Positions 1 to 64,000 of a DNA stretch of 64,000 bases are shown one piece after another. The DNA comes from Limisphaerales bacterium (lineage in GTDB: Bacteria > Verrucomicrobiota > Verrucomicrobiia > Limisphaerales > JAYPXF01). The translations under genes were made by a program, and so were the position numbers. Within the stretch, counting starts at the first letter, position 1. Each line of letters starts with the position of its first letter. The stretch covers positions 7,189 through 71,188 of the forward strand of contig JBLFYM010000002.1 in the NCBI GenBank assembly GCA_047608975.1, read 5' to 3'. Under the pieces are notes generated by a model that saw nothing but the letters and a program-made list of their open reading frames with translations, was not told the origin of the DNA and ran no database searches.

Positions 1-378
1 AAGCATCGGAATAACCCGACCTGCTTCGAATGCCACCGCAAAATGGATCCGCTCGGGCTGGCCATGGAGAATTTCGATCATGTCGGGGCTTGGCGCGATC
101 GCTACAGCAAGAAGCTGCCGATTGACGCCGAAGGTGAAATGCCTGATGGAGCGGTCTTCGACGGAGCCGACGGTATCCGCGCCTACCTCAAGGCGCGTCC
201 CGACCAGTTCACCCATTGTCTTACTGAGAAGATGCTCACTTACGCCCTCGGGCGTCGTCTCGGTTTCAGCGACCGTGACGATCTCGATAAAATCGTCAAG
301 ACCGTGGCCAAGAACAGCTACAGCCTCCGCGAACTCGTCCACCAGATCGCCGCCAGCGAAGTATTCCAAACCAAATGA
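1..378 (+). CDS. C-terminal part of a PVC-type DUF1592/DUF1588/DUF1585 (PSD/PSCyt) domain protein, 5'-truncated by the window edge
   Basis: Frame 1 is open from base 1: KHRNNPTCFECHRKMDPLGLAMENFD..G.WR (CxxCH + DPLG..LENFD motif), then KMLTYALGR and a C-terminal SEVFQTK typical of DUF1588/DUF1585. Confidence 0.85.
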   Translation, partial: KHRNNPTCFECHRKMDPLGLAMENFDHVGAWRDRYSKKLPIDAEGEMPDGAVFDGADGIRAYLKARPDQFTHCLTEKMLTYALGRRLGFSDRDDLDKIVKTVAKNSYSLRELVHQIAASEVFQTK

Positions 379-1352
379 AACGTCTGCTTCTCCTTTCGAT
401 ACTGGCAGTGGCAGCATTATGCCGAGCGGATGAACTTCGACCTAATTTTGTCCTTATTTTGGCGCATGATATGGGCCGTGATTGGATCAGTTGCTACGGA
501 GCAGAACACCAGACACCCAATCTCGATCGAATTGCGGCCGAGGGAATTCGCTATGACACGGCGTGGAGCATGTCCAATGCTGAATTCTCCCACAAATCCT
601 TGATCTTCGGTCGCTATCCCAGTCGGCTTGCGAAGGGACAACCGTCCTTCGTGGAACTCTTGACCAAGGCCGGGTACCAGCGGGAAGACCACGACTTCGA
701 CCGCGAGTTCAAGCTTCCGAACAAACGGCCGTTCCTACTCCTCTGCCAACTGCCGTCTCCCAGCGGGGACTTCGCCAAGCACGTCAAACGAGTCGACGAT
801 CTCGTCGGGGATCTGGCCCGTCGCACGGCAGACAACGATACGCTCCTGCTCTTCACCAGCTCTGGCGGTTCAGCGGTATCGGGCAAGTTGAACGAAAATG
901 CCTACCCTGTCGGCAAGGGCGCAAAGGCGGATTGGGGAGCCCATGTCCCGTTCATCGTCCGCGCGCCATTCCTGAGCCAGGGCGACCGCGCCTCACGGGA
1001 TCTGATCGACTTCACCGACCTGTTCCCAACACTCGTCGAACTCGCCGGAATTGAGCAACCCAAGGAACTCAAGTTGGACGGGATCTCCATGGTGCCCAGC
1101 CTGCGCGGTAGCGACGATCCGTTCGATAAACGCAACTGGATTGTCTCCGAAACCGTTGGCTTTCGCATGGCCCGGGACTGGCATCACATCCTGGATACCA
1201 ACGGCAGATTCCACGATTTGGACAGAGATCCGCTACAGGAGCGCAAGGTCAGCAGACAGGACAAGCAGGCCCCTCATCGCCGTCAGCGCCTTCAGATGAT
1301 CCTCGACCGATTTCCGAACAACGCCGAAGCCATACTTGGGGCCTTTCGCTGA
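375..1352 (+). CDS. Sulfatase-fold protein lacking the catalytic motif (probable pseudo-sulfatase), secreted
   Basis: Signal peptide, RPNFVLILAHDMG, TPNLDRIAAEG, HVPFIVR, DFTDLFPTL, LDGISM. The CxPxR position reads AEFSH. Confidence 0.75.
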   Translation: MKRLLLLSILAVAALCRADELRPNFVLILAHDMGRDWISCYGAEHQTPNLDRIAAEGIRYDTAWSMSNAEFSHKSLIFGRYPSRLAKGQPSFVELLTKAGYQREDHDFDREFKLPNKRPFLLLCQLPSPSGDFAKHVKRVDDLVGDLARRTADNDTLLLFTSSGGSAVSGKLNENAYPVGKGAKADWGAHVPFIVRAPFLSQGDRASRDLIDFTDLFPTLVELAGIEQPKELKLDGISMVPSLRGSDDPFDKRNWIVSETVGFRMARDWHHILDTNGRFHDLDRDPLQERKVSRQDKQAPHRRQRLQMILDRFPNNAEAILGAFR

Positions 1353-1436
1353 AATGGACAATTGGGCAAAATCGAATGGGTTTCTTGGAAGATGAAACAC
1401 CTCGCGTGTTCGTGACAATGTCCTACAAATCACACT

Positions 1437-2315
1437 ATGAAATTACTCAAACCATTGCTGCTGCTCGCCCTGTTGCTGGTCACGCCAGCCAGCGGAGCTG
1501 ATCGGAAGCCTCACGCCGTCTTTCTGCTCGGCACACTGCATTATTCACCTGAGCTCACGATGCCGGTCTTTGCCAAGGAATTGGAACGGTTTGGTTTTCG
1601 CACGACTTTGGTGCGGGGCGAGGGCAATCCCGAAAAGAAGACCGAGAATGTGCTGCCCAACATCGGGGTGTTGAAGGATGCGGATGTCGTGATCTTCTTT
1701 TCGCGCTTTATGAAACTGCCTGATTCCGAGTGGCAGCTGATTGAGGATTATCTCAAGTCGGGCAAGCCGGTCATCGGGCTACGCACGGCGAATCACTCCT
1801 TCAAATACCCGAAAGATCATCCGCGCTTCGCCTGGAACGATGGCTTCGGGCGTCGGGCCTTGGGCACACCCTACGTCGTGCATCAGAGCAGCGAGACGCA
1901 GATCAAGGTCGTGGCCGAGAATGCTGACCATCCGATCATGACGCATGTGACCAAGCGTGAATGGGTTTCGCCGGGCACGCTGTATCTCGCCCAATTGGAG
2001 CGGGGCTGTGTGCCGCTCCTGATGGGAAGTGGCAAGGGCAAGGCCCGTCTGCTCAAAAAAGCGTTCGGTGAAATTCAGGTGAAGGAGTTCGAAACCGCGC
2101 CGGTTGCCTGGGCGTGGGTGAATGAATGGGGTGGCAAATCCTGCTACAGCTCGCTGGGTCATCCGGGCGACTTCGCTGAAGAGTCCTTCAATCGCATGCT
2201 GCTGAACACGATTTGTTGGGCCGTCGACAAACCGTTGCCGCCCAAAGATGCGAAGATCAATACTTGGCAGATTGAGCGCGTTGACAAAAAGAAACGGCCA
2301 ACGAAAAAGAAATGA
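1437..2315 (+). CDS. ThuA-like (class I glutamine amidotransferase-like) domain protein, secreted
   Basis: Signal peptide, GKPVIGLRTANHSF, PVAWAW, YSSLGHPGDF..ESFNRMLLNTICWA. Confidence 0.75.
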   Translation: MKLLKPLLLLALLLVTPASGADRKPHAVFLLGTLHYSPELTMPVFAKELERFGFRTTLVRGEGNPEKKTENVLPNIGVLKDADVVIFFSRFMKLPDSEWQLIEDYLKSGKPVIGLRTANHSFKYPKDHPRFAWNDGFGRRALGTPYVVHQSSETQIKVVAENADHPIMTHVTKREWVSPGTLYLAQLERGCVPLLMGSGKGKARLLKKAFGEIQVKEFETAPVAWAWVNEWGGKSCYSSLGHPGDFAEESFNRMLLNTICWAVDKPLPPKDAKINTWQIERVDKKKRPTKKK

Positions 2316-3538
2316 TCAAACTCACGCTGAACCTTTGCCTGGTTGCCGCACTGCTTCTCGGCACCTCTGCCAACGCGGAGTCCCCCATCCGTCCGGGAGA
2401 CCGGATTGCGCTGGTGGGCAATACCTTTGCCGATCAGTTGCGGATGTATGGCTATCTGGAGACGCTGCTGCTTCAGCGTTCCGCCAGTAAGCCGATTTCG
2501 ATCCGCAATCTCGGATGGGCAGGGGACGTATTGACAGTCCGGGATCGCCCGACTGGATTTCCGACCGAGGAGTCCGAGCTGACCAAGCACCAGACAGATG
2601 TGATTATCGCCTGTTTTGGGATGGGTGAATCCTTCGCCGGAGAAGCCGGTCTGGATGCTTTCCGGAATGATCTTGAGAGCTTTATCGCGTCGCATGAGGG
2701 AAAAAAATACAACGGGAAATCTGAAGTGCGCCTGATCCTGATCTCACCGATTGCCTACGAGGATCTGGGCAAACGAACTCCGCGTTGGGAAAAGCGAAAC
2801 AGTGAGTTGGCGACCTACACCCGCACGATGAATCAGGTGGCAGCCAGAGCCGGTTTGCCTTTCGTCAATCTCAACCGACCAACGTCGGATCTGATGGAGG
2901 ACTACACGGCCCCTAAGATGACGGTAAATGGTGTGAACCTGAACGGCTACGGATACTGGTGCGTGAGCCGCACGCTGGCGGATGTTTTGCTGCCGGGCGA
3001 CGGTCCGTGGCGATTGACGGTAGATGCCGGCCAGGCGACCGGATCCGGGCGTGGCGTATCAATCTCGGGGGTGAATCGCTCTGGCCGTGGAATTCGATTC
3101 ACCGTTGCGGAGAAGACTTGGCCGAGTTTGGGGGCACCCGTTGCAGGGAAAGTTCATCGCCAGCTCGGATCACAACGCGATGTGCTCACTGTGAAGAATC
3201 TGTCCGCCGGCCAATACCGACTGACGATTGATGGCACAGAAGTGGCAACTGCCACTGCACAGAAGTGGGCCGAAGGCGTAGCACTCGAGGCCACCCCCGC
3301 GCATCTGGCTTTGGCGGAATATCGGGAGGCGATCTACGACAAGAACGTCAACTTTGTCTACAGCTGGAAGGCTCTCAACCAGGTGCATATTGTCGGCGAA
3401 CGTCGTAAGTCCAATAGCGGGCGCGCCCTCCCGGCGGAAGTGATCGAGTTTAAGAAACTGACCGATCAAAAAGACGCTGCCTTGGCTCAGGGCATCGAAC
3501 TCAAGACCCGCAAATGGCAATTGATCCCGGTGAAATAG
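2312..3538 (+). CDS. SGNH/GDSL-like family protein (PVC type, GNT variant)
   Basis: GDRIALVGNTFAD, RNLGWAGD, FGMGES, LISPIAYE, T.NG.NLN..GY; the start overlaps the upstream stop (ATGA). Confidence 0.75.
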   Translation: MIKLTLNLCLVAALLLGTSANAESPIRPGDRIALVGNTFADQLRMYGYLETLLLQRSASKPISIRNLGWAGDVLTVRDRPTGFPTEESELTKHQTDVIIACFGMGESFAGEAGLDAFRNDLESFIASHEGKKYNGKSEVRLILISPIAYEDLGKRTPRWEKRNSELATYTRTMNQVAARAGLPFVNLNRPTSDLMEDYTAPKMTVNGVNLNGYGYWCVSRTLADVLLPGDGPWRLTVDAGQATGSGRGVSISGVNRSGRGIRFTVAEKTWPSLGAPVAGKVHRQLGSQRDVLTVKNLSAGQYRLTIDGTEVATATAQKWAEGVALEATPAHLALAEYREAIYDKNVNFVYSWKALNQVHIVGERRKSNSGRALPAEVIEFKKLTDQKDAALAQGIELKTRKWQLIPVK

Positions 3539-3570
3539 TTTTCAGAAAACGATAACAATCGACGACAACC

Positions 3571-3643
3571 CGTAGCAGCCAACGTGAGGAGGCTGACTCT
3601 GCGGACCAAACAGAATCTCAGCCTCGTCACCTCGGCTGCTACG
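3571..3643. repeat. REP-like intergenic inverted repeat (GTAG family)
   Basis: CGTAGCAGCCAACGTGAGGAGGCTGA (3571-3596) pairs with TCAGCCTCGTCACCTCGGCTGCTACG (3618-3643), 23 of 26 positions complementary. Confidence 0.75.
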
Positions 3644-3654
3644 AGGCGCCGCGC

Positions 3655-6600
3655 ATGAACCGAAAACCAATGAAGCAAATTATCTTAGCAATTTCACTTA
3701 TCGCCCTGACCGGGACCACTTTCGCGCAGCAGGGCGCGGAAGGCATCAAGACGGCGAACCTCAAAGACGCCGATGTCAGCCTGATGAACAATCACGACCC
3801 GGCATCGGAGTTGGCGAACTTCGATCTGCTGCCCGGTTATCAGGTGAACCTTTTCGCCTCGGAACCGATGTTCGCGAATCCGATCCACATGATGTGGGAT
3901 TCGAGGGGCCGGCTTTGGGTCGCGTGCTCCTGGGCTTACCCGCAGCTCAAGCCGGGCGAAAAGGCGAACGACAAGATCATCATCCTCGAAGACACGGACA
4001 ACGACGGGAAGGCGGACAAATCCACCGTTTTCGCGGATGGCCTTTACCTGCCGACCGGAATCGAACTCGCGAACGGAGGTTGCTACGTCGGACAATCGCC
4101 GGATGTATTCTTCTTCAAGGATACCGATGGTGACGACGTGGCGGATGTGAAGGAGGTTGCCCTCACCGGATTTGGAATCGAAGACAGTCATCACTCGATC
4201 AGTGCCTGGCGGCGCGGCCCGGGCGGTTGGATCTATTTTCAGGAAGGCATCTTCCTGCACACCCAGGTTGAGACGCAGTATGGCGTGGTTCGCAATTTCA
4301 ACGGCGGGGTCTATCAGTTCAACCCGCGTTCGCAGGAACTGAAAATGTTCGTGCGCGGCACCGGCGGAAATCCGTGGGGACACGTCTTCGATCGCTGGGG
4401 CCAGTCGTTCATGGTGAACAATCCCCGGATCATGTATCTGTCGCCGGCATCCGGTGCCAGCAGCAAACCGGCCCGCGTCGAATCCTTGATCGCCACGGAG
4501 AAACAATGTGGCGGTGATCTCGCCTCGGGAACCCATCTTCCGAAGGAGATGCGCGGGCAACTCTTCACCTGCCGTTTCAAGAGCCGCACAATTGTCCGGT
4601 ATGAATTTATCGATGATGGTGCCGGGTTCAGCGCGAACGTGTTGCCCCCGTTGATCGCCTCCAAGCATCCCAACTTCCGCCCGGTGGATTGCAAGATCGG
4701 CCCCGACGGCGCGGTCTATGTGGCCGATTGGTACAACTCCATCATCAACCACGGCCAGCACGACTTCCGCGATGCACGTCGCGATCACCATCACGGGCGC
4801 ATCTGGCGCATTACCCACAAGGAGCGTCCCCTGGTGAAAAAACCGAAACTGTTTGGCGAATCGATTGGCACCTTGCTGGATCATCTCAAGAGTCCGAATA
4901 CCTGGACCCGTCATCAGGCCCGCAAGGAATTGAGTGAGCGCGATTCCGAAAAGGTTTTGAAAGCCGCCGAAGCCTGGGTGGCGAAACTGGATCCGGCCGC
5001 AGCGGGCTACGATGGGCATTTGGTTGAAGCGATGTGGGCCTGTCAAAATGTGGAGAGTCCCAGCGAGTCGATATTGAAGAAGGTCGTAAACGCCAAGGAC
5101 GGCCACGCACGATCAGCTGGCGCCCGCGTAATTCGATATTGGCACGATTCGCTGTCTGACCCAGTGGACATGATCGCGAAGTTGGCGGCGGATCCGTTTC
5201 CCCGCACCCGCATGGAAGCAGCGCTCGCTGCCGGTTTTATTCCGAAATCAGAAGCCTTCACCGCCGCCCTCAACGTATTGGATCATGAACAGGACAAGTT
5301 CATCGCCACCGCCCTGTCGCAGACCGTCAATGCCCTGGAGCCGTTCTGGCAACCCATGTTGCAGAGTGGTGAGTTGAAGTTTGCAAAGCCCGAACATCGC
5401 AATTTTGCCAATCGCTCCGGAGGATTGGGGTTTGAGGAGCGGCTCAAGGAATTCCTCAGAAACCGAAAACCCAGCGCGCGTGAGCTGGCTGAAGTGCAGG
5501 CGCAGTTCGTTGCCCAAGCCAAGTCCAAGCAGTTGCAATCGGTGTATCGCTCCCTGACTTCGAAGAAATCAAACCTGCCACGAGAATCCCAGTTGGCGCT
5601 GCTGGAGGGACTGGTGGAGATCGGACGTAAAGGTGAACTTTCCCTTGGTCGAAAGATCAGATCGCTCATCCCCAAACTCGCCAGTAAGGACGACGCCATC
5701 GCCGCCGCAGTGGCTGCCAATCTTGGGGCCTGGAAAGCCACCGATGCCGGCGACCCACTGTTGAAGCTACTTCGTGATGAGACACGTTCAGCATCAGTGC
5801 GTAAGGCAGCAGCCGAAGCGCTGGGAAGTCTGGAACAGACCACGTTCGTCGAAGCTCTCCGGAAGATGGCTGCGACGGGCGCCATGCGCGACCGTTACAT
5901 CGCGACCTACGGCTTGGCCAAGGCCGACCTGCTCGATGCGGCTGTCGCTACAGCAGCCATTCTGACGGACGATCCGGGAGCGGCGGATCCGGCTGAACTC
6001 ATCGCCCAATTCCTTCAATGGGGCAAGGGGCCGGGTCTCTTGCTCAAGGAAATCAAAGCCGATCAGCTTCATCCCGAGGCCGTCGCCAAGGTGGCTGCCT
6101 ATCATCGCCGCACGGGACAGTTGCCCAAGGCCTTGGCCAGAATCCTCGCACCCGCTGCGCCGAAGTCTTTGAGTCAGCAACTGCTTCGCGAGCAGCGCGC
6201 GCAGTTGACCGCGGACGTCATCAGGCACGGCGATCCGGTAAAGGGCGAATTGATCTTCCGTCGGCAATCTTCCGCCTGCGCCGTCTGTCACGGCATTGGC
6301 TCAGTCGGTCCGGCCATCGGACCCAACCTCGTCGCCGTCGGTGCTGCTGCGGGACCTGAGTACATGGTCGAATCGATCCTTGAGCCGAACAAGGCCATCG
6401 CCGAGCACTACGAAAACGTCATGCTCTCTCTCAACGATGGCAGCGTTCAATCGGGCGTCATCACCCACCAGAGCGAAAAGGAAATTGTCCTGCGCGATTC
6501 GGTGGTCGCCGGCAATGAGATCCGCATCTCTGTCAGCTCCGTACGCAAACAGAAGCAGATGGCTTCATTGATGCCAGAGGGATTGGCCGATCAATTGAAG

Positions 6601-7068
6601 AGCCGGCAGGAATTCCTCGATCTCGCCAAGTTCGTATCTCTGCTCGGCCAACCCGGGCCTTACGCCAACGACGAAAGCCCGGTCATCCGCAAATGGCGCG
6701 TGGTGCCTGAGGAACGTCCCGGCACCATCCCAGATGAAGACGCCTTCTGGATGCCGGCCTATAGCATGGTGAATGGTGAACTCCCCGCCGCCGATCTCGA
6801 TCGCGGCGACGTGGTTTATGCTCGTGGGTTCGCGACCATCCTCGCGGGGGGGCAAGTGAAGCTGGACATCAACAACAGCAAAGGCTTGCGGCTCTGGATT
6901 GAGGGGAAGGAAATCCAGGAGCTCAACGCCCCGATCAGATTCACCAAAGGCAGGAAGACATTGACTTTCGCCATCGACCGGAAAGTTCGAGGCAACATCG
7001 GACTTCGCGTTCAATTAGCTACCGCCGCCGACTCATCCGCCAAGTTCAAGCCCGAAGGCGGGATCTAG
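3655..7068 (+). CDS. PVC-type membrane-bound dehydrogenase domain / HEAT repeat / heme-binding CxxCH protein
   Basis: LFASEPMFANPI.M.WD.RGRLWV, NPWGH.FD.WG, FRPVD...GPDGA.YVADWYN..I.H, HEAT-like helices, C-terminal CAVCH..IGPNL..ESILEP..SLMPEGL. The start may be 3670. Confidence 0.88.
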   Translation: MNRKPMKQIILAISLIALTGTTFAQQGAEGIKTANLKDADVSLMNNHDPASELANFDLLPGYQVNLFASEPMFANPIHMMWDSRGRLWVACSWAYPQLKPGEKANDKIIILEDTDNDGKADKSTVFADGLYLPTGIELANGGCYVGQSPDVFFFKDTDGDDVADVKEVALTGFGIEDSHHSISAWRRGPGGWIYFQEGIFLHTQVETQYGVVRNFNGGVYQFNPRSQELKMFVRGTGGNPWGHVFDRWGQSFMVNNPRIMYLSPASGASSKPARVESLIATEKQCGGDLASGTHLPKEMRGQLFTCRFKSRTIVRYEFIDDGAGFSANVLPPLIASKHPNFRPVDCKIGPDGAVYVADWYNSIINHGQHDFRDARRDHHHGRIWRITHKERPLVKKPKLFGESIGTLLDHLKSPNTWTRHQARKELSERDSEKVLKAAEAWVAKLDPAAAGYDGHLVEAMWACQNVESPSESILKKVVNAKDGHARSAGARVIRYWHDSLSDPVDMIAKLAADPFPRTRMEAALAAGFIPKSEAFTAALNVLDHEQDKFIATALSQTVNALEPFWQPMLQSGELKFAKPEHRNFANRSGGLGFEERLKEFLRNRKPSARELAEVQAQFVAQAKSKQLQSVYRSLTSKKSNLPRESQLALLEGLVEIGRKGELSLGRKIRSLIPKLASKDDAIAAAVAANLGAWKATDAGDPLLKLLRDETRSASVRKAAAEALGSLEQTTFVEALRKMAATGAMRDRYIATYGLAKADLLDAAVATAAILTDDPGAADPAELIAQFLQWGKGPGLLLKEIKADQLHPEAVAKVAAYHRRTGQLPKALARILAPAAPKSLSQQLLREQRAQLTADVIRHGDPVKGELIFRRQSSACAVCHGIGSVGPAIGPNLVAVGAAAGPEYMVESILEPNKAIAEHYENVMLSLNDGSVQSGVITHQSEKEIVLRDSVVAGNEIRISVSSVRKQKQMASLMPEGLADQLKSRQEFLDLAKFVSLLGQPGPYANDESPVIRKWRVVPEERPGTIPDEDAFWMPAYSMVNGELPAADLDRGDVVYARGFATILAGGQVKLDINNSKGLRLWIEGKEIQELNAPIRFTKGRKTLTFAIDRKVRGNIGLRVQLATAADSSAKFKPEGGI

Positions 7069-7306
7069 GACCGGGGGAGAATGAGCATAATCTACTATGA
7101 TCAACATTGCCCAGCGTACGACGAACTGGTTGATGTCATTCTGAAATGTGCGCGACTGCCTGCGGGTTCGCTGATCTGACCTGCTCAGTCGTCTTGATCT
7201 TTTCGCCGCTCCTTGGGCGCGGTAACCATGTCTCGCACGATCAAGGAAATCACGATTGCTCCCAGAACGACTGCCATCGGTTTCGTGCGGTTCGTGCCTT
7301 GACTCT

Positions 7307-8860
7307 CTACTTGGCGGGATCGGCCCAGCGTTTGGCCTGGGTCACCCGGTGATTCACGGTGGAGTCATTCTTGGTGGTGACGCCTCGGCGGCTCGCGCCT
7401 TTGGCGATCAATGATTCAAACTGCCGGGCCAGAGCTTGGACGCGTTTCGGTTGGGCTCCAGACAAATCGTTGGCTTCGGCAATGTCGTTGCGAAGATTAT
7501 AGAGTTCGACAACACGGGCTTTCCCGCGGGACTTGTTGCGATTGGGATTCGCGTTGCGGAACACGAGTTTCCAATCGCCGTTCCGGTAGGCGAATTCGCC
7601 GTGGTTGGAGTGGTTGACGGTGGCGGTGCGTGGCTGAGATTGTTTCTTCCCCAGCGCACTGCTCAGAAAACTGATACTGTCCTCCGCACCGTTCTTCGGC
7701 AGCTTGCCGTTCACCAGTTCGGCGCAGGTTGCAAACACATCGGTGAGACTGACAAGTTGATTGGTGCTGGTGTCGGGCGAGATCTGCTTGGGCCAACGAA
7801 TCACCAGTGGCACGCGATGGCCTCCCTCCCAAATGTCGCCTTTGTGTCCGCGATAGGGACCGCTGGGCAGGTGGTCGGCCTTGATCAGGTCGGGCCAGCC
7901 GGTGTAGTGTGAGTGACCGTTGTCGGCAGTAAATATGACGACGGTATTGTCGGCGATCCCCGCCTCATCGACGGCCTTGATGACCTGTCCGGCAGACCAA
8001 TCGGTTTCCATCACGAAATCGGCAATGGGAGCGATACCGCTTTTCCCTTTGAAACGCGTGGATGGGACCACCGGTTCGTGTGGGGAGGTCTGGGAAAAAT
8101 AGAGGAAGAAGGGTTTGTCCTGTTTCGCGAGCTGATGCACCTGCTCGACAGCGCGCCGGGTGATCTCCGGCATGATGTCCGCAAATTTCCATCCGGGTGC
8201 GATCGGCGCACCAACAAAGCCGCGCGGCATGACCACACCTTCGTTGGGATCGTAAACGTATTTCGCCGCGGGTTGGATGGCGATCCGATCATTCTCGATA
8301 TAGGTGAACGGCGGAAGATTGGGCAGATCGACTCCATAGAAGTAATCGAAGCCGCGAGCGATCGGACCTCCGGCAATTGGTTTCGTGAAATGCCACTCAA
8401 GATTCTTCTGACCGTTCGGAACTTCTGTCATCCGACTCTGCTGCGGTCCCGGCCATTCCCAGCCGAGATGCCATTTGCCGATGCACGAGGTGTGGTAACC
8501 GTGATCCCTAAGAAATCCGGGCAGCGTGGGTCGGTCTTCGGAGATGAGCGGCGGCTCGTACGCCGCAATTACCCATTCCTGCAGTCGCGTGCGCCAGGCA
8601 TAGCGACCGGTGAGCAATCCGTAACGGGTCGGCGAACAGACGGCGGACGGACTGTGCGCGTCGGTAAAACTCATCCCTTGCCGGACAAGCTTGTCGAGAT
8701 ACGGGGTCTTGATCTTGTTGTCGGGGTAGTGGGCCTGGATATCTCCAACGCCGAAGTCGTCCGCGAGAATGAGGATGATATTCGGTGGCTTGGCAGTTTC
8801 CACCGGTGGTGGGTCGAGGAGGAAGCCGGCGATTGTGAGCAGGGCGATGGTCAAGCGCAT
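7307..8860 (-). CDS. Formylglycine-dependent sulfatase (arylsulfatase A-like)
   Basis: PNIILILADDFG, CSPTRYGLLTGRY, GKWHLG, FTADNG, KGDIWEGGHRVP; signal peptide. Confidence 0.92.
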   Translation of the reverse strand: MRLTIALLTIAGFLLDPPPVETAKPPNIILILADDFGVGDIQAHYPDNKIKTPYLDKLVRQGMSFTDAHSPSAVCSPTRYGLLTGRYAWRTRLQEWVIAAYEPPLISEDRPTLPGFLRDHGYHTSCIGKWHLGWEWPGPQQSRMTEVPNGQKNLEWHFTKPIAGGPIARGFDYFYGVDLPNLPPFTYIENDRIAIQPAAKYVYDPNEGVVMPRGFVGAPIAPGWKFADIMPEITRRAVEQVHQLAKQDKPFFLYFSQTSPHEPVVPSTRFKGKSGIAPIADFVMETDWSAGQVIKAVDEAGIADNTVVIFTADNGHSHYTGWPDLIKADHLPSGPYRGHKGDIWEGGHRVPLVIRWPKQISPDTSTNQLVSLTDVFATCAELVNGKLPKNGAEDSISFLSSALGKKQSQPRTATVNHSNHGEFAYRNGDWKLVFRNANPNRNKSRGKARVVELYNLRNDIAEANDLSGAQPKRVQALARQFESLIAKGASRRGVTTKNDSTVNHRVTQAKRWADPAK

Positions 8861-9081
8861 AGGTTGGCTTTAGGCAGTCGGCGGGCGGGCGTCAAGGATC
8901 GTGGACAAAGACCGCGAACGTAGCCGCGAGCGTGAGCGATTGGATCTCCCCATGGCCGCCGACGCGAGGCGGCTCAAACCAACCTCCAGGGCTACATGTA
9001 TTCCAAACGCGCCAACCGGATTTTCTTTGAAACAGACCCCTGGCTGACGACATAGTCCGAATAGCCAATCGACATCGAACT

Positions 9082-10764
9082 ATGCGCCCATTACTCGCTC
9101 TATTTGCCCTCGCAGGTTTACTCGAAGCCCGTCAGCCCAACGTCATCCTCGTGATGACTGACGATCAGGGTTACGGCGATCTGTCGTGTCACGGGAATCC
9201 GGACTTTCGAACGCCGAACCTGGACAAGCTCCATGGGGAGTCCGTTCGCTTTACGGACTTTCATGTGGACCCAACCTGTGCGCCGACGCGGGCGGCATTG
9301 ATCACGGGTCGTTACTCGTTGAGCACCGGTGTGTGGCACACAATCGCCGGCCGGTCGTTCCTGCATCCGGAGGAGGTCACCATCGCCAATGTGATGAAGG
9401 GTGGGGGATACATAACCGGCATGTTCGGGAAGTGGCACCTGGGCGACAACTATCCCTGCCGTCCCCATGATCGCGGATTCGACACCGCTGTCTATCACGG
9501 CGGCGGCGGCGTGGGACAGACGCCGGATCTTTGGGGTAATGACTACTTTGATGATCGCTACTTCCACAACGGCAAGCCGACCCAATACCAGGGCTACTGC
9601 ACGGACGTCTTCTTTGGCGAAGCGATGAAGTTCATGAAAGAGAGTAAGGACAAGCCCTTCTTCTGTTACCTGCTTCCGAACGCCCCGCACGGCCCGTATT
9701 ACGTGGCCGACAAATACTCAAAGCCGTTTCGCGAACAGGGCTTCTCGAAGGATCGTTCCAACTTTTATGGCATGTTGGTGAACATGGACGAAAATATGGG
9801 CCGTCTCGAAAAGTTCCTGCAGCAGGAAGGTCTCCGCGAAAACACCATCGTGATCTTCATGACGGACAACGGCACAGCCGGTCCGTGGTATCCGAAGGAA
9901 GGCAAGGACCACTCGGCCGGCTTACGCGGTATCAAAGGATCTATCTACGAGGGCGGTCATCGCGTTCCGTTCTTCGTCCGTTGGCCCAACGGCAAGGTCG
10001 GCGGGGGGCAGGATGTGAAGCATTTGGCTGCGCACATCGATGTCTTGCCGACTCTGGCAGAACTGTGCGGAGTGACTCGCGAATCCGGACCCAAGCTCCA
10101 TGGACGCAGCCTCGCACCTCTGTTACGGAATCCTAAAGCAAAGTGGAAGGGCCGCAGTCTGGTTGTGAATAATCAGCGCATTGCTGAACCGCAGAAGTTT
10201 AAGGATTTCGTGGTGATGTCCGGCAACTGGCGATTGGTGGGGAAAGACGAACTCTACAATCTCAAGAATGATCGCGGGCAGGCGAAGAATCTGGCCACCA
10301 GGAATCTGAAAGTCGTGACCCGGTTAATGAAGTTCTACGAAAAATGGTGGAGCCAAACCTCGGGTCGAGCTGGAACCTTGGTCCCAATCACCGTCGGTCA
10401 CGCCAAGGACAATCCCGCTTTCCTTACCGCCCACGATTGGCACGCCAAGAAGTTGCCCTGGCATCAGGAAGTCGTGGCTGAAGCACCGGCCTTCAATGGG
10501 CATTGGGAAATCAACATCGCCGAATCCGGCTACTACACCATCGCGTTGATGGAGCGCCCGACCGAAGCGAAGTTCCCCATCAATGCCACCCGCGTAACTT
10601 TGAAAGTGGACGGCAAGACCCTATCCAAAGAGATTGTGAAAGGAGCTGCAGAGGTTTCGTTCGAACTCAAACTGAAGGCCGGTCGCACTCAACTCCAGTC
10701 CACGATCGTTGACCGAGCCGGCACGGAGCGCGGCGCCTACTACGCTCGCGTCTTCCGTCACTGA
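9082..10764 (+). CDS. Formylglycine-dependent arylsulfatase
   Basis: PNVILVMTDDQG, CAPTRAALITGRY, GKWHLG, FMTDNG, KGSIYEGGHRVP. Confidence 0.92.
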   Translation: MRPLLALFALAGLLEARQPNVILVMTDDQGYGDLSCHGNPDFRTPNLDKLHGESVRFTDFHVDPTCAPTRAALITGRYSLSTGVWHTIAGRSFLHPEEVTIANVMKGGGYITGMFGKWHLGDNYPCRPHDRGFDTAVYHGGGGVGQTPDLWGNDYFDDRYFHNGKPTQYQGYCTDVFFGEAMKFMKESKDKPFFCYLLPNAPHGPYYVADKYSKPFREQGFSKDRSNFYGMLVNMDENMGRLEKFLQQEGLRENTIVIFMTDNGTAGPWYPKEGKDHSAGLRGIKGSIYEGGHRVPFFVRWPNGKVGGGQDVKHLAAHIDVLPTLAELCGVTRESGPKLHGRSLAPLLRNPKAKWKGRSLVVNNQRIAEPQKFKDFVVMSGNWRLVGKDELYNLKNDRGQAKNLATRNLKVVTRLMKFYEKWWSQTSGRAGTLVPITVGHAKDNPAFLTAHDWHAKKLPWHQEVVAEAPAFNGHWEINIAESGYYTIALMERPTEAKFPINATRVTLKVDGKTLSKEIVKGAAEVSFELKLKAGRTQLQSTIVDRAGTERGAYYARVFRH

Positions 10765-10785
10765 TCGTTCCAATTCAGTAAACTG

Positions 10786-12267
10786 ATGAAACTCCTATCC
10801 GCTCTTCTTGGTGTCCTTGGTGCCCTTGGTGGTTTAACTCAAGCGGCCAAGACTCCCAATATCGTGGTTGTCCTTGTCGATGATCACGCTTTCGAGGCGA
10901 TTTCCGCCTATGGCACTCACCTGAAGGATCACGCCAAGACGCCCACTATCGATCGACTCGCGAACGAGGGCATGCGCTTTGATAATTTCATCTGTTGCAA
11001 CTCGATCTGTTCGCCGAGTCGAGCCGCTATTCTGACCGGGCAGTACAGTCACAAAAACGGTGTGAAGGGATTGAACGGGGCGATCAACGACGATTCGCCG
11101 CAGTATCCGGTCGAGTTGCAGAAGGCCGGATACCAGACCTGGCTGGTTGGTAAATGGCATCTCAAGAGCCAGCCCAAAGGCTACGAAAAACACATGACGG
11201 TCAAAGGGCAGGGGAGCTACTTCGATCCGACCTTCAACGGAAGTGAAGGCGAATGGCGCAAGGTCAAAGGTTATTCGACCGACGTCTATACCGATATCGC
11301 GATGAAGTGGTTGCAGGCACGAGACCGCAAGAAACCGTTCCTTCTCAGTCTGCAATTCAAGGCGCCGCATCACGAATACGGGCATGCCGCGCGTTATGAT
11401 GATCTGCTCGCCGAGGTGACGATCCCCGAACCGCCTACGCTCTACGATGACATTGCGAAGAGTGATTCGAACATACAGCGCGAGTTTCTTCAGACGACGA
11501 AATTCCACATGCTTCATTCCAAGAAAGCGGGCGGCAAAAGAGATCCCAGCAAGAGCTATTACGCCCGTCATCTGAAGGATCCGGCCCCAAACGAAATGTG
11601 GAAGCATGACCCGAACAGTGATGACGATAAGATCCGGGTGGCCTATCAGCATATGGTGCACAAATACATCCGCTGCCTCACCGGCAACGACGACAACCTG
11701 AAGCGAGTTCTTGATTACCTCGACGCCGAAGGCCTCAGCGAGGACACCATCGTCATCTATACTTCAGACCAAGGTTATTGGCTTGGCCAACACGGTTTTT
11801 ATGATAAGCGCCTGATCCTTGAAACCTCTGTTCGCATGCCGTTCCTCATCCGCTACCCCCGCCTGATCAAACCGGGTACCGTCAACCAGGATCTCTGCAT
11901 CAACGTGGATATCGCCCCCACACTTCTCGAACTCGCCGGTCTTAAAATACCGGCCGCCATGCAGGGGCGGAGTATGGGATCGTTGTTGCGCGGCGAATCC
12001 CCCAGCGACTGGCGGAAGACGCAGTTTTACACCTACTGGGGTACACCTGAGCACTACGGGGTCCGGTCCGACCGCTACACCTACGTGAAGGTGAAGAACC
12101 ATCCGCCCGAACTCTTTGATCGTAAGACGGACCCTCATCAACGCCACAACGTCATTGCGAACTCCGATTATCGGGAAGCGATCAAGCGGCTGGACCGCGA
12201 GCTGAAGCAACAGATTGCAGATGTGGAAATCAGACCGATCAATCTTCCCGGGGCCAAGAGGAGGTAG
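10786..12267 (+). CDS. Sulfatase (N-acetylglucosamine-6-sulfatase/mucin-desulfating-like)
   Basis: CSPSRAAILTGQYSH, GKWHL, FKAPH, YTSDQGYWLGQHGFYDKR. Confidence 0.9.
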   Translation: MKLLSALLGVLGALGGLTQAAKTPNIVVVLVDDHAFEAISAYGTHLKDHAKTPTIDRLANEGMRFDNFICCNSICSPSRAAILTGQYSHKNGVKGLNGAINDDSPQYPVELQKAGYQTWLVGKWHLKSQPKGYEKHMTVKGQGSYFDPTFNGSEGEWRKVKGYSTDVYTDIAMKWLQARDRKKPFLLSLQFKAPHHEYGHAARYDDLLAEVTIPEPPTLYDDIAKSDSNIQREFLQTTKFHMLHSKKAGGKRDPSKSYYARHLKDPAPNEMWKHDPNSDDDKIRVAYQHMVHKYIRCLTGNDDNLKRVLDYLDAEGLSEDTIVIYTSDQGYWLGQHGFYDKRLILETSVRMPFLIRYPRLIKPGTVNQDLCINVDIAPTLLELAGLKIPAAMQGRSMGSLLRGESPSDWRKTQFYTYWGTPEHYGVRSDRYTYVKVKNHPPELFDRKTDPHQRHNVIANSDYREAIKRLDRELKQQIADVEIRPINLPGAKRR

Positions 12268-12294
12268 CCCAGACTGCAGGAACGGCCATTCGAA

Positions 12295-12324
12295 CGTAGC
12301 AGCCTCTTCGCGTCGGCTGCTGCG
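12295..12324. repeat. Short copy of the REP-like palindrome / hairpin between convergent genes
   Basis: CGTAGCAGCC-N10-GGCTGCTGCG; the left arm is identical to 3571-3580. Confidence 0.55.
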
Positions 12325-12343
12325 GGTTGTGGTTCACCGCTCG

Positions 12344-14356
12344 TCAATTTCCTCCGGCAGACTTCTTCACGCGGAAGAAAAATTTCTCGGCACCGGGGAT
12401 GGAGACGCTGAAGTGATCGGTGGATTCGTTGCTTTGCTGGGAACCAATGAGGGGCGTGAAGTTTTGTAGGTTCAAGCTGAATTCCACGGTGTAGGAAAAG
12501 CCCGGCAGAGAGTTCCAACCGAACGTGCAGTTGTTGAAGGCTCCGACTTGAAAGTCGACATTCACAGGGTTGTTGATGATCGATCCGTCGAAGTATTTGC
12601 TGGCGCGTTCCCAGACTTGGATACCGCATTGGGATCCCATGATACGACCAGGCCCGTCATCGACGGGAACGTGAATGCCGCCATACAAGCGGGACTTTCC
12701 GGCTTCATCCGCCGCATCATAGTAGGTCGCCCACTGGAGGGTGATGTCGACGCTCGGTCCTTCCTCGAATTCCAGATACTGATTGCGTGGTGCGTGAAAG
12801 GTTCCCATCCCGCCGGGGAAACTCGACGTCCCGGTCATGCGGGTGAGCACCTCGGCGGCGGCCCGACTAAAGGCGCTGTGGCCGGAGACGTAGCCGGCAA
12901 AGGCGGGCGTCACGAAGGTGTCGCGTTGGTAGGGTAGCCAGGTGTTGGCGTGGATCCATTTGGTGCCAGTGAATTCCGTTTCCGGATTTGCGGGTTCACC
13001 GCCCCAGGCGAAGATCGCCATGCTGCCCGGAACGAGGCCAAAGTGCCGCTGTCCGACGGCCGCGGATTCAGAGGTGATCCGCTCGATGAGTCCGGGAATC
13101 AAGGGCAGCCCGTTTGGGTGAAAGCCGGGAGCGGTGCTATCCGTGGATTGTCCGACTCCGGCCATGTAGCGGATGCTGCTGATCGGTCGGATGTAGTCGT
13201 AATGTCGTTTGCAGGTCCACGCCGCCACCGCGGCGTCATGCACGGCAGCGTTGAGGGCAAAATACATCTTCACGTCCCATTCGAGTTCATCCACCAGCGG
13301 GCCGGTGCCGCCGATACGGCGTTGAAGGGACGGATGATCAGAGACTTCGTTCGCGAGCTTGTTCCAATGCCCGGGCGGGGTTTCGGATTCCGGACCGTCT
13401 GCCCAAAATTCGGCAATCACCCGACCGTAGTCACCATGCGGAACAATCTGCTGAGCATAGGGTAAGCCGGTGGCAGGATTGATCGGGTAGCCGGTCCCGT
13501 CGTTTTGCCCGAGCGTGTTGTTGCCGAGCGAGGCGGGGGAGATGTCGATGGTGTTTCCGTCCGCGGGATCCATCAAGTTGCTGTATTCGATCACGGATAC
13601 CACGCCCGCCCGGTAGTCTGCATCGCCCACCCCGCCGAGTTGGGGTGGAGTCCCCGGATCGAGATACACGGATTCATTCGGCTGCAATTCGAGAGTAAAA
13701 GGCCGGACGGCTCCCCAGTGCGATCCGATATAGATTTGGATCTGGCTTGCAACCAATCCGTTCTGCGTGAAAGCGATGTCGAAGGCCAATGGTTGCCAGC
13801 GATTCAGGTCGTTCAGGGTGGTGCCGGCAAGCGCAAGGATGAGCGGGTCATTCACCGGGGAGTAGGTCGGGTCGCTGTAGAGGGTCAACTCGTTTGATCG
13901 GTCGCTGGCGGCGAAGCCAAGCACAGTCGCGGCTACCCGGTTACCCAGAGCAGCGGGCGTTGAATCGGTCGTGCGGGTATTGGCCGGATCGAATCCGAGC
14001 GACGTCATTTGTGCCGCGAGTGCGGGAAGCGTATTGCTGACGCTGACTGAGAGCGCATAGCGATGAGCCAATACCCGATAGGCCGCGTAGCTGATCGCTT
14101 CGCGGCGGGCCGCAGCCACATCGGTTGCGGTTGCGGTTTCGTTGTGGACGTAGCCGAGGGCATTGGTGTCGAAAGCCGCCCACGTGTCCCACATCGCCAC
14201 CGAGGTGTGAAAGAGGTTACGCGCCTGGACCGCCGGATTCGGGAAATCCAGCCGGATGGCGGCCAGGTTCTGTTCATTCCAAACCCGCGCGATGGATGCC
14301 GCCTCGGGTTGGTGGCAAAATGACGAAAGGATGAGAATTGTGATCAGGCGCTTCAC
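12344..14356 (-). CDS. Secreted vanadium-dependent haloperoxidase (PAP2-like) with a C-terminal beta-rich module
   Basis: Vanadate-site motifs KRHYDYIRP, YVSGHS, SRLYGGIH; FWADGP..ETPPGHW; probable GTG start at 14356 giving signal peptide VKRLITILILSSFCHQPEA (the ORF-track extension to 14695 overlaps mqnD). Confidence 0.85.
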   Translation of the reverse strand: MKRLITILILSSFCHQPEAASIARVWNEQNLAAIRLDFPNPAVQARNLFHTSVAMWDTWAAFDTNALGYVHNETATATDVAAARREAISYAAYRVLAHRYALSVSVSNTLPALAAQMTSLGFDPANTRTTDSTPAALGNRVAATVLGFAASDRSNELTLYSDPTYSPVNDPLILALAGTTLNDLNRWQPLAFDIAFTQNGLVASQIQIYIGSHWGAVRPFTLELQPNESVYLDPGTPPQLGGVGDADYRAGVVSVIEYSNLMDPADGNTIDISPASLGNNTLGQNDGTGYPINPATGLPYAQQIVPHGDYGRVIAEFWADGPESETPPGHWNKLANEVSDHPSLQRRIGGTGPLVDELEWDVKMYFALNAAVHDAAVAAWTCKRHYDYIRPISSIRYMAGVGQSTDSTAPGFHPNGLPLIPGLIERITSESAAVGQRHFGLVPGSMAIFAWGGEPANPETEFTGTKWIHANTWLPYQRDTFVTPAFAGYVSGHSAFSRAAAEVLTRMTGTSSFPGGMGTFHAPRNQYLEFEEGPSVDITLQWATYYDAADEAGKSRLYGGIHVPVDDGPGRIMGSQCGIQVWERASKYFDGSIINNPVNVDFQVGAFNNCTFGWNSLPGFSYTVEFSLNLQNFTPLIGSQQSNESTDHFSVSIPGAEKFFFRVKKSAGGN

Positions 14357-14584
14357 GGTGTCGATCGAGGAGGCTATTCTCGTGATTTTCGGCCAATCTG
14401 CCATCCCGCGTTTGGTGTATACTTCCTGCTTTTTGATCGGAGGTGGGACTTTTGCCTGATCCTTGTCTTCGTCAGCGAATGGTTCCCGCGAAGACCTTCG
14501 AAACCACGGCGGATTCCCAGCGGATTTGTGGTGAATCAACGGTTCGGCTGGACAAGGTCGGCGATAACCACTTAATTCCCTCGC

Positions 14585-15439
14585 ATGGAAAATCGAAAGC
14601 TCACACTTGGCCATTCGCCGGATCCGGATGATGCGTTCATGTTTTACGCGATGGCGAAGGATCTGATCCCGCAGCACGGCTACGAGTTCGAGCACACACT
14701 ACAGGACATCCAGACGCTGAATGAACGCGCCACGCGGGGTGAATTGGACATTTCGGCAATCAGTATTCATGCCTATCCGTATGTTGCGGACAAATACGCC
14801 CTGCTACCCAGCGGCGCGAGCATGGGCGATGGCTACGGACCTATGCTGGTCGCAAAAGAGAAGTTTTCACCGGCTGAAATCGCGAAGCGCAAGATTGCGG
14901 TGCCCGGGTTGATGACGAGCGCGTTTCTGGCGTTGCAGATGTTTTTGGATTGCAAGGCGGATCAGTTGGATTACGTGGTGGTGCCCTTCGATGAGATTTT
15001 CGATGTGGTCAACCGCGGGGATGCTGAAGTCGGGTTGATCATTCATGAAGGCCAGCTCACCTATGAGGATTCCGGCCTGAAACTCTGTGCGGACTTTGGT
15101 GCCTGGTGGAAGTCGGAGAACGACGGTCTGCCGTTGCCCTTGGGTGGAAATGTGATCAACAAACAGATTCCCGCGGATGAACGGAAGGTCATCTCGAAGA
15201 TTCTGGAAGCGAGCATTGGCTACAGTCTGGATCACCGGGAAGAGGCGGTGAAATACGCGTTGCAATTCGGTCGTGGTTTGGACGAGGGCTTGGCCGATCA
15301 GTTTGTCGGGATGTATGTGAACGATTGGACGCGTGATTATGGCGAACGGGGGAGAGAGGCCATCCGGCTATTTCTGAACCGAGGCGCGGAGCTGGGCTTG
15401 GTTCCGGCGATTGACGAACTGGAATTTGTGGAGCCCTGA
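14585..15439 (+). CDS. mqnD: 1,4-dihydroxy-6-naphthoate synthase (futalosine menaquinone pathway)
   Basis: LTLGHSPDPDDAFMFYA, ASMGDGYGP, GLIIHEGQLTY, LPLPLGGN, FVGMYVN. Confidence 0.92.
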   Translation: MENRKLTLGHSPDPDDAFMFYAMAKDLIPQHGYEFEHTLQDIQTLNERATRGELDISAISIHAYPYVADKYALLPSGASMGDGYGPMLVAKEKFSPAEIAKRKIAVPGLMTSAFLALQMFLDCKADQLDYVVVPFDEIFDVVNRGDAEVGLIIHEGQLTYEDSGLKLCADFGAWWKSENDGLPLPLGGNVINKQIPADERKVISKILEASIGYSLDHREEAVKYALQFGRGLDEGLADQFVGMYVNDWTRDYGERGREAIRLFLNRGAELGLVPAIDELEFVEP

Positions 15440-15515
15440 GAATTCCCACGCCGAATCAGCAGCGCAATTCGGTGGACACCGCGCAAGATTGCCAATCATT
15501 GCTGGAAAATTGTAG

Positions 15516-16058
15516 CTTCCCGCCATCAAGACGAAGTCGACAGAGGGAAAGGTAGTCTGGCTCACAGGCTTTTCTGCCGCCGGCAAAACGACCTTGGCAG
15601 TGGCCCTGCATGAACGACTCACCGCGAACGGCGTGGCAGCGAACCTGATCGACGGCGATATTGTACGCCAAGGACTCTGCCGGGATCTTGGATTCAGCCG
15701 CGAGGACCGCGCTGAGAACGTGCGGCGCGTGTCGGAGGTTGCCCGACTGATGGCTGATGCAGGTCTTTACTGCATCGTCGCGCTCGTGTCTCCCTATCAA
15801 GATGATCGGCTCGCCGCGGCCAAAATCGTCGGGGAGCCGCGATTCTACGAAATCTTCGTCGATGCCCCGCTGGACGTTTGTCGCAGCCGGGATCCTAAAG
15901 GTCTCTACAAGAAGGCGGATGCGGGCGGGTTGTCGGCCTTCACGGGCGTTTCCGACCCCTACGAACCGCCGCTCTCTCCCTTTCTTCATCTCCACACAGA
16001 TTCGCTGTCGGCAGAGGACTGCGTCGGGTTGCTGTTCGCCGCTGTCGTCAATTCGTGA
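15516..16058 (+). CDS. cysC: Adenylyl-sulfate (APS) kinase; start codon uncertain
   Basis: In-frame VVWLTGFSAAGKTTLA P-loop (15552-15599) upstream of the ORF-track start; DGDIVRQGL..DLGFSREDRAENVRR, RDPKGLYKKA, FTGVSDPYEPP. Confidence 0.88.
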   Translation, partial: LPAIKTKSTEGKVVWLTGFSAAGKTTLAVALHERLTANGVAANLIDGDIVRQGLCRDLGFSREDRAENVRRVSEVARLMADAGLYCIVALVSPYQDDRLAAAKIVGEPRFYEIFVDAPLDVCRSRDPKGLYKKADAGGLSAFTGVSDPYEPPLSPFLHLHTDSLSAEDCVGLLFAAVVNS

Positions 16059-17857
16059 AATCTGCATTGCAAAAAATTCGCACCATGCTGCAGATCGAGC
16101 GCACGTTGGGTCTGGTCTGGCGGGCGGGCCGATCGTGGGTTGTGGCGGGGCTGCTGCTCTCGGTTATTCTCGGGGTCATCCCCTTGGCCGCCCTCTGGCT
16201 GCACAAACTGATCATTGACACCGTCACCCGCGCGAATTTCGACACGGATGAAGCCGGGAGAGCGGTAGTCGGATTTGTCATCGTATTGGGGATCATTGAA
16301 TTGATCGCGTTGCTCTGCCGGCAGATCAGCAGCTATCTGACCGAGGAGCAGGGGCAGATCGTTCAGGACCACGTCGCCGACCTCGTTCACACGAAGTCAA
16401 TCGAAGTCGATCTGGCATTCTATGAGAACGCCGAATACCAGAACACCCTGCACCGTGCCCAGATACTCGCCCCCACTCGCGCGGCAAACTTTGTGCAGTT
16501 GCTCAGCCAGATCCTTCGCAACGGCCTTTGCCTCGTTGCGGTCTTTGGTTTCTTGGTGACGTTCCATTGGGGACTTGCGCTGATGCTTCTCCTGGCTGTG
16601 CTGCCCGGGCTCTTCGCCCGCCTACAGTCGGCCGACCGGATGTTCGAGTACCAGAAGGAGACCACTGAGCGCGAGCGTCTGGGCTGGTATTACCACTCCA
16701 TGAACACGCAGAACGCCAGCGCGAAGGAAGTCCGAATCTTTCAGCTAGGGGAGCTGTTCCGTCGCTGGTACCGGGATCTTCGCCGGCAGATTCGCGAGGG
16801 GCGTATGCGCCTCGCCCGTCGGCGGGTGATCATCGAATTCGGCGTCCAATGTGGTGCGACGCTCGCCCAATACGGGGGTTACCTTTATGTCGCGATCAGG
16901 ACAGTTCAGGGCGACTTTACACTCGGGGACCTGGTCATGTTCTACCAGGCTTTCCTGCGGGCGCAGACCTTCCTACAGCAGCTGTTGCAGGCCCTCTCCG
17001 GCCTCTACGAAAATAATCTTCTACTGGGGCAACTGTTCGCCTTTCTCGACACCACCAACGAGATCTCTTCACCCGCTGTACCGACCGCGTTGCCCAATCC
17101 AGAGGAAGCGCGGGTCGAATTCAACAACGTCCGCTTTGCCTATCCCGGCAGTCGGCGAGCGGTGCTGCACGACGTCAACCTCACGATCAATCCGGGCGAG
17201 CATATTGCCATTGTTGGCAAAAACGGATCAGGCAAGACGACTCTCGTAAAACTGCTGTGCCGGCTATACGACCCGACCGATGGCCAGATCACACTGGGCG
17301 GAAGCCCGCTGGCGGTATTCAATGTCGCCGACTACCGGCGGCAATTCAGCGTCCTCTTTCAGGACTATCTGCAGCATCCTCTGTCCGTCCGGCAGAACAT
17401 CTGGTTCGGGGACATTGTGAAAGCACCCGGATCCGGCCGGGTCGAAGAGGCGGCGAAGCTCACCGGTGCGGATGAATTCATCGCGGACCTGCCGAAGCAG
17501 TTTGAGTCCACGCTGGGTCGGCGCTTTCAGGAGGGCGAGGAACTCAGTCAGGGCGAATGGCAAAAGATTGCGCTCGCGCGCGCACTGCAGCGCGATACCG
17601 GCTTTGTGGTCCTCGACGAACCCACCAGTTCAATGGACCCGGAGGCCGAGTATCGGATTTTTCAGCAGTTCCATAAACTCACACGTGGCCGCACCGCGAT
17701 CCTCATCAGTCACCGCCTCAACACCGTGATGATGGCCGACCGCATCTACGTGGTGGATGAAGGCCGGATCATCGAAACCGGTTCCCATCAGGAGCTTCTC
17801 GCCAACGGCGGCCACTACGCCGCCCTCTTCGAAACTCAGGCCAGCAACTTCCGATGA
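16055..17857 (+). CDS. ABC exporter, fused permease/ATPase (lasso peptide D-type; no C39 peptidase domain)
   Basis: About 6 TM helices, Walker A GKNGSGKT, LSQGEWQKIALARA, VLDEPT, ISHR; GTG start overlaps the cysC stop. Confidence 0.9.
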   Translation: MKSALQKIRTMLQIERTLGLVWRAGRSWVVAGLLLSVILGVIPLAALWLHKLIIDTVTRANFDTDEAGRAVVGFVIVLGIIELIALLCRQISSYLTEEQGQIVQDHVADLVHTKSIEVDLAFYENAEYQNTLHRAQILAPTRAANFVQLLSQILRNGLCLVAVFGFLVTFHWGLALMLLLAVLPGLFARLQSADRMFEYQKETTERERLGWYYHSMNTQNASAKEVRIFQLGELFRRWYRDLRRQIREGRMRLARRRVIIEFGVQCGATLAQYGGYLYVAIRTVQGDFTLGDLVMFYQAFLRAQTFLQQLLQALSGLYENNLLLGQLFAFLDTTNEISSPAVPTALPNPEEARVEFNNVRFAYPGSRRAVLHDVNLTINPGEHIAIVGKNGSGKTTLVKLLCRLYDPTDGQITLGGSPLAVFNVADYRRQFSVLFQDYLQHPLSVRQNIWFGDIVKAPGSGRVEEAAKLTGADEFIADLPKQFESTLGRRFQEGEELSQGEWQKIALARALQRDTGFVVLDEPTSSMDPEAEYRIFQQFHKLTRGRTAILISHRLNTVMMADRIYVVDEGRIIETGSHQELLANGGHYAALFETQASNFR

Positions 17858-19005
17858 TTTTCGAAGACGATCCTGAACTGACATTGCTGGTCCGGCTGCT
17901 GCGAAATTCGATGGCCGGCAAAACAGCGGAGGATTCCTTGTGGTCTTCGGTATTCAGCAAATCCTATTTTTTGAAGCTGGTCCGGCGTCACCGGGTCGCG
18001 GCATTCCTCGCCAGCCGAGCCGACACGGCTTCACTGCCTTCCTCTACTCAGAACAGCTTGGCAGACATGAGTGCCGCGAACGCAGTCAAAGCCCTGTTAC
18101 GCACGCGGACGCTAATTGAACTCGGCAAGCGGCTGGAAAACGCGAACATCCCGTTCCTCAGCGTAAAAGGCCCGATGTTGGCGCAGCGGCTCTACGGCGA
18201 TGTGGGGGGGCGTCATGCTGGCGACCTTGATTTTCTCATCGACTCGGAACATGTCGCGGCAGCGGACGGATTGATGCGCGAGTCGGGCTGCCGGCGGAGT
18301 TCACCTAATTTCGATCTTAGCCCGCGCCAGTGGCGCGAGTACCAGATTATTCGACACGAGTTCCAGTATTTCAATCAAGAGGGTATCCGCATTGAATTCG
18401 GCTGGCGACTCGCAGGACTAACAGGGACGCAGTTTGACGAACTGTATGCGGCGCATCGCGAATCGCAGTTTGGCGGAATTTCCATTCCACGACTTCCGGC
18501 AACCACCGAACTGCTGCACCTCTTCGTGCATGGTGCTGGCCATGGTTGGTTTCGTCTCTTCTGGCTCCTCGACATCGCTCTCCTATTGCGACGCGATCAT
18601 GACTGGGAGGCGTTGATGCGCGAAGCCCGCCGAACACGAACCGAGCACTGCGTCTGGCAGGGGGCGCGACTGGCTGAAACGATTTTTGGAGTTGAGCTTC
18701 CAGCCAGCATTCGTCCTCCAGAGAATCGCCAAGGGGTAGTCGATTGGCTGGTCAATGACGCTATTCGCCAGCTGCGGGCGGACGAAAAACACCATTCCAC
18801 TCCGATCAGCTTGTTGCGCGATGCTCTGTATCTTCTGCGCTTGCGTCCCGATCGGACCGCGCGCGCCGCTCTCGTCCGCCCCCGGCTTTGCTCACCAGAA
18901 AACTGGCAGCGCTTCCCGCTGCCAGATCAATTTTTTTCCCTCTACTATCCCGCTGCGCCGTTCCTTTGGTCATGGCGACGTATTTGGCGAGCAGATGATC
19001 CCTAA
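17854..19005 (+). CDS. Nucleotidyltransferase family protein (NTP_transf_5-like, lasso-cluster type)
   Basis: VKGPMLAQRLYGDVGGRHAGDLDFLI, LHLFVHG..H.WFRLFWLLDI; ATGA overlap with the ABC gene. Confidence 0.85.
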   Translation: MIFEDDPELTLLVRLLRNSMAGKTAEDSLWSSVFSKSYFLKLVRRHRVAAFLASRADTASLPSSTQNSLADMSAANAVKALLRTRTLIELGKRLENANIPFLSVKGPMLAQRLYGDVGGRHAGDLDFLIDSEHVAAADGLMRESGCRRSSPNFDLSPRQWREYQIIRHEFQYFNQEGIRIEFGWRLAGLTGTQFDELYAAHRESQFGGISIPRLPATTELLHLFVHGAGHGWFRLFWLLDIALLLRRDHDWEALMREARRTRTEHCVWQGARLAETIFGVELPASIRPPENRQGVVDWLVNDAIRQLRADEKHHSTPISLLRDALYLLRLRPDRTARAALVRPRLCSPENWQRFPLPDQFFSLYYPAAPFLWSWRRIWRADDP

Positions 19006-20023
19006 GATGACACTTCGCAGGCGAATCGGCTTTCGCGCGGCAGCGGTATTGCTCCCGATCCTCGGGCTTACCCTGTTGGCTGAAGTGGTTCTGAAAACAT
19101 GGTTTCCAAATGATCGCGCCGATTCCGCGCAGGTGTATCGGTATGACGAAGTATTGGGCGTCTGTCCCAAGGTAAACTTGCGCTTTTCGGATTCTACCGA
19201 TCACTACCGGGAGATGTTTAGCAATGCGAAGGGGACAATGAATCTTCGTGAATCCTTCGCCGACTACGAGCATCTGGTATTTGCGATCGGGGACTCTTAC
19301 ACCCAAGGCACTGGGGTCGGCTTCGATACCTCGTATCCGTTCCAGTTGGACCTGAGGCTGAACCTCGACACCAACGGCTATCGCAAACATTACGGCGTGG
19401 TCAATCTCGGCTTGGCGGCCTATGGCACCCGCCAAGCCGTCCTGACGGCGAAGAGATTTGCCGGGGACATGGGCGATCCCGATTACCTGCTCTATTTAGC
19501 CGCTCCCAATGACGTGGCAGACGATCGTCTGTTCAGCAGCGGCTATCGCCATCGTCACCGCGTCGAAGGCAACCCAAACCACCTGATCCCGGCCAGTTGG
19601 GTGCATTGGATCTCGAAAACGGAACTGGGCTTCCGGTTGAAACGCGTCATCTTCACTCTGCGAATTCAGTCCGCGAAGGCACCCACCGGAAACGATCAAA
19701 CACCGGAGTTGGCCAGCCCAAGCTGGGCCGAACTACAGTCGGAACATTTGAGTGAACTGAAGCGTTTGGCAGGTGAACTGGACGCGATGCTGATTGTGGG
19801 CTTTGCTGCTACCGGATCGGACTACGATTCACTGCGCCGCTGGGCGCTTGAGGAAAATGTTCGGTTTGCTGATTGGCTGCCAAGAGTCGAATCGGTGCTG
19901 GCTGAAAATCCGGAACTGCCGATCCGCAACACCCATTCCGGCGGCCATTTTCGTCCCTGGGTTTACCGCCAGATGGCGGAGGCCTTCGCCCGTTCGATCG
20001 AGAGCCTTGGGTTGGAACCCTGA
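18995..20023 (+). CDS. Membrane-anchored SGNH/GDSL hydrolase/acyltransferase-like protein
   Basis: N-terminal TM anchor, IGDSYTQG, VNLGLAAYG, APND, C-terminal GGHF; probable start 18995 or 19007. Confidence 0.78.
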   Translation: MIPKMTLRRRIGFRAAAVLLPILGLTLLAEVVLKTWFPNDRADSAQVYRYDEVLGVCPKVNLRFSDSTDHYREMFSNAKGTMNLRESFADYEHLVFAIGDSYTQGTGVGFDTSYPFQLDLRLNLDTNGYRKHYGVVNLGLAAYGTRQAVLTAKRFAGDMGDPDYLLYLAAPNDVADDRLFSSGYRHRHRVEGNPNHLIPASWVHWISKTELGFRLKRVIFTLRIQSAKAPTGNDQTPELASPSWAELQSEHLSELKRLAGELDAMLIVGFAATGSDYDSLRRWALEENVRFADWLPRVESVLAENPELPIRNTHSGGHFRPWVYRQMAEAFARSIESLGLEP

Positions 20024-20298
20024 GCGATTGAGCATCCGTTTGACCAACCACCAACCTATCCGTTGGCAAAGGACACGATCAGAAGAAATCCAAAAACTGC
20101 AGGCCGTACCTGCCCAAGTTTTGGATCCGTCTGGAACGCCTCGGGACGGAGGTGCGCCTTCAGTTAGGGTACGTCATCCAACGTGCCCGCGCCGTGGAAT
20201 CACCGCACCTCTACTGTGGATTTGGCGACGCTTCGGGCAGGAGGCTTTGTCGTGACCACCGTCCGGACGAGGGATTGAGACGTTTCGCAGGGCTGAAT

Positions 20299-21741
20299 TC
20301 AGCGGGGAGATGCCGGAATCGTCGTCTGCGTTTCGAAACTATCAAGACCGAGCAATTTGCTGTCAGTGGAATTGGTTCCTTCGATGACCGGCATGGGACG
20401 AAAATCCAACCATTCGTTCACCGGGATCTTGCCTTCTGGCGGATAGTAAATATGACCGGAGCTTATCAAGGAACCCAGCCAGAGTTCCGATTTCCGGGCG
20501 ATAAGGCCATCGACGATGTGAAGATCGTAGACCATGCCGAAGCGGGCCTGCGGGTGTTCAACCTTTCTGCCATCGACGACTCCGGTGTATATGTAAACCA
20601 CACCCTTGGTATTCCCCGTTTCGATCCGCACGGACTCCAACGGCACATCCGCTTTCCAAGACTGTCCCTTTTCCACCGGTGTAAATCGAAAGACGTTTTC
20701 CGCGGAATCCAACGAATCCCCCGGGTTCAGCCATTGGGTCGACAAGAAGACTCTACCCATGACGCGATCTGAGAAGAGGATCGGGCTCGCACCCTTCGCC
20801 TTTTCGATGCGACATCGGAGTTTCACCCCTCGCGCCGGCAACGCATTCATCCATTCCATCCGATTGCCGTCGGCATCGACCAGAGACACGTCGAGAGTCG
20901 CTGTCAGGTAGAAACCTCCGTTGAACAAGGCCGGGGAGCGTTCATCATTTCCACGGAAATACACGCCTCCCAATCTGGCCGGATGCATGGGGCGCGGTGG
21001 TAGCGGAGCGCTTTTTCCGCGAATGAATCGCTCAAGGTTCGTCTCTTCACGCAATCGTTCCCGGTGCTTGGCTGAATACGTGGCTTGCAGATGCCCAATG
21101 GACACATGATGATAAATGCCAATTCCCATGAGCGCGAAGAGGGCCGTAACAAGAGCGTAGTGGGACAAATTCAGAGCTAGGGCCCGGGTCATCAGTTTGC
21201 CGCCGGGCTCCGTGGGATTCCCCCTACGATGTTCGATCACAAGAATGGCAAAGAGGAAGAGCAGATAAGTGTGAACCAACCATCCAGTGCTCAGGTAGAA
21301 CCGGTTCCATCGATCAACAAGCTGACCCACGATAGGCTGCAGGTGATTCGGATTCAGCACCTTTTCCTGTGACCAGGGAGCCCCGGCCGCCAACCAGGTC
21401 TTGAGATGGGCTATCTGAGCAATTGTAAGGGGTTCGGCATCACGAGGCATTCTGTGATCCGGATCTTCTGAGATGATTCGTTGATAGAGTTCGCTCTCCT
21501 CAACTGAGGAAGACAGAATCGGAAATCCGTTTCCGCTTCGGCGCCGTGTAAACCGTTCCTCATCGATCCTGAAATTGCCAAGCTGTCGTTCCTTGCCATG
21601 GCACGAGATACAGTGCGCTTCGAAAACCGGAAAAACATGAGTCTCGAAATCCGTCGCCGATTCTCCGGTTACTGCGAATGCGAGCAATATCAACATCACA
21701 GTGGTGACAATGTAACGGCTGAGTTCCTGTCGCTGTTTCAT
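20299..21741 (-). CDS. Planctomycete-type cytochrome c (PSCyt1) domain membrane protein
   Basis: Signal peptide, DFETHVFPVFEAHCISCHG..SELYQRI..RMP..LKTWLAAGA, two TM helices, soluble C-terminal domain; probable start MKQRQ at 21741. Confidence 0.75.
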   Translation of the reverse strand: MKQRQELSRYIVTTVMLILLAFAVTGESATDFETHVFPVFEAHCISCHGKERQLGNFRIDEERFTRRRSGNGFPILSSSVEESELYQRIISEDPDHRMPRDAEPLTIAQIAHLKTWLAAGAPWSQEKVLNPNHLQPIVGQLVDRWNRFYLSTGWLVHTYLLFLFAILVIEHRRGNPTEPGGKLMTRALALNLSHYALVTALFALMGIGIYHHVSIGHLQATYSAKHRERLREETNLERFIRGKSAPLPPRPMHPARLGGVYFRGNDERSPALFNGGFYLTATLDVSLVDADGNRMEWMNALPARGVKLRCRIEKAKGASPILFSDRVMGRVFLSTQWLNPGDSLDSAENVFRFTPVEKGQSWKADVPLESVRIETGNTKGVVYIYTGVVDGRKVEHPQARFGMVYDLHIVDGLIARKSELWLGSLISSGHIYYPPEGKIPVNEWLDFRPMPVIEGTNSTDSKLLGLDSFETQTTIPASPR

Positions 21742-22021
21742 GGTTTTGCGTATCGCCGTTCTCTCGACATTACGATCCCAGAGAATGTATCGGAGCCGTT
21801 GCCCTCCACAGGAAATTGGCAGAGCAGCAGATGGAAACCTGTCGGCATAGAAAGAAAGCAAGCTTAGTCGAAGGCGATATCATGCGGGCAACGAATAATA
21901 ACTGCAACTTGGTGGCTGCGGCTACTTTGATTCCTGAGCGAACGTACCCCAGATGCTGCCGAGTTCTGAACTCACAACATTCTGATCGTGTCCTGAAAGG
22001 AGATCTCGTAGCCTGATAGAG

Positions 22022-22528
22022 ATGAACCGAGCAGACGGTGTGATTGTCATTCTGCTGGTCTGGCAGTTGCTGATTCTGCTGGTCCAGTTCCCCCTCCCGC
22101 CGATCAGAAAACTGATCAATCGCTTCCCTCTGAATTTGTTTCCCCGGTGGTCGGTTTTTTTGGGACCGCAGACTCACCTGCGACTTTCTTATCGGGAGAA
22201 GAACACCACGGGACAGATTGGCGAATGGATACAAATCTCATCCTCGGCACCTCGCCATTGGTGGTCATTTTTCTGCAATCCCGCCTGGTATAGTGATTTT
22301 GGTTTCCGGTGTCTGATGCTTCAACTGTTGAGGAGGTATGAAGGCTACTCAAAATTCGACGGAGCGATTGACGAACTTATGTGGTTTCAGGCATTGAAGA
22401 ATTGTGTTGCTCAGCAAACGGATGGGATGCGGACCTCGGAGTTCCAGTTCAGGATTCATAGGGACTTCGGATATTTCGATGGACGGGAACCCATGGAAGC
22501 ATTTCGATCAGGATACCTGCGGCGATGA
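22022..22528 (+). CDS. Membrane-anchored protein resembling the linaridin LinL/CypL (SdpA-like) family
   Basis: N-terminal TM, FPRWSVF.P, L.YR....G..GEW, R.WW..NP, FQFRI, FRS near the C-terminus; matches my recollection of the LinL pattern, with diverged motifs. Confidence 0.55.
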   Translation: MNRADGVIVILLVWQLLILLVQFPLPPIRKLINRFPLNLFPRWSVFLGPQTHLRLSYREKNTTGQIGEWIQISSSAPRHWWSFFCNPAWYSDFGFRCLMLQLLRRYEGYSKFDGAIDELMWFQALKNCVAQQTDGMRTSEFQFRIHRDFGYFDGREPMEAFRSGYLRR

Positions 22529-23352
22529 TGGCCCAGATGCTGGAAGATCCATTCGTTTGCCTGGAGTGGATCACGCGTCTGCACGGCTTCGGGGTGGTGT
22601 TGATAACCTTCGAGCGCCTGGCCCACTGGCGGGAGTATGCAGAGGCAGGGCGACGGTCTTGGTCGGTGGCTTCTGCCGGGCGCAAGAGGCTTCCGAAGAT
22701 CCCCGGTGTGAGCTGGTTGTTCGGGTTCCCCATTTTCCCTTATCTGCTGCTGATCCGCACTTTGGCGGGAGCGACTTTGATGTTCACGGTCCATCGATCT
22801 CCAGCGAGTGTGATCGCGGTCGTGGTCATTTGCGTGACCATGATCGCCATGGATCTCAGGGAATCATGGTTTGTGGACAGCATATCCAGTCGGCTGCAGG
22901 CGATGATTTCCACGGTCCTGTGTTTGCAATTGCTGGCGGTGGATTCTCACCGGGTCGCGGTGGGAGTGGTGAGCTTCATCGCTGTGAACACCTCGCTCAG
23001 TTACCTGTTGTCAGCAATTAGCAAGTTGAGCGATGTGGATTGGCGCAACGGATCGAAGGTGTATCATGTCCTTCAGGGTCGGTTTCACGGTTCTGAAGGG
23101 CTTGCTGGTTATCTCAGTGGTCGAAGTTTTTTAACCCGTGTCATGACATGGGGAGTTTTGGGATTCGAGTTCGTATTTCCGCTGGTGCTGTTTCTTGATT
23201 GGCCCGCTTGTATGCCTCTCTTGGTTGGAGGACTGTCGTTCCATCTGATGAACAGATTGCTGCTGGGAATCCCCGGATTTACTTTGGTTTACCTTAGCGC
23301 GTATCCCGCGATCGTTTATGTCAGTCGCCTGCTCGCCTCAAGCTGGAGATGA
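22525..23352 (+). CDS. HTTM-like multi-pass membrane protein resembling linaridin LinG / CypH N-terminal domain (SdpB-like)
   Basis: ERL...G..SW, Y..SAISKL...WRNG, FEFVFP, FHLMN..LLG...F...YPAI.Y; about 7 TM helices; ATGA overlap with the previous gene. Confidence 0.65.
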   Translation: MMAQMLEDPFVCLEWITRLHGFGVVLITFERLAHWREYAEAGRRSWSVASAGRKRLPKIPGVSWLFGFPIFPYLLLIRTLAGATLMFTVHRSPASVIAVVVICVTMIAMDLRESWFVDSISSRLQAMISTVLCLQLLAVDSHRVAVGVVSFIAVNTSLSYLLSAISKLSDVDWRNGSKVYHVLQGRFHGSEGLAGYLSGRSFLTRVMTWGVLGFEFVFPLVLFLDWPACMPLLVGGLSFHLMNRLLLGIPGFTLVYLSAYPAIVYVSRLLASSWR

Positions 23353-23370
23353 ATACGGTTACCAGTGTAC

Positions 23371-23405
23371 AAAAAAAGGCGACTGCTTATTGCAGTCGCC
23401 CTTTT
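23371..23405. terminator. Bidirectional intrinsic terminator
   Basis: AAAAAAA-GGCGACTGC-TTATT-GCAGTCGCC-CTTTT between the convergent HTTM gene and the lasso precursor. Confidence 0.85.
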
Positions 23406-23422
23406 GAATTATTGGAAATTAA

Positions 23423-23563
23423 CTAGGAAGCGCTAGTATTTGCCGCACCGCCATCACCGCCTGCCGTCGCGTTCATCTGGGTGATCTCTGAAACAACAGC
23501 GGAGTTCCATTCAGGGTCGGTCCAAACTTTCTTTTCTGACGTATCCGTCTCAATTTCTTGCAT
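23423..23563 (-). CDS. Lasso peptide precursor (A), 46 aa: MQEIETDTSEKKVWTDPEWNSAVVSEITQ-MNATAGGDGGAANTSAS
   Basis: ATG at 23563; leader WxxP motif (WTDP), Thr at -2, Asp at core position 8, C-terminal Ser; directly downstream of the cyclase and followed by a terminator. Confidence 0.85.
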   Translation of the reverse strand: MQEIETDTSEKKVWTDPEWNSAVVSEITQMNATAGGDGGAANTSAS

Positions 23564-23601
23564 GCGCGCATTTTTAATCGCAAAACATGCTTCCGTCAAG
23601 C

Positions 23602-23633
23602 TTTTGTCGACGGAAGTTTTTGTCGACGGAAGT
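23602..23633. repeat. Perfect 16-bp tandem duplication upstream of the precursor
   Basis: TTTTGTCGACGGAAGT x2; an inverted partial copy CTTCCGTC lies at 23590-23597. Confidence 0.85.
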
Positions 23634-23673
23634 TTGTGCGGAGCGGTTCGTTCCCATATTCGGCCGATGCACT

Positions 23674-25593
23674 TCAAATCCCACCGTATTGTCGGAGGAA
23701 TGAAATCAGGTAGACCGCGCGCGGCACCATCTGAAGACCGGCGAGGTTTTCTCGATTACTGCCTCGATTTCCAGTCATTGAGAGGTTGGCAAGTTCCCTA
23801 AGCTTCCCGATATCGATAACGTCGTGAATCGGATCGGTCTTCGAAATTGCCGCCAATTCCGATCTTACCGAGGGGATCTGTTTGTTGTACTTAACATGGT
23901 AGTCGGGTGAGAAGGGCTCCTTGGTCGTCCGCTGACGAATTTTTTCAGGCAGAAGCCCTCTCATCGACTGCCGAAGCAGATTTCGAGAGTATCCGTTGTT
24001 GAGTTTGTGTTCGAGCGGAGCCTGTAAAGCAAAATCGAGAATGTTCTTTTCCCAAAAGGGGTAAGTAATCGAGACGGACTCATAGTTTACGAAGTGGTTT
24101 CGCGGGCGAGAGAATCGAAGTTTATTGACCGTATTTAAGACCGCTTGCCGGTGTCTGGTCTGCGGAACTTGATTGATTAATAATTCGCGCTGCATTTCTG
24201 CCAACGGTTTCTCTCCATGCCGCTGCACGAAATCATCTCGAAGAAGCCGAGCCGCAAACAGTGGGCTATGTCCCAGCCCGCGGGCAGAATCCAGCGACGC
24301 GGTGACGAAGCCCGGCAGCAGTGGGCGTATGATCCGGCGCTTGATCAACGACCAAACCGCGGTTGATTCCGTTTTTGAGAGGGATCTGAGCTCGCGAAAA
24401 AGCCTGCCCCATTTCCCCGTCAGGAACCAATCATAGAGCACCTCAGTGCCGTGTGTACTGGGACCGAACTCTGCATATGCCCCATCCAGTATGACGCGTG
24501 CGCCCAGATTTCGACTCTGATCGGCAAATTCTGAATAAAGATAGTGGCGGGTGGTGGACTGCGGTTCTTCGCTGCCCCAGACCATGCGATCGATGTTGTC
24601 GAAAGGCCCGCGCGCATCGGCAAACGCAAAGTGTTGCTCGATGTCCGGCCGGTTGGCGAACTCCCGGATGAATTCCATTTCGTCGACTGCCCCTGATCGA
24701 TCATCTGGACGCAGAGCCACCGAGAGTGTCTTGAGTTTGTCACCGGGGTTCTGCATTGCTGCCGCGCAGCCTACAATGGCTGACGAATCCAACCCTCCGC
24801 TGAGGAGTGCAACGCACGGTTCAGTTGCTCGCATGCATCGTTTTACCGACCGGAGGATTTTGTCCCGCATTTCCTCCATGCAGTCAGCAGCGTTCATGGG
24901 TGATCCGCTAGGTGCAGTGAAATCCCAATAAGTTCGAGTGTGCTGCGAGTTGGAACTTACCGTGAGAACGCTGGCTGCGGGCATAAAGAAGACGTCCTTG
25001 AAGTAACTATCAGCGCCTCGTTCAAGCTGAGAGCCAGGGCTGATCAATCCCGCAATCATGGAGAGATCCAGTTCAAGGGAAATCCCCGGTAGTGCCCGGA
25101 TGGCTTTCGCTTCGGAGCTGAAGGCGAATAGTCCGCCGCGGTTGATGAAATGAAAACTCCGGGTGGCCAAATGGTCAGTGACGCAGAACAACTTGCGCTG
25201 CTCGGAATCCCACACGACAACCGCGAACTCTCCTTCAAGATGTTCGGGGGTGCCTTCGTCCCATTTTTGCCAGGCTTGCAAAATAAACCAGGCGTCGGGC
25301 CGGCCCCGAAGGTCTGATGGTTCGAGGCAGAGTGCCTGCGCCAGTTCGGGGCGATTGTCGATGCGGGCATCGGCGACGAGTAGGAAGCGGCCGTCAACGG
25401 ACGCGAGGGGTTGACTCGAATCCAGATCTTCAGGTGTGACCCAAAGCGATGCACAGCCGATCCCAATAGGACCGTTAGTCAGGCAATTGCTGCCGTGAAT
25501 CGCCCGGTGCGCAAGGGCAGAGCGCATCGCTTCAAGAGCTTCCCGGTCGGCAGGTGCCCCCGAGGTGTTAAAAAATCCGAATATTGCGCTCAA
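23674..25593 (-). CDS. Lasso peptide cyclase (C; asparagine synthetase-like macrolactam synthetase)
   Basis: N-terminus MSAIFG lacks the Ntn Cys1; DARIDNR, LEGEFA, LLSGGLDSS PP-loop, YPF, R.LLR.SM.GLLP..IR.R..K; adjacent to PqqD-like and precursor genes. Confidence 0.9.
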   Translation of the reverse strand: MSAIFGFFNTSGAPADREALEAMRSALAHRAIHGSNCLTNGPIGIGCASLWVTPEDLDSSQPLASVDGRFLLVADARIDNRPELAQALCLEPSDLRGRPDAWFILQAWQKWDEGTPEHLEGEFAVVVWDSEQRKLFCVTDHLATRSFHFINRGGLFAFSSEAKAIRALPGISLELDLSMIAGLISPGSQLERGADSYFKDVFFMPAASVLTVSSNSQHTRTYWDFTAPSGSPMNAADCMEEMRDKILRSVKRCMRATEPCVALLSGGLDSSAIVGCAAAMQNPGDKLKTLSVALRPDDRSGAVDEMEFIREFANRPDIEQHFAFADARGPFDNIDRMVWGSEEPQSTTRHYLYSEFADQSRNLGARVILDGAYAEFGPSTHGTEVLYDWFLTGKWGRLFRELRSLSKTESTAVWSLIKRRIIRPLLPGFVTASLDSARGLGHSPLFAARLLRDDFVQRHGEKPLAEMQRELLINQVPQTRHRQAVLNTVNKLRFSRPRNHFVNYESVSITYPFWEKNILDFALQAPLEHKLNNGYSRNLLRQSMRGLLPEKIRQRTTKEPFSPDYHVKYNKQIPSVRSELAAISKTDPIHDVIDIGKLRELANLSMTGNRGSNRENLAGLQMVPRAVYLISFLRQYGGI

Positions 25594-25638
25594 TTTGGGT
25601 TCACCAGAATCGGTTGTATTTCTGAAAGGAGGACATCC

Positions 25639-25938
25639 TTATCTCGGTTCGTTCCGGACGATGATTCCCTCCGCCGCCCACTCCCCAAATATGCGGCGTA
25701 CAGATTCCAAACATTCCGCTGGCGTGATTTCGTATTCGGAAGCCAGTTGCCGGCTGATCTCCTCGGCCGAGCAAGGGTGTTCCAGTAGTTTCCAAATCGC
25801 TGCGGCAGTGCCGTTCAAGTCGTAGTAGTTACCTTTTTCGACACTCATCAGGGCCAGATCCCCCTCCCCCAAGCCTGCCGCAATGAGGTCTTTTCTTCCA
25901 TATTGGATGTCCTGTCCGACGCCGTCTTTCTCGTCCAT
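25639..25938 (-). CDS. RiPP recognition element, PqqD-like (lasso B1)
   Basis: LMSVEKGNYYDLNGTAAAIWKLLEHP....I...L..EYEI....C...V. Confidence 0.9.
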   Translation of the reverse strand: MDEKDGVGQDIQYGRKDLIAAGLGEGDLALMSVEKGNYYDLNGTAAAIWKLLEHPCSAEEISRQLASEYEITPAECLESVRRIFGEWAAEGIIVRNEPR

Positions 25939-26030
25939 CTTGAGATGTTAGGTCAGGACGAATGTCGAATCGATCCTAAAACGAGCGATGCGGATGCTGG
26001 CCGCCAAATCTTCAGGTCACTTCCGAAACT

Positions 26031-26882
26031 TCAGATGTCGATTTCAGCAAGGTAACCGAACCGTGCCATCTCGTCCCGATTCCCTTCCACGATCGCGGCG
26101 ACCTGCTTGTGAGAGAGAAGTTTTTTCCACTGTCCCGTTTTGCCGGAACGAAAAAACGGTCTTCCAGAGGCCAGGGTCTGGTTGAATCCTTCATTGCGTT
26201 CCCGTGTGCGCAATTTATCGAAACTCGATTGCTCGATCGCCCATTGGAGACGCTTTTTGTCCTCTGGGAGGCCGATGAAACGAAGCACTTTTGAGAATTC
26301 TTTCTCTGGTCCGGACAGCATATCTTCATAGCGCAGAATCAGGACCGGGAATTCCGGCGAATCGACCCAGCTTCTGACGTGTGCGCCCCAACTGAGAAGC
26401 AGCTGGGGCAACTGCAGGGCGGTCCTGCGCCGCTGATCCGCCAGCGTGCGTTCCTCATCACCCATGCCCGAAATCGCCTCGTCGATCGAGGTCCCTAAGT
26501 GATGCGCCCATGAATGAGCCACGTCCAGCGGGTTTCGCAGCAGATAGATCGCCCCATGGGTGACGTTCGCCGGGATGAGGCGTTCACCGCCGGGGACGAG
26601 ATGATTCGCATCGTGAATCTTGAGGTAATGCGCATCCTGATTTCGCGTTCCAAGTTGGCGATACACCTTCGGTCGGAGATGCGCGATCTCATCCGGGTTC
26701 ATCTCGGAAGAGGATAGCCCAGTGACGTCATCGAAGATTCGCCGATAAGCCGCCATCGGCTCACCCAGCAAATCGTTGAGAGATTCAGGTGCTTCCCGGT
26801 AGTGCCGATGATAGGCGAGGAACGCGCGAAGCCACGTGTTTCCGGATTTTGGATACGAAGCCAACCACCAGATACCAGCCAT
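26031..26882 (-). CDS. PAPS-dependent sulfotransferase
   Basis: 5'-PSB motif LASYPKSGNTWLR, K.H, 3'-PB motif RNPLDVAHS, RYEDM, FFRSGKTGQWK. Confidence 0.92.
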   Translation of the reverse strand: MAGIWWLASYPKSGNTWLRAFLAYHRHYREAPESLNDLLGEPMAAYRRIFDDVTGLSSSEMNPDEIAHLRPKVYRQLGTRNQDAHYLKIHDANHLVPGGERLIPANVTHGAIYLLRNPLDVAHSWAHHLGTSIDEAISGMGDEERTLADQRRRTALQLPQLLLSWGAHVRSWVDSPEFPVLILRYEDMLSGPEKEFSKVLRFIGLPEDKKRLQWAIEQSSFDKLRTRERNEGFNQTLASGRPFFRSGKTGQWKKLLSHKQVAAIVEGNRDEMARFGYLAEIDI

Positions 26883-27769
26883 TACGCGTTGTCCCGTTCA
26901 ACCAATCGAACAATTTCATCCAATTGGAAGGGTTTGTAGGGGCGCGAAATCCGGCCGAACCTGACGTGTGGAAACAGTCCGGCGATTCCTCTGAAGCACG
27001 CTTCCTCGCATCCCATGGCTTCGGCGAATTGAAGGCGATAGATAAAATGAGGCAGTTCTCGGAAGGCAGTTCTCCCATCCATCTGGCATACGGTGACCTC
27101 GGGGACGTTGCCCGGTTGGAGAAAATACACCTGCCGGAGGGGGACGGATTCTCCGGACGCCGAGCCAATCGATACTCGATATTTCTCAACGGTCTGACGG
27201 ACACGATCGCTCTCCACTTTTTCCCTTTCGAGAGCCTCAAGGCTGTCGGGACGAAGATAAACGCTGGGATAGGTGGGACGGACTACCGGCCGGGTCTTGT
27301 CTGAATCGATCACAGTCTGATCATCGGCGAGTACTCGGTAGTCTCGCTGATGAAAGGCTGCTGCCAAGGTGGATTTCCCGGCGCCGCTGTGCCCGCAAAA
27401 AACTACTGCTCCCCGCTCCGTCGCGACTGCGCTCCCGTGCAATGCAAACAACCCCAACTGGTGGAACAGGGCTCCCATCACCGGTCTGAGAACGACAATG
27501 CGCAGGTCGTGGTCAGAAACACCCTCGTTCCGATCAATCGTCACCACCCCATCCGCGATCAAGATACGTGCCACCAGAGTGTTCAATTGAATGATCCCGG
27601 GCTTGCCCTCGTAGATGGGACCAGATCGAGTGGGGCGATCCAGTTTTTCCGGTACCGCGCCAAAGCGTATCAGCACGTCGGAAGTGCGAGAGCTGAGCGG
27701 GAGTTCCGGAAACTCCAGTTCCGATTCAATGACGATTTGATAGGCCTCGTAACGGTAATTTGCTGCCAT
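26882..27769 (-). CDS. HPr kinase-like lasso peptide kinase
   Basis: LHGSAV, Walker A GHSGAGKSTLA, LADD; N-terminal YEAY...IESE..FPEL as in lasso-associated kinases; TAATG coupling to the sulfotransferase. Confidence 0.85.
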   Translation of the reverse strand: MAANYRYEAYQIVIESELEFPELPLSSRTSDVLIRFGAVPEKLDRPTRSGPIYEGKPGIIQLNTLVARILIADGVVTIDRNEGVSDHDLRIVVLRPVMGALFHQLGLFALHGSAVATERGAVVFCGHSGAGKSTLAAAFHQRDYRVLADDQTVIDSDKTRPVVRPTYPSVYLRPDSLEALEREKVESDRVRQTVEKYRVSIGSASGESVPLRQVYFLQPGNVPEVTVCQMDGRTAFRELPHFIYRLQFAEAMGCEEACFRGIAGLFPHVRFGRISRPYKPFQLDEIVRLVERDNA

Positions 27770-36558: not shown

Positions 36559-38640
36559 CTAGCAGGTGCCACTCATCTCCGCGGGCTTGGCGTTGGCGGC
36601 GTCCATCGCGTTCTCTTCGATGACGCCGCGGACTTTTGGCAGCAGAAGATAGGCTTCAAAAATCATCCAGATTTCCAGGAGGATCGTTGCCAAGCCGATG
36701 GAAACCACCAGCCAGTTACCGGTTTTGATCCAGGAGTTCTCTCCCACGAAGAGCTGACTGCTCATTGCCCAGATCGGCATGATGAGCATGAACACCGTGG
36801 GCAGCGCGATGAACCAGATCGGTTTCCCGCGCCGCCACAGGTAGAAGAAAATTACCAGCAGGGCGAGTCCGGCGAGGAGCTGGTTGGTCGCACCAAAGAG
36901 CGGCCAAAGGAGGAGGCCGCCTTTGCCCGCCGTTGCCCAGCTCCATCCCTCCCAGCTGCCCAGCGGAGCTGCGGCCACTGCGGTACCAAGTAGGACGGCA
37001 AACAGAGTCGCTCCATGTTTGTTGGCCAGTATTCCCCAAACTCCGGCAGCGGAGCCATCCGCAGTGCGTTTTCCACCGGTGACGTCCGAAAGTGTCACGG
37101 CCAGCTCCTGAACCACGTACCGTTGCAGGCGGCAGGCCGTATCCAAAGTGGTTCCGGCGAATGACGCGACCAGCACACCCATCAGCGCGACCGCAATTCC
37201 AGCGGAAAGCCCGAGCGCGCGCAGAAAGTTTGCCGCGCCGTCCACAAACGCGCCGACCTTGGCCCCCAATCCCTTCGCGGCGTCCCACGAGGAGTATCGG
37301 TGATTCCATGCGGCTTTGCCGGTGAGAACGACTCCGGCAGGTTCCTTGGAATAATCAAAAGTCAGTCCGTTGGCCGAGAACTGGGTGGCTGAATCAGAGG
37401 TGACCGCCATGGATGCCCCGCCATCGGTGGCGGCGACATTGAAGGTATTTGCAGGGCCGCGGGTGACGGTGAATTCTTTGCCATCGATCAGAGTTGCCGT
37501 GAGTGAAGCGTCAGCGTCGGTCGCAAGTTTGGCCTGTGATCCCAGACCCAATCCGGCGCAGCAGGCGACGATAACAAGCGTTGCCAGAAAGCCTTCCGTC
37601 AGCATTCCCCCATATGCCACGAAGCGGGCGTCAGGTTCGCTTTTCAATTGTTTGCTGCTGGTTCCGCTGCTGACCAGACAGTGGAAACCGCTGCACGCCC
37701 CGCACGCGATGGTGATGAAGAGGAATGGAAAGATGAATGGCGCGCCCTCCGGTGCGAAATCGAACGCCGGGGCAGCGAGTTTAAGTGCCTCGCCTGGTAC
37801 GCCAGCGACCACCGGGGTTCCGCCGGAGAAAGCCGCCGCACACAATCCGAGAAGAATCAGGGCCAATGCCGAGATCAGTTGCAATGAATTGATGAAGTCA
37901 CGGGGTTGCAATAATGTCCACACGGGCAGCACGGACGCGACGTAGGAATAGACCAAAAGCACGACCACCCAAGTCATGATGGACCAACCGGCGAGAGCCT
38001 GGTTGAAGGCACCGAGAGGTCCCGCATTCCCAAAGATGACGGAAAGGTACATCACCCCGAGCGCGATCAGTGACGGGAAAAGCAGGTTCACGCCCTTGCG
38101 GTGCAGCATGACACCGATGGCCACCGCGATGGGAATTTGGATGATACAGGGGAAGATCGCCGCCGGGTACTGCTTGAAAACAGCTGCGATGACCAAGCCA
38201 AAGATTGCCAAGACGATCGTCAGCGCCATGAACAGGATCGAGAGGAAAAGCAGTCTGACCCGCGGAACCATGACTCTCCCCGCCACATCTCCGACGGTCT
38301 GTCCGCGATTCCTGAGACTGACGACCAATGAGCCAAAATCGTGCACCGCGCCAATAAAAATCGAGCCCAGGACAACCCAGAGCAGTGCCGGCACCCAACC
38401 CCACATCACCGCAATTGCCGGACCCACAATCGGCCCGGTGCCCGCGATCGAAGTGAAATGATGGCCGAAAACCACGCTCTTGTCGGTGGGGACGTAGTCG
38501 ATCCCGTCCTCGTATTGTTCTGACGGGCAAACCGCCTTGGCGGAAAGTTCAAAGATTTTGCCACCGAGCCACCTTCCATAGGTGTGGTAAGCGACGAGGA
38601 ATCCGACTCCGGCAAGTAGCGCTATGGCAAGTGTTTCCAT
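36559..38640 (-). CDS. cstA: Carbon starvation protein A family transporter
   Basis: FGHHFTSIAGTGPIVGP, LPVWTLLQPRD, ITIACGACSGFH, TTLDTACR, WPLFGATNQLLA; probable start METLA at 38640. Confidence 0.92.
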   Translation of the reverse strand: METLAIALLAGVGFLVAYHTYGRWLGGKIFELSAKAVCPSEQYEDGIDYVPTDKSVVFGHHFTSIAGTGPIVGPAIAVMWGWVPALLWVVLGSIFIGAVHDFGSLVVSLRNRGQTVGDVAGRVMVPRVRLLFLSILFMALTIVLAIFGLVIAAVFKQYPAAIFPCIIQIPIAVAIGVMLHRKGVNLLFPSLIALGVMYLSVIFGNAGPLGAFNQALAGWSIMTWVVVLLVYSYVASVLPVWTLLQPRDFINSLQLISALALILLGLCAAAFSGGTPVVAGVPGEALKLAAPAFDFAPEGAPFIFPFLFITIACGACSGFHCLVSSGTSSKQLKSEPDARFVAYGGMLTEGFLATLVIVACCAGLGLGSQAKLATDADASLTATLIDGKEFTVTRGPANTFNVAATDGGASMAVTSDSATQFSANGLTFDYSKEPAGVVLTGKAAWNHRYSSWDAAKGLGAKVGAFVDGAANFLRALGLSAGIAVALMGVLVASFAGTTLDTACRLQRYVVQELAVTLSDVTGGKRTADGSAAGVWGILANKHGATLFAVLLGTAVAAAPLGSWEGWSWATAGKGGLLLWPLFGATNQLLAGLALLVIFFYLWRRGKPIWFIALPTVFMLIMPIWAMSSQLFVGENSWIKTGNWLVVSIGLATILLEIWMIFEAYLLLPKVRGVIEENAMDAANAKPAEMSGTC

Positions 38641-38832
38641 TTGAGGCGTGCGATTCTGCCAAAAAGCGTTTGCGTGTCGAGTTAAGAGGGGGGAACTCGT
38701 CATCTCAGGCTGATTTCTAACGAATCTTTGGGGCTTCTGGACTGTGCAGTTTTTTTGGAGACAAAAGTGATGCCTTTTCCTAATATTTCCGATCCCTGAG
38801 CGAAATTCGGGAACGCCCATTCACATCGTCTT

Positions 38833-39888
38833 ATGGCAGCGAAAAAGAAAATAGTCTCACAGCGTCAAGGCGTCATCGCCGGCGGTAACTTCATCATCGA
38901 TCAGGTCAAAATGATCGATACCTGGCCGCACCGGCACACGCTCGCCAACATATCCAGCCTATCTGAAGGAACTGGCGGTGCTGCTTACAACGTGCTGCTG
39001 GACCTGGCCAAGCTGGGAGCAAAATTCCCGCTCGCAGCAGCCGGAGCGGTGGGGAAGGACAAGTTGGGCGAGCAGATCTTGGCGGATTGCAAGGCCAATA
39101 AGGTGGATATCAAGCACCTCAAGCTGCATAAATCCGAGCCGACGTCCTACACGGATGTCATGACGGAAGAGGGGGGCGGAGATCGGACTTTTTTCCATAT
39201 GCGCGGGGCCAACGCCACTTGGGCGGGAGCCGACATCGACTTCAAGAAGAGCAAGCACAAGATTTTTCACCTCGGTTATCTGCTGCTGCTGGATGCCTTG
39301 GATGTGCCTGACACCAAACACGGTACAAAGGCCGCCGCGTTGCTCAAGAAGGCTCGTGATGCCGGCTTGCGGACGAGTATCGACTGCGTGAGCGAGGACA
39401 GCGATCGCTTCAATGAAATCGTTCCTCCTGCGCTGGAGCACACGGATTACTGCATCATCAACGAATTCGAGGCTGGCAAGATCACTGGCTACAAGCTGCG
39501 TGATAAAAACGGAAAACTCGACACCGTGTTTCTCCGTCATGCCGCCGGAGCGATCCTCCAAAAGGGCGTACAGGAGCTGGTTGTCATCCACTTTCCAGAA
39601 GGCGGGTTTTGCCGCACGCGAGACGGCAAAGACCATTGGCAGATGTCGCTGAAGTTGCCGCCGAAGTACATTGCGGGAACCGCGGGTGCCGGCGACGCGT
39701 TTTGCGCGGGCTTCCTTTACGGAATTCACGAAGATCAGGATCTGCAGGACTGTCTGCTCAACGGTGTCTGTGCGGCAGCGGCTTCGCTCGCTGATCCGAC
39801 CTGCACCGGCGGGATGAAGTCCCTTGCATCGTGTCTCGCGCTCAAGAAAAAGTATCGACCGCGCACACCGCTGGAACCGGAATGGTGA
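38833..39888 (+). CDS. PfkB family carbohydrate kinase
   Basis: GGAAYN, G.VGKD.LG, DRTFFH, NEFEA, GTAGAGDAFCAG. Confidence 0.9.
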   Translation: MAAKKKIVSQRQGVIAGGNFIIDQVKMIDTWPHRHTLANISSLSEGTGGAAYNVLLDLAKLGAKFPLAAAGAVGKDKLGEQILADCKANKVDIKHLKLHKSEPTSYTDVMTEEGGGDRTFFHMRGANATWAGADIDFKKSKHKIFHLGYLLLLDALDVPDTKHGTKAAALLKKARDAGLRTSIDCVSEDSDRFNEIVPPALEHTDYCIINEFEAGKITGYKLRDKNGKLDTVFLRHAAGAILQKGVQELVVIHFPEGGFCRTRDGKDHWQMSLKLPPKYIAGTAGAGDAFCAGFLYGIHEDQDLQDCLLNGVCAAAASLADPTCTGGMKSLASCLALKKKYRPRTPLEPEW

Positions 39889-40217
39889 GCGGCGGGAAGA
39901 CGCAGTTTTCAATTTGCAGGCGGTATTTCAATTAACCGCAAAGAGGGCAGAGATCACAAAGATGGGGGAATGAATCCAACGCTCCTTTGGGGAATCGGCT
40001 TGCTCACGGTCGCTGCTACATGGATTGTCTTTCGCAGGGCTCGGGCTGATCGAGTATTGCAGCTTGGAGTTTGGATTTTCAAACCTCTCTGCATTCGAGG
40101 AATCCGTTTGACCCAATACCATAGTCATCCTAAGCTCCCTTTTCTTTCCGCATCAGGCGGGTATTCTCCGGAACACAGTCTTCAATCCCCAGACTGTCCG
40201 GCACCACAAAAAAATCT

Positions 40218-41999
40218 ATGTTGGATCTGTTTGCGAAGCGTGCAGCTTCGTCGAAAAATGATATTCTCTCGGGAATTACCGTCGCTCTGGCTCTTGTGCC
40301 GGAAGCCATTGCATTCGCTTTTGTCGCGGGGGTTCCTCCGCATCTGGGCCTTTACTCCGCCGTTATCGTCGGGCTGATCACGGCGATCTTTGGTGGTCGA
40401 CCGGGAATGATCTCCGGTGCGACGGGTGCCATGGCCGTCGTGATTGTCGGGTTGGTGGCCATTCACGGAATTTCCTACCTCATCCCGGCCGTAATCCTCT
40501 GCGGAATATTTCAGGTTGGCGTGGGGCTATGTCGCTTGGGCAAGTTGATCCGATTGGTACCGCATTCCGTCATGCTGGGATTTGTGAACGGGCTCGCGAT
40601 CGTGATTTGCATGTCGCAGTTCGGTAGCTTCAAGACCTTCGCACCAGACGGTTCGATGCAGATGCTCGGCGGAGCACCGCTCACTGTGATGTGCGCTCTC
40701 GTCGCCCTTACCATGGCAATTATTGCGTACCTTCCAAAATTCACGAAGGCCGTGCCGAGCTCGCTGGCGGCAATTCTGGTGGTGTCCGGATTGAGTTTAG
40801 GAATCAACCGCTTCGCTGGCGATCGTCTGGAAGTCGTGGGATCCGAGAATTCAGTTTTGACCGTGCAGGACATGCTGTTGTCCAATCTGAAAGCAAAGGA
40901 AGTGGAACGTGCCCAAGTGGCAAAAATGGCACGAGCGATCGAATCTGCGAAAGAAGGGGCGGCGTTGATCGGTACCGATCTGGGCGCACGAAATGGAAAT
41001 CCATCTGAAACGGCCGCCTACCTGCAATTGACACCGGAAGAAATCTCGGCTGCTGCGGGCAAGATCGTCGAGGTTCCGCAGGCTGGGGTACCACTGCCCG
41101 TGTTCTTTCAGAAACACTTCAAGATGCCACCGCTGAACTTCGAGACATTACAGATCATCTTCCCGTTCGCTTTGATCTTGGCTGGCGTTGGTTTGATCGA
41201 GTCGCTGATGACGTTGACGCTCATTGACGAGATCACCGGTACTCGCGGTCGTGGGAACCGCGAATGTGTCGGGCAGGGGGCCGCGAACATTGTGTGTGGG
41301 ATCTTTGGTGGAATGGGGGGGTGTGCGATGATTGGTCAGTCCCTGATCAACGTGAATTCAGGTGGTCGGGGTCGTCTTTCCGGAGTCGTGGCGGCGCTGT
41401 CGCTGTTGCTCTTCGTGGTCGCGCTGCAACCGTTCATCCTGATGATCCCGATGGCGGCGTTGGTCGGCGTGATGTTCATGGTGGTGATCGGCACCTTCGA
41501 ATGGTCCACGTTGAACAGCTGGAAGAAGATTCCCGTTTCCGACGTGTTGGTGATGATCTTGGTGGCTGGTTACACGGTGCTTTTCCACAACCTCGCGATG
41601 GCGGTTCTGTTGGGCGTGATCGTCCAGGCCCTGGTGTTTGCATGGAACCACGCGACGCATCTGTTTGTGGATAAACAGACCAACGAACACGGGTCGAGGA
41701 TCTATCAGCTTCACGGGCCGCTCTTCTTTGCTTCGGCCGCCAGTTTCAGTCGTCTGTTTGACATCGAGAATGATCCTGACGATGTCGTGATTGATTTCTA
41801 TTACACCCGCGTTTACGACCAGTCGGGTCTCGAGGCGATCAGCAAGCTCAGTGAACGTTATCGTGCGCTCAACAAACGCCTGCACTTGCGGCATTTGTCC
41901 GGCGAATGCCTGCAGCTGCTTGATCGTGCTGAAGATCTCGTGGAGGTGAATGTGTCGGAAGACCCTCACTATCACGTGGCCACCGATCGTCTGGCGTAG
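40218..41999 (+). CDS. SulP family anion transporter with STAS domain
   Basis: [47 protein letters not shown] region. Confidence 0.92.
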
Positions 42000-42112
42000 C
42001 GGCAGACGATGTAGCGAACGCCCACGTAAGATGGGCCCACTGTATTGTTACGGTTAAGCGGGAGGCTTTACCGCAATTAGCCGGGCGGTTGAGCGCAGTG
42101 GCACCTCCGGTA

Positions 42113-42136
42113 TCAGGGTGAAAAAACGCACCCTGA
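42113..42136. repeat. Palindrome TCAGGGTG-N8-CACCCTGA
   Basis: Perfect 8-bp arms, between convergent genes; same arms as 54233-54266. Confidence 0.5.
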
Positions 42137-42226
42137 GGGATGCCAGTGACAGAAATTCCAAGGTGCCGTTGCTGGATTTGCTTGCTCACGCTCTCTGCTC
42201 GCGGTCAATGACCGGCTTTCGCGGGT

Positions 42227-43639
42227 CTACTTTCGTTTTCGCTTGGGAGTGGGCTTGATGATCGGGATTGGCTGGGATCGCAGGTAGGGATCTCGATGAG
42301 GAAGGAGATCGTCCTCTTGAGATTTGACCCAGGTATCCAATTCATTACGCATGGATTTGAGCTGAGCCTGATGTTCCGGTTTGTCGGCGAGATTGTTCAG
42401 TTCGAGCGGATCCTTGGAGAGATCGAAGAACTCGATGTCGGGGCGGGTGTAGTAACGCCTTACGACTTCCGCCGCGGCGGGATCCCTTTTCGCGGACGCA
42501 TCCCATGAATCCCAGAAGGCACCGGCACCGTCTTTCCGGTATCGGTCGGAGTGATTGGTGAACCAGGCGTCGGCACGGAGATTGTGGATGTATTTGAATT
42601 TGCCGTGACGCACGCTGCGAATCGGGAAGATGTTCATCGCGCCATCGCCGGTATGGGTCGTGAAGATTTGTTCGCGATGCGTATCGGTTTTGCCAAGCAA
42701 CACGTCGCCAAATGACTTCCCATCGAGACCGGTCGGCAAATTTCCACCAGCGAGATCGATCAGTGTCGGTATTAGATCCACCCAACTCACCATTGCCTCC
42801 GAGCGAACCCCGGCCTTGATCCGGTTGGGCCATGAGACGATCAGGGGGATTCGCGTGCCGGTATCGTAGAGCGTCCACTTGCCCATATGCCATTGGCCAC
42901 CGTGATCACTTGTGAACATGAAGATGAAATCATCGCCAAATTTTTCTTTGGCAAACTTAAACACAAGGCCCATTTCTTCATCCATCCCGGTGATGTCCGT
43001 GAGATAGCGAGCCCAGTGCTCGCGGGTTTCCGGCGTATCGATGAAGTAGGGGGGCAGCGTGACCTTCTCGGGATCGTAAACGCGTTCCTTGCTCCAGGCG
43101 ACGTGTGGACGTCGATCTCCGACAAAAAGGCTGATCGGCTTGTCTGTCTTCAGTTGGGAGAAATGTTTGTCCACATTCTCAAACATATTGACCGGGCGCG
43201 GTGAGCTGAAGTCGGAACCGGCGAACTTATTGCGGCCATGCGCGACCTTGCCGAAGGTAGCAACGTGGTATCCCATTGCCTTCAGGATGGGGACGAGGAA
43301 CTTCGTGCCGGGCTTTACCTGACTGTGATTGGGATGCGCGCCATGGCGGGCGGGCATCAGGCCGGTGAGCAGCGAGAAGCGGTTGGGACAGCAGGAAGGT
43401 GAGGCGACGTAGGCCTTGTCAAAGGTCATGCCGGCCGCTGCGAGCTTATCCATCGTCGGCGTCCGAACTTCTTTCGAGCCGTAGACGGAAGTCTCCAAGC
43501 GCCCGAGATCGTCCGAGATGAACACGACAATGTTGGGCAGTTTGGCCGCCTGCAGATCTGGCGAGACAGCCCAGAGAAGGAGAGCGCAAAGCACTCCTCT
43601 TAAGAACCCTGACGGTTCGCCGAATGTTCTGAGATGCAT
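42227..43639 (-). CDS. Sulfatase (heparan N-sulfatase/sulfamidase-like)
   Basis: PNIVVFISDDLG, CCPNRFSLLTG, GKVAH, FTSDHG, GKWTLYD.GTRIP; probable start MHLRT at 43639. Confidence 0.88.
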   Translation of the reverse strand: MHLRTFGEPSGFLRGVLCALLLWAVSPDLQAAKLPNIVVFISDDLGRLETSVYGSKEVRTPTMDKLAAAGMTFDKAYVASPSCCPNRFSLLTGLMPARHGAHPNHSQVKPGTKFLVPILKAMGYHVATFGKVAHGRNKFAGSDFSSPRPVNMFENVDKHFSQLKTDKPISLFVGDRRPHVAWSKERVYDPEKVTLPPYFIDTPETREHWARYLTDITGMDEEMGLVFKFAKEKFGDDFIFMFTSDHGGQWHMGKWTLYDTGTRIPLIVSWPNRIKAGVRSEAMVSWVDLIPTLIDLAGGNLPTGLDGKSFGDVLLGKTDTHREQIFTTHTGDGAMNIFPIRSVRHGKFKYIHNLRADAWFTNHSDRYRKDGAGAFWDSWDASAKRDPAAAEVVRRYYTRPDIEFFDLSKDPLELNNLADKPEHQAQLKSMRNELDTWVKSQEDDLLPHRDPYLRSQPIPIIKPTPKRKRK

Positions 43640-43883
43640 GGTCAGAGCATAGTGAGCGGAATAGTCTCGTGGCAATCGCGCACGGCACGAATCGCAACGA
43701 GTGATCGGTGTTTCGATTGAGTGGCTTGTTAGGGTCTTTTCAGTGCGGCCTGGACCTTGGTGAACAATTTCATCTGGGTAGCCTCCGAACAACATTCCCG
43801 CAGGACGTAGTCTTCGTCCGGATCCCGTATCCGCAAAACGGATTTCAGAATGACATCGGCGAAGTTCGTTCTACGCTGGGCAC

Positions 43884-46199
43884 ATGTTGATCCGCTGTTT
43901 CATCCTTCTGGTGTCGATGCTGACATTGCGCGCGGCCGAGTCCTCGCCGGCGGTTCTGCCGGGAACCAAGGTGCTCGAATATGAAGGGGATGATCTCTCC
44001 GAGTGGGTGATGGACGGGGCTCACGATTTTGTGGAACGCAAGATCGCGGAGTCGCGTAAAACACGTGCCCGGTTTTGGAATCTCGATACTTCGTCCGCAG
44101 CCGCCTACGAGAAATCGATTCAACCGAACCGCGAGCGCTTCAAGAAGATCATTGGAGTGGTGGACGATCGTCTGCCTCCGAGGATGGAACGCTTCGGTGA
44201 TGATCTTCGGCCGGCTCTGATTCTGGAACAGACCAGATTTCAGGTCTATCAGGTGAGATGGTCGGTGTTGCCAGGATTCTTTGCGGAAGGATTGCTGGTG
44301 GAGCCCAAGGGCAAGGTTGCGGCGAATCTCATCGCGGTTCCGGATGCCGGCCAGACTCCTGAACAATTGTTGGGGATGGTGGCCGGGCACGATGCGAATG
44401 GTCTGGCGCGTCTGGCTGAAAGCGGTTTTCGAATCGTCATTCCCACGCTTGTTTCCCGGGCAAAACTTGAGACGGAGGATCGGCGTCTGAAACGCTCTGA
44501 CCAGACCTATCGGGAGTGGATCTACCGGCAGGCTTTCCACATGGGGCGGCACATTATCGGCTACGAGGTGCAAGAGGTGCTGGCAGTAGTGGATTGGTTC
44601 ACGTCGCGTTATCCCGCTGAGAAGATCGGCCTGCTGGGGCACGGGGAAGGTGGGCTGATTGCATTCTACGCGGCGGCCTGCGATCCAAGAATTCAGAACA
44701 CGATCGTCAGCGGATATTTCGGCAGCCGTGAAAAGGTCTGGGCTGAACCGATCTACCGGAACGTCTGGGGCCTATTGCGGGAGTTTGGCGATGCCGAAAT
44801 CCTGTCGCTCATTCAATCTCGCCCGATCAGGCTGATTTACGCCCCTTATCCAGAAGTGATTGGGCACAAGGGCGAGATTGTCATGCCCAAGTTCGCTGCT
44901 CTCTCCAACGAATTGGCTCGAGTTCCGAAAATGTTCGACCAGAAATCGACACTGGTATCGTCGGCCGTTCCGGGGGGCCAAGCGGGAGCGGTCGGGAGTC
45001 CGATGGGTGTGTTTCCGGTGGGCACCATTCAAAAGTTTGCCATCGATCTGGGGCACAAGGTCGAGCCGGCGCGGGAATCGATCGGCAAGTGTGCGGTGAT
45101 GAAGAATGTGGTGGTCACACGCCATTCGCGGGTGTTTTCCGGAATGGAAACCCATGTTCAAAATTTGGTGCGCCAGTCCGAGCATCGACGGGACGAACGG
45201 TTTGTGATGAAGGTGATACCCGAGCTGCAGGACAGCAAATGGACGACGCTCAAAACCTACCCGCTGCAGAGTGCTGACAAGTTCGTCGCTGGAGCCCGCG
45301 CATTTCGGCAGGAGTTCCACGAGGAGGGCATGGGGCGTTTCGACGAGGAACTCATCGCGGCGAACCCGCGCTCGCGCAAGATCGCTGAGACGGCCAATTG
45401 GACGGCCTATGACGTAGTGTTGAAGGTGTATCCTGAACTTATCGCGTGGGGCGTGTTGGTATTGCCCAAGGATCTCAAGCCAGGAGAGAAGCGACCGGTG
45501 GTGGTCTGTCAGCACGGACGCAATGGGGTTCCGCTCGATACGATCAATCGGAACAAGACGGCTTACAACGACTTCGCCGCGAAGCTGGCCGAGCGCGGTT
45601 TCATTACCTTTGCGCCGCACAATCTGTACCGCGGCGAGGACCGATATCGGTGGCTCGACCGGAAGGCGAATACCGTCAAAGCCACGTTGTTCTCTTTCAT
45701 CATCGCCCAACATGAACAGATCCTGAATTGGTTGGGGACCCTTCCGAACGTCGATCCGAAGCGCATCGCTTTCTATGGATTGAGTTATGGAGGCGAAACC
45801 GCCGTACGTGTCCCGACCATTCTGGAGGGTTATTGTCTCTCGATCTGTTCCGGAGATTTCAATCAATGGACCCGGAAGATTGCGGCAACGGATCAACCAT
45901 TCAGTTTCATGAGTTCCATTGAATGGGAGATGCCTTACTGGAACCTGGGGCACACCTTTGATTACGCGGAGATGGCTTATCTGATGGTGCCGCGTCCGTT
46001 CATGGTTGAACGTGGCCATCATGATCGGGTCGGTCGGGATCAATGGGTCGCCCATGAATACGCGAAGGTAAGGTGGCTCTACGCACAGTTAGGTATGGCG
46101 AACCGCACGGAGATCGAGTTTTTCCAAGGCGGGCACAGCATTAACGGCGAAGGCACGTTTGATTTTCTTCACAAACATTTGAAATGGCCGAAGCGGTGA
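43884..46199 (+). CDS. Secreted tandem alpha/beta-hydrolase (dienelactone hydrolase-like) protein
   Basis: Signal peptide; first domain G.GEGG (no Ser), second domain VVCQHG...YGLSYGG, PRPFMVERG, GGHSI. Confidence 0.78.
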   Translation: MLIRCFILLVSMLTLRAAESSPAVLPGTKVLEYEGDDLSEWVMDGAHDFVERKIAESRKTRARFWNLDTSSAAAYEKSIQPNRERFKKIIGVVDDRLPPRMERFGDDLRPALILEQTRFQVYQVRWSVLPGFFAEGLLVEPKGKVAANLIAVPDAGQTPEQLLGMVAGHDANGLARLAESGFRIVIPTLVSRAKLETEDRRLKRSDQTYREWIYRQAFHMGRHIIGYEVQEVLAVVDWFTSRYPAEKIGLLGHGEGGLIAFYAAACDPRIQNTIVSGYFGSREKVWAEPIYRNVWGLLREFGDAEILSLIQSRPIRLIYAPYPEVIGHKGEIVMPKFAALSNELARVPKMFDQKSTLVSSAVPGGQAGAVGSPMGVFPVGTIQKFAIDLGHKVEPARESIGKCAVMKNVVVTRHSRVFSGMETHVQNLVRQSEHRRDERFVMKVIPELQDSKWTTLKTYPLQSADKFVAGARAFRQEFHEEGMGRFDEELIAANPRSRKIAETANWTAYDVVLKVYPELIAWGVLVLPKDLKPGEKRPVVVCQHGRNGVPLDTINRNKTAYNDFAAKLAERGFITFAPHNLYRGEDRYRWLDRKANTVKATLFSFIIAQHEQILNWLGTLPNVDPKRIAFYGLSYGGETAVRVPTILEGYCLSICSGDFNQWTRKIAATDQPFSFMSSIEWEMPYWNLGHTFDYAEMAYLMVPRPFMVERGHHDRVGRDQWVAHEYAKVRWLYAQLGMANRTEIEFFQGGHSINGEGTFDFLHKHLKWPKR

Positions 46200-46219
46200 G
46201 GTCTGGCTTGAACGGACGG

Positions 46220-47533
46220 GTTGGGGCCAGCAAAGTCGTGAAAATGAAGCGGTTGAGATTTCGACGCGGTGGCATACCGGTTGCGGAATACGACCGGGTT
46301 CGATTTCACGTCGGTCTCGCGCCGAAGGTGAATCATTCCGATCCCGCCCAATATGGTGCGCAGGATTCGCTGAATCCCGTGCTTAACGGCCGGCATTGGA
46401 GTTGGCGCGACGGGTATGTCTTCTTTGCACTGGAGGGCAAATGGTTGGCCAAATCTGACAGTTCCTCGCAATCAGGCTATTCCTATCATCTGGGCAACGA
46501 CCAGATGTTCACCGTGGTGGAAATTCGGGGAGACATCGCAACCAGCAATTCTGGCAGGGTCGAACTTGTGCTGAATCTCGATTCGGTATTCGGAGGCGAG
46601 GGGCCGCTGAAGATTGATGCTGAGAAGACCTCCACCCATGCGCGTGGGAACGATCCCCTGGCTGAGCAGATCAGGGGCAATCTGCGGGGGGCGTTTTCGA
46701 TCCGGCAGGTGCACGAAGCCGGAAGCAGGACGACGGATGCAGAGTTGGCTACCGCTCCAAAGAAACGCGTGCTGATTGCTGCCGATGCGACTCCTTACCG
46801 ATTTACCTATGGCCGCCATTTTCCAGCTCCCGGGTTGCCGTTGGACAATCCGTTGACGGAAGAGGGTGTTGCTTTGGGGCTGAAGGGCATCCGCGATGAC
46901 GCAATTCGATGCCGCTGTTCAATCGCGCCTGGAAACGGAAGTTTTTTTGGGACGTACTGAGTCTGCGCGCGCAGGTGTTGATGCCGATCCAGAATCCGGT
47001 CGCGATGCATGAGACCCTTCCTTCGGTGGTTGGCAAGCTCCGGGCGCATTCTGAGTATCCAGTGATGTTCGAACGGGCCTTTGGTGATCGGATGGTGGAT
47101 GCCGACCCTATGGCGCTCGAGCAGTTTCTATTCACCGTGGTGAGTTACGATTCCCGATTTGATTTGGCGATTAGAAAAGAGGCGCAACTCACCGAAGAAG
47201 AGAAGCGTGGGTTCTTCCTGTTCATGTCCGAATACGACCCACGGCGCGGGATGTATGGCGCGGACTGCTTTCACTGCCACGGCGGGCCGTTTTTCAGCTC
47301 CCTCATTGCGGAACGTGGAGCTGACTGCACCTTACATGCACGATGGCAGATTCCAGACCTTGGAGCAGGTCGTTGCGCACTACAGTTCCGGCGTCGAACG
47401 TTCGCCGTCGCTCGACGCAAATCTTGCCAAACATCCTGCTGGGGGAATCCAGCTGAAGACCTTGACCGACGATAGTTTTCGGAACCAAGCGAGGTTATCG
47501 CGCAAAAGCCTTTTGCAGTCGCGTCTCCAATGA
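46220..47533 (+). pseudogene. Degraded MbnP-like + MbnH-like di-heme cytochrome c peroxidase fusion
   Basis: MbnP-like WSWRDGYVFFALEG, YHLG, THA; then P.DNPLTEEGVALG; frame change to MPLFN.AW..FFWD..CFHCH; second frame change to [19 protein letters not shown]. The first CxxCH and the N-terminus are absent. Confidence 0.75.
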
Positions 47534-49021
47534 CTTCGCAAGCTGTGCGCTTTTTGCGGCAAGGTTTCGGGTTTCGTTCGGATCCACGGAGTGATCGTAT
47601 AGCTCTGACGCGATGCGCTTTCCGGATTTCTTCTCGCGCCAACTCACGTACCGATACCGGGCGGTGCGAATGGCGCGCCCCATGTATTTCGTCCCGAATC
47701 GGGCGTACTGACTGAGTGCGATCGAGTCGCTGGGTTTGCTTGGCTTGCGAAGGACGCTGGCGAGACTCTCGCCCTCAAGATGCTGCGGGACTTCTACTTC
47801 AGTGAGTTCGCAAAGGGTGGGATACAGATCGACGAGTTCGGCGATCGCCCCGGTTCGAGCCGGTCGGATACCAGGGACTGAGATAATCATCGGAACGCGG
47901 GTGGCGATTTCGAAGTTGGTCATCTTCCCCCAGGCACTGTGCTCGCCCAGATGCCAGCCGTGATCGGACCACAGAACGATGATGGTGTTCTGATCTCGCT
48001 TGGAGCGCTCCAGTTCATCGAGCAGTTTTCCGATCTGCGTGTCCACGTAGGTCACGCAGGCCGCGTAGGCCTGCAACAGCTCGAATTGGAGTTCGCGAGT
48101 GATCGGTCCGTGATTGGGGACGCCGACGTAGCTTCGCATTTCGTATCCATTCCAATCGATGGCCTCCTGACGTGTGGGCGGGTTGGGCATGGTCAAGCCC
48201 ACCCGCCTAGCGCCGCCGACATAGCCATCGGAATTGTACCAGGCCATGATGGGTGAGGCTTTGGAGGGGGTCGGATGAGGAGCCAGCCAGGAGTCATCAG
48301 GTTGGTAAAGATCGAAGTATCGCTTGGGCGCGATGAAGGGAAGGTGGGGACGTCGATAGCCCACGGCGAGGAATAGTGGCTTGCTGTCATTCCGCGAACG
48401 CATGGTCTTGATGACCTGTTCGGTCATGCGGCCAGCGAAGAGATGGTTGTCGGGTACGTCCGGACTCTGCTTGATCGGACATGAAAATCGCTCGGCTATG
48501 ATGGTGGGCTTCTTGGGCGCTTCCGGAATGGTTACTTCCAGCATCTCTTTCTCCCGTCCCGGCGAAGGCGGCTGGGACCAATCGGATGTCACATCCCAAC
48601 CATCATGGTAGATCTTTCCGAATCCGCGCGTGTTGTAGCCACTGTTCTTCAGATGGCGGGCCATCGAAACGGCGTCGGGGCGTCGTTTCCGAAATGCTTT
48701 CACATCGCGCGAGCTGTTGCTGAAGACACCAATGGAATCCGGGCGGAGACCGGTCATCAAAGAGAGTCTTGAGGTTCCGCACTTCGCGTATTGGCAGTAG
48801 GCGTGATCGAAGACAACGCCTCGCGCGGCCAGTCGATCGATATTGGGTGTCTGTATGCGGGGGTCGCCGTAGCAGCCGAGCATAGGACGGAGATCGTCGA
48901 TGGCGATCATCAGAACGTCGGGTTTAGGGGCTGCGGAAAGCGATGAACAGATCAGCGTCAGAGCAACGATAGACGCCGTCTTTGTCGGGTTGAGAAACCT
49001 AATGAGAAATATCGTATTCAT
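47495..49021 (-). CDS. Sulfatase (iduronate-2-sulfatase/choline-sulfatase-like)
   Basis: [51 protein letters not shown]. Confidence 0.9.
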
Positions 49022-49118
49022 GGTTGAGATTTCAATATGGGCGTGAAAGGGAGAGTTGCATTCACTGGGGTAATGTCACAGTTTTTTGCTCACGCACGAA
49101 ACGGAAGCATAGAGTGGC

Positions 49119-49943
49119 TTGGATATGGATTGGTACTACGCGGCAGGCGACAAACAACAGGGTCCGATTGATGAGGAGACGTTTCGTCGGCTGGTCAGTG
49201 AGAAGGTGGTGAAGCCACAGACTTTGGTGTGGCGAAAGGGGATTCCAGATTGGATACCTTACTCCGAGGTGGGCGAAGCCAAGCCACGGGTGCCGGTATC
49301 AGAGCCAGTGCGTGAGTCGGTGTCAGAGCAAGAACAGGTGGAGGAGAGCGAGGAAGTCATTCTGAAATGTTACCACTGTCAGAAGTCGTTTGAACTCTCG
49401 GATCTGATTCGGTTGGATGGGAAAAACGTGTGCGAGGGCTGCAAACCGGCGTTGATCCACGAAGGTGGCCAGGACTCCGCCGACGAGCGTATCCGAAATG
49501 AGTATCTGAACCATGAGGCCTCCGTGCGTTCGGTCGGTCCGATCTATTTTATCATTGCCGCGCTCTTCATTGCCAGTGGCCTGGATTTGTTGAAAAAGGG
49601 TTCCGCAGGCGGGCTGCTGGTGCTTCTTATCGCCGCAGGTCTTCATGGATATGCTGCGGTTAAAATACGCAAGCTGGATCCGTCGGCTCGACCTTGGGTC
49701 GGTGTGCTATCGGGTCTTGTTCTGTTGGTGTTTCCAGTCGGGACAGTGATCAGTGCCTACATCCTCTATCTGGTCTTTTCGAAGAAGGGTAAGTTTGTCA
49801 TGTCCGAGGAGTACGTCGCGATTATGGAGCGTACGCCCGGGATCAGGTATCGGGCCTCAAAGGTGATTCGAGTGCTACTTTGGATTGTTCTCGGATTAAT
49901 CCTGATGGGAGCTATTGGCGCCATTCTTGGAGCCAAGGGGTAA
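49119..49943 (+). CDS. GYF_2 (DUF4339) domain membrane protein with a CxxC...CxxC segment
   Basis: WYYA...QQGP, TLVWRKG..DW; CYHC..CEGCKP; C-terminal TM helices. Confidence 0.75.
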   Translation: MDMDWYYAAGDKQQGPIDEETFRRLVSEKVVKPQTLVWRKGIPDWIPYSEVGEAKPRVPVSEPVRESVSEQEQVEESEEVILKCYHCQKSFELSDLIRLDGKNVCEGCKPALIHEGGQDSADERIRNEYLNHEASVRSVGPIYFIIAALFIASGLDLLKKGSAGGLLVLLIAAGLHGYAAVKIRKLDPSARPWVGVLSGLVLLVFPVGTVISAYILYLVFSKKGKFVMSEEYVAIMERTPGIRYRASKVIRVLLWIVLGLILMGAIGAILGAKG

Positions 49944-49948
49944 GTGTG

Positions 49949-51154
49949 ATGAACGCGTTGGTGAAATTCATTCTGATTGGGGTCATGCTCCAGAACGCCA
50001 CTGCGGCGGAACGGTTTGCTCCAAACTCTTCCGGGATCAGTTTCTTTCAGCTGCCTGGCGATACCGTGTTTTCCTCGGCAACCCGGGTGGAGGGGCGCGC
50101 GCTGGCGCACACTTCTCAATTCTTTCCCTTCGCTGACAATCATGAACTTCGTAAAGGTGCTTCAGTGGGAATGCAGACGCGGGATGTATTGCAGCGACTG
50201 AATCTCGCGCTGCGAAGTGCGGGAACCACGCTTCGTCGATGCGTCAAGCTGAACATCTACCTCGCCAAGGAAAACGATCGGGACGCGGTAAGGAACGAGG
50301 TCGCGGAATTCGTGGGCGATGCCCATCCAGCGGTGTGTTTTGTTGCCGGAAATCTGGCGTTTGCGGATGCACTTGTTGCCATGGATGCCGTTGCGGTCGC
50401 GCCGGGGAAGTCCTATTCGCCACGGCGATTAAATACTCGTTCGGCGTTGGAGTCGGGCCAACCCGGAGCACACGTCGCAGTGATGTCTGTGGGACGCCGC
50501 GTCTACGTTTCCGGTCAGGCAGTTCGCGGCACGAACACCGTGGATGCCGCGCGGAAGACGATGGCGCAGCTGGAGGGGACTTTGCACTATCTGGGCCTGA
50601 ACTGGTCGGATGTGGTGCAGGTCAAATCGTTTCTGGATCCGATCGCCGAAACCGACGCGGTGGCCCGGGCCATCTCAAAGTTCTTTGGGGAGGCAACCCC
50701 ACCTCAGGTGTTTGTCGAATGGACCTACCAGGACCGTATCGAGATCGAGCTGATTGTTGATGCGGGAGCAAGGAAACCCGGATTGCCTCGAGTCGATTAC
50801 ATCACTCCGAAGGGAATGAAGGCTTCGCCGGTGTTCTGCCGGGTAACCCGAATCAACGAGGGTCCGGTGGTGTATGTGAGTGGAATCTCAGGAGGTGGCG
50901 CGGGTATGTCGATCGCTCAGGTGTTCGCCAAATTGGAACATGTTCTGAAATTCGCGGGCAGTGACATGAGACATCTGGTCAAAGCGACCTACTACGTAAA
51001 CGACAATGAGAGCAGCAGGCAGCTCAATACGCACCGATCTAAGATCTACGATCCGGTGCGTCCGCCCGCTGCGTCCAAGGCCCCGGTGCGCAACGTGGGG
51101 GCAGCTGGAAGCAGTCTGACTCTCGACATGATTGGGGTTGCGGTCCCGGATTGA
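49949..51154 (+). CDS. Secreted protein with three tandem RidA/YjgF-like domains
   Basis: Signal peptide MNALVKFILIGVMLQNATA; repeats HTSQ/VSGQ/VSGI...VKLNIY/VKSFL/VKATYY. Confidence 0.78.
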   Translation: MNALVKFILIGVMLQNATAAERFAPNSSGISFFQLPGDTVFSSATRVEGRALAHTSQFFPFADNHELRKGASVGMQTRDVLQRLNLALRSAGTTLRRCVKLNIYLAKENDRDAVRNEVAEFVGDAHPAVCFVAGNLAFADALVAMDAVAVAPGKSYSPRRLNTRSALESGQPGAHVAVMSVGRRVYVSGQAVRGTNTVDAARKTMAQLEGTLHYLGLNWSDVVQVKSFLDPIAETDAVARAISKFFGEATPPQVFVEWTYQDRIEIELIVDAGARKPGLPRVDYITPKGMKASPVFCRVTRINEGPVVYVSGISGGGAGMSIAQVFAKLEHVLKFAGSDMRHLVKATYYVNDNESSRQLNTHRSKIYDPVRPPAASKAPVRNVGAAGSSLTLDMIGVAVPD

Positions 51155-51163
51155 GGTCGCTGC

Positions 51164-51946
51164 TCATTGCGGGTCAATTCGTGCGGCGGTGTCCTGTTTG
51201 AAGTAGTCACTGAGGACCTCATACAGTTCCGGATGGCGAGCCCGCATCTGGACGGACTTTTCGAAGAAGCACTCCACCGCGACCGCGAAGAACTCCCCTG
51301 AATTCGTCGTGCCGTAGTCGTCGAGAAGAGTTGCCTTGCGTCTCTGTGAGCGTTCGACCAGTTCGTCGTATTCGCGCTGCATGACTTCGGCCCAGCGGAC
51401 ATACTCACGTCGATCTGCCAGCGGTGGGACGCCATTCACCAGGCCGTCTCGCAGATCGAGCTTGTGTGCAAACTCGTGCAGCACAACGTTCAGCCCATCG
51501 GAGGGATTTCGGCCGCCTGCCACGGAATCTGCCCAGGAAAGAATGATGGGACCGTTCTCCCAGGCTTCTCCGAGCGAGGGCTGGGCTGATTCATGGATTA
51601 CGCCGAACTCATCAAGCTCCTGCTTTTCCATGGAAACAAACTGGCGCGGGAAGATGAGGATCGACTGCACATTGCGGAACCAGTCGTGCTCAATCCCCAG
51701 CAACAGCAGACAGGCCTGCCCGGCGATCGTCACCTTCATTTCATCGGTGACGGTCAGTCCTTTGCATCCCTCCCAATTCTTTTCGGCGACAAACACCTGA
51801 ACGAGCTCCCGGAGCATCGATTGTTCAGCTTCGTTGAGCAGGCCGAAATGCGGGACGTGTTGATTGAGTGCGGCTTGCCATGCTGACGGGAACGGTTGGT
51901 TGACGATCTTTCGGCGCCTCCGTTTCTTGAACCAAGTGAATATCAA
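51164..51946 (-). CDS. MtfA-like zinc peptidase (M90 family)
   Basis: FVAEKNWEGC.GL, IAGQACLL, GEAW, NVVLHEFAHKLD, EFFAVAVECFFE; probable TTG start at 51946. Confidence 0.88.
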   Translation of the reverse strand: MIFTWFKKRRRRKIVNQPFPSAWQAALNQHVPHFGLLNEAEQSMLRELVQVFVAEKNWEGCKGLTVTDEMKVTIAGQACLLLLGIEHDWFRNVQSILIFPRQFVSMEKQELDEFGVIHESAQPSLGEAWENGPIILSWADSVAGGRNPSDGLNVVLHEFAHKLDLRDGLVNGVPPLADRREYVRWAEVMQREYDELVERSQRRKATLLDDYGTTNSGEFFAVAVECFFEKSVQMRARHPELYEVLSDYFKQDTAARIDPQ

Positions 51947-52051
51947 AGCACGGCGAGGGTAAGCCGCCAGCCGGAGGATTGACAATCACAGCTATGGAAC
52001 CACGAATGAATCTCCGTTTGCAGGAACCAATATTTGGGCCAATATTTATGA

Positions 52052-52513
52052 GTGTCCTACATGCCCCCTGATGCTGCTCCAGATGATGAGATTTTGAGCC
52101 TGTTGCCCTACGCGCACATGCGTGGAGGGTTTCCCGTGAAACCGGAGGATATCGGCAAGGCGAAGGGGATCGCCGTGACGGCCATGGAAGAGCAGATTCA
52201 GAGACAGTTGAAGCAGCTCTACGGACAGGTTGACACTCTGGCGCGGCAGGCGCGGGAGATTCGCAAGCGCGCGGAGGTCTCCTACAAGATCTATCAATGT
52301 GAGATGAAATTCGTGCCGGCGATCGGGCACACCTACCATCTTTATGAAGAGAAAAACGGTTCACCTGCGCTCTCAATGATCGCTCCAGACGAACTCGGGC
52401 CGATGAAGAAGAAGCATCTGGCTACGGTCCGTCAACTGCACGATCACACTTGGGAAATCCTCGAAGCGGACGATTTGGTAAGAGAATTCACAAAGAAGGA
52501 AGAATCCTCTTGA
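52052..52513 (+). CDS. DUF2452-like hypothetical protein
   Basis: LPYAH.RGG, coiled segment, F.PAIGHTYHLY, LSMIAP, DHTW. Confidence 0.65.
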   Translation: MSYMPPDAAPDDEILSLLPYAHMRGGFPVKPEDIGKAKGIAVTAMEEQIQRQLKQLYGQVDTLARQAREIRKRAEVSYKIYQCEMKFVPAIGHTYHLYEEKNGSPALSMIAPDELGPMKKKHLATVRQLHDHTWEILEADDLVREFTKKEESS

Positions 52514-52549
52514 ACGAAAACTGCAATCAGGTTCAATTACCACTCTGTT

Positions 52550-52631
52550 GCGCATATGGCGGAATTGGCAGACGCGCTACCTTGAGGTGGTAGTGGGGAG
52601 ACCTGTGCAGGTTCGAGTCCTGCTATGCGCA
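52550..52631 (+). tRNA. tRNA-Leu (anticodon GAG), CCA not encoded
   Basis: Acceptor GCGCATA/TATGCGC, D-loop TGGCGGAATTGGCAGACGC, anticodon arm CTACC-TTGAGGT-GGTAG, variable arm, T-arm GCAGG-TTCGAGT-CCTGC. Confidence 0.95.
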
Positions 52632-52647
52632 ATTTCTTCGCCCCGGT

Positions 52648-53256
52648 TCACAGCAAACCTGCCACCAAGTCGGCAGCTTGAGGTCCCACCGGGGTGCCAT
52701 GAGCGGTCAATAACTGATCGAAACCGAGCGGACAGATTTCTCCCAACTGTGTCTTTAGCTCTTCTGCGTTCGGGCAGTATTTGTCGGGCAGTATTTCGAG
52801 ACCGCGTTCGGGAAGATTTACAATCGCATCACCAAGGATCGCGATTCGATTTTCGCAAAAATGAAACAGCGCTTCACCGCGTGGAGCGCCTGCGAGTGGA
52901 TGAATACGCCACGGAAACCAGTTGTCACTCGGGATGGCCTGAATTCCGGGAAGTGTCACAGCGGTTTCGGGAGTTCCCCAAATTTGGCAGTCCAATTTTT
53001 CTGCCCAGGCAACGGAATCGCGCAGGTGATTTTCATTGGTGACGACGATATACCAGTTTTCGATCCGATTGGATTGGAGGCGAAACTCATGCAGACCCTG
53101 ATCGCAGAGTGGTATCGGATCGAAGACGAATCCACGCGTATCGGTTATCAGCGCGTGTGCGGAAAGCTCGACGCGATGATGCGGCGAGTAAGATCGCCAT
53201 TGGAAAACGCCGGGGAACAGTTCAACCGCTTCGGTGGCGATCGGGAGAGGGGACAT
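52648..53256 (-). CDS. Metallo-beta-lactamase-fold-like hypothetical protein
   Basis: FDPIP, VVTNENHLRD, GEAL, LGDAIVN, LLTAHG; probable start MSPLP at 53256. Confidence 0.6.
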   Translation of the reverse strand: MSPLPIATEAVELFPGVFQWRSYSPHHRVELSAHALITDTRGFVFDPIPLCDQGLHEFRLQSNRIENWYIVVTNENHLRDSVAWAEKLDCQIWGTPETAVTLPGIQAIPSDNWFPWRIHPLAGAPRGEALFHFCENRIAILGDAIVNLPERGLEILPDKYCPNAEELKTQLGEICPLGFDQLLTAHGTPVGPQAADLVAGLL

Positions 53257-53272
53257 GTGAGGGCAGACAGGC

Positions 53273-54172
53273 TTACTTCGCTGCCGCCGCAGAGCTGGGA
53301 GTGCGAGCGGTGTCGCCCTGGTCCAGTTGCGTGATGATGCGTTGCACGCGCGCCAGATTTTTTTCGATGTGCTTGATGTAGGCGTTGGCCCCATCAGGAT
53401 AAGGTTGGGCGAGGAATTTGTATTGAGCCAGGAAGTCCCCGTCGATCTTCGGCTTCACGTAAAAGGTCCAAAACCCCACCGTCTTGCGCAAGAGCTCTTC
53501 GGCATTCTTGAACAATCCCGCTTTCGATTGCAGTCCGCCACTGTAGCGGGCGGATTCAATGAATTCATCAAAGAGAATCGGAAGTTTGTCGATGTAATCC
53601 GGGGCGGCCATCTGTCCGACGAGGTCAGCCGAGCCGAGGGAGTAGCCGATGATCTTTTCGGTGTCGGTCTGGAAAGGAATCGCGTCCACTTTTACGTTCA
53701 CTCCGGTGCAGCGGATCATCCTCGCGACGCTGCTGGCGTCCTCCGGGCTGAAGCCTTCCTCAAGCAGCATGTACTTGGCGAAGTCGGCACTGCGGCTTAC
53801 GTGAATCAGGGTGTATTTGGCACCCGTTCCCTCATTGTCCCCCCACACCTTGAGATAGCCGGTGTCGTGCAGCAGAATCGCAATGATTCCCAACTCGAAC
53901 ATCTTCTGGGGAATGACTGGCTTGAGTCCTGATTTGATCCGACCGCGGAGAATCTGGGCATGGCAAAGAGTACCCTGAAGAGTGTGTTCCAGATCGTGAT
54001 ATTTGGCATCAATGGGCTGGTAATCTCGGTAACGCCCTTCAAAGGCGGCCAACGCCCAACCAAACACGCGAGGAATGAACTCTTGGTCCGCGCGCGGAAA
54101 GAGTTCCACGTGGATCGACTGCACGACGGACTGCACAGCAGTCGCGTCCTTAGTGTCAGCCAGAGGGAACAT
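53273..54172 (-). CDS. HD-domain metal-dependent phosphohydrolase
   Basis: YHDLEHT, LLHDTGY, HVSRS, ADL.GQMA. Confidence 0.78.
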   Translation of the reverse strand: MFPLADTKDATAVQSVVQSIHVELFPRADQEFIPRVFGWALAAFEGRYRDYQPIDAKYHDLEHTLQGTLCHAQILRGRIKSGLKPVIPQKMFELGIIAILLHDTGYLKVWGDNEGTGAKYTLIHVSRSADFAKYMLLEEGFSPEDASSVARMIRCTGVNVKVDAIPFQTDTEKIIGYSLGSADLVGQMAAPDYIDKLPILFDEFIESARYSGGLQSKAGLFKNAEELLRKTVGFWTFYVKPKIDGDFLAQYKFLAQPYPDGANAYIKHIEKNLARVQRIITQLDQGDTARTPSSAAAAK

Positions 54173-54232
54173 GTCAAAACGTAACAGCGGTGGAACTTTT
54201 TGCCTACGTTTTTTTGAATACGCCCGGACACG

Positions 54233-54266
54233 ATTTCAGGGTGAGGATTACAACTCACCCTGAAAT
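54233..54266. repeat. Perfect 13-bp inverted repeat upstream of the HD gene
   Basis: ATTTCAGGGTGAG-GATTACAA-CTCACCCTGAAAT. Confidence 0.7.
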
Positions 54267-54334
54267 TTGATTCTGCGACAAATTCGGTGGAACAGAGGAC
54301 ATTGGAAACCCAACGGCTGACCAAGTGAAAAGCT

Positions 54335-54496
54335 TCAAGCCGCAAGCGCCAAACTCCAAGCACCAATCAGGCCAGCAATCACGGTTTCCCGGGGAATTCG
54401 GCGTATTCCAATGCGGTCGGCGGTAGCCCGTTGTTTCCGACTGGAGATTGGAGTTTGAAGTTTATGTGAGGCTTGAGTTTTGGAATTTGGAATTTC
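54335..54496. repeat. Degenerate heptamer (TTGRARY-like) tandem repeats in inverted orientation
   Basis: CAAGCCG CAAGCGC CAAACTC CAAGCAC on the left; TTGGAGT TTGAAGT ... TTGGAAT TTGGAAT on the right. Confidence 0.55.
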
Positions 54497-54565
54497 CTCA
54501 GAACCTGTCATGCCACTGGAAACGTCGAAGAACCCGAAATTTGATCTGGAGGCGGCGATGTACAT

Positions 54566-54594
54566 AAAAACCCCGGGCTAATTCCCCGGGTTTT
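54566..54594 (-). terminator. Intrinsic terminator after the beta-barrel gene
   Basis: AAAAACCCCGGG-N6-CCCCGGGTTTT imperfect hairpin with T-runs on both sides. Confidence 0.65.
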
Positions 54595-54617
54595 GGTTAG
54601 CCGATTCGCCAAGGTGA

Positions 54618-56147
54618 TCAAAAAGCGTAGTTCACACCACCGCCCACACTGAGCATATCGTTCAGATCGAGATCGGAGGAATGACCTGCGGCAGCGTTCC
54701 TCACGGAGCCCAGATTCTGATATTGAATCGAGGCTTCAGCAGACCAGTGGTCGGAGAGACGCACGCGCAGGTTGAACTTCAACTGGCCACCCACCAACAC
54801 ATCGAAGTTGCTGTTGGATCCGCTGCGACTGACGGCGAGAGGACTGCCGTTCACGGCTGGGCCAGCGATCGTGAGCGAGTCGCTGAATTTGTAATCGGTA
54901 TCAGCCAGAACTATACCAATGCCGCCGCTCAAAATCGCGACGACGCGTCGGTGAAGTGGGAATTCGATGAATGGTCCCAGGCGGAAGGCGTAGAGTTTAC
55001 CATCCAAGTCATGCCGGAAGTTGCCGGTTGCACCACGTGCCGACACAGTGCGTCCAACGGGCACGTCGTCGATGGTTGGCCCTGCGACTGCAAATGACGC
55101 GCCATGATTGGCCCCTGGACCAGGACCACCGCCGGTGGTGGTGAACTCATCCTGAACTACAGTCGCCGTGCCGGCGAACGCACCCGGATCGTCGAAATCG
55201 ACGTTTTGGATACCGAACCCACCGATGAGTCCCACATTGAGTCGGGTCCGCTCAGTGACCCGGATTTGCCCGAGAACTTCCTCGTATGAGACTTCAACGC
55301 CGGGTTGAACCTTGTCGGTGTCTCGAAAATGGAGATCGGGTCCTGAGGCTGAGTGAAAGAAGATCTGATTGCCGAATCCACCCGGAGGGGCCTGCGCAGC
55401 AGTGTCATAATTGAATAACCATGTCGTTCCGGCCGCGCCGCCGCTGTCAATGCGGACGAAGCCATTGTCGTATTGACGGTTTTGCAAACCGGCAACCGCG
55501 GATCCGATATTGTCGAAAGCGGTATTGGAGTTCTTAAAATCGGCAGTGACGTTGAATGCGAACGTCGCGTTCACCGACAGGCGTCCCCGGCGGTCAGTCC
55601 ACGCCACGCGCTCAATATCTGTTCGTCGATGGTAGGTCGAACCGTAGCTGGTGGTGGTTTGAGCCGGCGGGGGAGTGGTCGCAGTCTGTTGCCATTCTGT
55701 CCTCTCGGTGGTGACGGTTTCCTCGGCACCCGCGCTGTAGAGATAGTTGTGGTGACCCAGGATGATTGAGGATCGTACCACCGGGCCGCTGAATGATTCA
55801 GTTCGAACGGTGTGGGTTGGAGTTTCACTCTTCCATACCTGCGCGCCGGTGATCACTGGCGTCTGAAGGTGGGTGTTTACGTGAGTGTCAAGATGCGCGT
55901 TGTGCGGAGTGGTGTAGCGGGTCTCCGACGTGGTGGTACGAACGTTCCCGGCACCGCCTAACGAGTTGGTCGAAAGACCATAGGTTTGGGTGGTCCACGC
56001 CTCGTTATGATAGCTGCCACGAGGGTCGGTTTGCGCCTGGGCTTCTCCCGGTCGGTGGATTTGCGCGGCCCAATCGGCGGCCATTGCGCCGCTTGCGGCC
56101 GACATGCCGAGCAGGCAAAGGACTTCGTTCCAAATTCGGTTCTTCAT
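54618..56147 (-). CDS. Probable outer-membrane beta-barrel protein with a Thr-rich N-terminal extension
   Basis: Signal peptide, alternating amphipathic strands, C-terminal GGGVNYAF (terminal Phe); probable start MKNRIW at 56147. Confidence 0.65.
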   Translation of the reverse strand: MKNRIWNEVLCLLGMSAASGAMAADWAAQIHRPGEAQAQTDPRGSYHNEAWTTQTYGLSTNSLGGAGNVRTTTSETRYTTPHNAHLDTHVNTHLQTPVITGAQVWKSETPTHTVRTESFSGPVVRSSIILGHHNYLYSAGAEETVTTERTEWQQTATTPPPAQTTTSYGSTYHRRTDIERVAWTDRRGRLSVNATFAFNVTADFKNSNTAFDNIGSAVAGLQNRQYDNGFVRIDSGGAAGTTWLFNYDTAAQAPPGGFGNQIFFHSASGPDLHFRDTDKVQPGVEVSYEEVLGQIRVTERTRLNVGLIGGFGIQNVDFDDPGAFAGTATVVQDEFTTTGGGPGPGANHGASFAVAGPTIDDVPVGRTVSARGATGNFRHDLDGKLYAFRLGPFIEFPLHRRVVAILSGGIGIVLADTDYKFSDSLTIAGPAVNGSPLAVSRSGSNSNFDVLVGGQLKFNLRVRLSDHWSAEASIQYQNLGSVRNAAAGHSSDLDLNDMLSVGGGVNYAF

Positions 56148-56171
56148 GAATCTTTCCAACTGCTTGTGGGT

Positions 56172-64000: not shown

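What the first reader, a model, noticed from the sequence alone, without database searches (positions are those of the whole stretch)
22022..23352. Linaridin-like LinL + LinG(HTTM) membrane pair next to the lasso precursor: candidate lasso-linaridin hybrid
Seen: two translationally coupled membrane genes converge on the precursor and share its terminator. Their motif patterns (PRW..F.P / YR...G...W / NP / FQF.I; and Y..S..SKL...WRNG / FH..N...G / YPAI) resemble, from recollection, CypL/LinL and the HTTM part of CypH/LinG. Established: in linaridins such as cypemycin these membrane proteins are responsible for Thr dehydration and L-to-D epimerisation. No LinE-type hydrolase or separate linaridin precursor is visible. 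Inference: the Ala/Thr/Ser-rich lasso core may be the substrate, with B2 removing the leader. Some conserved motifs look diverged (FFAP reads VFLG; DGSDQ reads DSISSR), so function could be altered (immunity or other chemistry).
Basis: partly seen in the sequence, partly recalled or inferred. Interest (0 to 1): 0.82.

Follow-up and report, generated by a model that had tools for sequence, protein, structure and literature searches.

The report
LinL/LinG-like membrane pair in lasso cluster
Two overlapping membrane-protein genes beside a lasso-peptide precursor are distant but real relatives of the two membrane proteins that define linaridin peptides. The pair recurs inside lasso clusters of several marine and soil bacteria, which points to an undescribed tailoring step for lasso peptides.

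Summary
Gene A (22022-22528, 168 aa, one TM helix) and gene B (22525-23352, 275 aa, polytopic) overlap by ATGA. They converge on the lasso precursor (23423-23563, minus strand) across one hairpin terminator.

The recalled resemblance was tested against real linaridin genes from Streptomyces plasmids:
- A vs LinL: BLASTP E 9e-9 over the full length; family profile vs LinL profile 97% probability (hhalign).
- B vs LinG: E 9e-21. B vs the LinH N-domain: E 5e-14.
- The B model (pLDDT 94.9) has the HTTM fold of vitamin K gamma-carboxylase (Z 17).

The pair lies among lasso genes in 6 of 7 loci that hold it. The seventh locus is a 3.2-kb contig.

It is not a linaridin cluster. No LinE hydrolase and no PxxxTP precursor were found. 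DGSDQ (B) and QHPH/FFAP (A) are lost. B falls outside the linaridin clade.

Charge counts put the conserved motifs of both proteins on the cytoplasmic face, and a complex model passes its controls (0.83 vs 0.00).

Best reading: a membrane-bound accessory tailoring complex acting on the lasso precursor, chemistry unknown (epimerisation or dehydration is the lead). Verdict: new variant of a known kind; interest 0.7.

The parts
22022..22528 (+). Gene A: 168-aa LinL-like protein with an N-terminal TM helix (about residues 3-22) and an alpha/beta domain predicted to be cytoplasmic
   Evidence: ORF. No Pfam or NCBIfam hit. BLASTP vs LinL of plasmid pGBA1: E 9e-9, residues 16-165. hhalign of the A family vs a LinL alignment: 97% probability, E 1.2e-10. 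Model pLDDT 70. No K/R before the TM helix and 4 after it.
22525..23352 (+). Gene B: 275-aa LinG-like polytopic membrane protein with the HTTM fold; overlaps A by ATGA
   Evidence: Only a sub-threshold SdpB hit (30.1 bits, cut-off 178.4). 1905 representatives at E<=1e-3. BLASTP vs LinG E 9e-21 and vs LinH E 5e-14. Model pLDDT 94.9. GGCX match: Z 17.0, rmsd 3.8 A over 235 residues.
23378..23400 (.). Hairpin terminator between the convergent A-B operon and the precursor gene
   Evidence: 9 pairs, 7 G-C, T-run after it. One search shows an A-run before it. RNA-library contigs over B end at 23326-23353.
23423..23563 (-). Lasso precursor, 46 aa. The leader has a W-x-x-P motif. Proposed core MNATAGGDGGAANTSAS, with Thr at -2, Asp8 and a C-terminal Ser
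   Evidence: ORF. Aligned with four precursors from other pair-bearing loci: W, P, the acidic column and the C-terminal Ser are shared. The start is set at the internal ATG by my count; one search was sent one codon too long.
23674..25593 (-). Lasso cyclase (C)
   Evidence: NF033535 at 1.9e-105; Asn_synthase plus GATase_7.
25639..25938 (-). B1, a PqqD-like RiPP recognition element
   Evidence: PF05402 at 4.8e-18; NF033536 at 6.7e-14.
26031..26882 (-). Sulfotransferase
   Evidence: PF00685 at 7.7e-28. Conserved in L037, L007 and L042 at 41-42% identity.
26882..27769 (-). HprK-related kinase (candidate kinase for the C-terminal Ser)
   Evidence: TIGR04352 at 6.7e-10, sub-threshold. Conserved in L037, L007 and L042. 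The role is taken from paeninodin, as described in PMC8498205.
28064..28519 (+). B2 leader peptidase
   Evidence: NF033537 at 82.8 bits, above the cut-off of 33.
17854..19005 (+). NTP_transf_5 nucleotidyltransferase
   Evidence: PF14907 at 6.4e-51. In G682 its gene overlaps the start of A and runs NTP5-A-B on one strand.
16055..17857 (+). ABC exporter (D)
   Evidence: ABC_tran plus ABC_membrane.
15594..16058 (+). APS kinase (PAPS supply for the sulfotransferase)
   Evidence: PF01583 at 1.2e-49. A homologue also lies in L037.

Best explanation
A and B form a two-subunit enzyme complex on the inner face of the cytoplasmic membrane. It belongs to the same superfamily as linaridin LinL + LinG (DUF5819-like + HTTM-like). 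It serves as an accessory tailoring step of a kinase/sulfotransferase-type lasso peptide pathway.

Proposed mechanism:
- A is anchored by one N-terminal helix that packs on B's TM4/TM5.
- A's cytoplasmic domain caps B's cytoplasmic loops.
- The family-invariant residues of both proteins meet there (B: Y160, K167, W173, R174, H240; A: W43, R58, W69, P87).
- The linear precursor, or the leader-bound core, is modified there before or around cyclisation and export.

The most likely chemistry, by analogy with linaridins, starts with removal of a peptide C-alpha proton. The outcome would be D-residues or beta-elimination at Ser/Thr.

Shown: homology, fold, operon structure, conserved embedding in lasso clusters.
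Inferred: topology (from charge counts), complex formation (from a model), the substrate and the chemistry.
For: Homology
- A vs bona fide LinL: E 9e-9 and 4e-4, full length.
- 12-member A family vs 5 LinL proteins: hhalign 97%, E 1.2e-10, 145 columns.
- B vs LinG E 9e-21 and vs LinH E 5e-14.
- Two of the 150 best B relatives are 630-aa fusions of a weak, sub-threshold HTTM match with an alpha/beta hydrolase, the LinH architecture.
- L008 is a canonical linaridin cluster: PxxxTP precursors, LinH, LinL, LinM.

Fold
- The 15 best Foldseek hits are all GGCX, at TM-score 0.56-0.64.
- VIA-align gives Z 17.0; the next unrelated fold scores 9.1.

Linkage to lasso genes
- The pair sits among lasso genes in 6 of 7 loci that hold it: the window, G682/L037, G336/L007, L041, L042 and L044. 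L043 is a 3.2-kb contig with only the pair.
- In G682 the order NTP5-A-B has overlapping genes.
- In L042 the pairs lie between the cyclase and the PqqD genes.
- Identities between these loci are only 23-30%, so this is not recent copying.

Topology
- K/R counts average 6.1 in loop 1 and 4.4 in loop 5, against 0.1-0.3 in the other loops, over 102 B sequences.
- 10 of the 11 A sequences in which a TM segment was scored have no K/R before it (one has 1), and all 11 have 2-5 within the 15 residues after it.

Complex model
- ipSAE 0.83, 0.83 and 0.82, against a best control of 0.00.
- That mark was reached by 58 of 80 solved complexes and 2 of 110 mismatched pairs.
- The three runs agree in at least 91% of contacts; partner pLDDT is 76.
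- The interface includes A 41-53 and 85-98 with B 30-53, 114-120 and 169-198.

Retention of key residues
- All family-invariant residues are kept in window B.

RNA libraries
- Contigs cover A and B in 4 of 4 metatranscriptome runs laid.

Literature
- cypL, cypH and legG/legE deletions abolish linaridin formation (preprint passage).
Against: - Neither protein reaches any curated family threshold.
- No LinE partner was found in the window or in five other pair-bearing lasso loci (L037, L007, L041, L042, L044), although LinG always comes with LinE in the linaridin loci seen.
- DGSDQ is lost in window B and in its closest clade.
- QHPH and FFAP, invariant in 5 of 5 LinL, are not kept in the lasso-type A proteins.
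- Lasso-linked B proteins fall in two or three clades, none inside the linaridin group (quick tree, 74 of 153 branches unresolved).
- An A/B-like pair in G465 has no lasso gene within 10 kb by tblastn and no other RiPP gene recognised among its ORFs.
- The pair is optional. In the class sample, 12 genomes have cyclase matches at least as strong as the window's own; only 2 of them hold a full-length B (if both calls drew the same 401 genomes).
- The other associated cores are not Thr/Ser-rich.
- The A model has only moderate confidence and has no structural neighbour.
- The RNA evidence is assembled contigs only; DNA carry-over is not excluded.
Confidence: 0.5

Rival explanations
1. Export, docking or self-protection module. 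The A-B complex holds the mature or maturing peptide at the membrane and hands it to a transporter, or shields the producer. It does not change the peptide chemically.
For: Both proteins are membrane proteins. tblastn found no ABC exporter within 10 kb in G682 or in L042, so some clusters lack an obvious exporter. The nearest named family, SdpB, is labelled 'export_SdpB' in NCBIfam.
Against: The fold is that of an enzyme (GGCX), not of a known transporter. The window already has an ABC exporter. Invariant polar residues (K167, H240, Y160, R174) sit at the predicted A-B interface. In linaridins the homologues are needed for formation of the product itself.
Confidence: 0.2
2. The pair acts on the modified C-terminal Ser or on a non-peptide partner. 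For example it could eliminate or transfer the phosphate, sugar or sulfate group installed by the kinase, nucleotidyltransferase and sulfotransferase, or attach a lipid or quinone-derived group.
For: The feature shared by all 5 associated precursors is a C-terminal Ser, not a Thr-rich core. The pair co-occurs with the HprK-like kinase and the sulfotransferase in 4 of 7 loci. In G682 it is translationally coupled to the nucleotidyltransferase gene. GGCX binds a lipid quinone (entry titles).
Against: There is no precedent in the LinL/LinG family. Firmicute kinase-type lasso clusters, as described in PMC8498205, are not described with such a pair (passages only).
Confidence: 0.2
3. Unrelated neighbour. 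A general DUF5819-like/HTTM-like membrane pair happens to lie beside the lasso genes.
For: A related pair in G465 lies among glycosidase-, esterase- and oxidoreductase-like genes. The B family is large, with 1905 representatives, and most of their contexts are unknown.
Against: The pair is embedded among lasso genes in 6 of 7 loci at 23-30% identity, on the same strand as core genes in L042 and L044, and coupled to NTP5 in G682.
Confidence: 0.07

Closest known systems
Linaridin LinL + LinG/LinH (CypL + CypH N-domain), seen here in Streptomyces sp. GBA 94-10 plasmid pGBA1, S. atratus, S. flavofungini and S. californicus
   Same: Both proteins are homologous over their full length. Each system pairs a small single-TM protein with an HTTM-type polytopic protein. 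The genes overlap, and the pair sits in a RiPP cluster.
   Different: No LinE hydrolase domain or gene. The gene order is A then B, whereas linaridins have G(-E)-L. DGSDQ, QHPH and FFAP are lost. B lies in a separate clade. The precursor is a lasso precursor with no PxxxTP motif. The host phylum is not Actinomycetota.
Lanthipeptide-linaridin hybrid clusters (LanB/LanC + LinE/G/L) of S. atratus and relatives (Georgiou et al. preprint, passages; locus L009)
   Same: A precedent for the LinL/LinG module serving another RiPP class.
   Different: Those hybrids keep LinE and belong to the linaridin clade. Here the partner class is lasso and LinE is absent.
Vitamin K-dependent gamma-carboxylase (GGCX), HTTM domain
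   Same: The same transmembrane fold: GGCX residues 58-313, Z 17.0. B's nearly invariant K167 falls near the position of GGCX K217/K218, judged only from the aligned ranges (inference).
   Different: 17-18% identity. No sequence-level match to any PDB chain. No lumenal domain. Charge counts suggest the opposite orientation. There is a separate LinL-like subunit.
SdpA/SdpB of Bacillus subtilis (maturation of the SDP toxin)
   Same: B gives a weak C-terminal match to the SdpB family, and both are two-gene modules needed for a peptide product (paper passage).
   Different: 30.1 bits against a cut-off of 178.4. A matches no SdpA model at E<=1. No SdpC-like secreted precursor was seen.
Kinase-type lasso peptides (paeninodin, pseudomycoidin)
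   Same: HprK-like kinase, nucleotidyltransferase, sulfotransferase and a precursor ending in Ser.
   Different: The passages read on those clusters do not describe a LinL/LinG-like pair. The core here has no bulky residue in its tail.

Membership tests
Linaridin biosynthetic cluster | LinL homologue | tested here: met
   BLASTP E 9e-9 and 4e-4. hhalign 97%, E 1.2e-10.
Linaridin biosynthetic cluster | LinG/HTTM transmembrane protein | tested here: met
   BLASTP E 9e-21 vs LinG and 5e-14 vs LinH. HTTM fold at Z 17.
Linaridin biosynthetic cluster | LinE alpha/beta hydrolase, as a separate gene or fused as LinH | tested here: not met
   tblastn with 2 LinE proteins and a LinH C-domain against the window and five other pair-bearing loci: best hit in the window is a 55-aa fragment at 61 kb (E 0.003), nothing near the cluster.
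Linaridin biosynthetic cluster | Precursor with the PxxxTP cleavage motif and a Thr-rich linear core | tested here: not met
   The only precursor is lasso-type (W-x-x-P leader, Thr at -2, Asp8). No PxxxTP motif. The motif is as described in PMC9927463.
Linaridin biosynthetic cluster | Dehydrobutyrine in the product | not testable with these tools
   Needs mass spectrometry.
LinL orthologous group | Invariant QHPH and PNW.FFAP motifs of the 5 LinL proteins aligned | tested here: not met
   Window A reads QFPLP and FPRWSVFLGP. Other lasso-type A proteins also differ.
LinG orthologous group | Groups with LinG/LinH in a tree and carries GTDGSDQV | tested here: not met
   The 7 linaridin rows form one group (support 93) without any lasso-linked row. 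The motif reads VDSISSRL.
Pfam HTTM (PF05090) | Score above the gathering threshold | tested here: not met
   No hit at E<=1. The family search of the window's own genome does not find B. S. atratus LinG passes, at 29.3 against 27.7 bits.
HTTM/GGCX fold | Structural superposition on the GGCX membrane domain | tested here: met
   Foldseek TM-score 0.56-0.64 for the 15 best-ranked chains, all GGCX. VIA-align Z 17.0, rmsd 3.8 A, 235 residues.
HTTM/GGCX fold | Lysine equivalent to the GGCX catalytic K218 | tested here: inconclusive
   K167 is conserved in at least 90% of the 102 sequences. It falls near K217/K218 judged from the aligned ranges alone. No residue-level superposition was available.
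SdpA/SdpB system | TIGR04033 (SdpB) above its cut-off, and an SdpA-family partner | tested here: not met
   30.1 bits against 178.4. A has no NCBIfam or Pfam hit at E<=1.
Pfam DUF5819 (PF19136) | Score above the gathering threshold for A | tested here: not met
   No hit for A. LinL P0152 gives only 17 bits against 27.1. The protein-atlas lead is 0.81.
Lasso peptide cluster, kinase subtype | Cyclase, B1, B2 and a precursor with an acidic residue at core position 7-9 | tested here: met
Lasso peptide cluster, kinase subtype | HprK-like kinase plus a C-terminal Ser on the precursor | tested here: met
   The kinase homologue is weak against curated models but conserved across loci. All 5 precursors end in Ser.

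The most novel reading that the evidence does not exclude
The LinL/LinG-type complex is a portable RiPP tailoring machine that does not depend on peptide class. Like its structural relative GGCX, it would use a membrane cofactor to generate a strong base, here to pull C-alpha protons off a peptide. In this cluster it would write D-residues or dehydro-residues into a lasso peptide. That would be the first membrane-bound epimerase or dehydratase of lasso biosynthesis, and a LinE-independent version of the linaridin chemistry.
Probability: 0.2. Interest if true: 0.85.

Novelty: new variant of a known kind. Interest (0 to 1): 0.7.

Why it matters
LinL and LinG/LinH are the least understood class-defining enzymes among the major RiPP families, and they have been tied almost entirely to actinobacterial linaridins.

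- **Wider range.** A LinE-free version appears inside lasso clusters of a different phylum, and further relatives sit beside a lanthipeptide cluster and a TOMM cluster. This suggests a general membrane-bound peptide-modifying module.
- **Simpler test system.** The cluster offers two proteins and a 17-residue core, which could show what the module does and which part of the linaridin chemistry needs LinE.
- **Unexplained core.** The lasso core has no bulky plug residue, so its tailoring may explain how the fold is held.
- **Genome mining.** Neither protein reaches any Pfam or NCBIfam threshold. Custom profiles built from the alignments made here are needed to find such clusters.

Tried and rejected
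Searches that found nothing or could not run:
- The 4-sequence alignment found no confirmed locus in genome contigs or metagenome contigs. Loci came only later, with an A-family alignment.
- Word-based homologue searches with single A or B returned only near-identical copies.
- tblastn of A against plasmids: no match.
- B-family profile against PDB sequences: no match at E<=1.
- Foldseek with the A model: best E 0.43, TM-score below 0.21, nothing usable. The model has only pLDDT 70, so this does not show a new fold.

Ideas dropped:
- A menaquinone-biosynthesis gene (14585-15439) next to the cluster looked suggestive, given the vitamin K link of HTTM. It is absent from six related loci, so I treat it as a chance neighbour.
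- The cyclase family search over the class matched 240 of 401 genomes because it also picks up ordinary asparagine synthases. It gives only a rough converse count.

RNA contigs:
- No contig covers 23388-23511, which holds the precursor core. Contigs cannot show absence of transcription.

Closed or missing sources:
- Supplements of the linaridin survey, which hold its custom HMMs and cluster lists, could not be seen. They may list more non-linaridin contexts.

Literature searches:
- 'lasso peptide' + 'HTTM': 0 papers.
- Whole-word search for at least 2 of 'lasso peptide', 'LinL', 'DUF5819', 'SdpB' and 'LinG': of the 15 of 391 papers listed, the only one holding 'LinL' together with 'lasso peptide' is a microbiome review.
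- The linaridin survey preprint has 0 occurrences of 'lasso'.
Full report
**What is there**

The window carries a complete lasso-peptide cluster.
- On the minus strand: HprK-related kinase (26882-27769), sulfotransferase (26031-26882), PqqD-type B1 (25639-25938), cyclase (23674-25593) and a small precursor ORF ending at 23423.
- On the plus strand: B2 peptidase (28064-28519) and, upstream, APS kinase, an ABC exporter and an NTP_transf_5 nucleotidyltransferase (15594-19005).
- The finding's two genes lie on the plus strand: A at 22022-22528 and B at 22525-23352. They overlap by ATGA and run towards the precursor.
- A G+C-rich hairpin (23378-23400) flanked by an A-run and a T-run separates the two stop codons.
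- The gene upstream of A is on the other strand, so A-B is a two-gene operon.
- Neither protein reaches any Pfam or NCBIfam threshold. B gives only a 30-bit match to the SdpB family, whose cut-off is 178 bits.

**Test of the recalled resemblance**

A HMMER scan of 1.84 billion representatives found 1905 relatives of B at E<=1e-3. Nearly all are about 270 aa long. Two of the best 150 are 630-aa fusions with an alpha/beta hydrolase and a weak, sub-threshold HTTM match, which is the LinH architecture.

tblastn against plasmids found 18 records, 13 of them Streptomyces. Their annotation gave real linaridin loci:
- pGBA1 has two PxxxTP precursors, LinH, an overlapping 193-aa gene (LinL), a methyltransferase and an ABC transporter. 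The PxxxTP motif is as described in PMC9927463.
- S. atratus has LanB-LanC-LinG-LinE-LinL. This is the hybrid reported in the linaridin survey preprint.
- S. flavofungini and S. californicus gave three more LinL genes.

Against these real sequences:
- A aligns end to end with LinL, at E 9e-9 and 4e-4.
- B aligns with LinG at E 9e-21 and with the LinH N-domain at E 5e-14.
- A 12-sequence alignment of lasso-type A proteins matches a 5-sequence LinL alignment at 97% probability, E 1.2e-10, over 145 columns.

**Fold**

With 102 sequences, B folds at pLDDT 94.9.
- The 15 best Foldseek matches are all vitamin K-dependent gamma-carboxylase, at TM-score 0.56-0.64.
- VIA-align gives Z 17.0, rmsd 3.8 A and 235 residues on GGCX 58-313. 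The next unrelated fold scores Z 9.1.

So B has the HTTM fold even though the Pfam HTTM model misses it. S. atratus LinG just passes that model.

A folds at pLDDT 70 as a TM helix plus a small alpha/beta domain, with no structural neighbour.

**Co-occurrence with lasso genes**

- G336 (same class, another family) has two tandem A-B pairs between a cyclase and two PqqD genes. The locus also holds B2, the kinase, a sulfotransferase and two JmjC-like genes.
- G682 (same order, another family) has kinase, sulfotransferase, B1, B2, cyclase, precursor and a methyltransferase. On the other strand it has NTP5-A-B with overlapping genes.
- An A-family alignment pulled in a MAG contig titled 'uncultured Opitutus sp.' (L041: two B, one A, two PqqD, B2, NTP5, ABC; the contig ends before any cyclase). 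It also pulled in three metagenome contigs:
  - L042: kinase, sulfotransferase, cyclase, precursor, two pairs, two PqqD.
  - L044: cyclase, precursor, A, B.
  - L043: 3.2 kb, the pair only.

In all, 6 of 7 pair-bearing loci show lasso genes, at 23-30% identity to the window's proteins. The last four loci were found with lasso-type queries, so they are not an unbiased sample.

The five precursors share a W-x-x-P leader motif, an aligned Asp/Glu and a C-terminal Ser.

**Limits on the linaridin analogy**

- No LinE is present in the window or in the five other pair-bearing lasso loci searched (L037, L007, L041, L042, L044).
- In a quick IQ-TREE run (74 of 153 branches unresolved), the seven linaridin rows form one group. 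The lasso-linked B proteins fall in two or three other clades:
  - the window with P0003-P0006 and P0009 (support 100);
  - G682 nearby, with the window's clade inside a 24-row clade (support 95);
  - the G336/L041/L042/L044 set elsewhere (support 100).
- All of these lack DGSDQ. Only 65 of the 150 best relatives carry a D[GA][SAG]DQ motif.
- The lasso-type A proteins lack the QHPH and FFAP motifs, which are invariant in 5 of 5 LinL.
- A related pair in G465 lies among unrelated genes. Another, on a Haloplanus plasmid, sits beside an ATP-grasp gene and a YcaO/TOMM cluster.
- The pair is optional. Of the 401 class genomes, only G000, G682 and G465 gave full-length B matches. About 12 genomes gave cyclase matches at least as strong as the window's.
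- The cores in the G336-type loci are Cys-bearing and Gly/Pro/Asn-rich rather than Thr-rich.

**How it probably works**

Topology:
- K/R counts over the 102 B sequences are 6.1 in loop 1 and 4.4 in loop 5, against 0.1-0.3 elsewhere.
- 10 of the 11 A sequences scored have no K/R before the TM helix (one has 1), and all 11 have 2-5 just after it.
- By the positive-inside rule, A's domain and B's odd-numbered loops face the cytoplasm. Those loops carry K167, W173, R174 and the DGSDQ position. The lasso enzymes also work in the cytoplasm.

Complex model:
- It scores 0.83, 0.83 and 0.82, against 0.00 for the best of three controls.
- That mark was reached by 58 of 80 solved complexes and 2 of 110 mismatched pairs.
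- The runs agree in at least 91% of contacts; partner pLDDT is 76.
- A's helix lies on B's TM4/5, and A's conserved stretches 41-53 and 85-98 lie on B's loops.
- This supports binding but does not show it. No similar complex has been solved, as far as my searches show.

I therefore read A-B as a membrane-bound tailoring complex for the lasso precursor.

The chemistry is inferred, on three grounds:
- The titles of Xiao et al. 2022 and Xue et al. [quoted passage not shown] My recollection is that these activities are epimerisation and Thr dehydration; no call verified that.
- Both reactions begin with C-alpha deprotonation, which would fit a GGCX-like base-generating fold. This last point is my own speculation.

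**Expression**

Six metatranscriptome runs hold parts of the stretch. In the four runs laid, contigs cover B (22649-23353, word depth 22-47). Contigs also cover A in three of the four. One contig spans the A/B junction with 34 letters on the B side. Contigs cannot prove transcription or rank genes.

**Novelty**

No paper in the library holds both 'lasso peptide' and 'HTTM'. The linaridin survey preprint never mentions lasso. I conclude this is a new variant of a known kind: a lasso cluster that has recruited a LinE-free LinL/LinG-like module. The proposed dehydration or epimerisation of the core remains a hypothesis.

Noticed in passing
window 23423-23563 (-): The proposed 17-residue core (MNATAGGDGGAANTSAS) has no bulky residue in the tail that could act as a steric plug. 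The G682 core is similar (SNAASGADANDTMNTNNSLS). The C-terminal Ser modifications, or the A-B step, may be what holds the fold.
   Followed up: partly
window 23596-23640: A 16-base tandem duplication lies between the cyclase stop and the precursor start. One RNA-library contig (run X19) lacks one copy (16 bases left out at 23602), so strains differ here. A promoter-like site (23599-23570, minus strand) overlaps it.
   Followed up: no
window 14585-15439 (+): A menaquinone-biosynthesis gene (VitK2_biosynth, 7e-71) lies directly upstream of the cluster. This is intriguing beside an HTTM-fold protein, but it was not found in six related loci.
   Followed up: yes
L010 (Haloplanus sp. GDY1 plasmid) 6221-15650: An archaeal A-like/B-like overlapping pair (7421-8017, 8010-8831) sits next to a sugar-transfer ATP-grasp gene and a YcaO/SagB/TOMM cluster. 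This is a possible third RiPP class using the module.
   Followed up: partly
L007 (G336) 6596-16067: This lasso cluster has everything in duplicate: two A-B pairs, two PqqD genes and two JmjC-type cupin genes. Its longer precursor ends in SPISPS and has two Cys.
   Followed up: partly
L038 (G465) 10023-11587 (-): An A-like/B-like pair of the canonical GGSDSM type lies away from any RiPP gene. The profile match to B crosses one in-frame TAG, so the gene may be broken or misjoined.
   Followed up: no
window 18755-20023 (+): An ORF with a weak GDSL/SGNH hydrolase match (E 1.8e-4, below threshold) and an N-terminal hydrophobic segment lies between the nucleotidyltransferase and the PSCyt1 gene. 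It was not found in the related loci.
   Followed up: partly
window 28763-29833 (-): Two adjacent response-regulator-like ORFs lie just beyond B2. They are possible cluster regulators and were not examined.
   Followed up: no
L037 (G682) 8658-9809 (+): A PRMT-like methyltransferase gene lies between the precursor and the A-B pair in G682. It is absent from the window.
   Followed up: no

Follow-up and report, generated by a model that had tools for sequence, protein, structure and literature searches.

Lasso peptides are valued as scaffolds that withstand heat and proteases, a robustness attributed to bulky residues in the tail or to disulfides. The window (by which we mean the whole stretch of Limisphaerales DNA under analysis, 64,000 nucleotides) harbours, next to a lasso cyclase gene, a small open reading frame for which an original prediction, made from the letters alone, proposed an unusual lasso core: a ring closed between Met1 and Asp8 and a tail with no bulky residue to lock it. 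The locus raises the question of whether this frame is a genuine lasso precursor gene and, if it is, where its product would be cut and what could hold its tail in the ring. To our knowledge, a post-translational group serving as lasso stopper has been raised for pseudomycoidin but never demonstrated.

Gene A and Its Reading Frame

The frame, gene A below, and the elements assigned to it are the following (window coordinates):

23423..23563, minus strand: precursor gene A, 46 codons and a stop (from translation and homologues)
23563-23477, minus strand: leader of precursor A (recognition motif WTDPEW, residues 14-19; Thr28 at -2)
23476-23426, minus strand: predicted core of precursor A, with a Met1-Asp8 ring, a 9-residue tail and Ser at its end
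23371..23400, minus strand: intrinsic terminator of A, a 14-bp hairpin (23378-23400) and then a run of 7 T
23570..23599, minus strand: sigma-70-like promoter match just 5′ of the ATG (TTGACG, 18-base spacer, AAAAAT), a consensus match only

Translation of window 23563..23423 on the minus strand yields MQEIETDTSEKKVWTDPEWNSAVVSEITQMNATAGGDGGAANTSAS and then a stop. The WTDP and EITQ elements ascribed to the leader are both present in it, the codon of Met30 begins at 23476 and that of Ser46 ends at 23426, in agreement with the core coordinates that had been proposed, and the predicted ring residue Asp8 is found as Asp37 of the precursor.

Gene A begins 111 bases past the stop codon of the lasso cyclase gene, on the same strand. 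It is the sole small frame in the 12-32 kb region that pairs a leader motif with a plausible core; loose matches to the leader motif number 51 in the whole window, and those other than A sit inside unrelated frames. The terminator hairpin 3′ of A is stable relative to shuffled sequences (z = -5.58; 0 of 200 shuffles fold equally well). Since the intergenic region between the cyclase gene and A folds no better than shuffles (z = -0.88), we claim no attenuator there. Two sigma-70-like sites were found in the region of A and 2.4 were expected, which is chance level.

The TTG of the promoter-like site doubles as an alternative start codon of A, and in homologue entries gene callers have called the frame as 46, 58, 72, 77 or 81 codons. 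A 16-base tandem duplication (window 23602-23633, minus strand) lies between the cyclase gene and A, just 5′ of the promoter-like site. It is missing from one variant contig and from the variants whose longer frames stay open; it alters the upstream frame and leaves the 46-codon gene unchanged. Since the duplication breaks the longest readings, the start is likely ATG 23563 or TTG 23599. The leader motif and the core are the same under either choice.

Contigs from four of six metatranscriptome libraries, which may contain DNA, were compared with the window and gave 15 contig pieces. These fall on the cyclase gene C, on B1, on the end of the SdpB-like gene and on the junction between C and A. 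The junction is bridged by a 565-base contig (23522-24102; from an RNA library, possibly DNA-derived) that runs from the end of C 42 bases into A. It represents a strain variant that lacks the 16-base duplication and differs in eight other letters; the difference at 23552 leaves Ile4 unchanged. The stretch 23402-23502, which holds most of the core-coding sequence (23426-23476), is without any contig from the four libraries. As such libraries may carry DNA and a contig does not reveal where a transcript ends, the pieces neither establish nor exclude expression of A. The window stretch itself is present near-whole (at least 0.80 of sampled words) in 18 DNA runs labelled as seawater or ice metagenomes, seven of them flagged as possible sources, from studies that may stem from few campaigns.

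Genes Surrounding A

The genes below were assigned in the neighbourhood of A:

16055..17857, plus strand: ABC exporter D, overlapping the N gene by 4 bases
17854..19005, plus strand: PsmN-type nucleotidyltransferase N (PF14907, 6.4e-51; GDLDF motif)
22022..23352, plus strand: a 168-residue ORF and a 275-residue SdpB-like membrane protein, overlapping genes convergent on A
23674..25593, minus strand: lasso cyclase C, asparagine-synthetase-like, 639 residues (PF00733, 3.9e-34)
25639..25938, minus strand: B1, PqqD-like leader-recognition element, RRE (PF05402, 4.8e-18)
26031..26882, minus strand: PAPS-type sulfotransferase (PF00685, 7.7e-28)
26882..27769, minus strand: HPr-kinase-like kinase K (P-loop GHSGAGKST; weak HprK matches)
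28064..28519, plus strand: B2, transglutaminase-like leader peptidase (PF13471, 7.9e-22)

The operon runs in the order kinase, sulfotransferase, B1, C and then A, with B2 divergent from it. B2, whose gene lies on the opposite strand 295 bases past the operon, matches the lasso family NF033537 over the cut-off (2.6e-23); C matches NF033535 at 1.9e-105 with 353.9 bits, under the 525-bit cut-off, and B1 matches NF033536 at 6.7e-14, also under the cut-off. A small precursor gene thus lies beside a cyclase, a B1 of the RRE type and a B2, as in class II lasso clusters, and the PF14907 nucleotidyltransferase adds the enzyme typical of the pseudomycoidin kind.

The family matches of kinase K are weak and all under the cut-offs (HprK_rel_A 6.7e-10, PF07475 9.7e-5). 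The protein is 33-37% identical to the kinases of related clusters, and the kinase gene is conserved beside sulfotransferase and lasso genes in five other genomes. The nearest solved relatives of the sulfotransferase are TEG12, Teg14 and StaL (7.7e-16 to 4e-9), which are glycopeptide-antibiotic sulfotransferases. The stop codon of the kinase gene and the start codon of the sulfotransferase gene overlap by one base (window 26880-26884), and this overlap suggests translational coupling of the two.

Gene N is located ca. 4.4 kb from A on the opposite strand, in an operon with the ABC exporter gene, and its product is 41% identical to the copy in a syntenic cluster, L027. The SdpB-like protein matches TIGR04033 at 3.6e-7, far under the cut-off. 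The same pair of 168-residue ORF and SdpB-like gene adjoins N in L027 (11346-12565, minus strand), and these two genes may serve export, immunity or maturation in such lasso clusters, a role so far overlooked. Between the exporter and N genes and A there is also a gene (20299-21861, minus strand) whose 520-residue product has a planctomycete-type cytochrome c domain (PF07635). It has no counterpart in L027 and probably stands outside the lasso pathway.

Homologues of A and Related Clusters

The frame proved to be conserved. Five clusters of close homologues (five of five candidates) were retrieved from a collection of 5.8 billion proteins, and their members give eight distinct cores. In these eight close variants the leader is invariant or nearly so, and ring positions 3-5 and the middle of the tail vary. 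Asp8 is fixed; the Gly-Gly (or Gly-Ala) in front of it, the next two Gly and the third-last Ser are kept, and the C-terminal residue is Ser, or Thr in one variant. This combination of conserved leader and variable core is the pattern of a RiPP precursor gene.

A profile built from precursors with Trp at -16 retrieved seven more from the same collection. Altogether we collected 27 related precursor sequences with 18 distinct cores, and counts made over them are not independent because of kinship. A profile search of 1.84 billion representatives gave three matches at E <= 0.001, among which P0002 is the only precursor. The other two, P0007 (149 aa) and P0008 (1224 aa), were rejected, since they match profile positions 8-23 only, in repeats. 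Four metagenome loci from a scan with the precursor alignment were also discarded as chance WT[DE]PEWN matches inside long unrelated frames.

Cyclase C is at most 38% identical to any protein in the 5.8-billion-protein collection. Among 61 related genomes, 27 match it at E <= 1e-20, with the best other match 30% identical; in a sample of 401 genomes of the phylum, the only match at E <= 1e-50 is the window's own genome; and a search of genome contigs gave two loci at 26-27% identity. The cyclase searches of the protein collection, the related genomes and the phylum sample found no orthologous cluster. The sulfotransferase, searched against 400 genomes sampled in the order, matches in five other genomes, where it sits in clusters of kinase, sulfotransferase, B1, (B2) and C; the L027 cluster also retains N, the 168-residue ORF and the SdpB-like membrane protein. 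Precursor genes follow the cyclase gene in L027, L028 and L042/L050, and further ones are found in L043, L044, L046, L047 and L030. The examined parts of L045, L029, L035 and L032 gave none.

One of these loci, L043 (G516:C63), carries three tandem precursor genes near a kinase-sulfotransferase gene pair (1229-2284, minus strand). In these precursors position -2 is occupied by Val or Ala, the motif lies at -17 and the ring is Gly1-Glu9; they resemble the Ile/Val(-2) class reported for Bradymonadales.

One could argue that A is a chance frame that happens to lie beside a lasso operon. The absence of a match among Pfam and NCBIfam families, of an obvious ribosome-binding site upstream and of transcription established by RNA-library contigs would all agree with this. 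Such a frame would have to account for the position of A, its terminator, its leader motif and its conserved Thr and Asp, for the conserved-leader, variable-core pattern across eight close variants, and for the equivalent genes that follow the cyclase gene in related clusters; it is barely credible. Since A adjoins the cyclase gene, ends in a terminator, is the only precursor-like frame in 12-32 kb and has homologues, we consider it more than a chance frame. The claim that the small ORF is a lasso precursor is thereby borne out by its place next to the cyclase gene, its terminator, its leader motif and homologues in which Thr and Asp are fixed.

Cleavage Register and Ring

We infer the cleavage site, the ring and all modifications of the product of A. 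Three registers would allow a ring to form:

Met1-Asp8, with Thr28 at -2 and Trp at -16
Asn1-Asp7, with Gln29 at -2, Thr at -3 and Trp at -17
Gln1-Asp9, with Ile27 at -2 and Trp at -15

The first of these had been proposed by the Thr(-2) rule, and it is the one best supported by the relatives, with Thr at -2 in all 27 sequences and Asp at +8 in 14 of 18 cores. Every one of the 27 combines this Thr with a Trp at -16, the Thr being exactly 14 residues past the Trp, and the four cores without Asp at +8 have Glu at +7 or +8 as the acidic ring residue. In precursor A itself, Thr28 and Asp37 constitute the single Thr(-2) solution, with an 8-residue ring, and both residues are invariant in the eight close variants.

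The residue two positions after the Thr, which would be residue 1 of the core, is Met in seven of the 14 Asp8 cores, Ala in two, Ser in two, and Gly, Leu and Asn in one each. Among the eight close variants it is Met in seven and Ala in one (P0138, with its siblings' leader but Ala in place of Met30), so a small first residue is the exception in this family. In the precursor of L050, whose gene comes right behind a kinase-sulfotransferase-B1-B2-C operon, Thr+2 is Ala and Thr+3 is Gln. P0143, P0146 and P0147, which are known here from protein sequences alone and share one common leader, have Gly, Ala and Leu, respectively, at Thr+2 and Asn, Met and Met at Thr+3. The commonest first residues of lasso peptides are given as Gly (62%), Ala (16%) and Leu (7%) (PMC7549694). 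Since Gly, Ala, Leu and Ser, found at Thr+2 behind sister leaders, are ordinary first residues, the Thr(-2) register is favoured.

The rules for calling the cleavage site were also compared on 11 precursors from the window and the related loci, eight of which carry the Thr. The Thr(-2) rule gives exactly one ring of 7-9 residues in each of the eight. A fixed Trp(-17) rule gives a 6-residue ring in L044a, and Ile1 rather than Gly1 in L046.

The leader motif itself bears on the spacing. In WTDPEW of A, the W and P fit the published motif [Y/W]xxPx[L/V/I/F/A] (PMC13381572) and the sixth residue, Trp, is outside the set; relatives with the same spacing have L there. A spacing of -17 is treated as constant in PMC10368454. 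It is not universal, since the crystal structure of the PbaA leader described in PMC13381572 has W-15, P-12 and L-10, and WxxP typifies paeninodin-like leaders in that source.

Cleavage by B2 after Met30 would instead give a 7-residue Asn1-Asp7 ring with Thr at -3. This register restores the canonical W-17, P-14 and aromatic -12 (PMC10368454), and a smaller ring needs a smaller plug, stability being reported to rise as the ring shrinks (PMC7549694). Furthermore, Asn31 is nearly invariant and residue 30 varies (M, A, S, N, K), as expected of a fixed position 1 and a free position -1. However, Thr at -3 has no precedent in the literature examined, the register leads to the 6-residue ring of L044a and to Ile1 of L046 noted above, it turns the first residues G, A and L behind one leader into N, M and M, and the -17 spacing on which it leans is contradicted by W-15 in PbaA. 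We retain the Asn1-Asp7 ring as an unlikely alternative because Asn31 is nearly invariant: Asn occupies Thr+3 in 12 of the 14 Asp8 cores and in nine of ten alignment rows, across several leader families.

The third register, with Ile27 at -2, would have the cut after Thr28 and close a Gln1-Asp9 ring. Ile or Val at -2 is known in kinase-associated precursors (PMC10368454), and the three L043 precursors have Val or Ala there. In relatives with the same spacing, however, the position of Ile27 is taken by Gly, Asp, Glu or Thr and it is the -2 Thr (Thr28 in A) that is invariant, and the Val/Ala(-2) register of L043 goes together with W-17 and not with W-15. This register is thus highly improbable.

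We therefore regard the predicted Met1-Asp8 register as probable, judging by the relatives. It gives odd first residues in some of them, namely Asn1 in L028 and Lys1 or Glu1 in a sister group with Glu-closed rings. The small-first-residue rule is one of frequency, however, and no absolute one. Lassos with Trp1 and Tyr1 exist, and FusC tolerates changes at position 1 (bioRxiv 10.1101/2020.11.25.399105); since such lassos are known, Met1 is unusual but not mechanistically barred.

Two observations on position 1 and its neighbour may be added. In the Met1-Asp8 register, Asn31 (window 23473-23471) is conserved at core position 2 while position 1 varies, and we found no explanation for this. The sister precursors (L044 G516:C37, L056-L059, P0144 and P0145) have one leader type with the Trp(-16)/Thr(-2) spacing and Glu-closed rings of 7-9 residues; four copies lie in tandem at one locus. 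Their position 1 is predicted to be Lys in six, Glu in one and Ser in one, and Lys as a first residue would be likewise unusual.

A Tail without a Plug

The tail of A consists of Gly, Ala, Asn, Thr and Ser only, the largest residues being Asn13 and Thr14, so the description of it as plug-less holds. The same is true of its relatives. Among the 128 tail residues of the 14 Asp8 cores there are no F, W, Y, H or R and one K. The composition is G 36, A 21, S 21, T 15, N 12, L 6 and M 4, the remainder being Q 4, P 3, V 2, D 2, I 1 and K 1. The tail of the L050 core is another of this plug-less kind. The cores of the Asp8 clade are short (14-20 residues), with tails down to 6-7 residues in L028 and P0143.

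The C-terminal residue of A is Ser46, the residue expected there in a paeninodin-type precursor. It is Ser in nine and Thr in five of the 14 Asp8 cores, and Ser or Thr in all 18 cores. Other precursors from kinase-sulfotransferase clusters of the same genomes carry Y, H, F or R in the tail. It thus follows that the missing plug is a trait of the clade and not of the enzyme set, and that the kinase and sulfotransferase enzymes do not require plug-less substrates.

Lasso stability rises with the size of the plug and falls with the size of the ring (PMC7549694). By extension of this trend, an 8-residue ring should not be holdable by Asn or Thr.

Proposed Maturation and the Question of the Lock

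On balance, we lean towards A encoding a class II lasso peptide of the paeninodin type (kinase-associated, split B1/B2) that matures as follows. B1 would bind the WTDPEW motif and B2 would cut after Gln29, with Thr28 at -2. The cyclase would link the Met1 amine with the Asp8 side chain, giving the 8-residue ring. The kinase would phosphorylate the C-terminal Ser17 on the linear precursor, the PsmN-type enzyme would add a hexose to the Ser17 phosphate, and the sulfotransferase would sulfate some hydroxyl, candidates being the invariant third-last Ser, Thr14 and the sugar. The ABC transporter would export the product. Two features of the cluster weigh against this reading: the kinase matches its families weakly, and N is encoded 4.4 kb away on the opposite strand, beyond the cytochrome gene.

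Several of these steps have models in characterised systems. The kinases phosphorylate the C-terminal Ser of the linear precursor and not the threaded product (PMC8498205), and the BsfA kinase acts on Ser3 (PMC10368454). PsmN adds one or two hexoses to the C-terminal phosphate (PMC6993621). The original prediction had placed added groups on Thr14, Ser15 and Ser17 alike. Given these known kinase targets, a modification of Thr14 or Ser15 would be pure conjecture.

As no side chain in a 9-residue tail of this composition appears large enough to retain an 8-residue ring, the peptide should slip out of the ring in its unmodified state, as happens with purified pseudomycoidin. When produced in the absence of the kinase and N, pseudomycoidin has the behaviour of a branched cycle, and a Leu-to-Phe change restores the threaded lasso (PMC6993621). 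Zyubko et al. (2019) proposed bulky C-terminal groups as a third locking strategy for that peptide (PMC6993621). The idea that added groups form the steric lock is therefore a reasonable hypothesis for A, with a precedent, and one already in print for pseudomycoidin. We take a C-terminal phospho-(glycosyl/sulfo) group to be the most likely stopper: a bulky terminal group could serve in this way because the ring closes around a pre-folded tail and the group would be installed beforehand.

The ring may also form as predicted and leave a product that is branched-cyclic or freely unthreads, the added groups then being there for solubility, export, immunity or target binding and not as a lock. That none of the 14 Asp8 cores has a plug residue is what this would lead one to expect, the 6-7-residue tails of L028 and P0143 leave little room for a loop and a threaded segment, and purified pseudomycoidin behaves as a branched cycle (PMC6993621). 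Against this, no part of the machinery is missing and it is homologous to the one behind threaded lassos, every core keeps a Ser or Thr at its C-terminus, and the action of the kinase before ring closure makes a terminal stopper sterically feasible (PMC8498205). We see an unthreaded product as a real possibility but not the leading one.

A broader proposal, which we put forward tentatively, is that the whole clade, with Trp at -16, Thr at -2, a Gly-Gly-Asp closure, a tail of Gly, Ala, Ser, Thr and Asn and a terminal Ser or Thr, dispenses with side-chain plugs and is threaded solely by means of an enzyme-installed C-terminal phospho-glycosyl and/or sulfo group.

Novelty and Significance

Lasso clusters with kinase, sulfotransferase and nucleotidyltransferase genes have been noted since 2014-2016 (PMC4289311; PMC8498205). 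What appears to be new here is the precursor clade with Trp at -16 and a Gly-Gly-Asp closure in which no member has a plug residue, and Met also appears to be new as the first ring residue in the close family of A. Our literature search found no Met-initiated lasso, and supplements, including the RODEO and Kretsch data sets, may list such cores; one candidate report turned out to refer to Met13 instead. Within the openly readable papers that it covered, the search found no characterised lasso sulfotransferase either, and the literature on sulfation in PVC phyla that it covered yielded nothing on lasso peptides.

With its plug-less tails, short cores and full set of tailoring enzymes, the clade offers a clean natural test case for a post-translational stopper. 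If the proposal is true, it would bear out the proposed third way of stabilising a lasso, and with it would come the first ring to start with Met and a first role for a lasso-associated sulfotransferase. The clade could also reveal what the sulfotransferase found with these kinases across many phyla does. For genome mining, the results bear on the choice between Thr at -2 and motif spacing as the guide to the cleavage site, and on the range of first residues to be accepted.

Comparison with Known Systems

The A system is close to paeninodin, PadeA and PbaA, with which it shares split B1 and B2, a kinase gene, a WxxP leader, Thr at -2 and, as the expected kinase target, a C-terminal Ser (PMC8498205; PMC13381572). 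Paeninodin and its HPr-kinase homologue were described by Zhu et al. (2016), as reviewed in PMC8498205. Unlike this type, A comes from a different phylum and habitat (marine and ice metagenomes), has its motif at -16 and not at -15 with Trp as the sixth motif residue, and begins its predicted core with Met and ends it in a tail without a large residue. Its cluster has the order kinase, sulfotransferase, B1, C, A with B2 divergent, and a cyclase at most 38% identical to any protein of the collection.

Pseudomycoidin, from the psm cluster of Bacillus pseudomycoides, resembles A in its kinase, its PF14907 nucleotidyltransferase and its insufficient tail plug (PMC6993621). Its ring is Ala1-Asp9 and its tail is long, with Leu, His and Glu (PMC6993621), whereas A has a predicted 8-residue ring, a 9-residue tail of G, A, N, T and S, and a sulfotransferase in the cluster.

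BsfA of Bradymonas sediminis is likewise kinase-associated and from a Gram-negative, with a Gly-rich ring closing at Asp8, and its cleavage register, too, was deduced from motif spacing (PMC10368454). It differs from A in having Ile at -2, Y at -17 and a kinase target, Ser3, within the ring (PMC10368454); A has Thr at -2, Trp at -16 and no Ser in the predicted ring.

Finally, fusilassin, cellulassin and halolassin share with the predicted core of A a large first residue, Trp1 or Tyr1 in their case (bioRxiv 10.1101/2020.11.25.399105), from which it follows that cyclases can use a bulky N-terminus. In contrast to A, they come from actinobacteria, lack a kinase and have the ordinary kind of aromatic plug (bioRxiv 10.1101/2020.11.25.399105).
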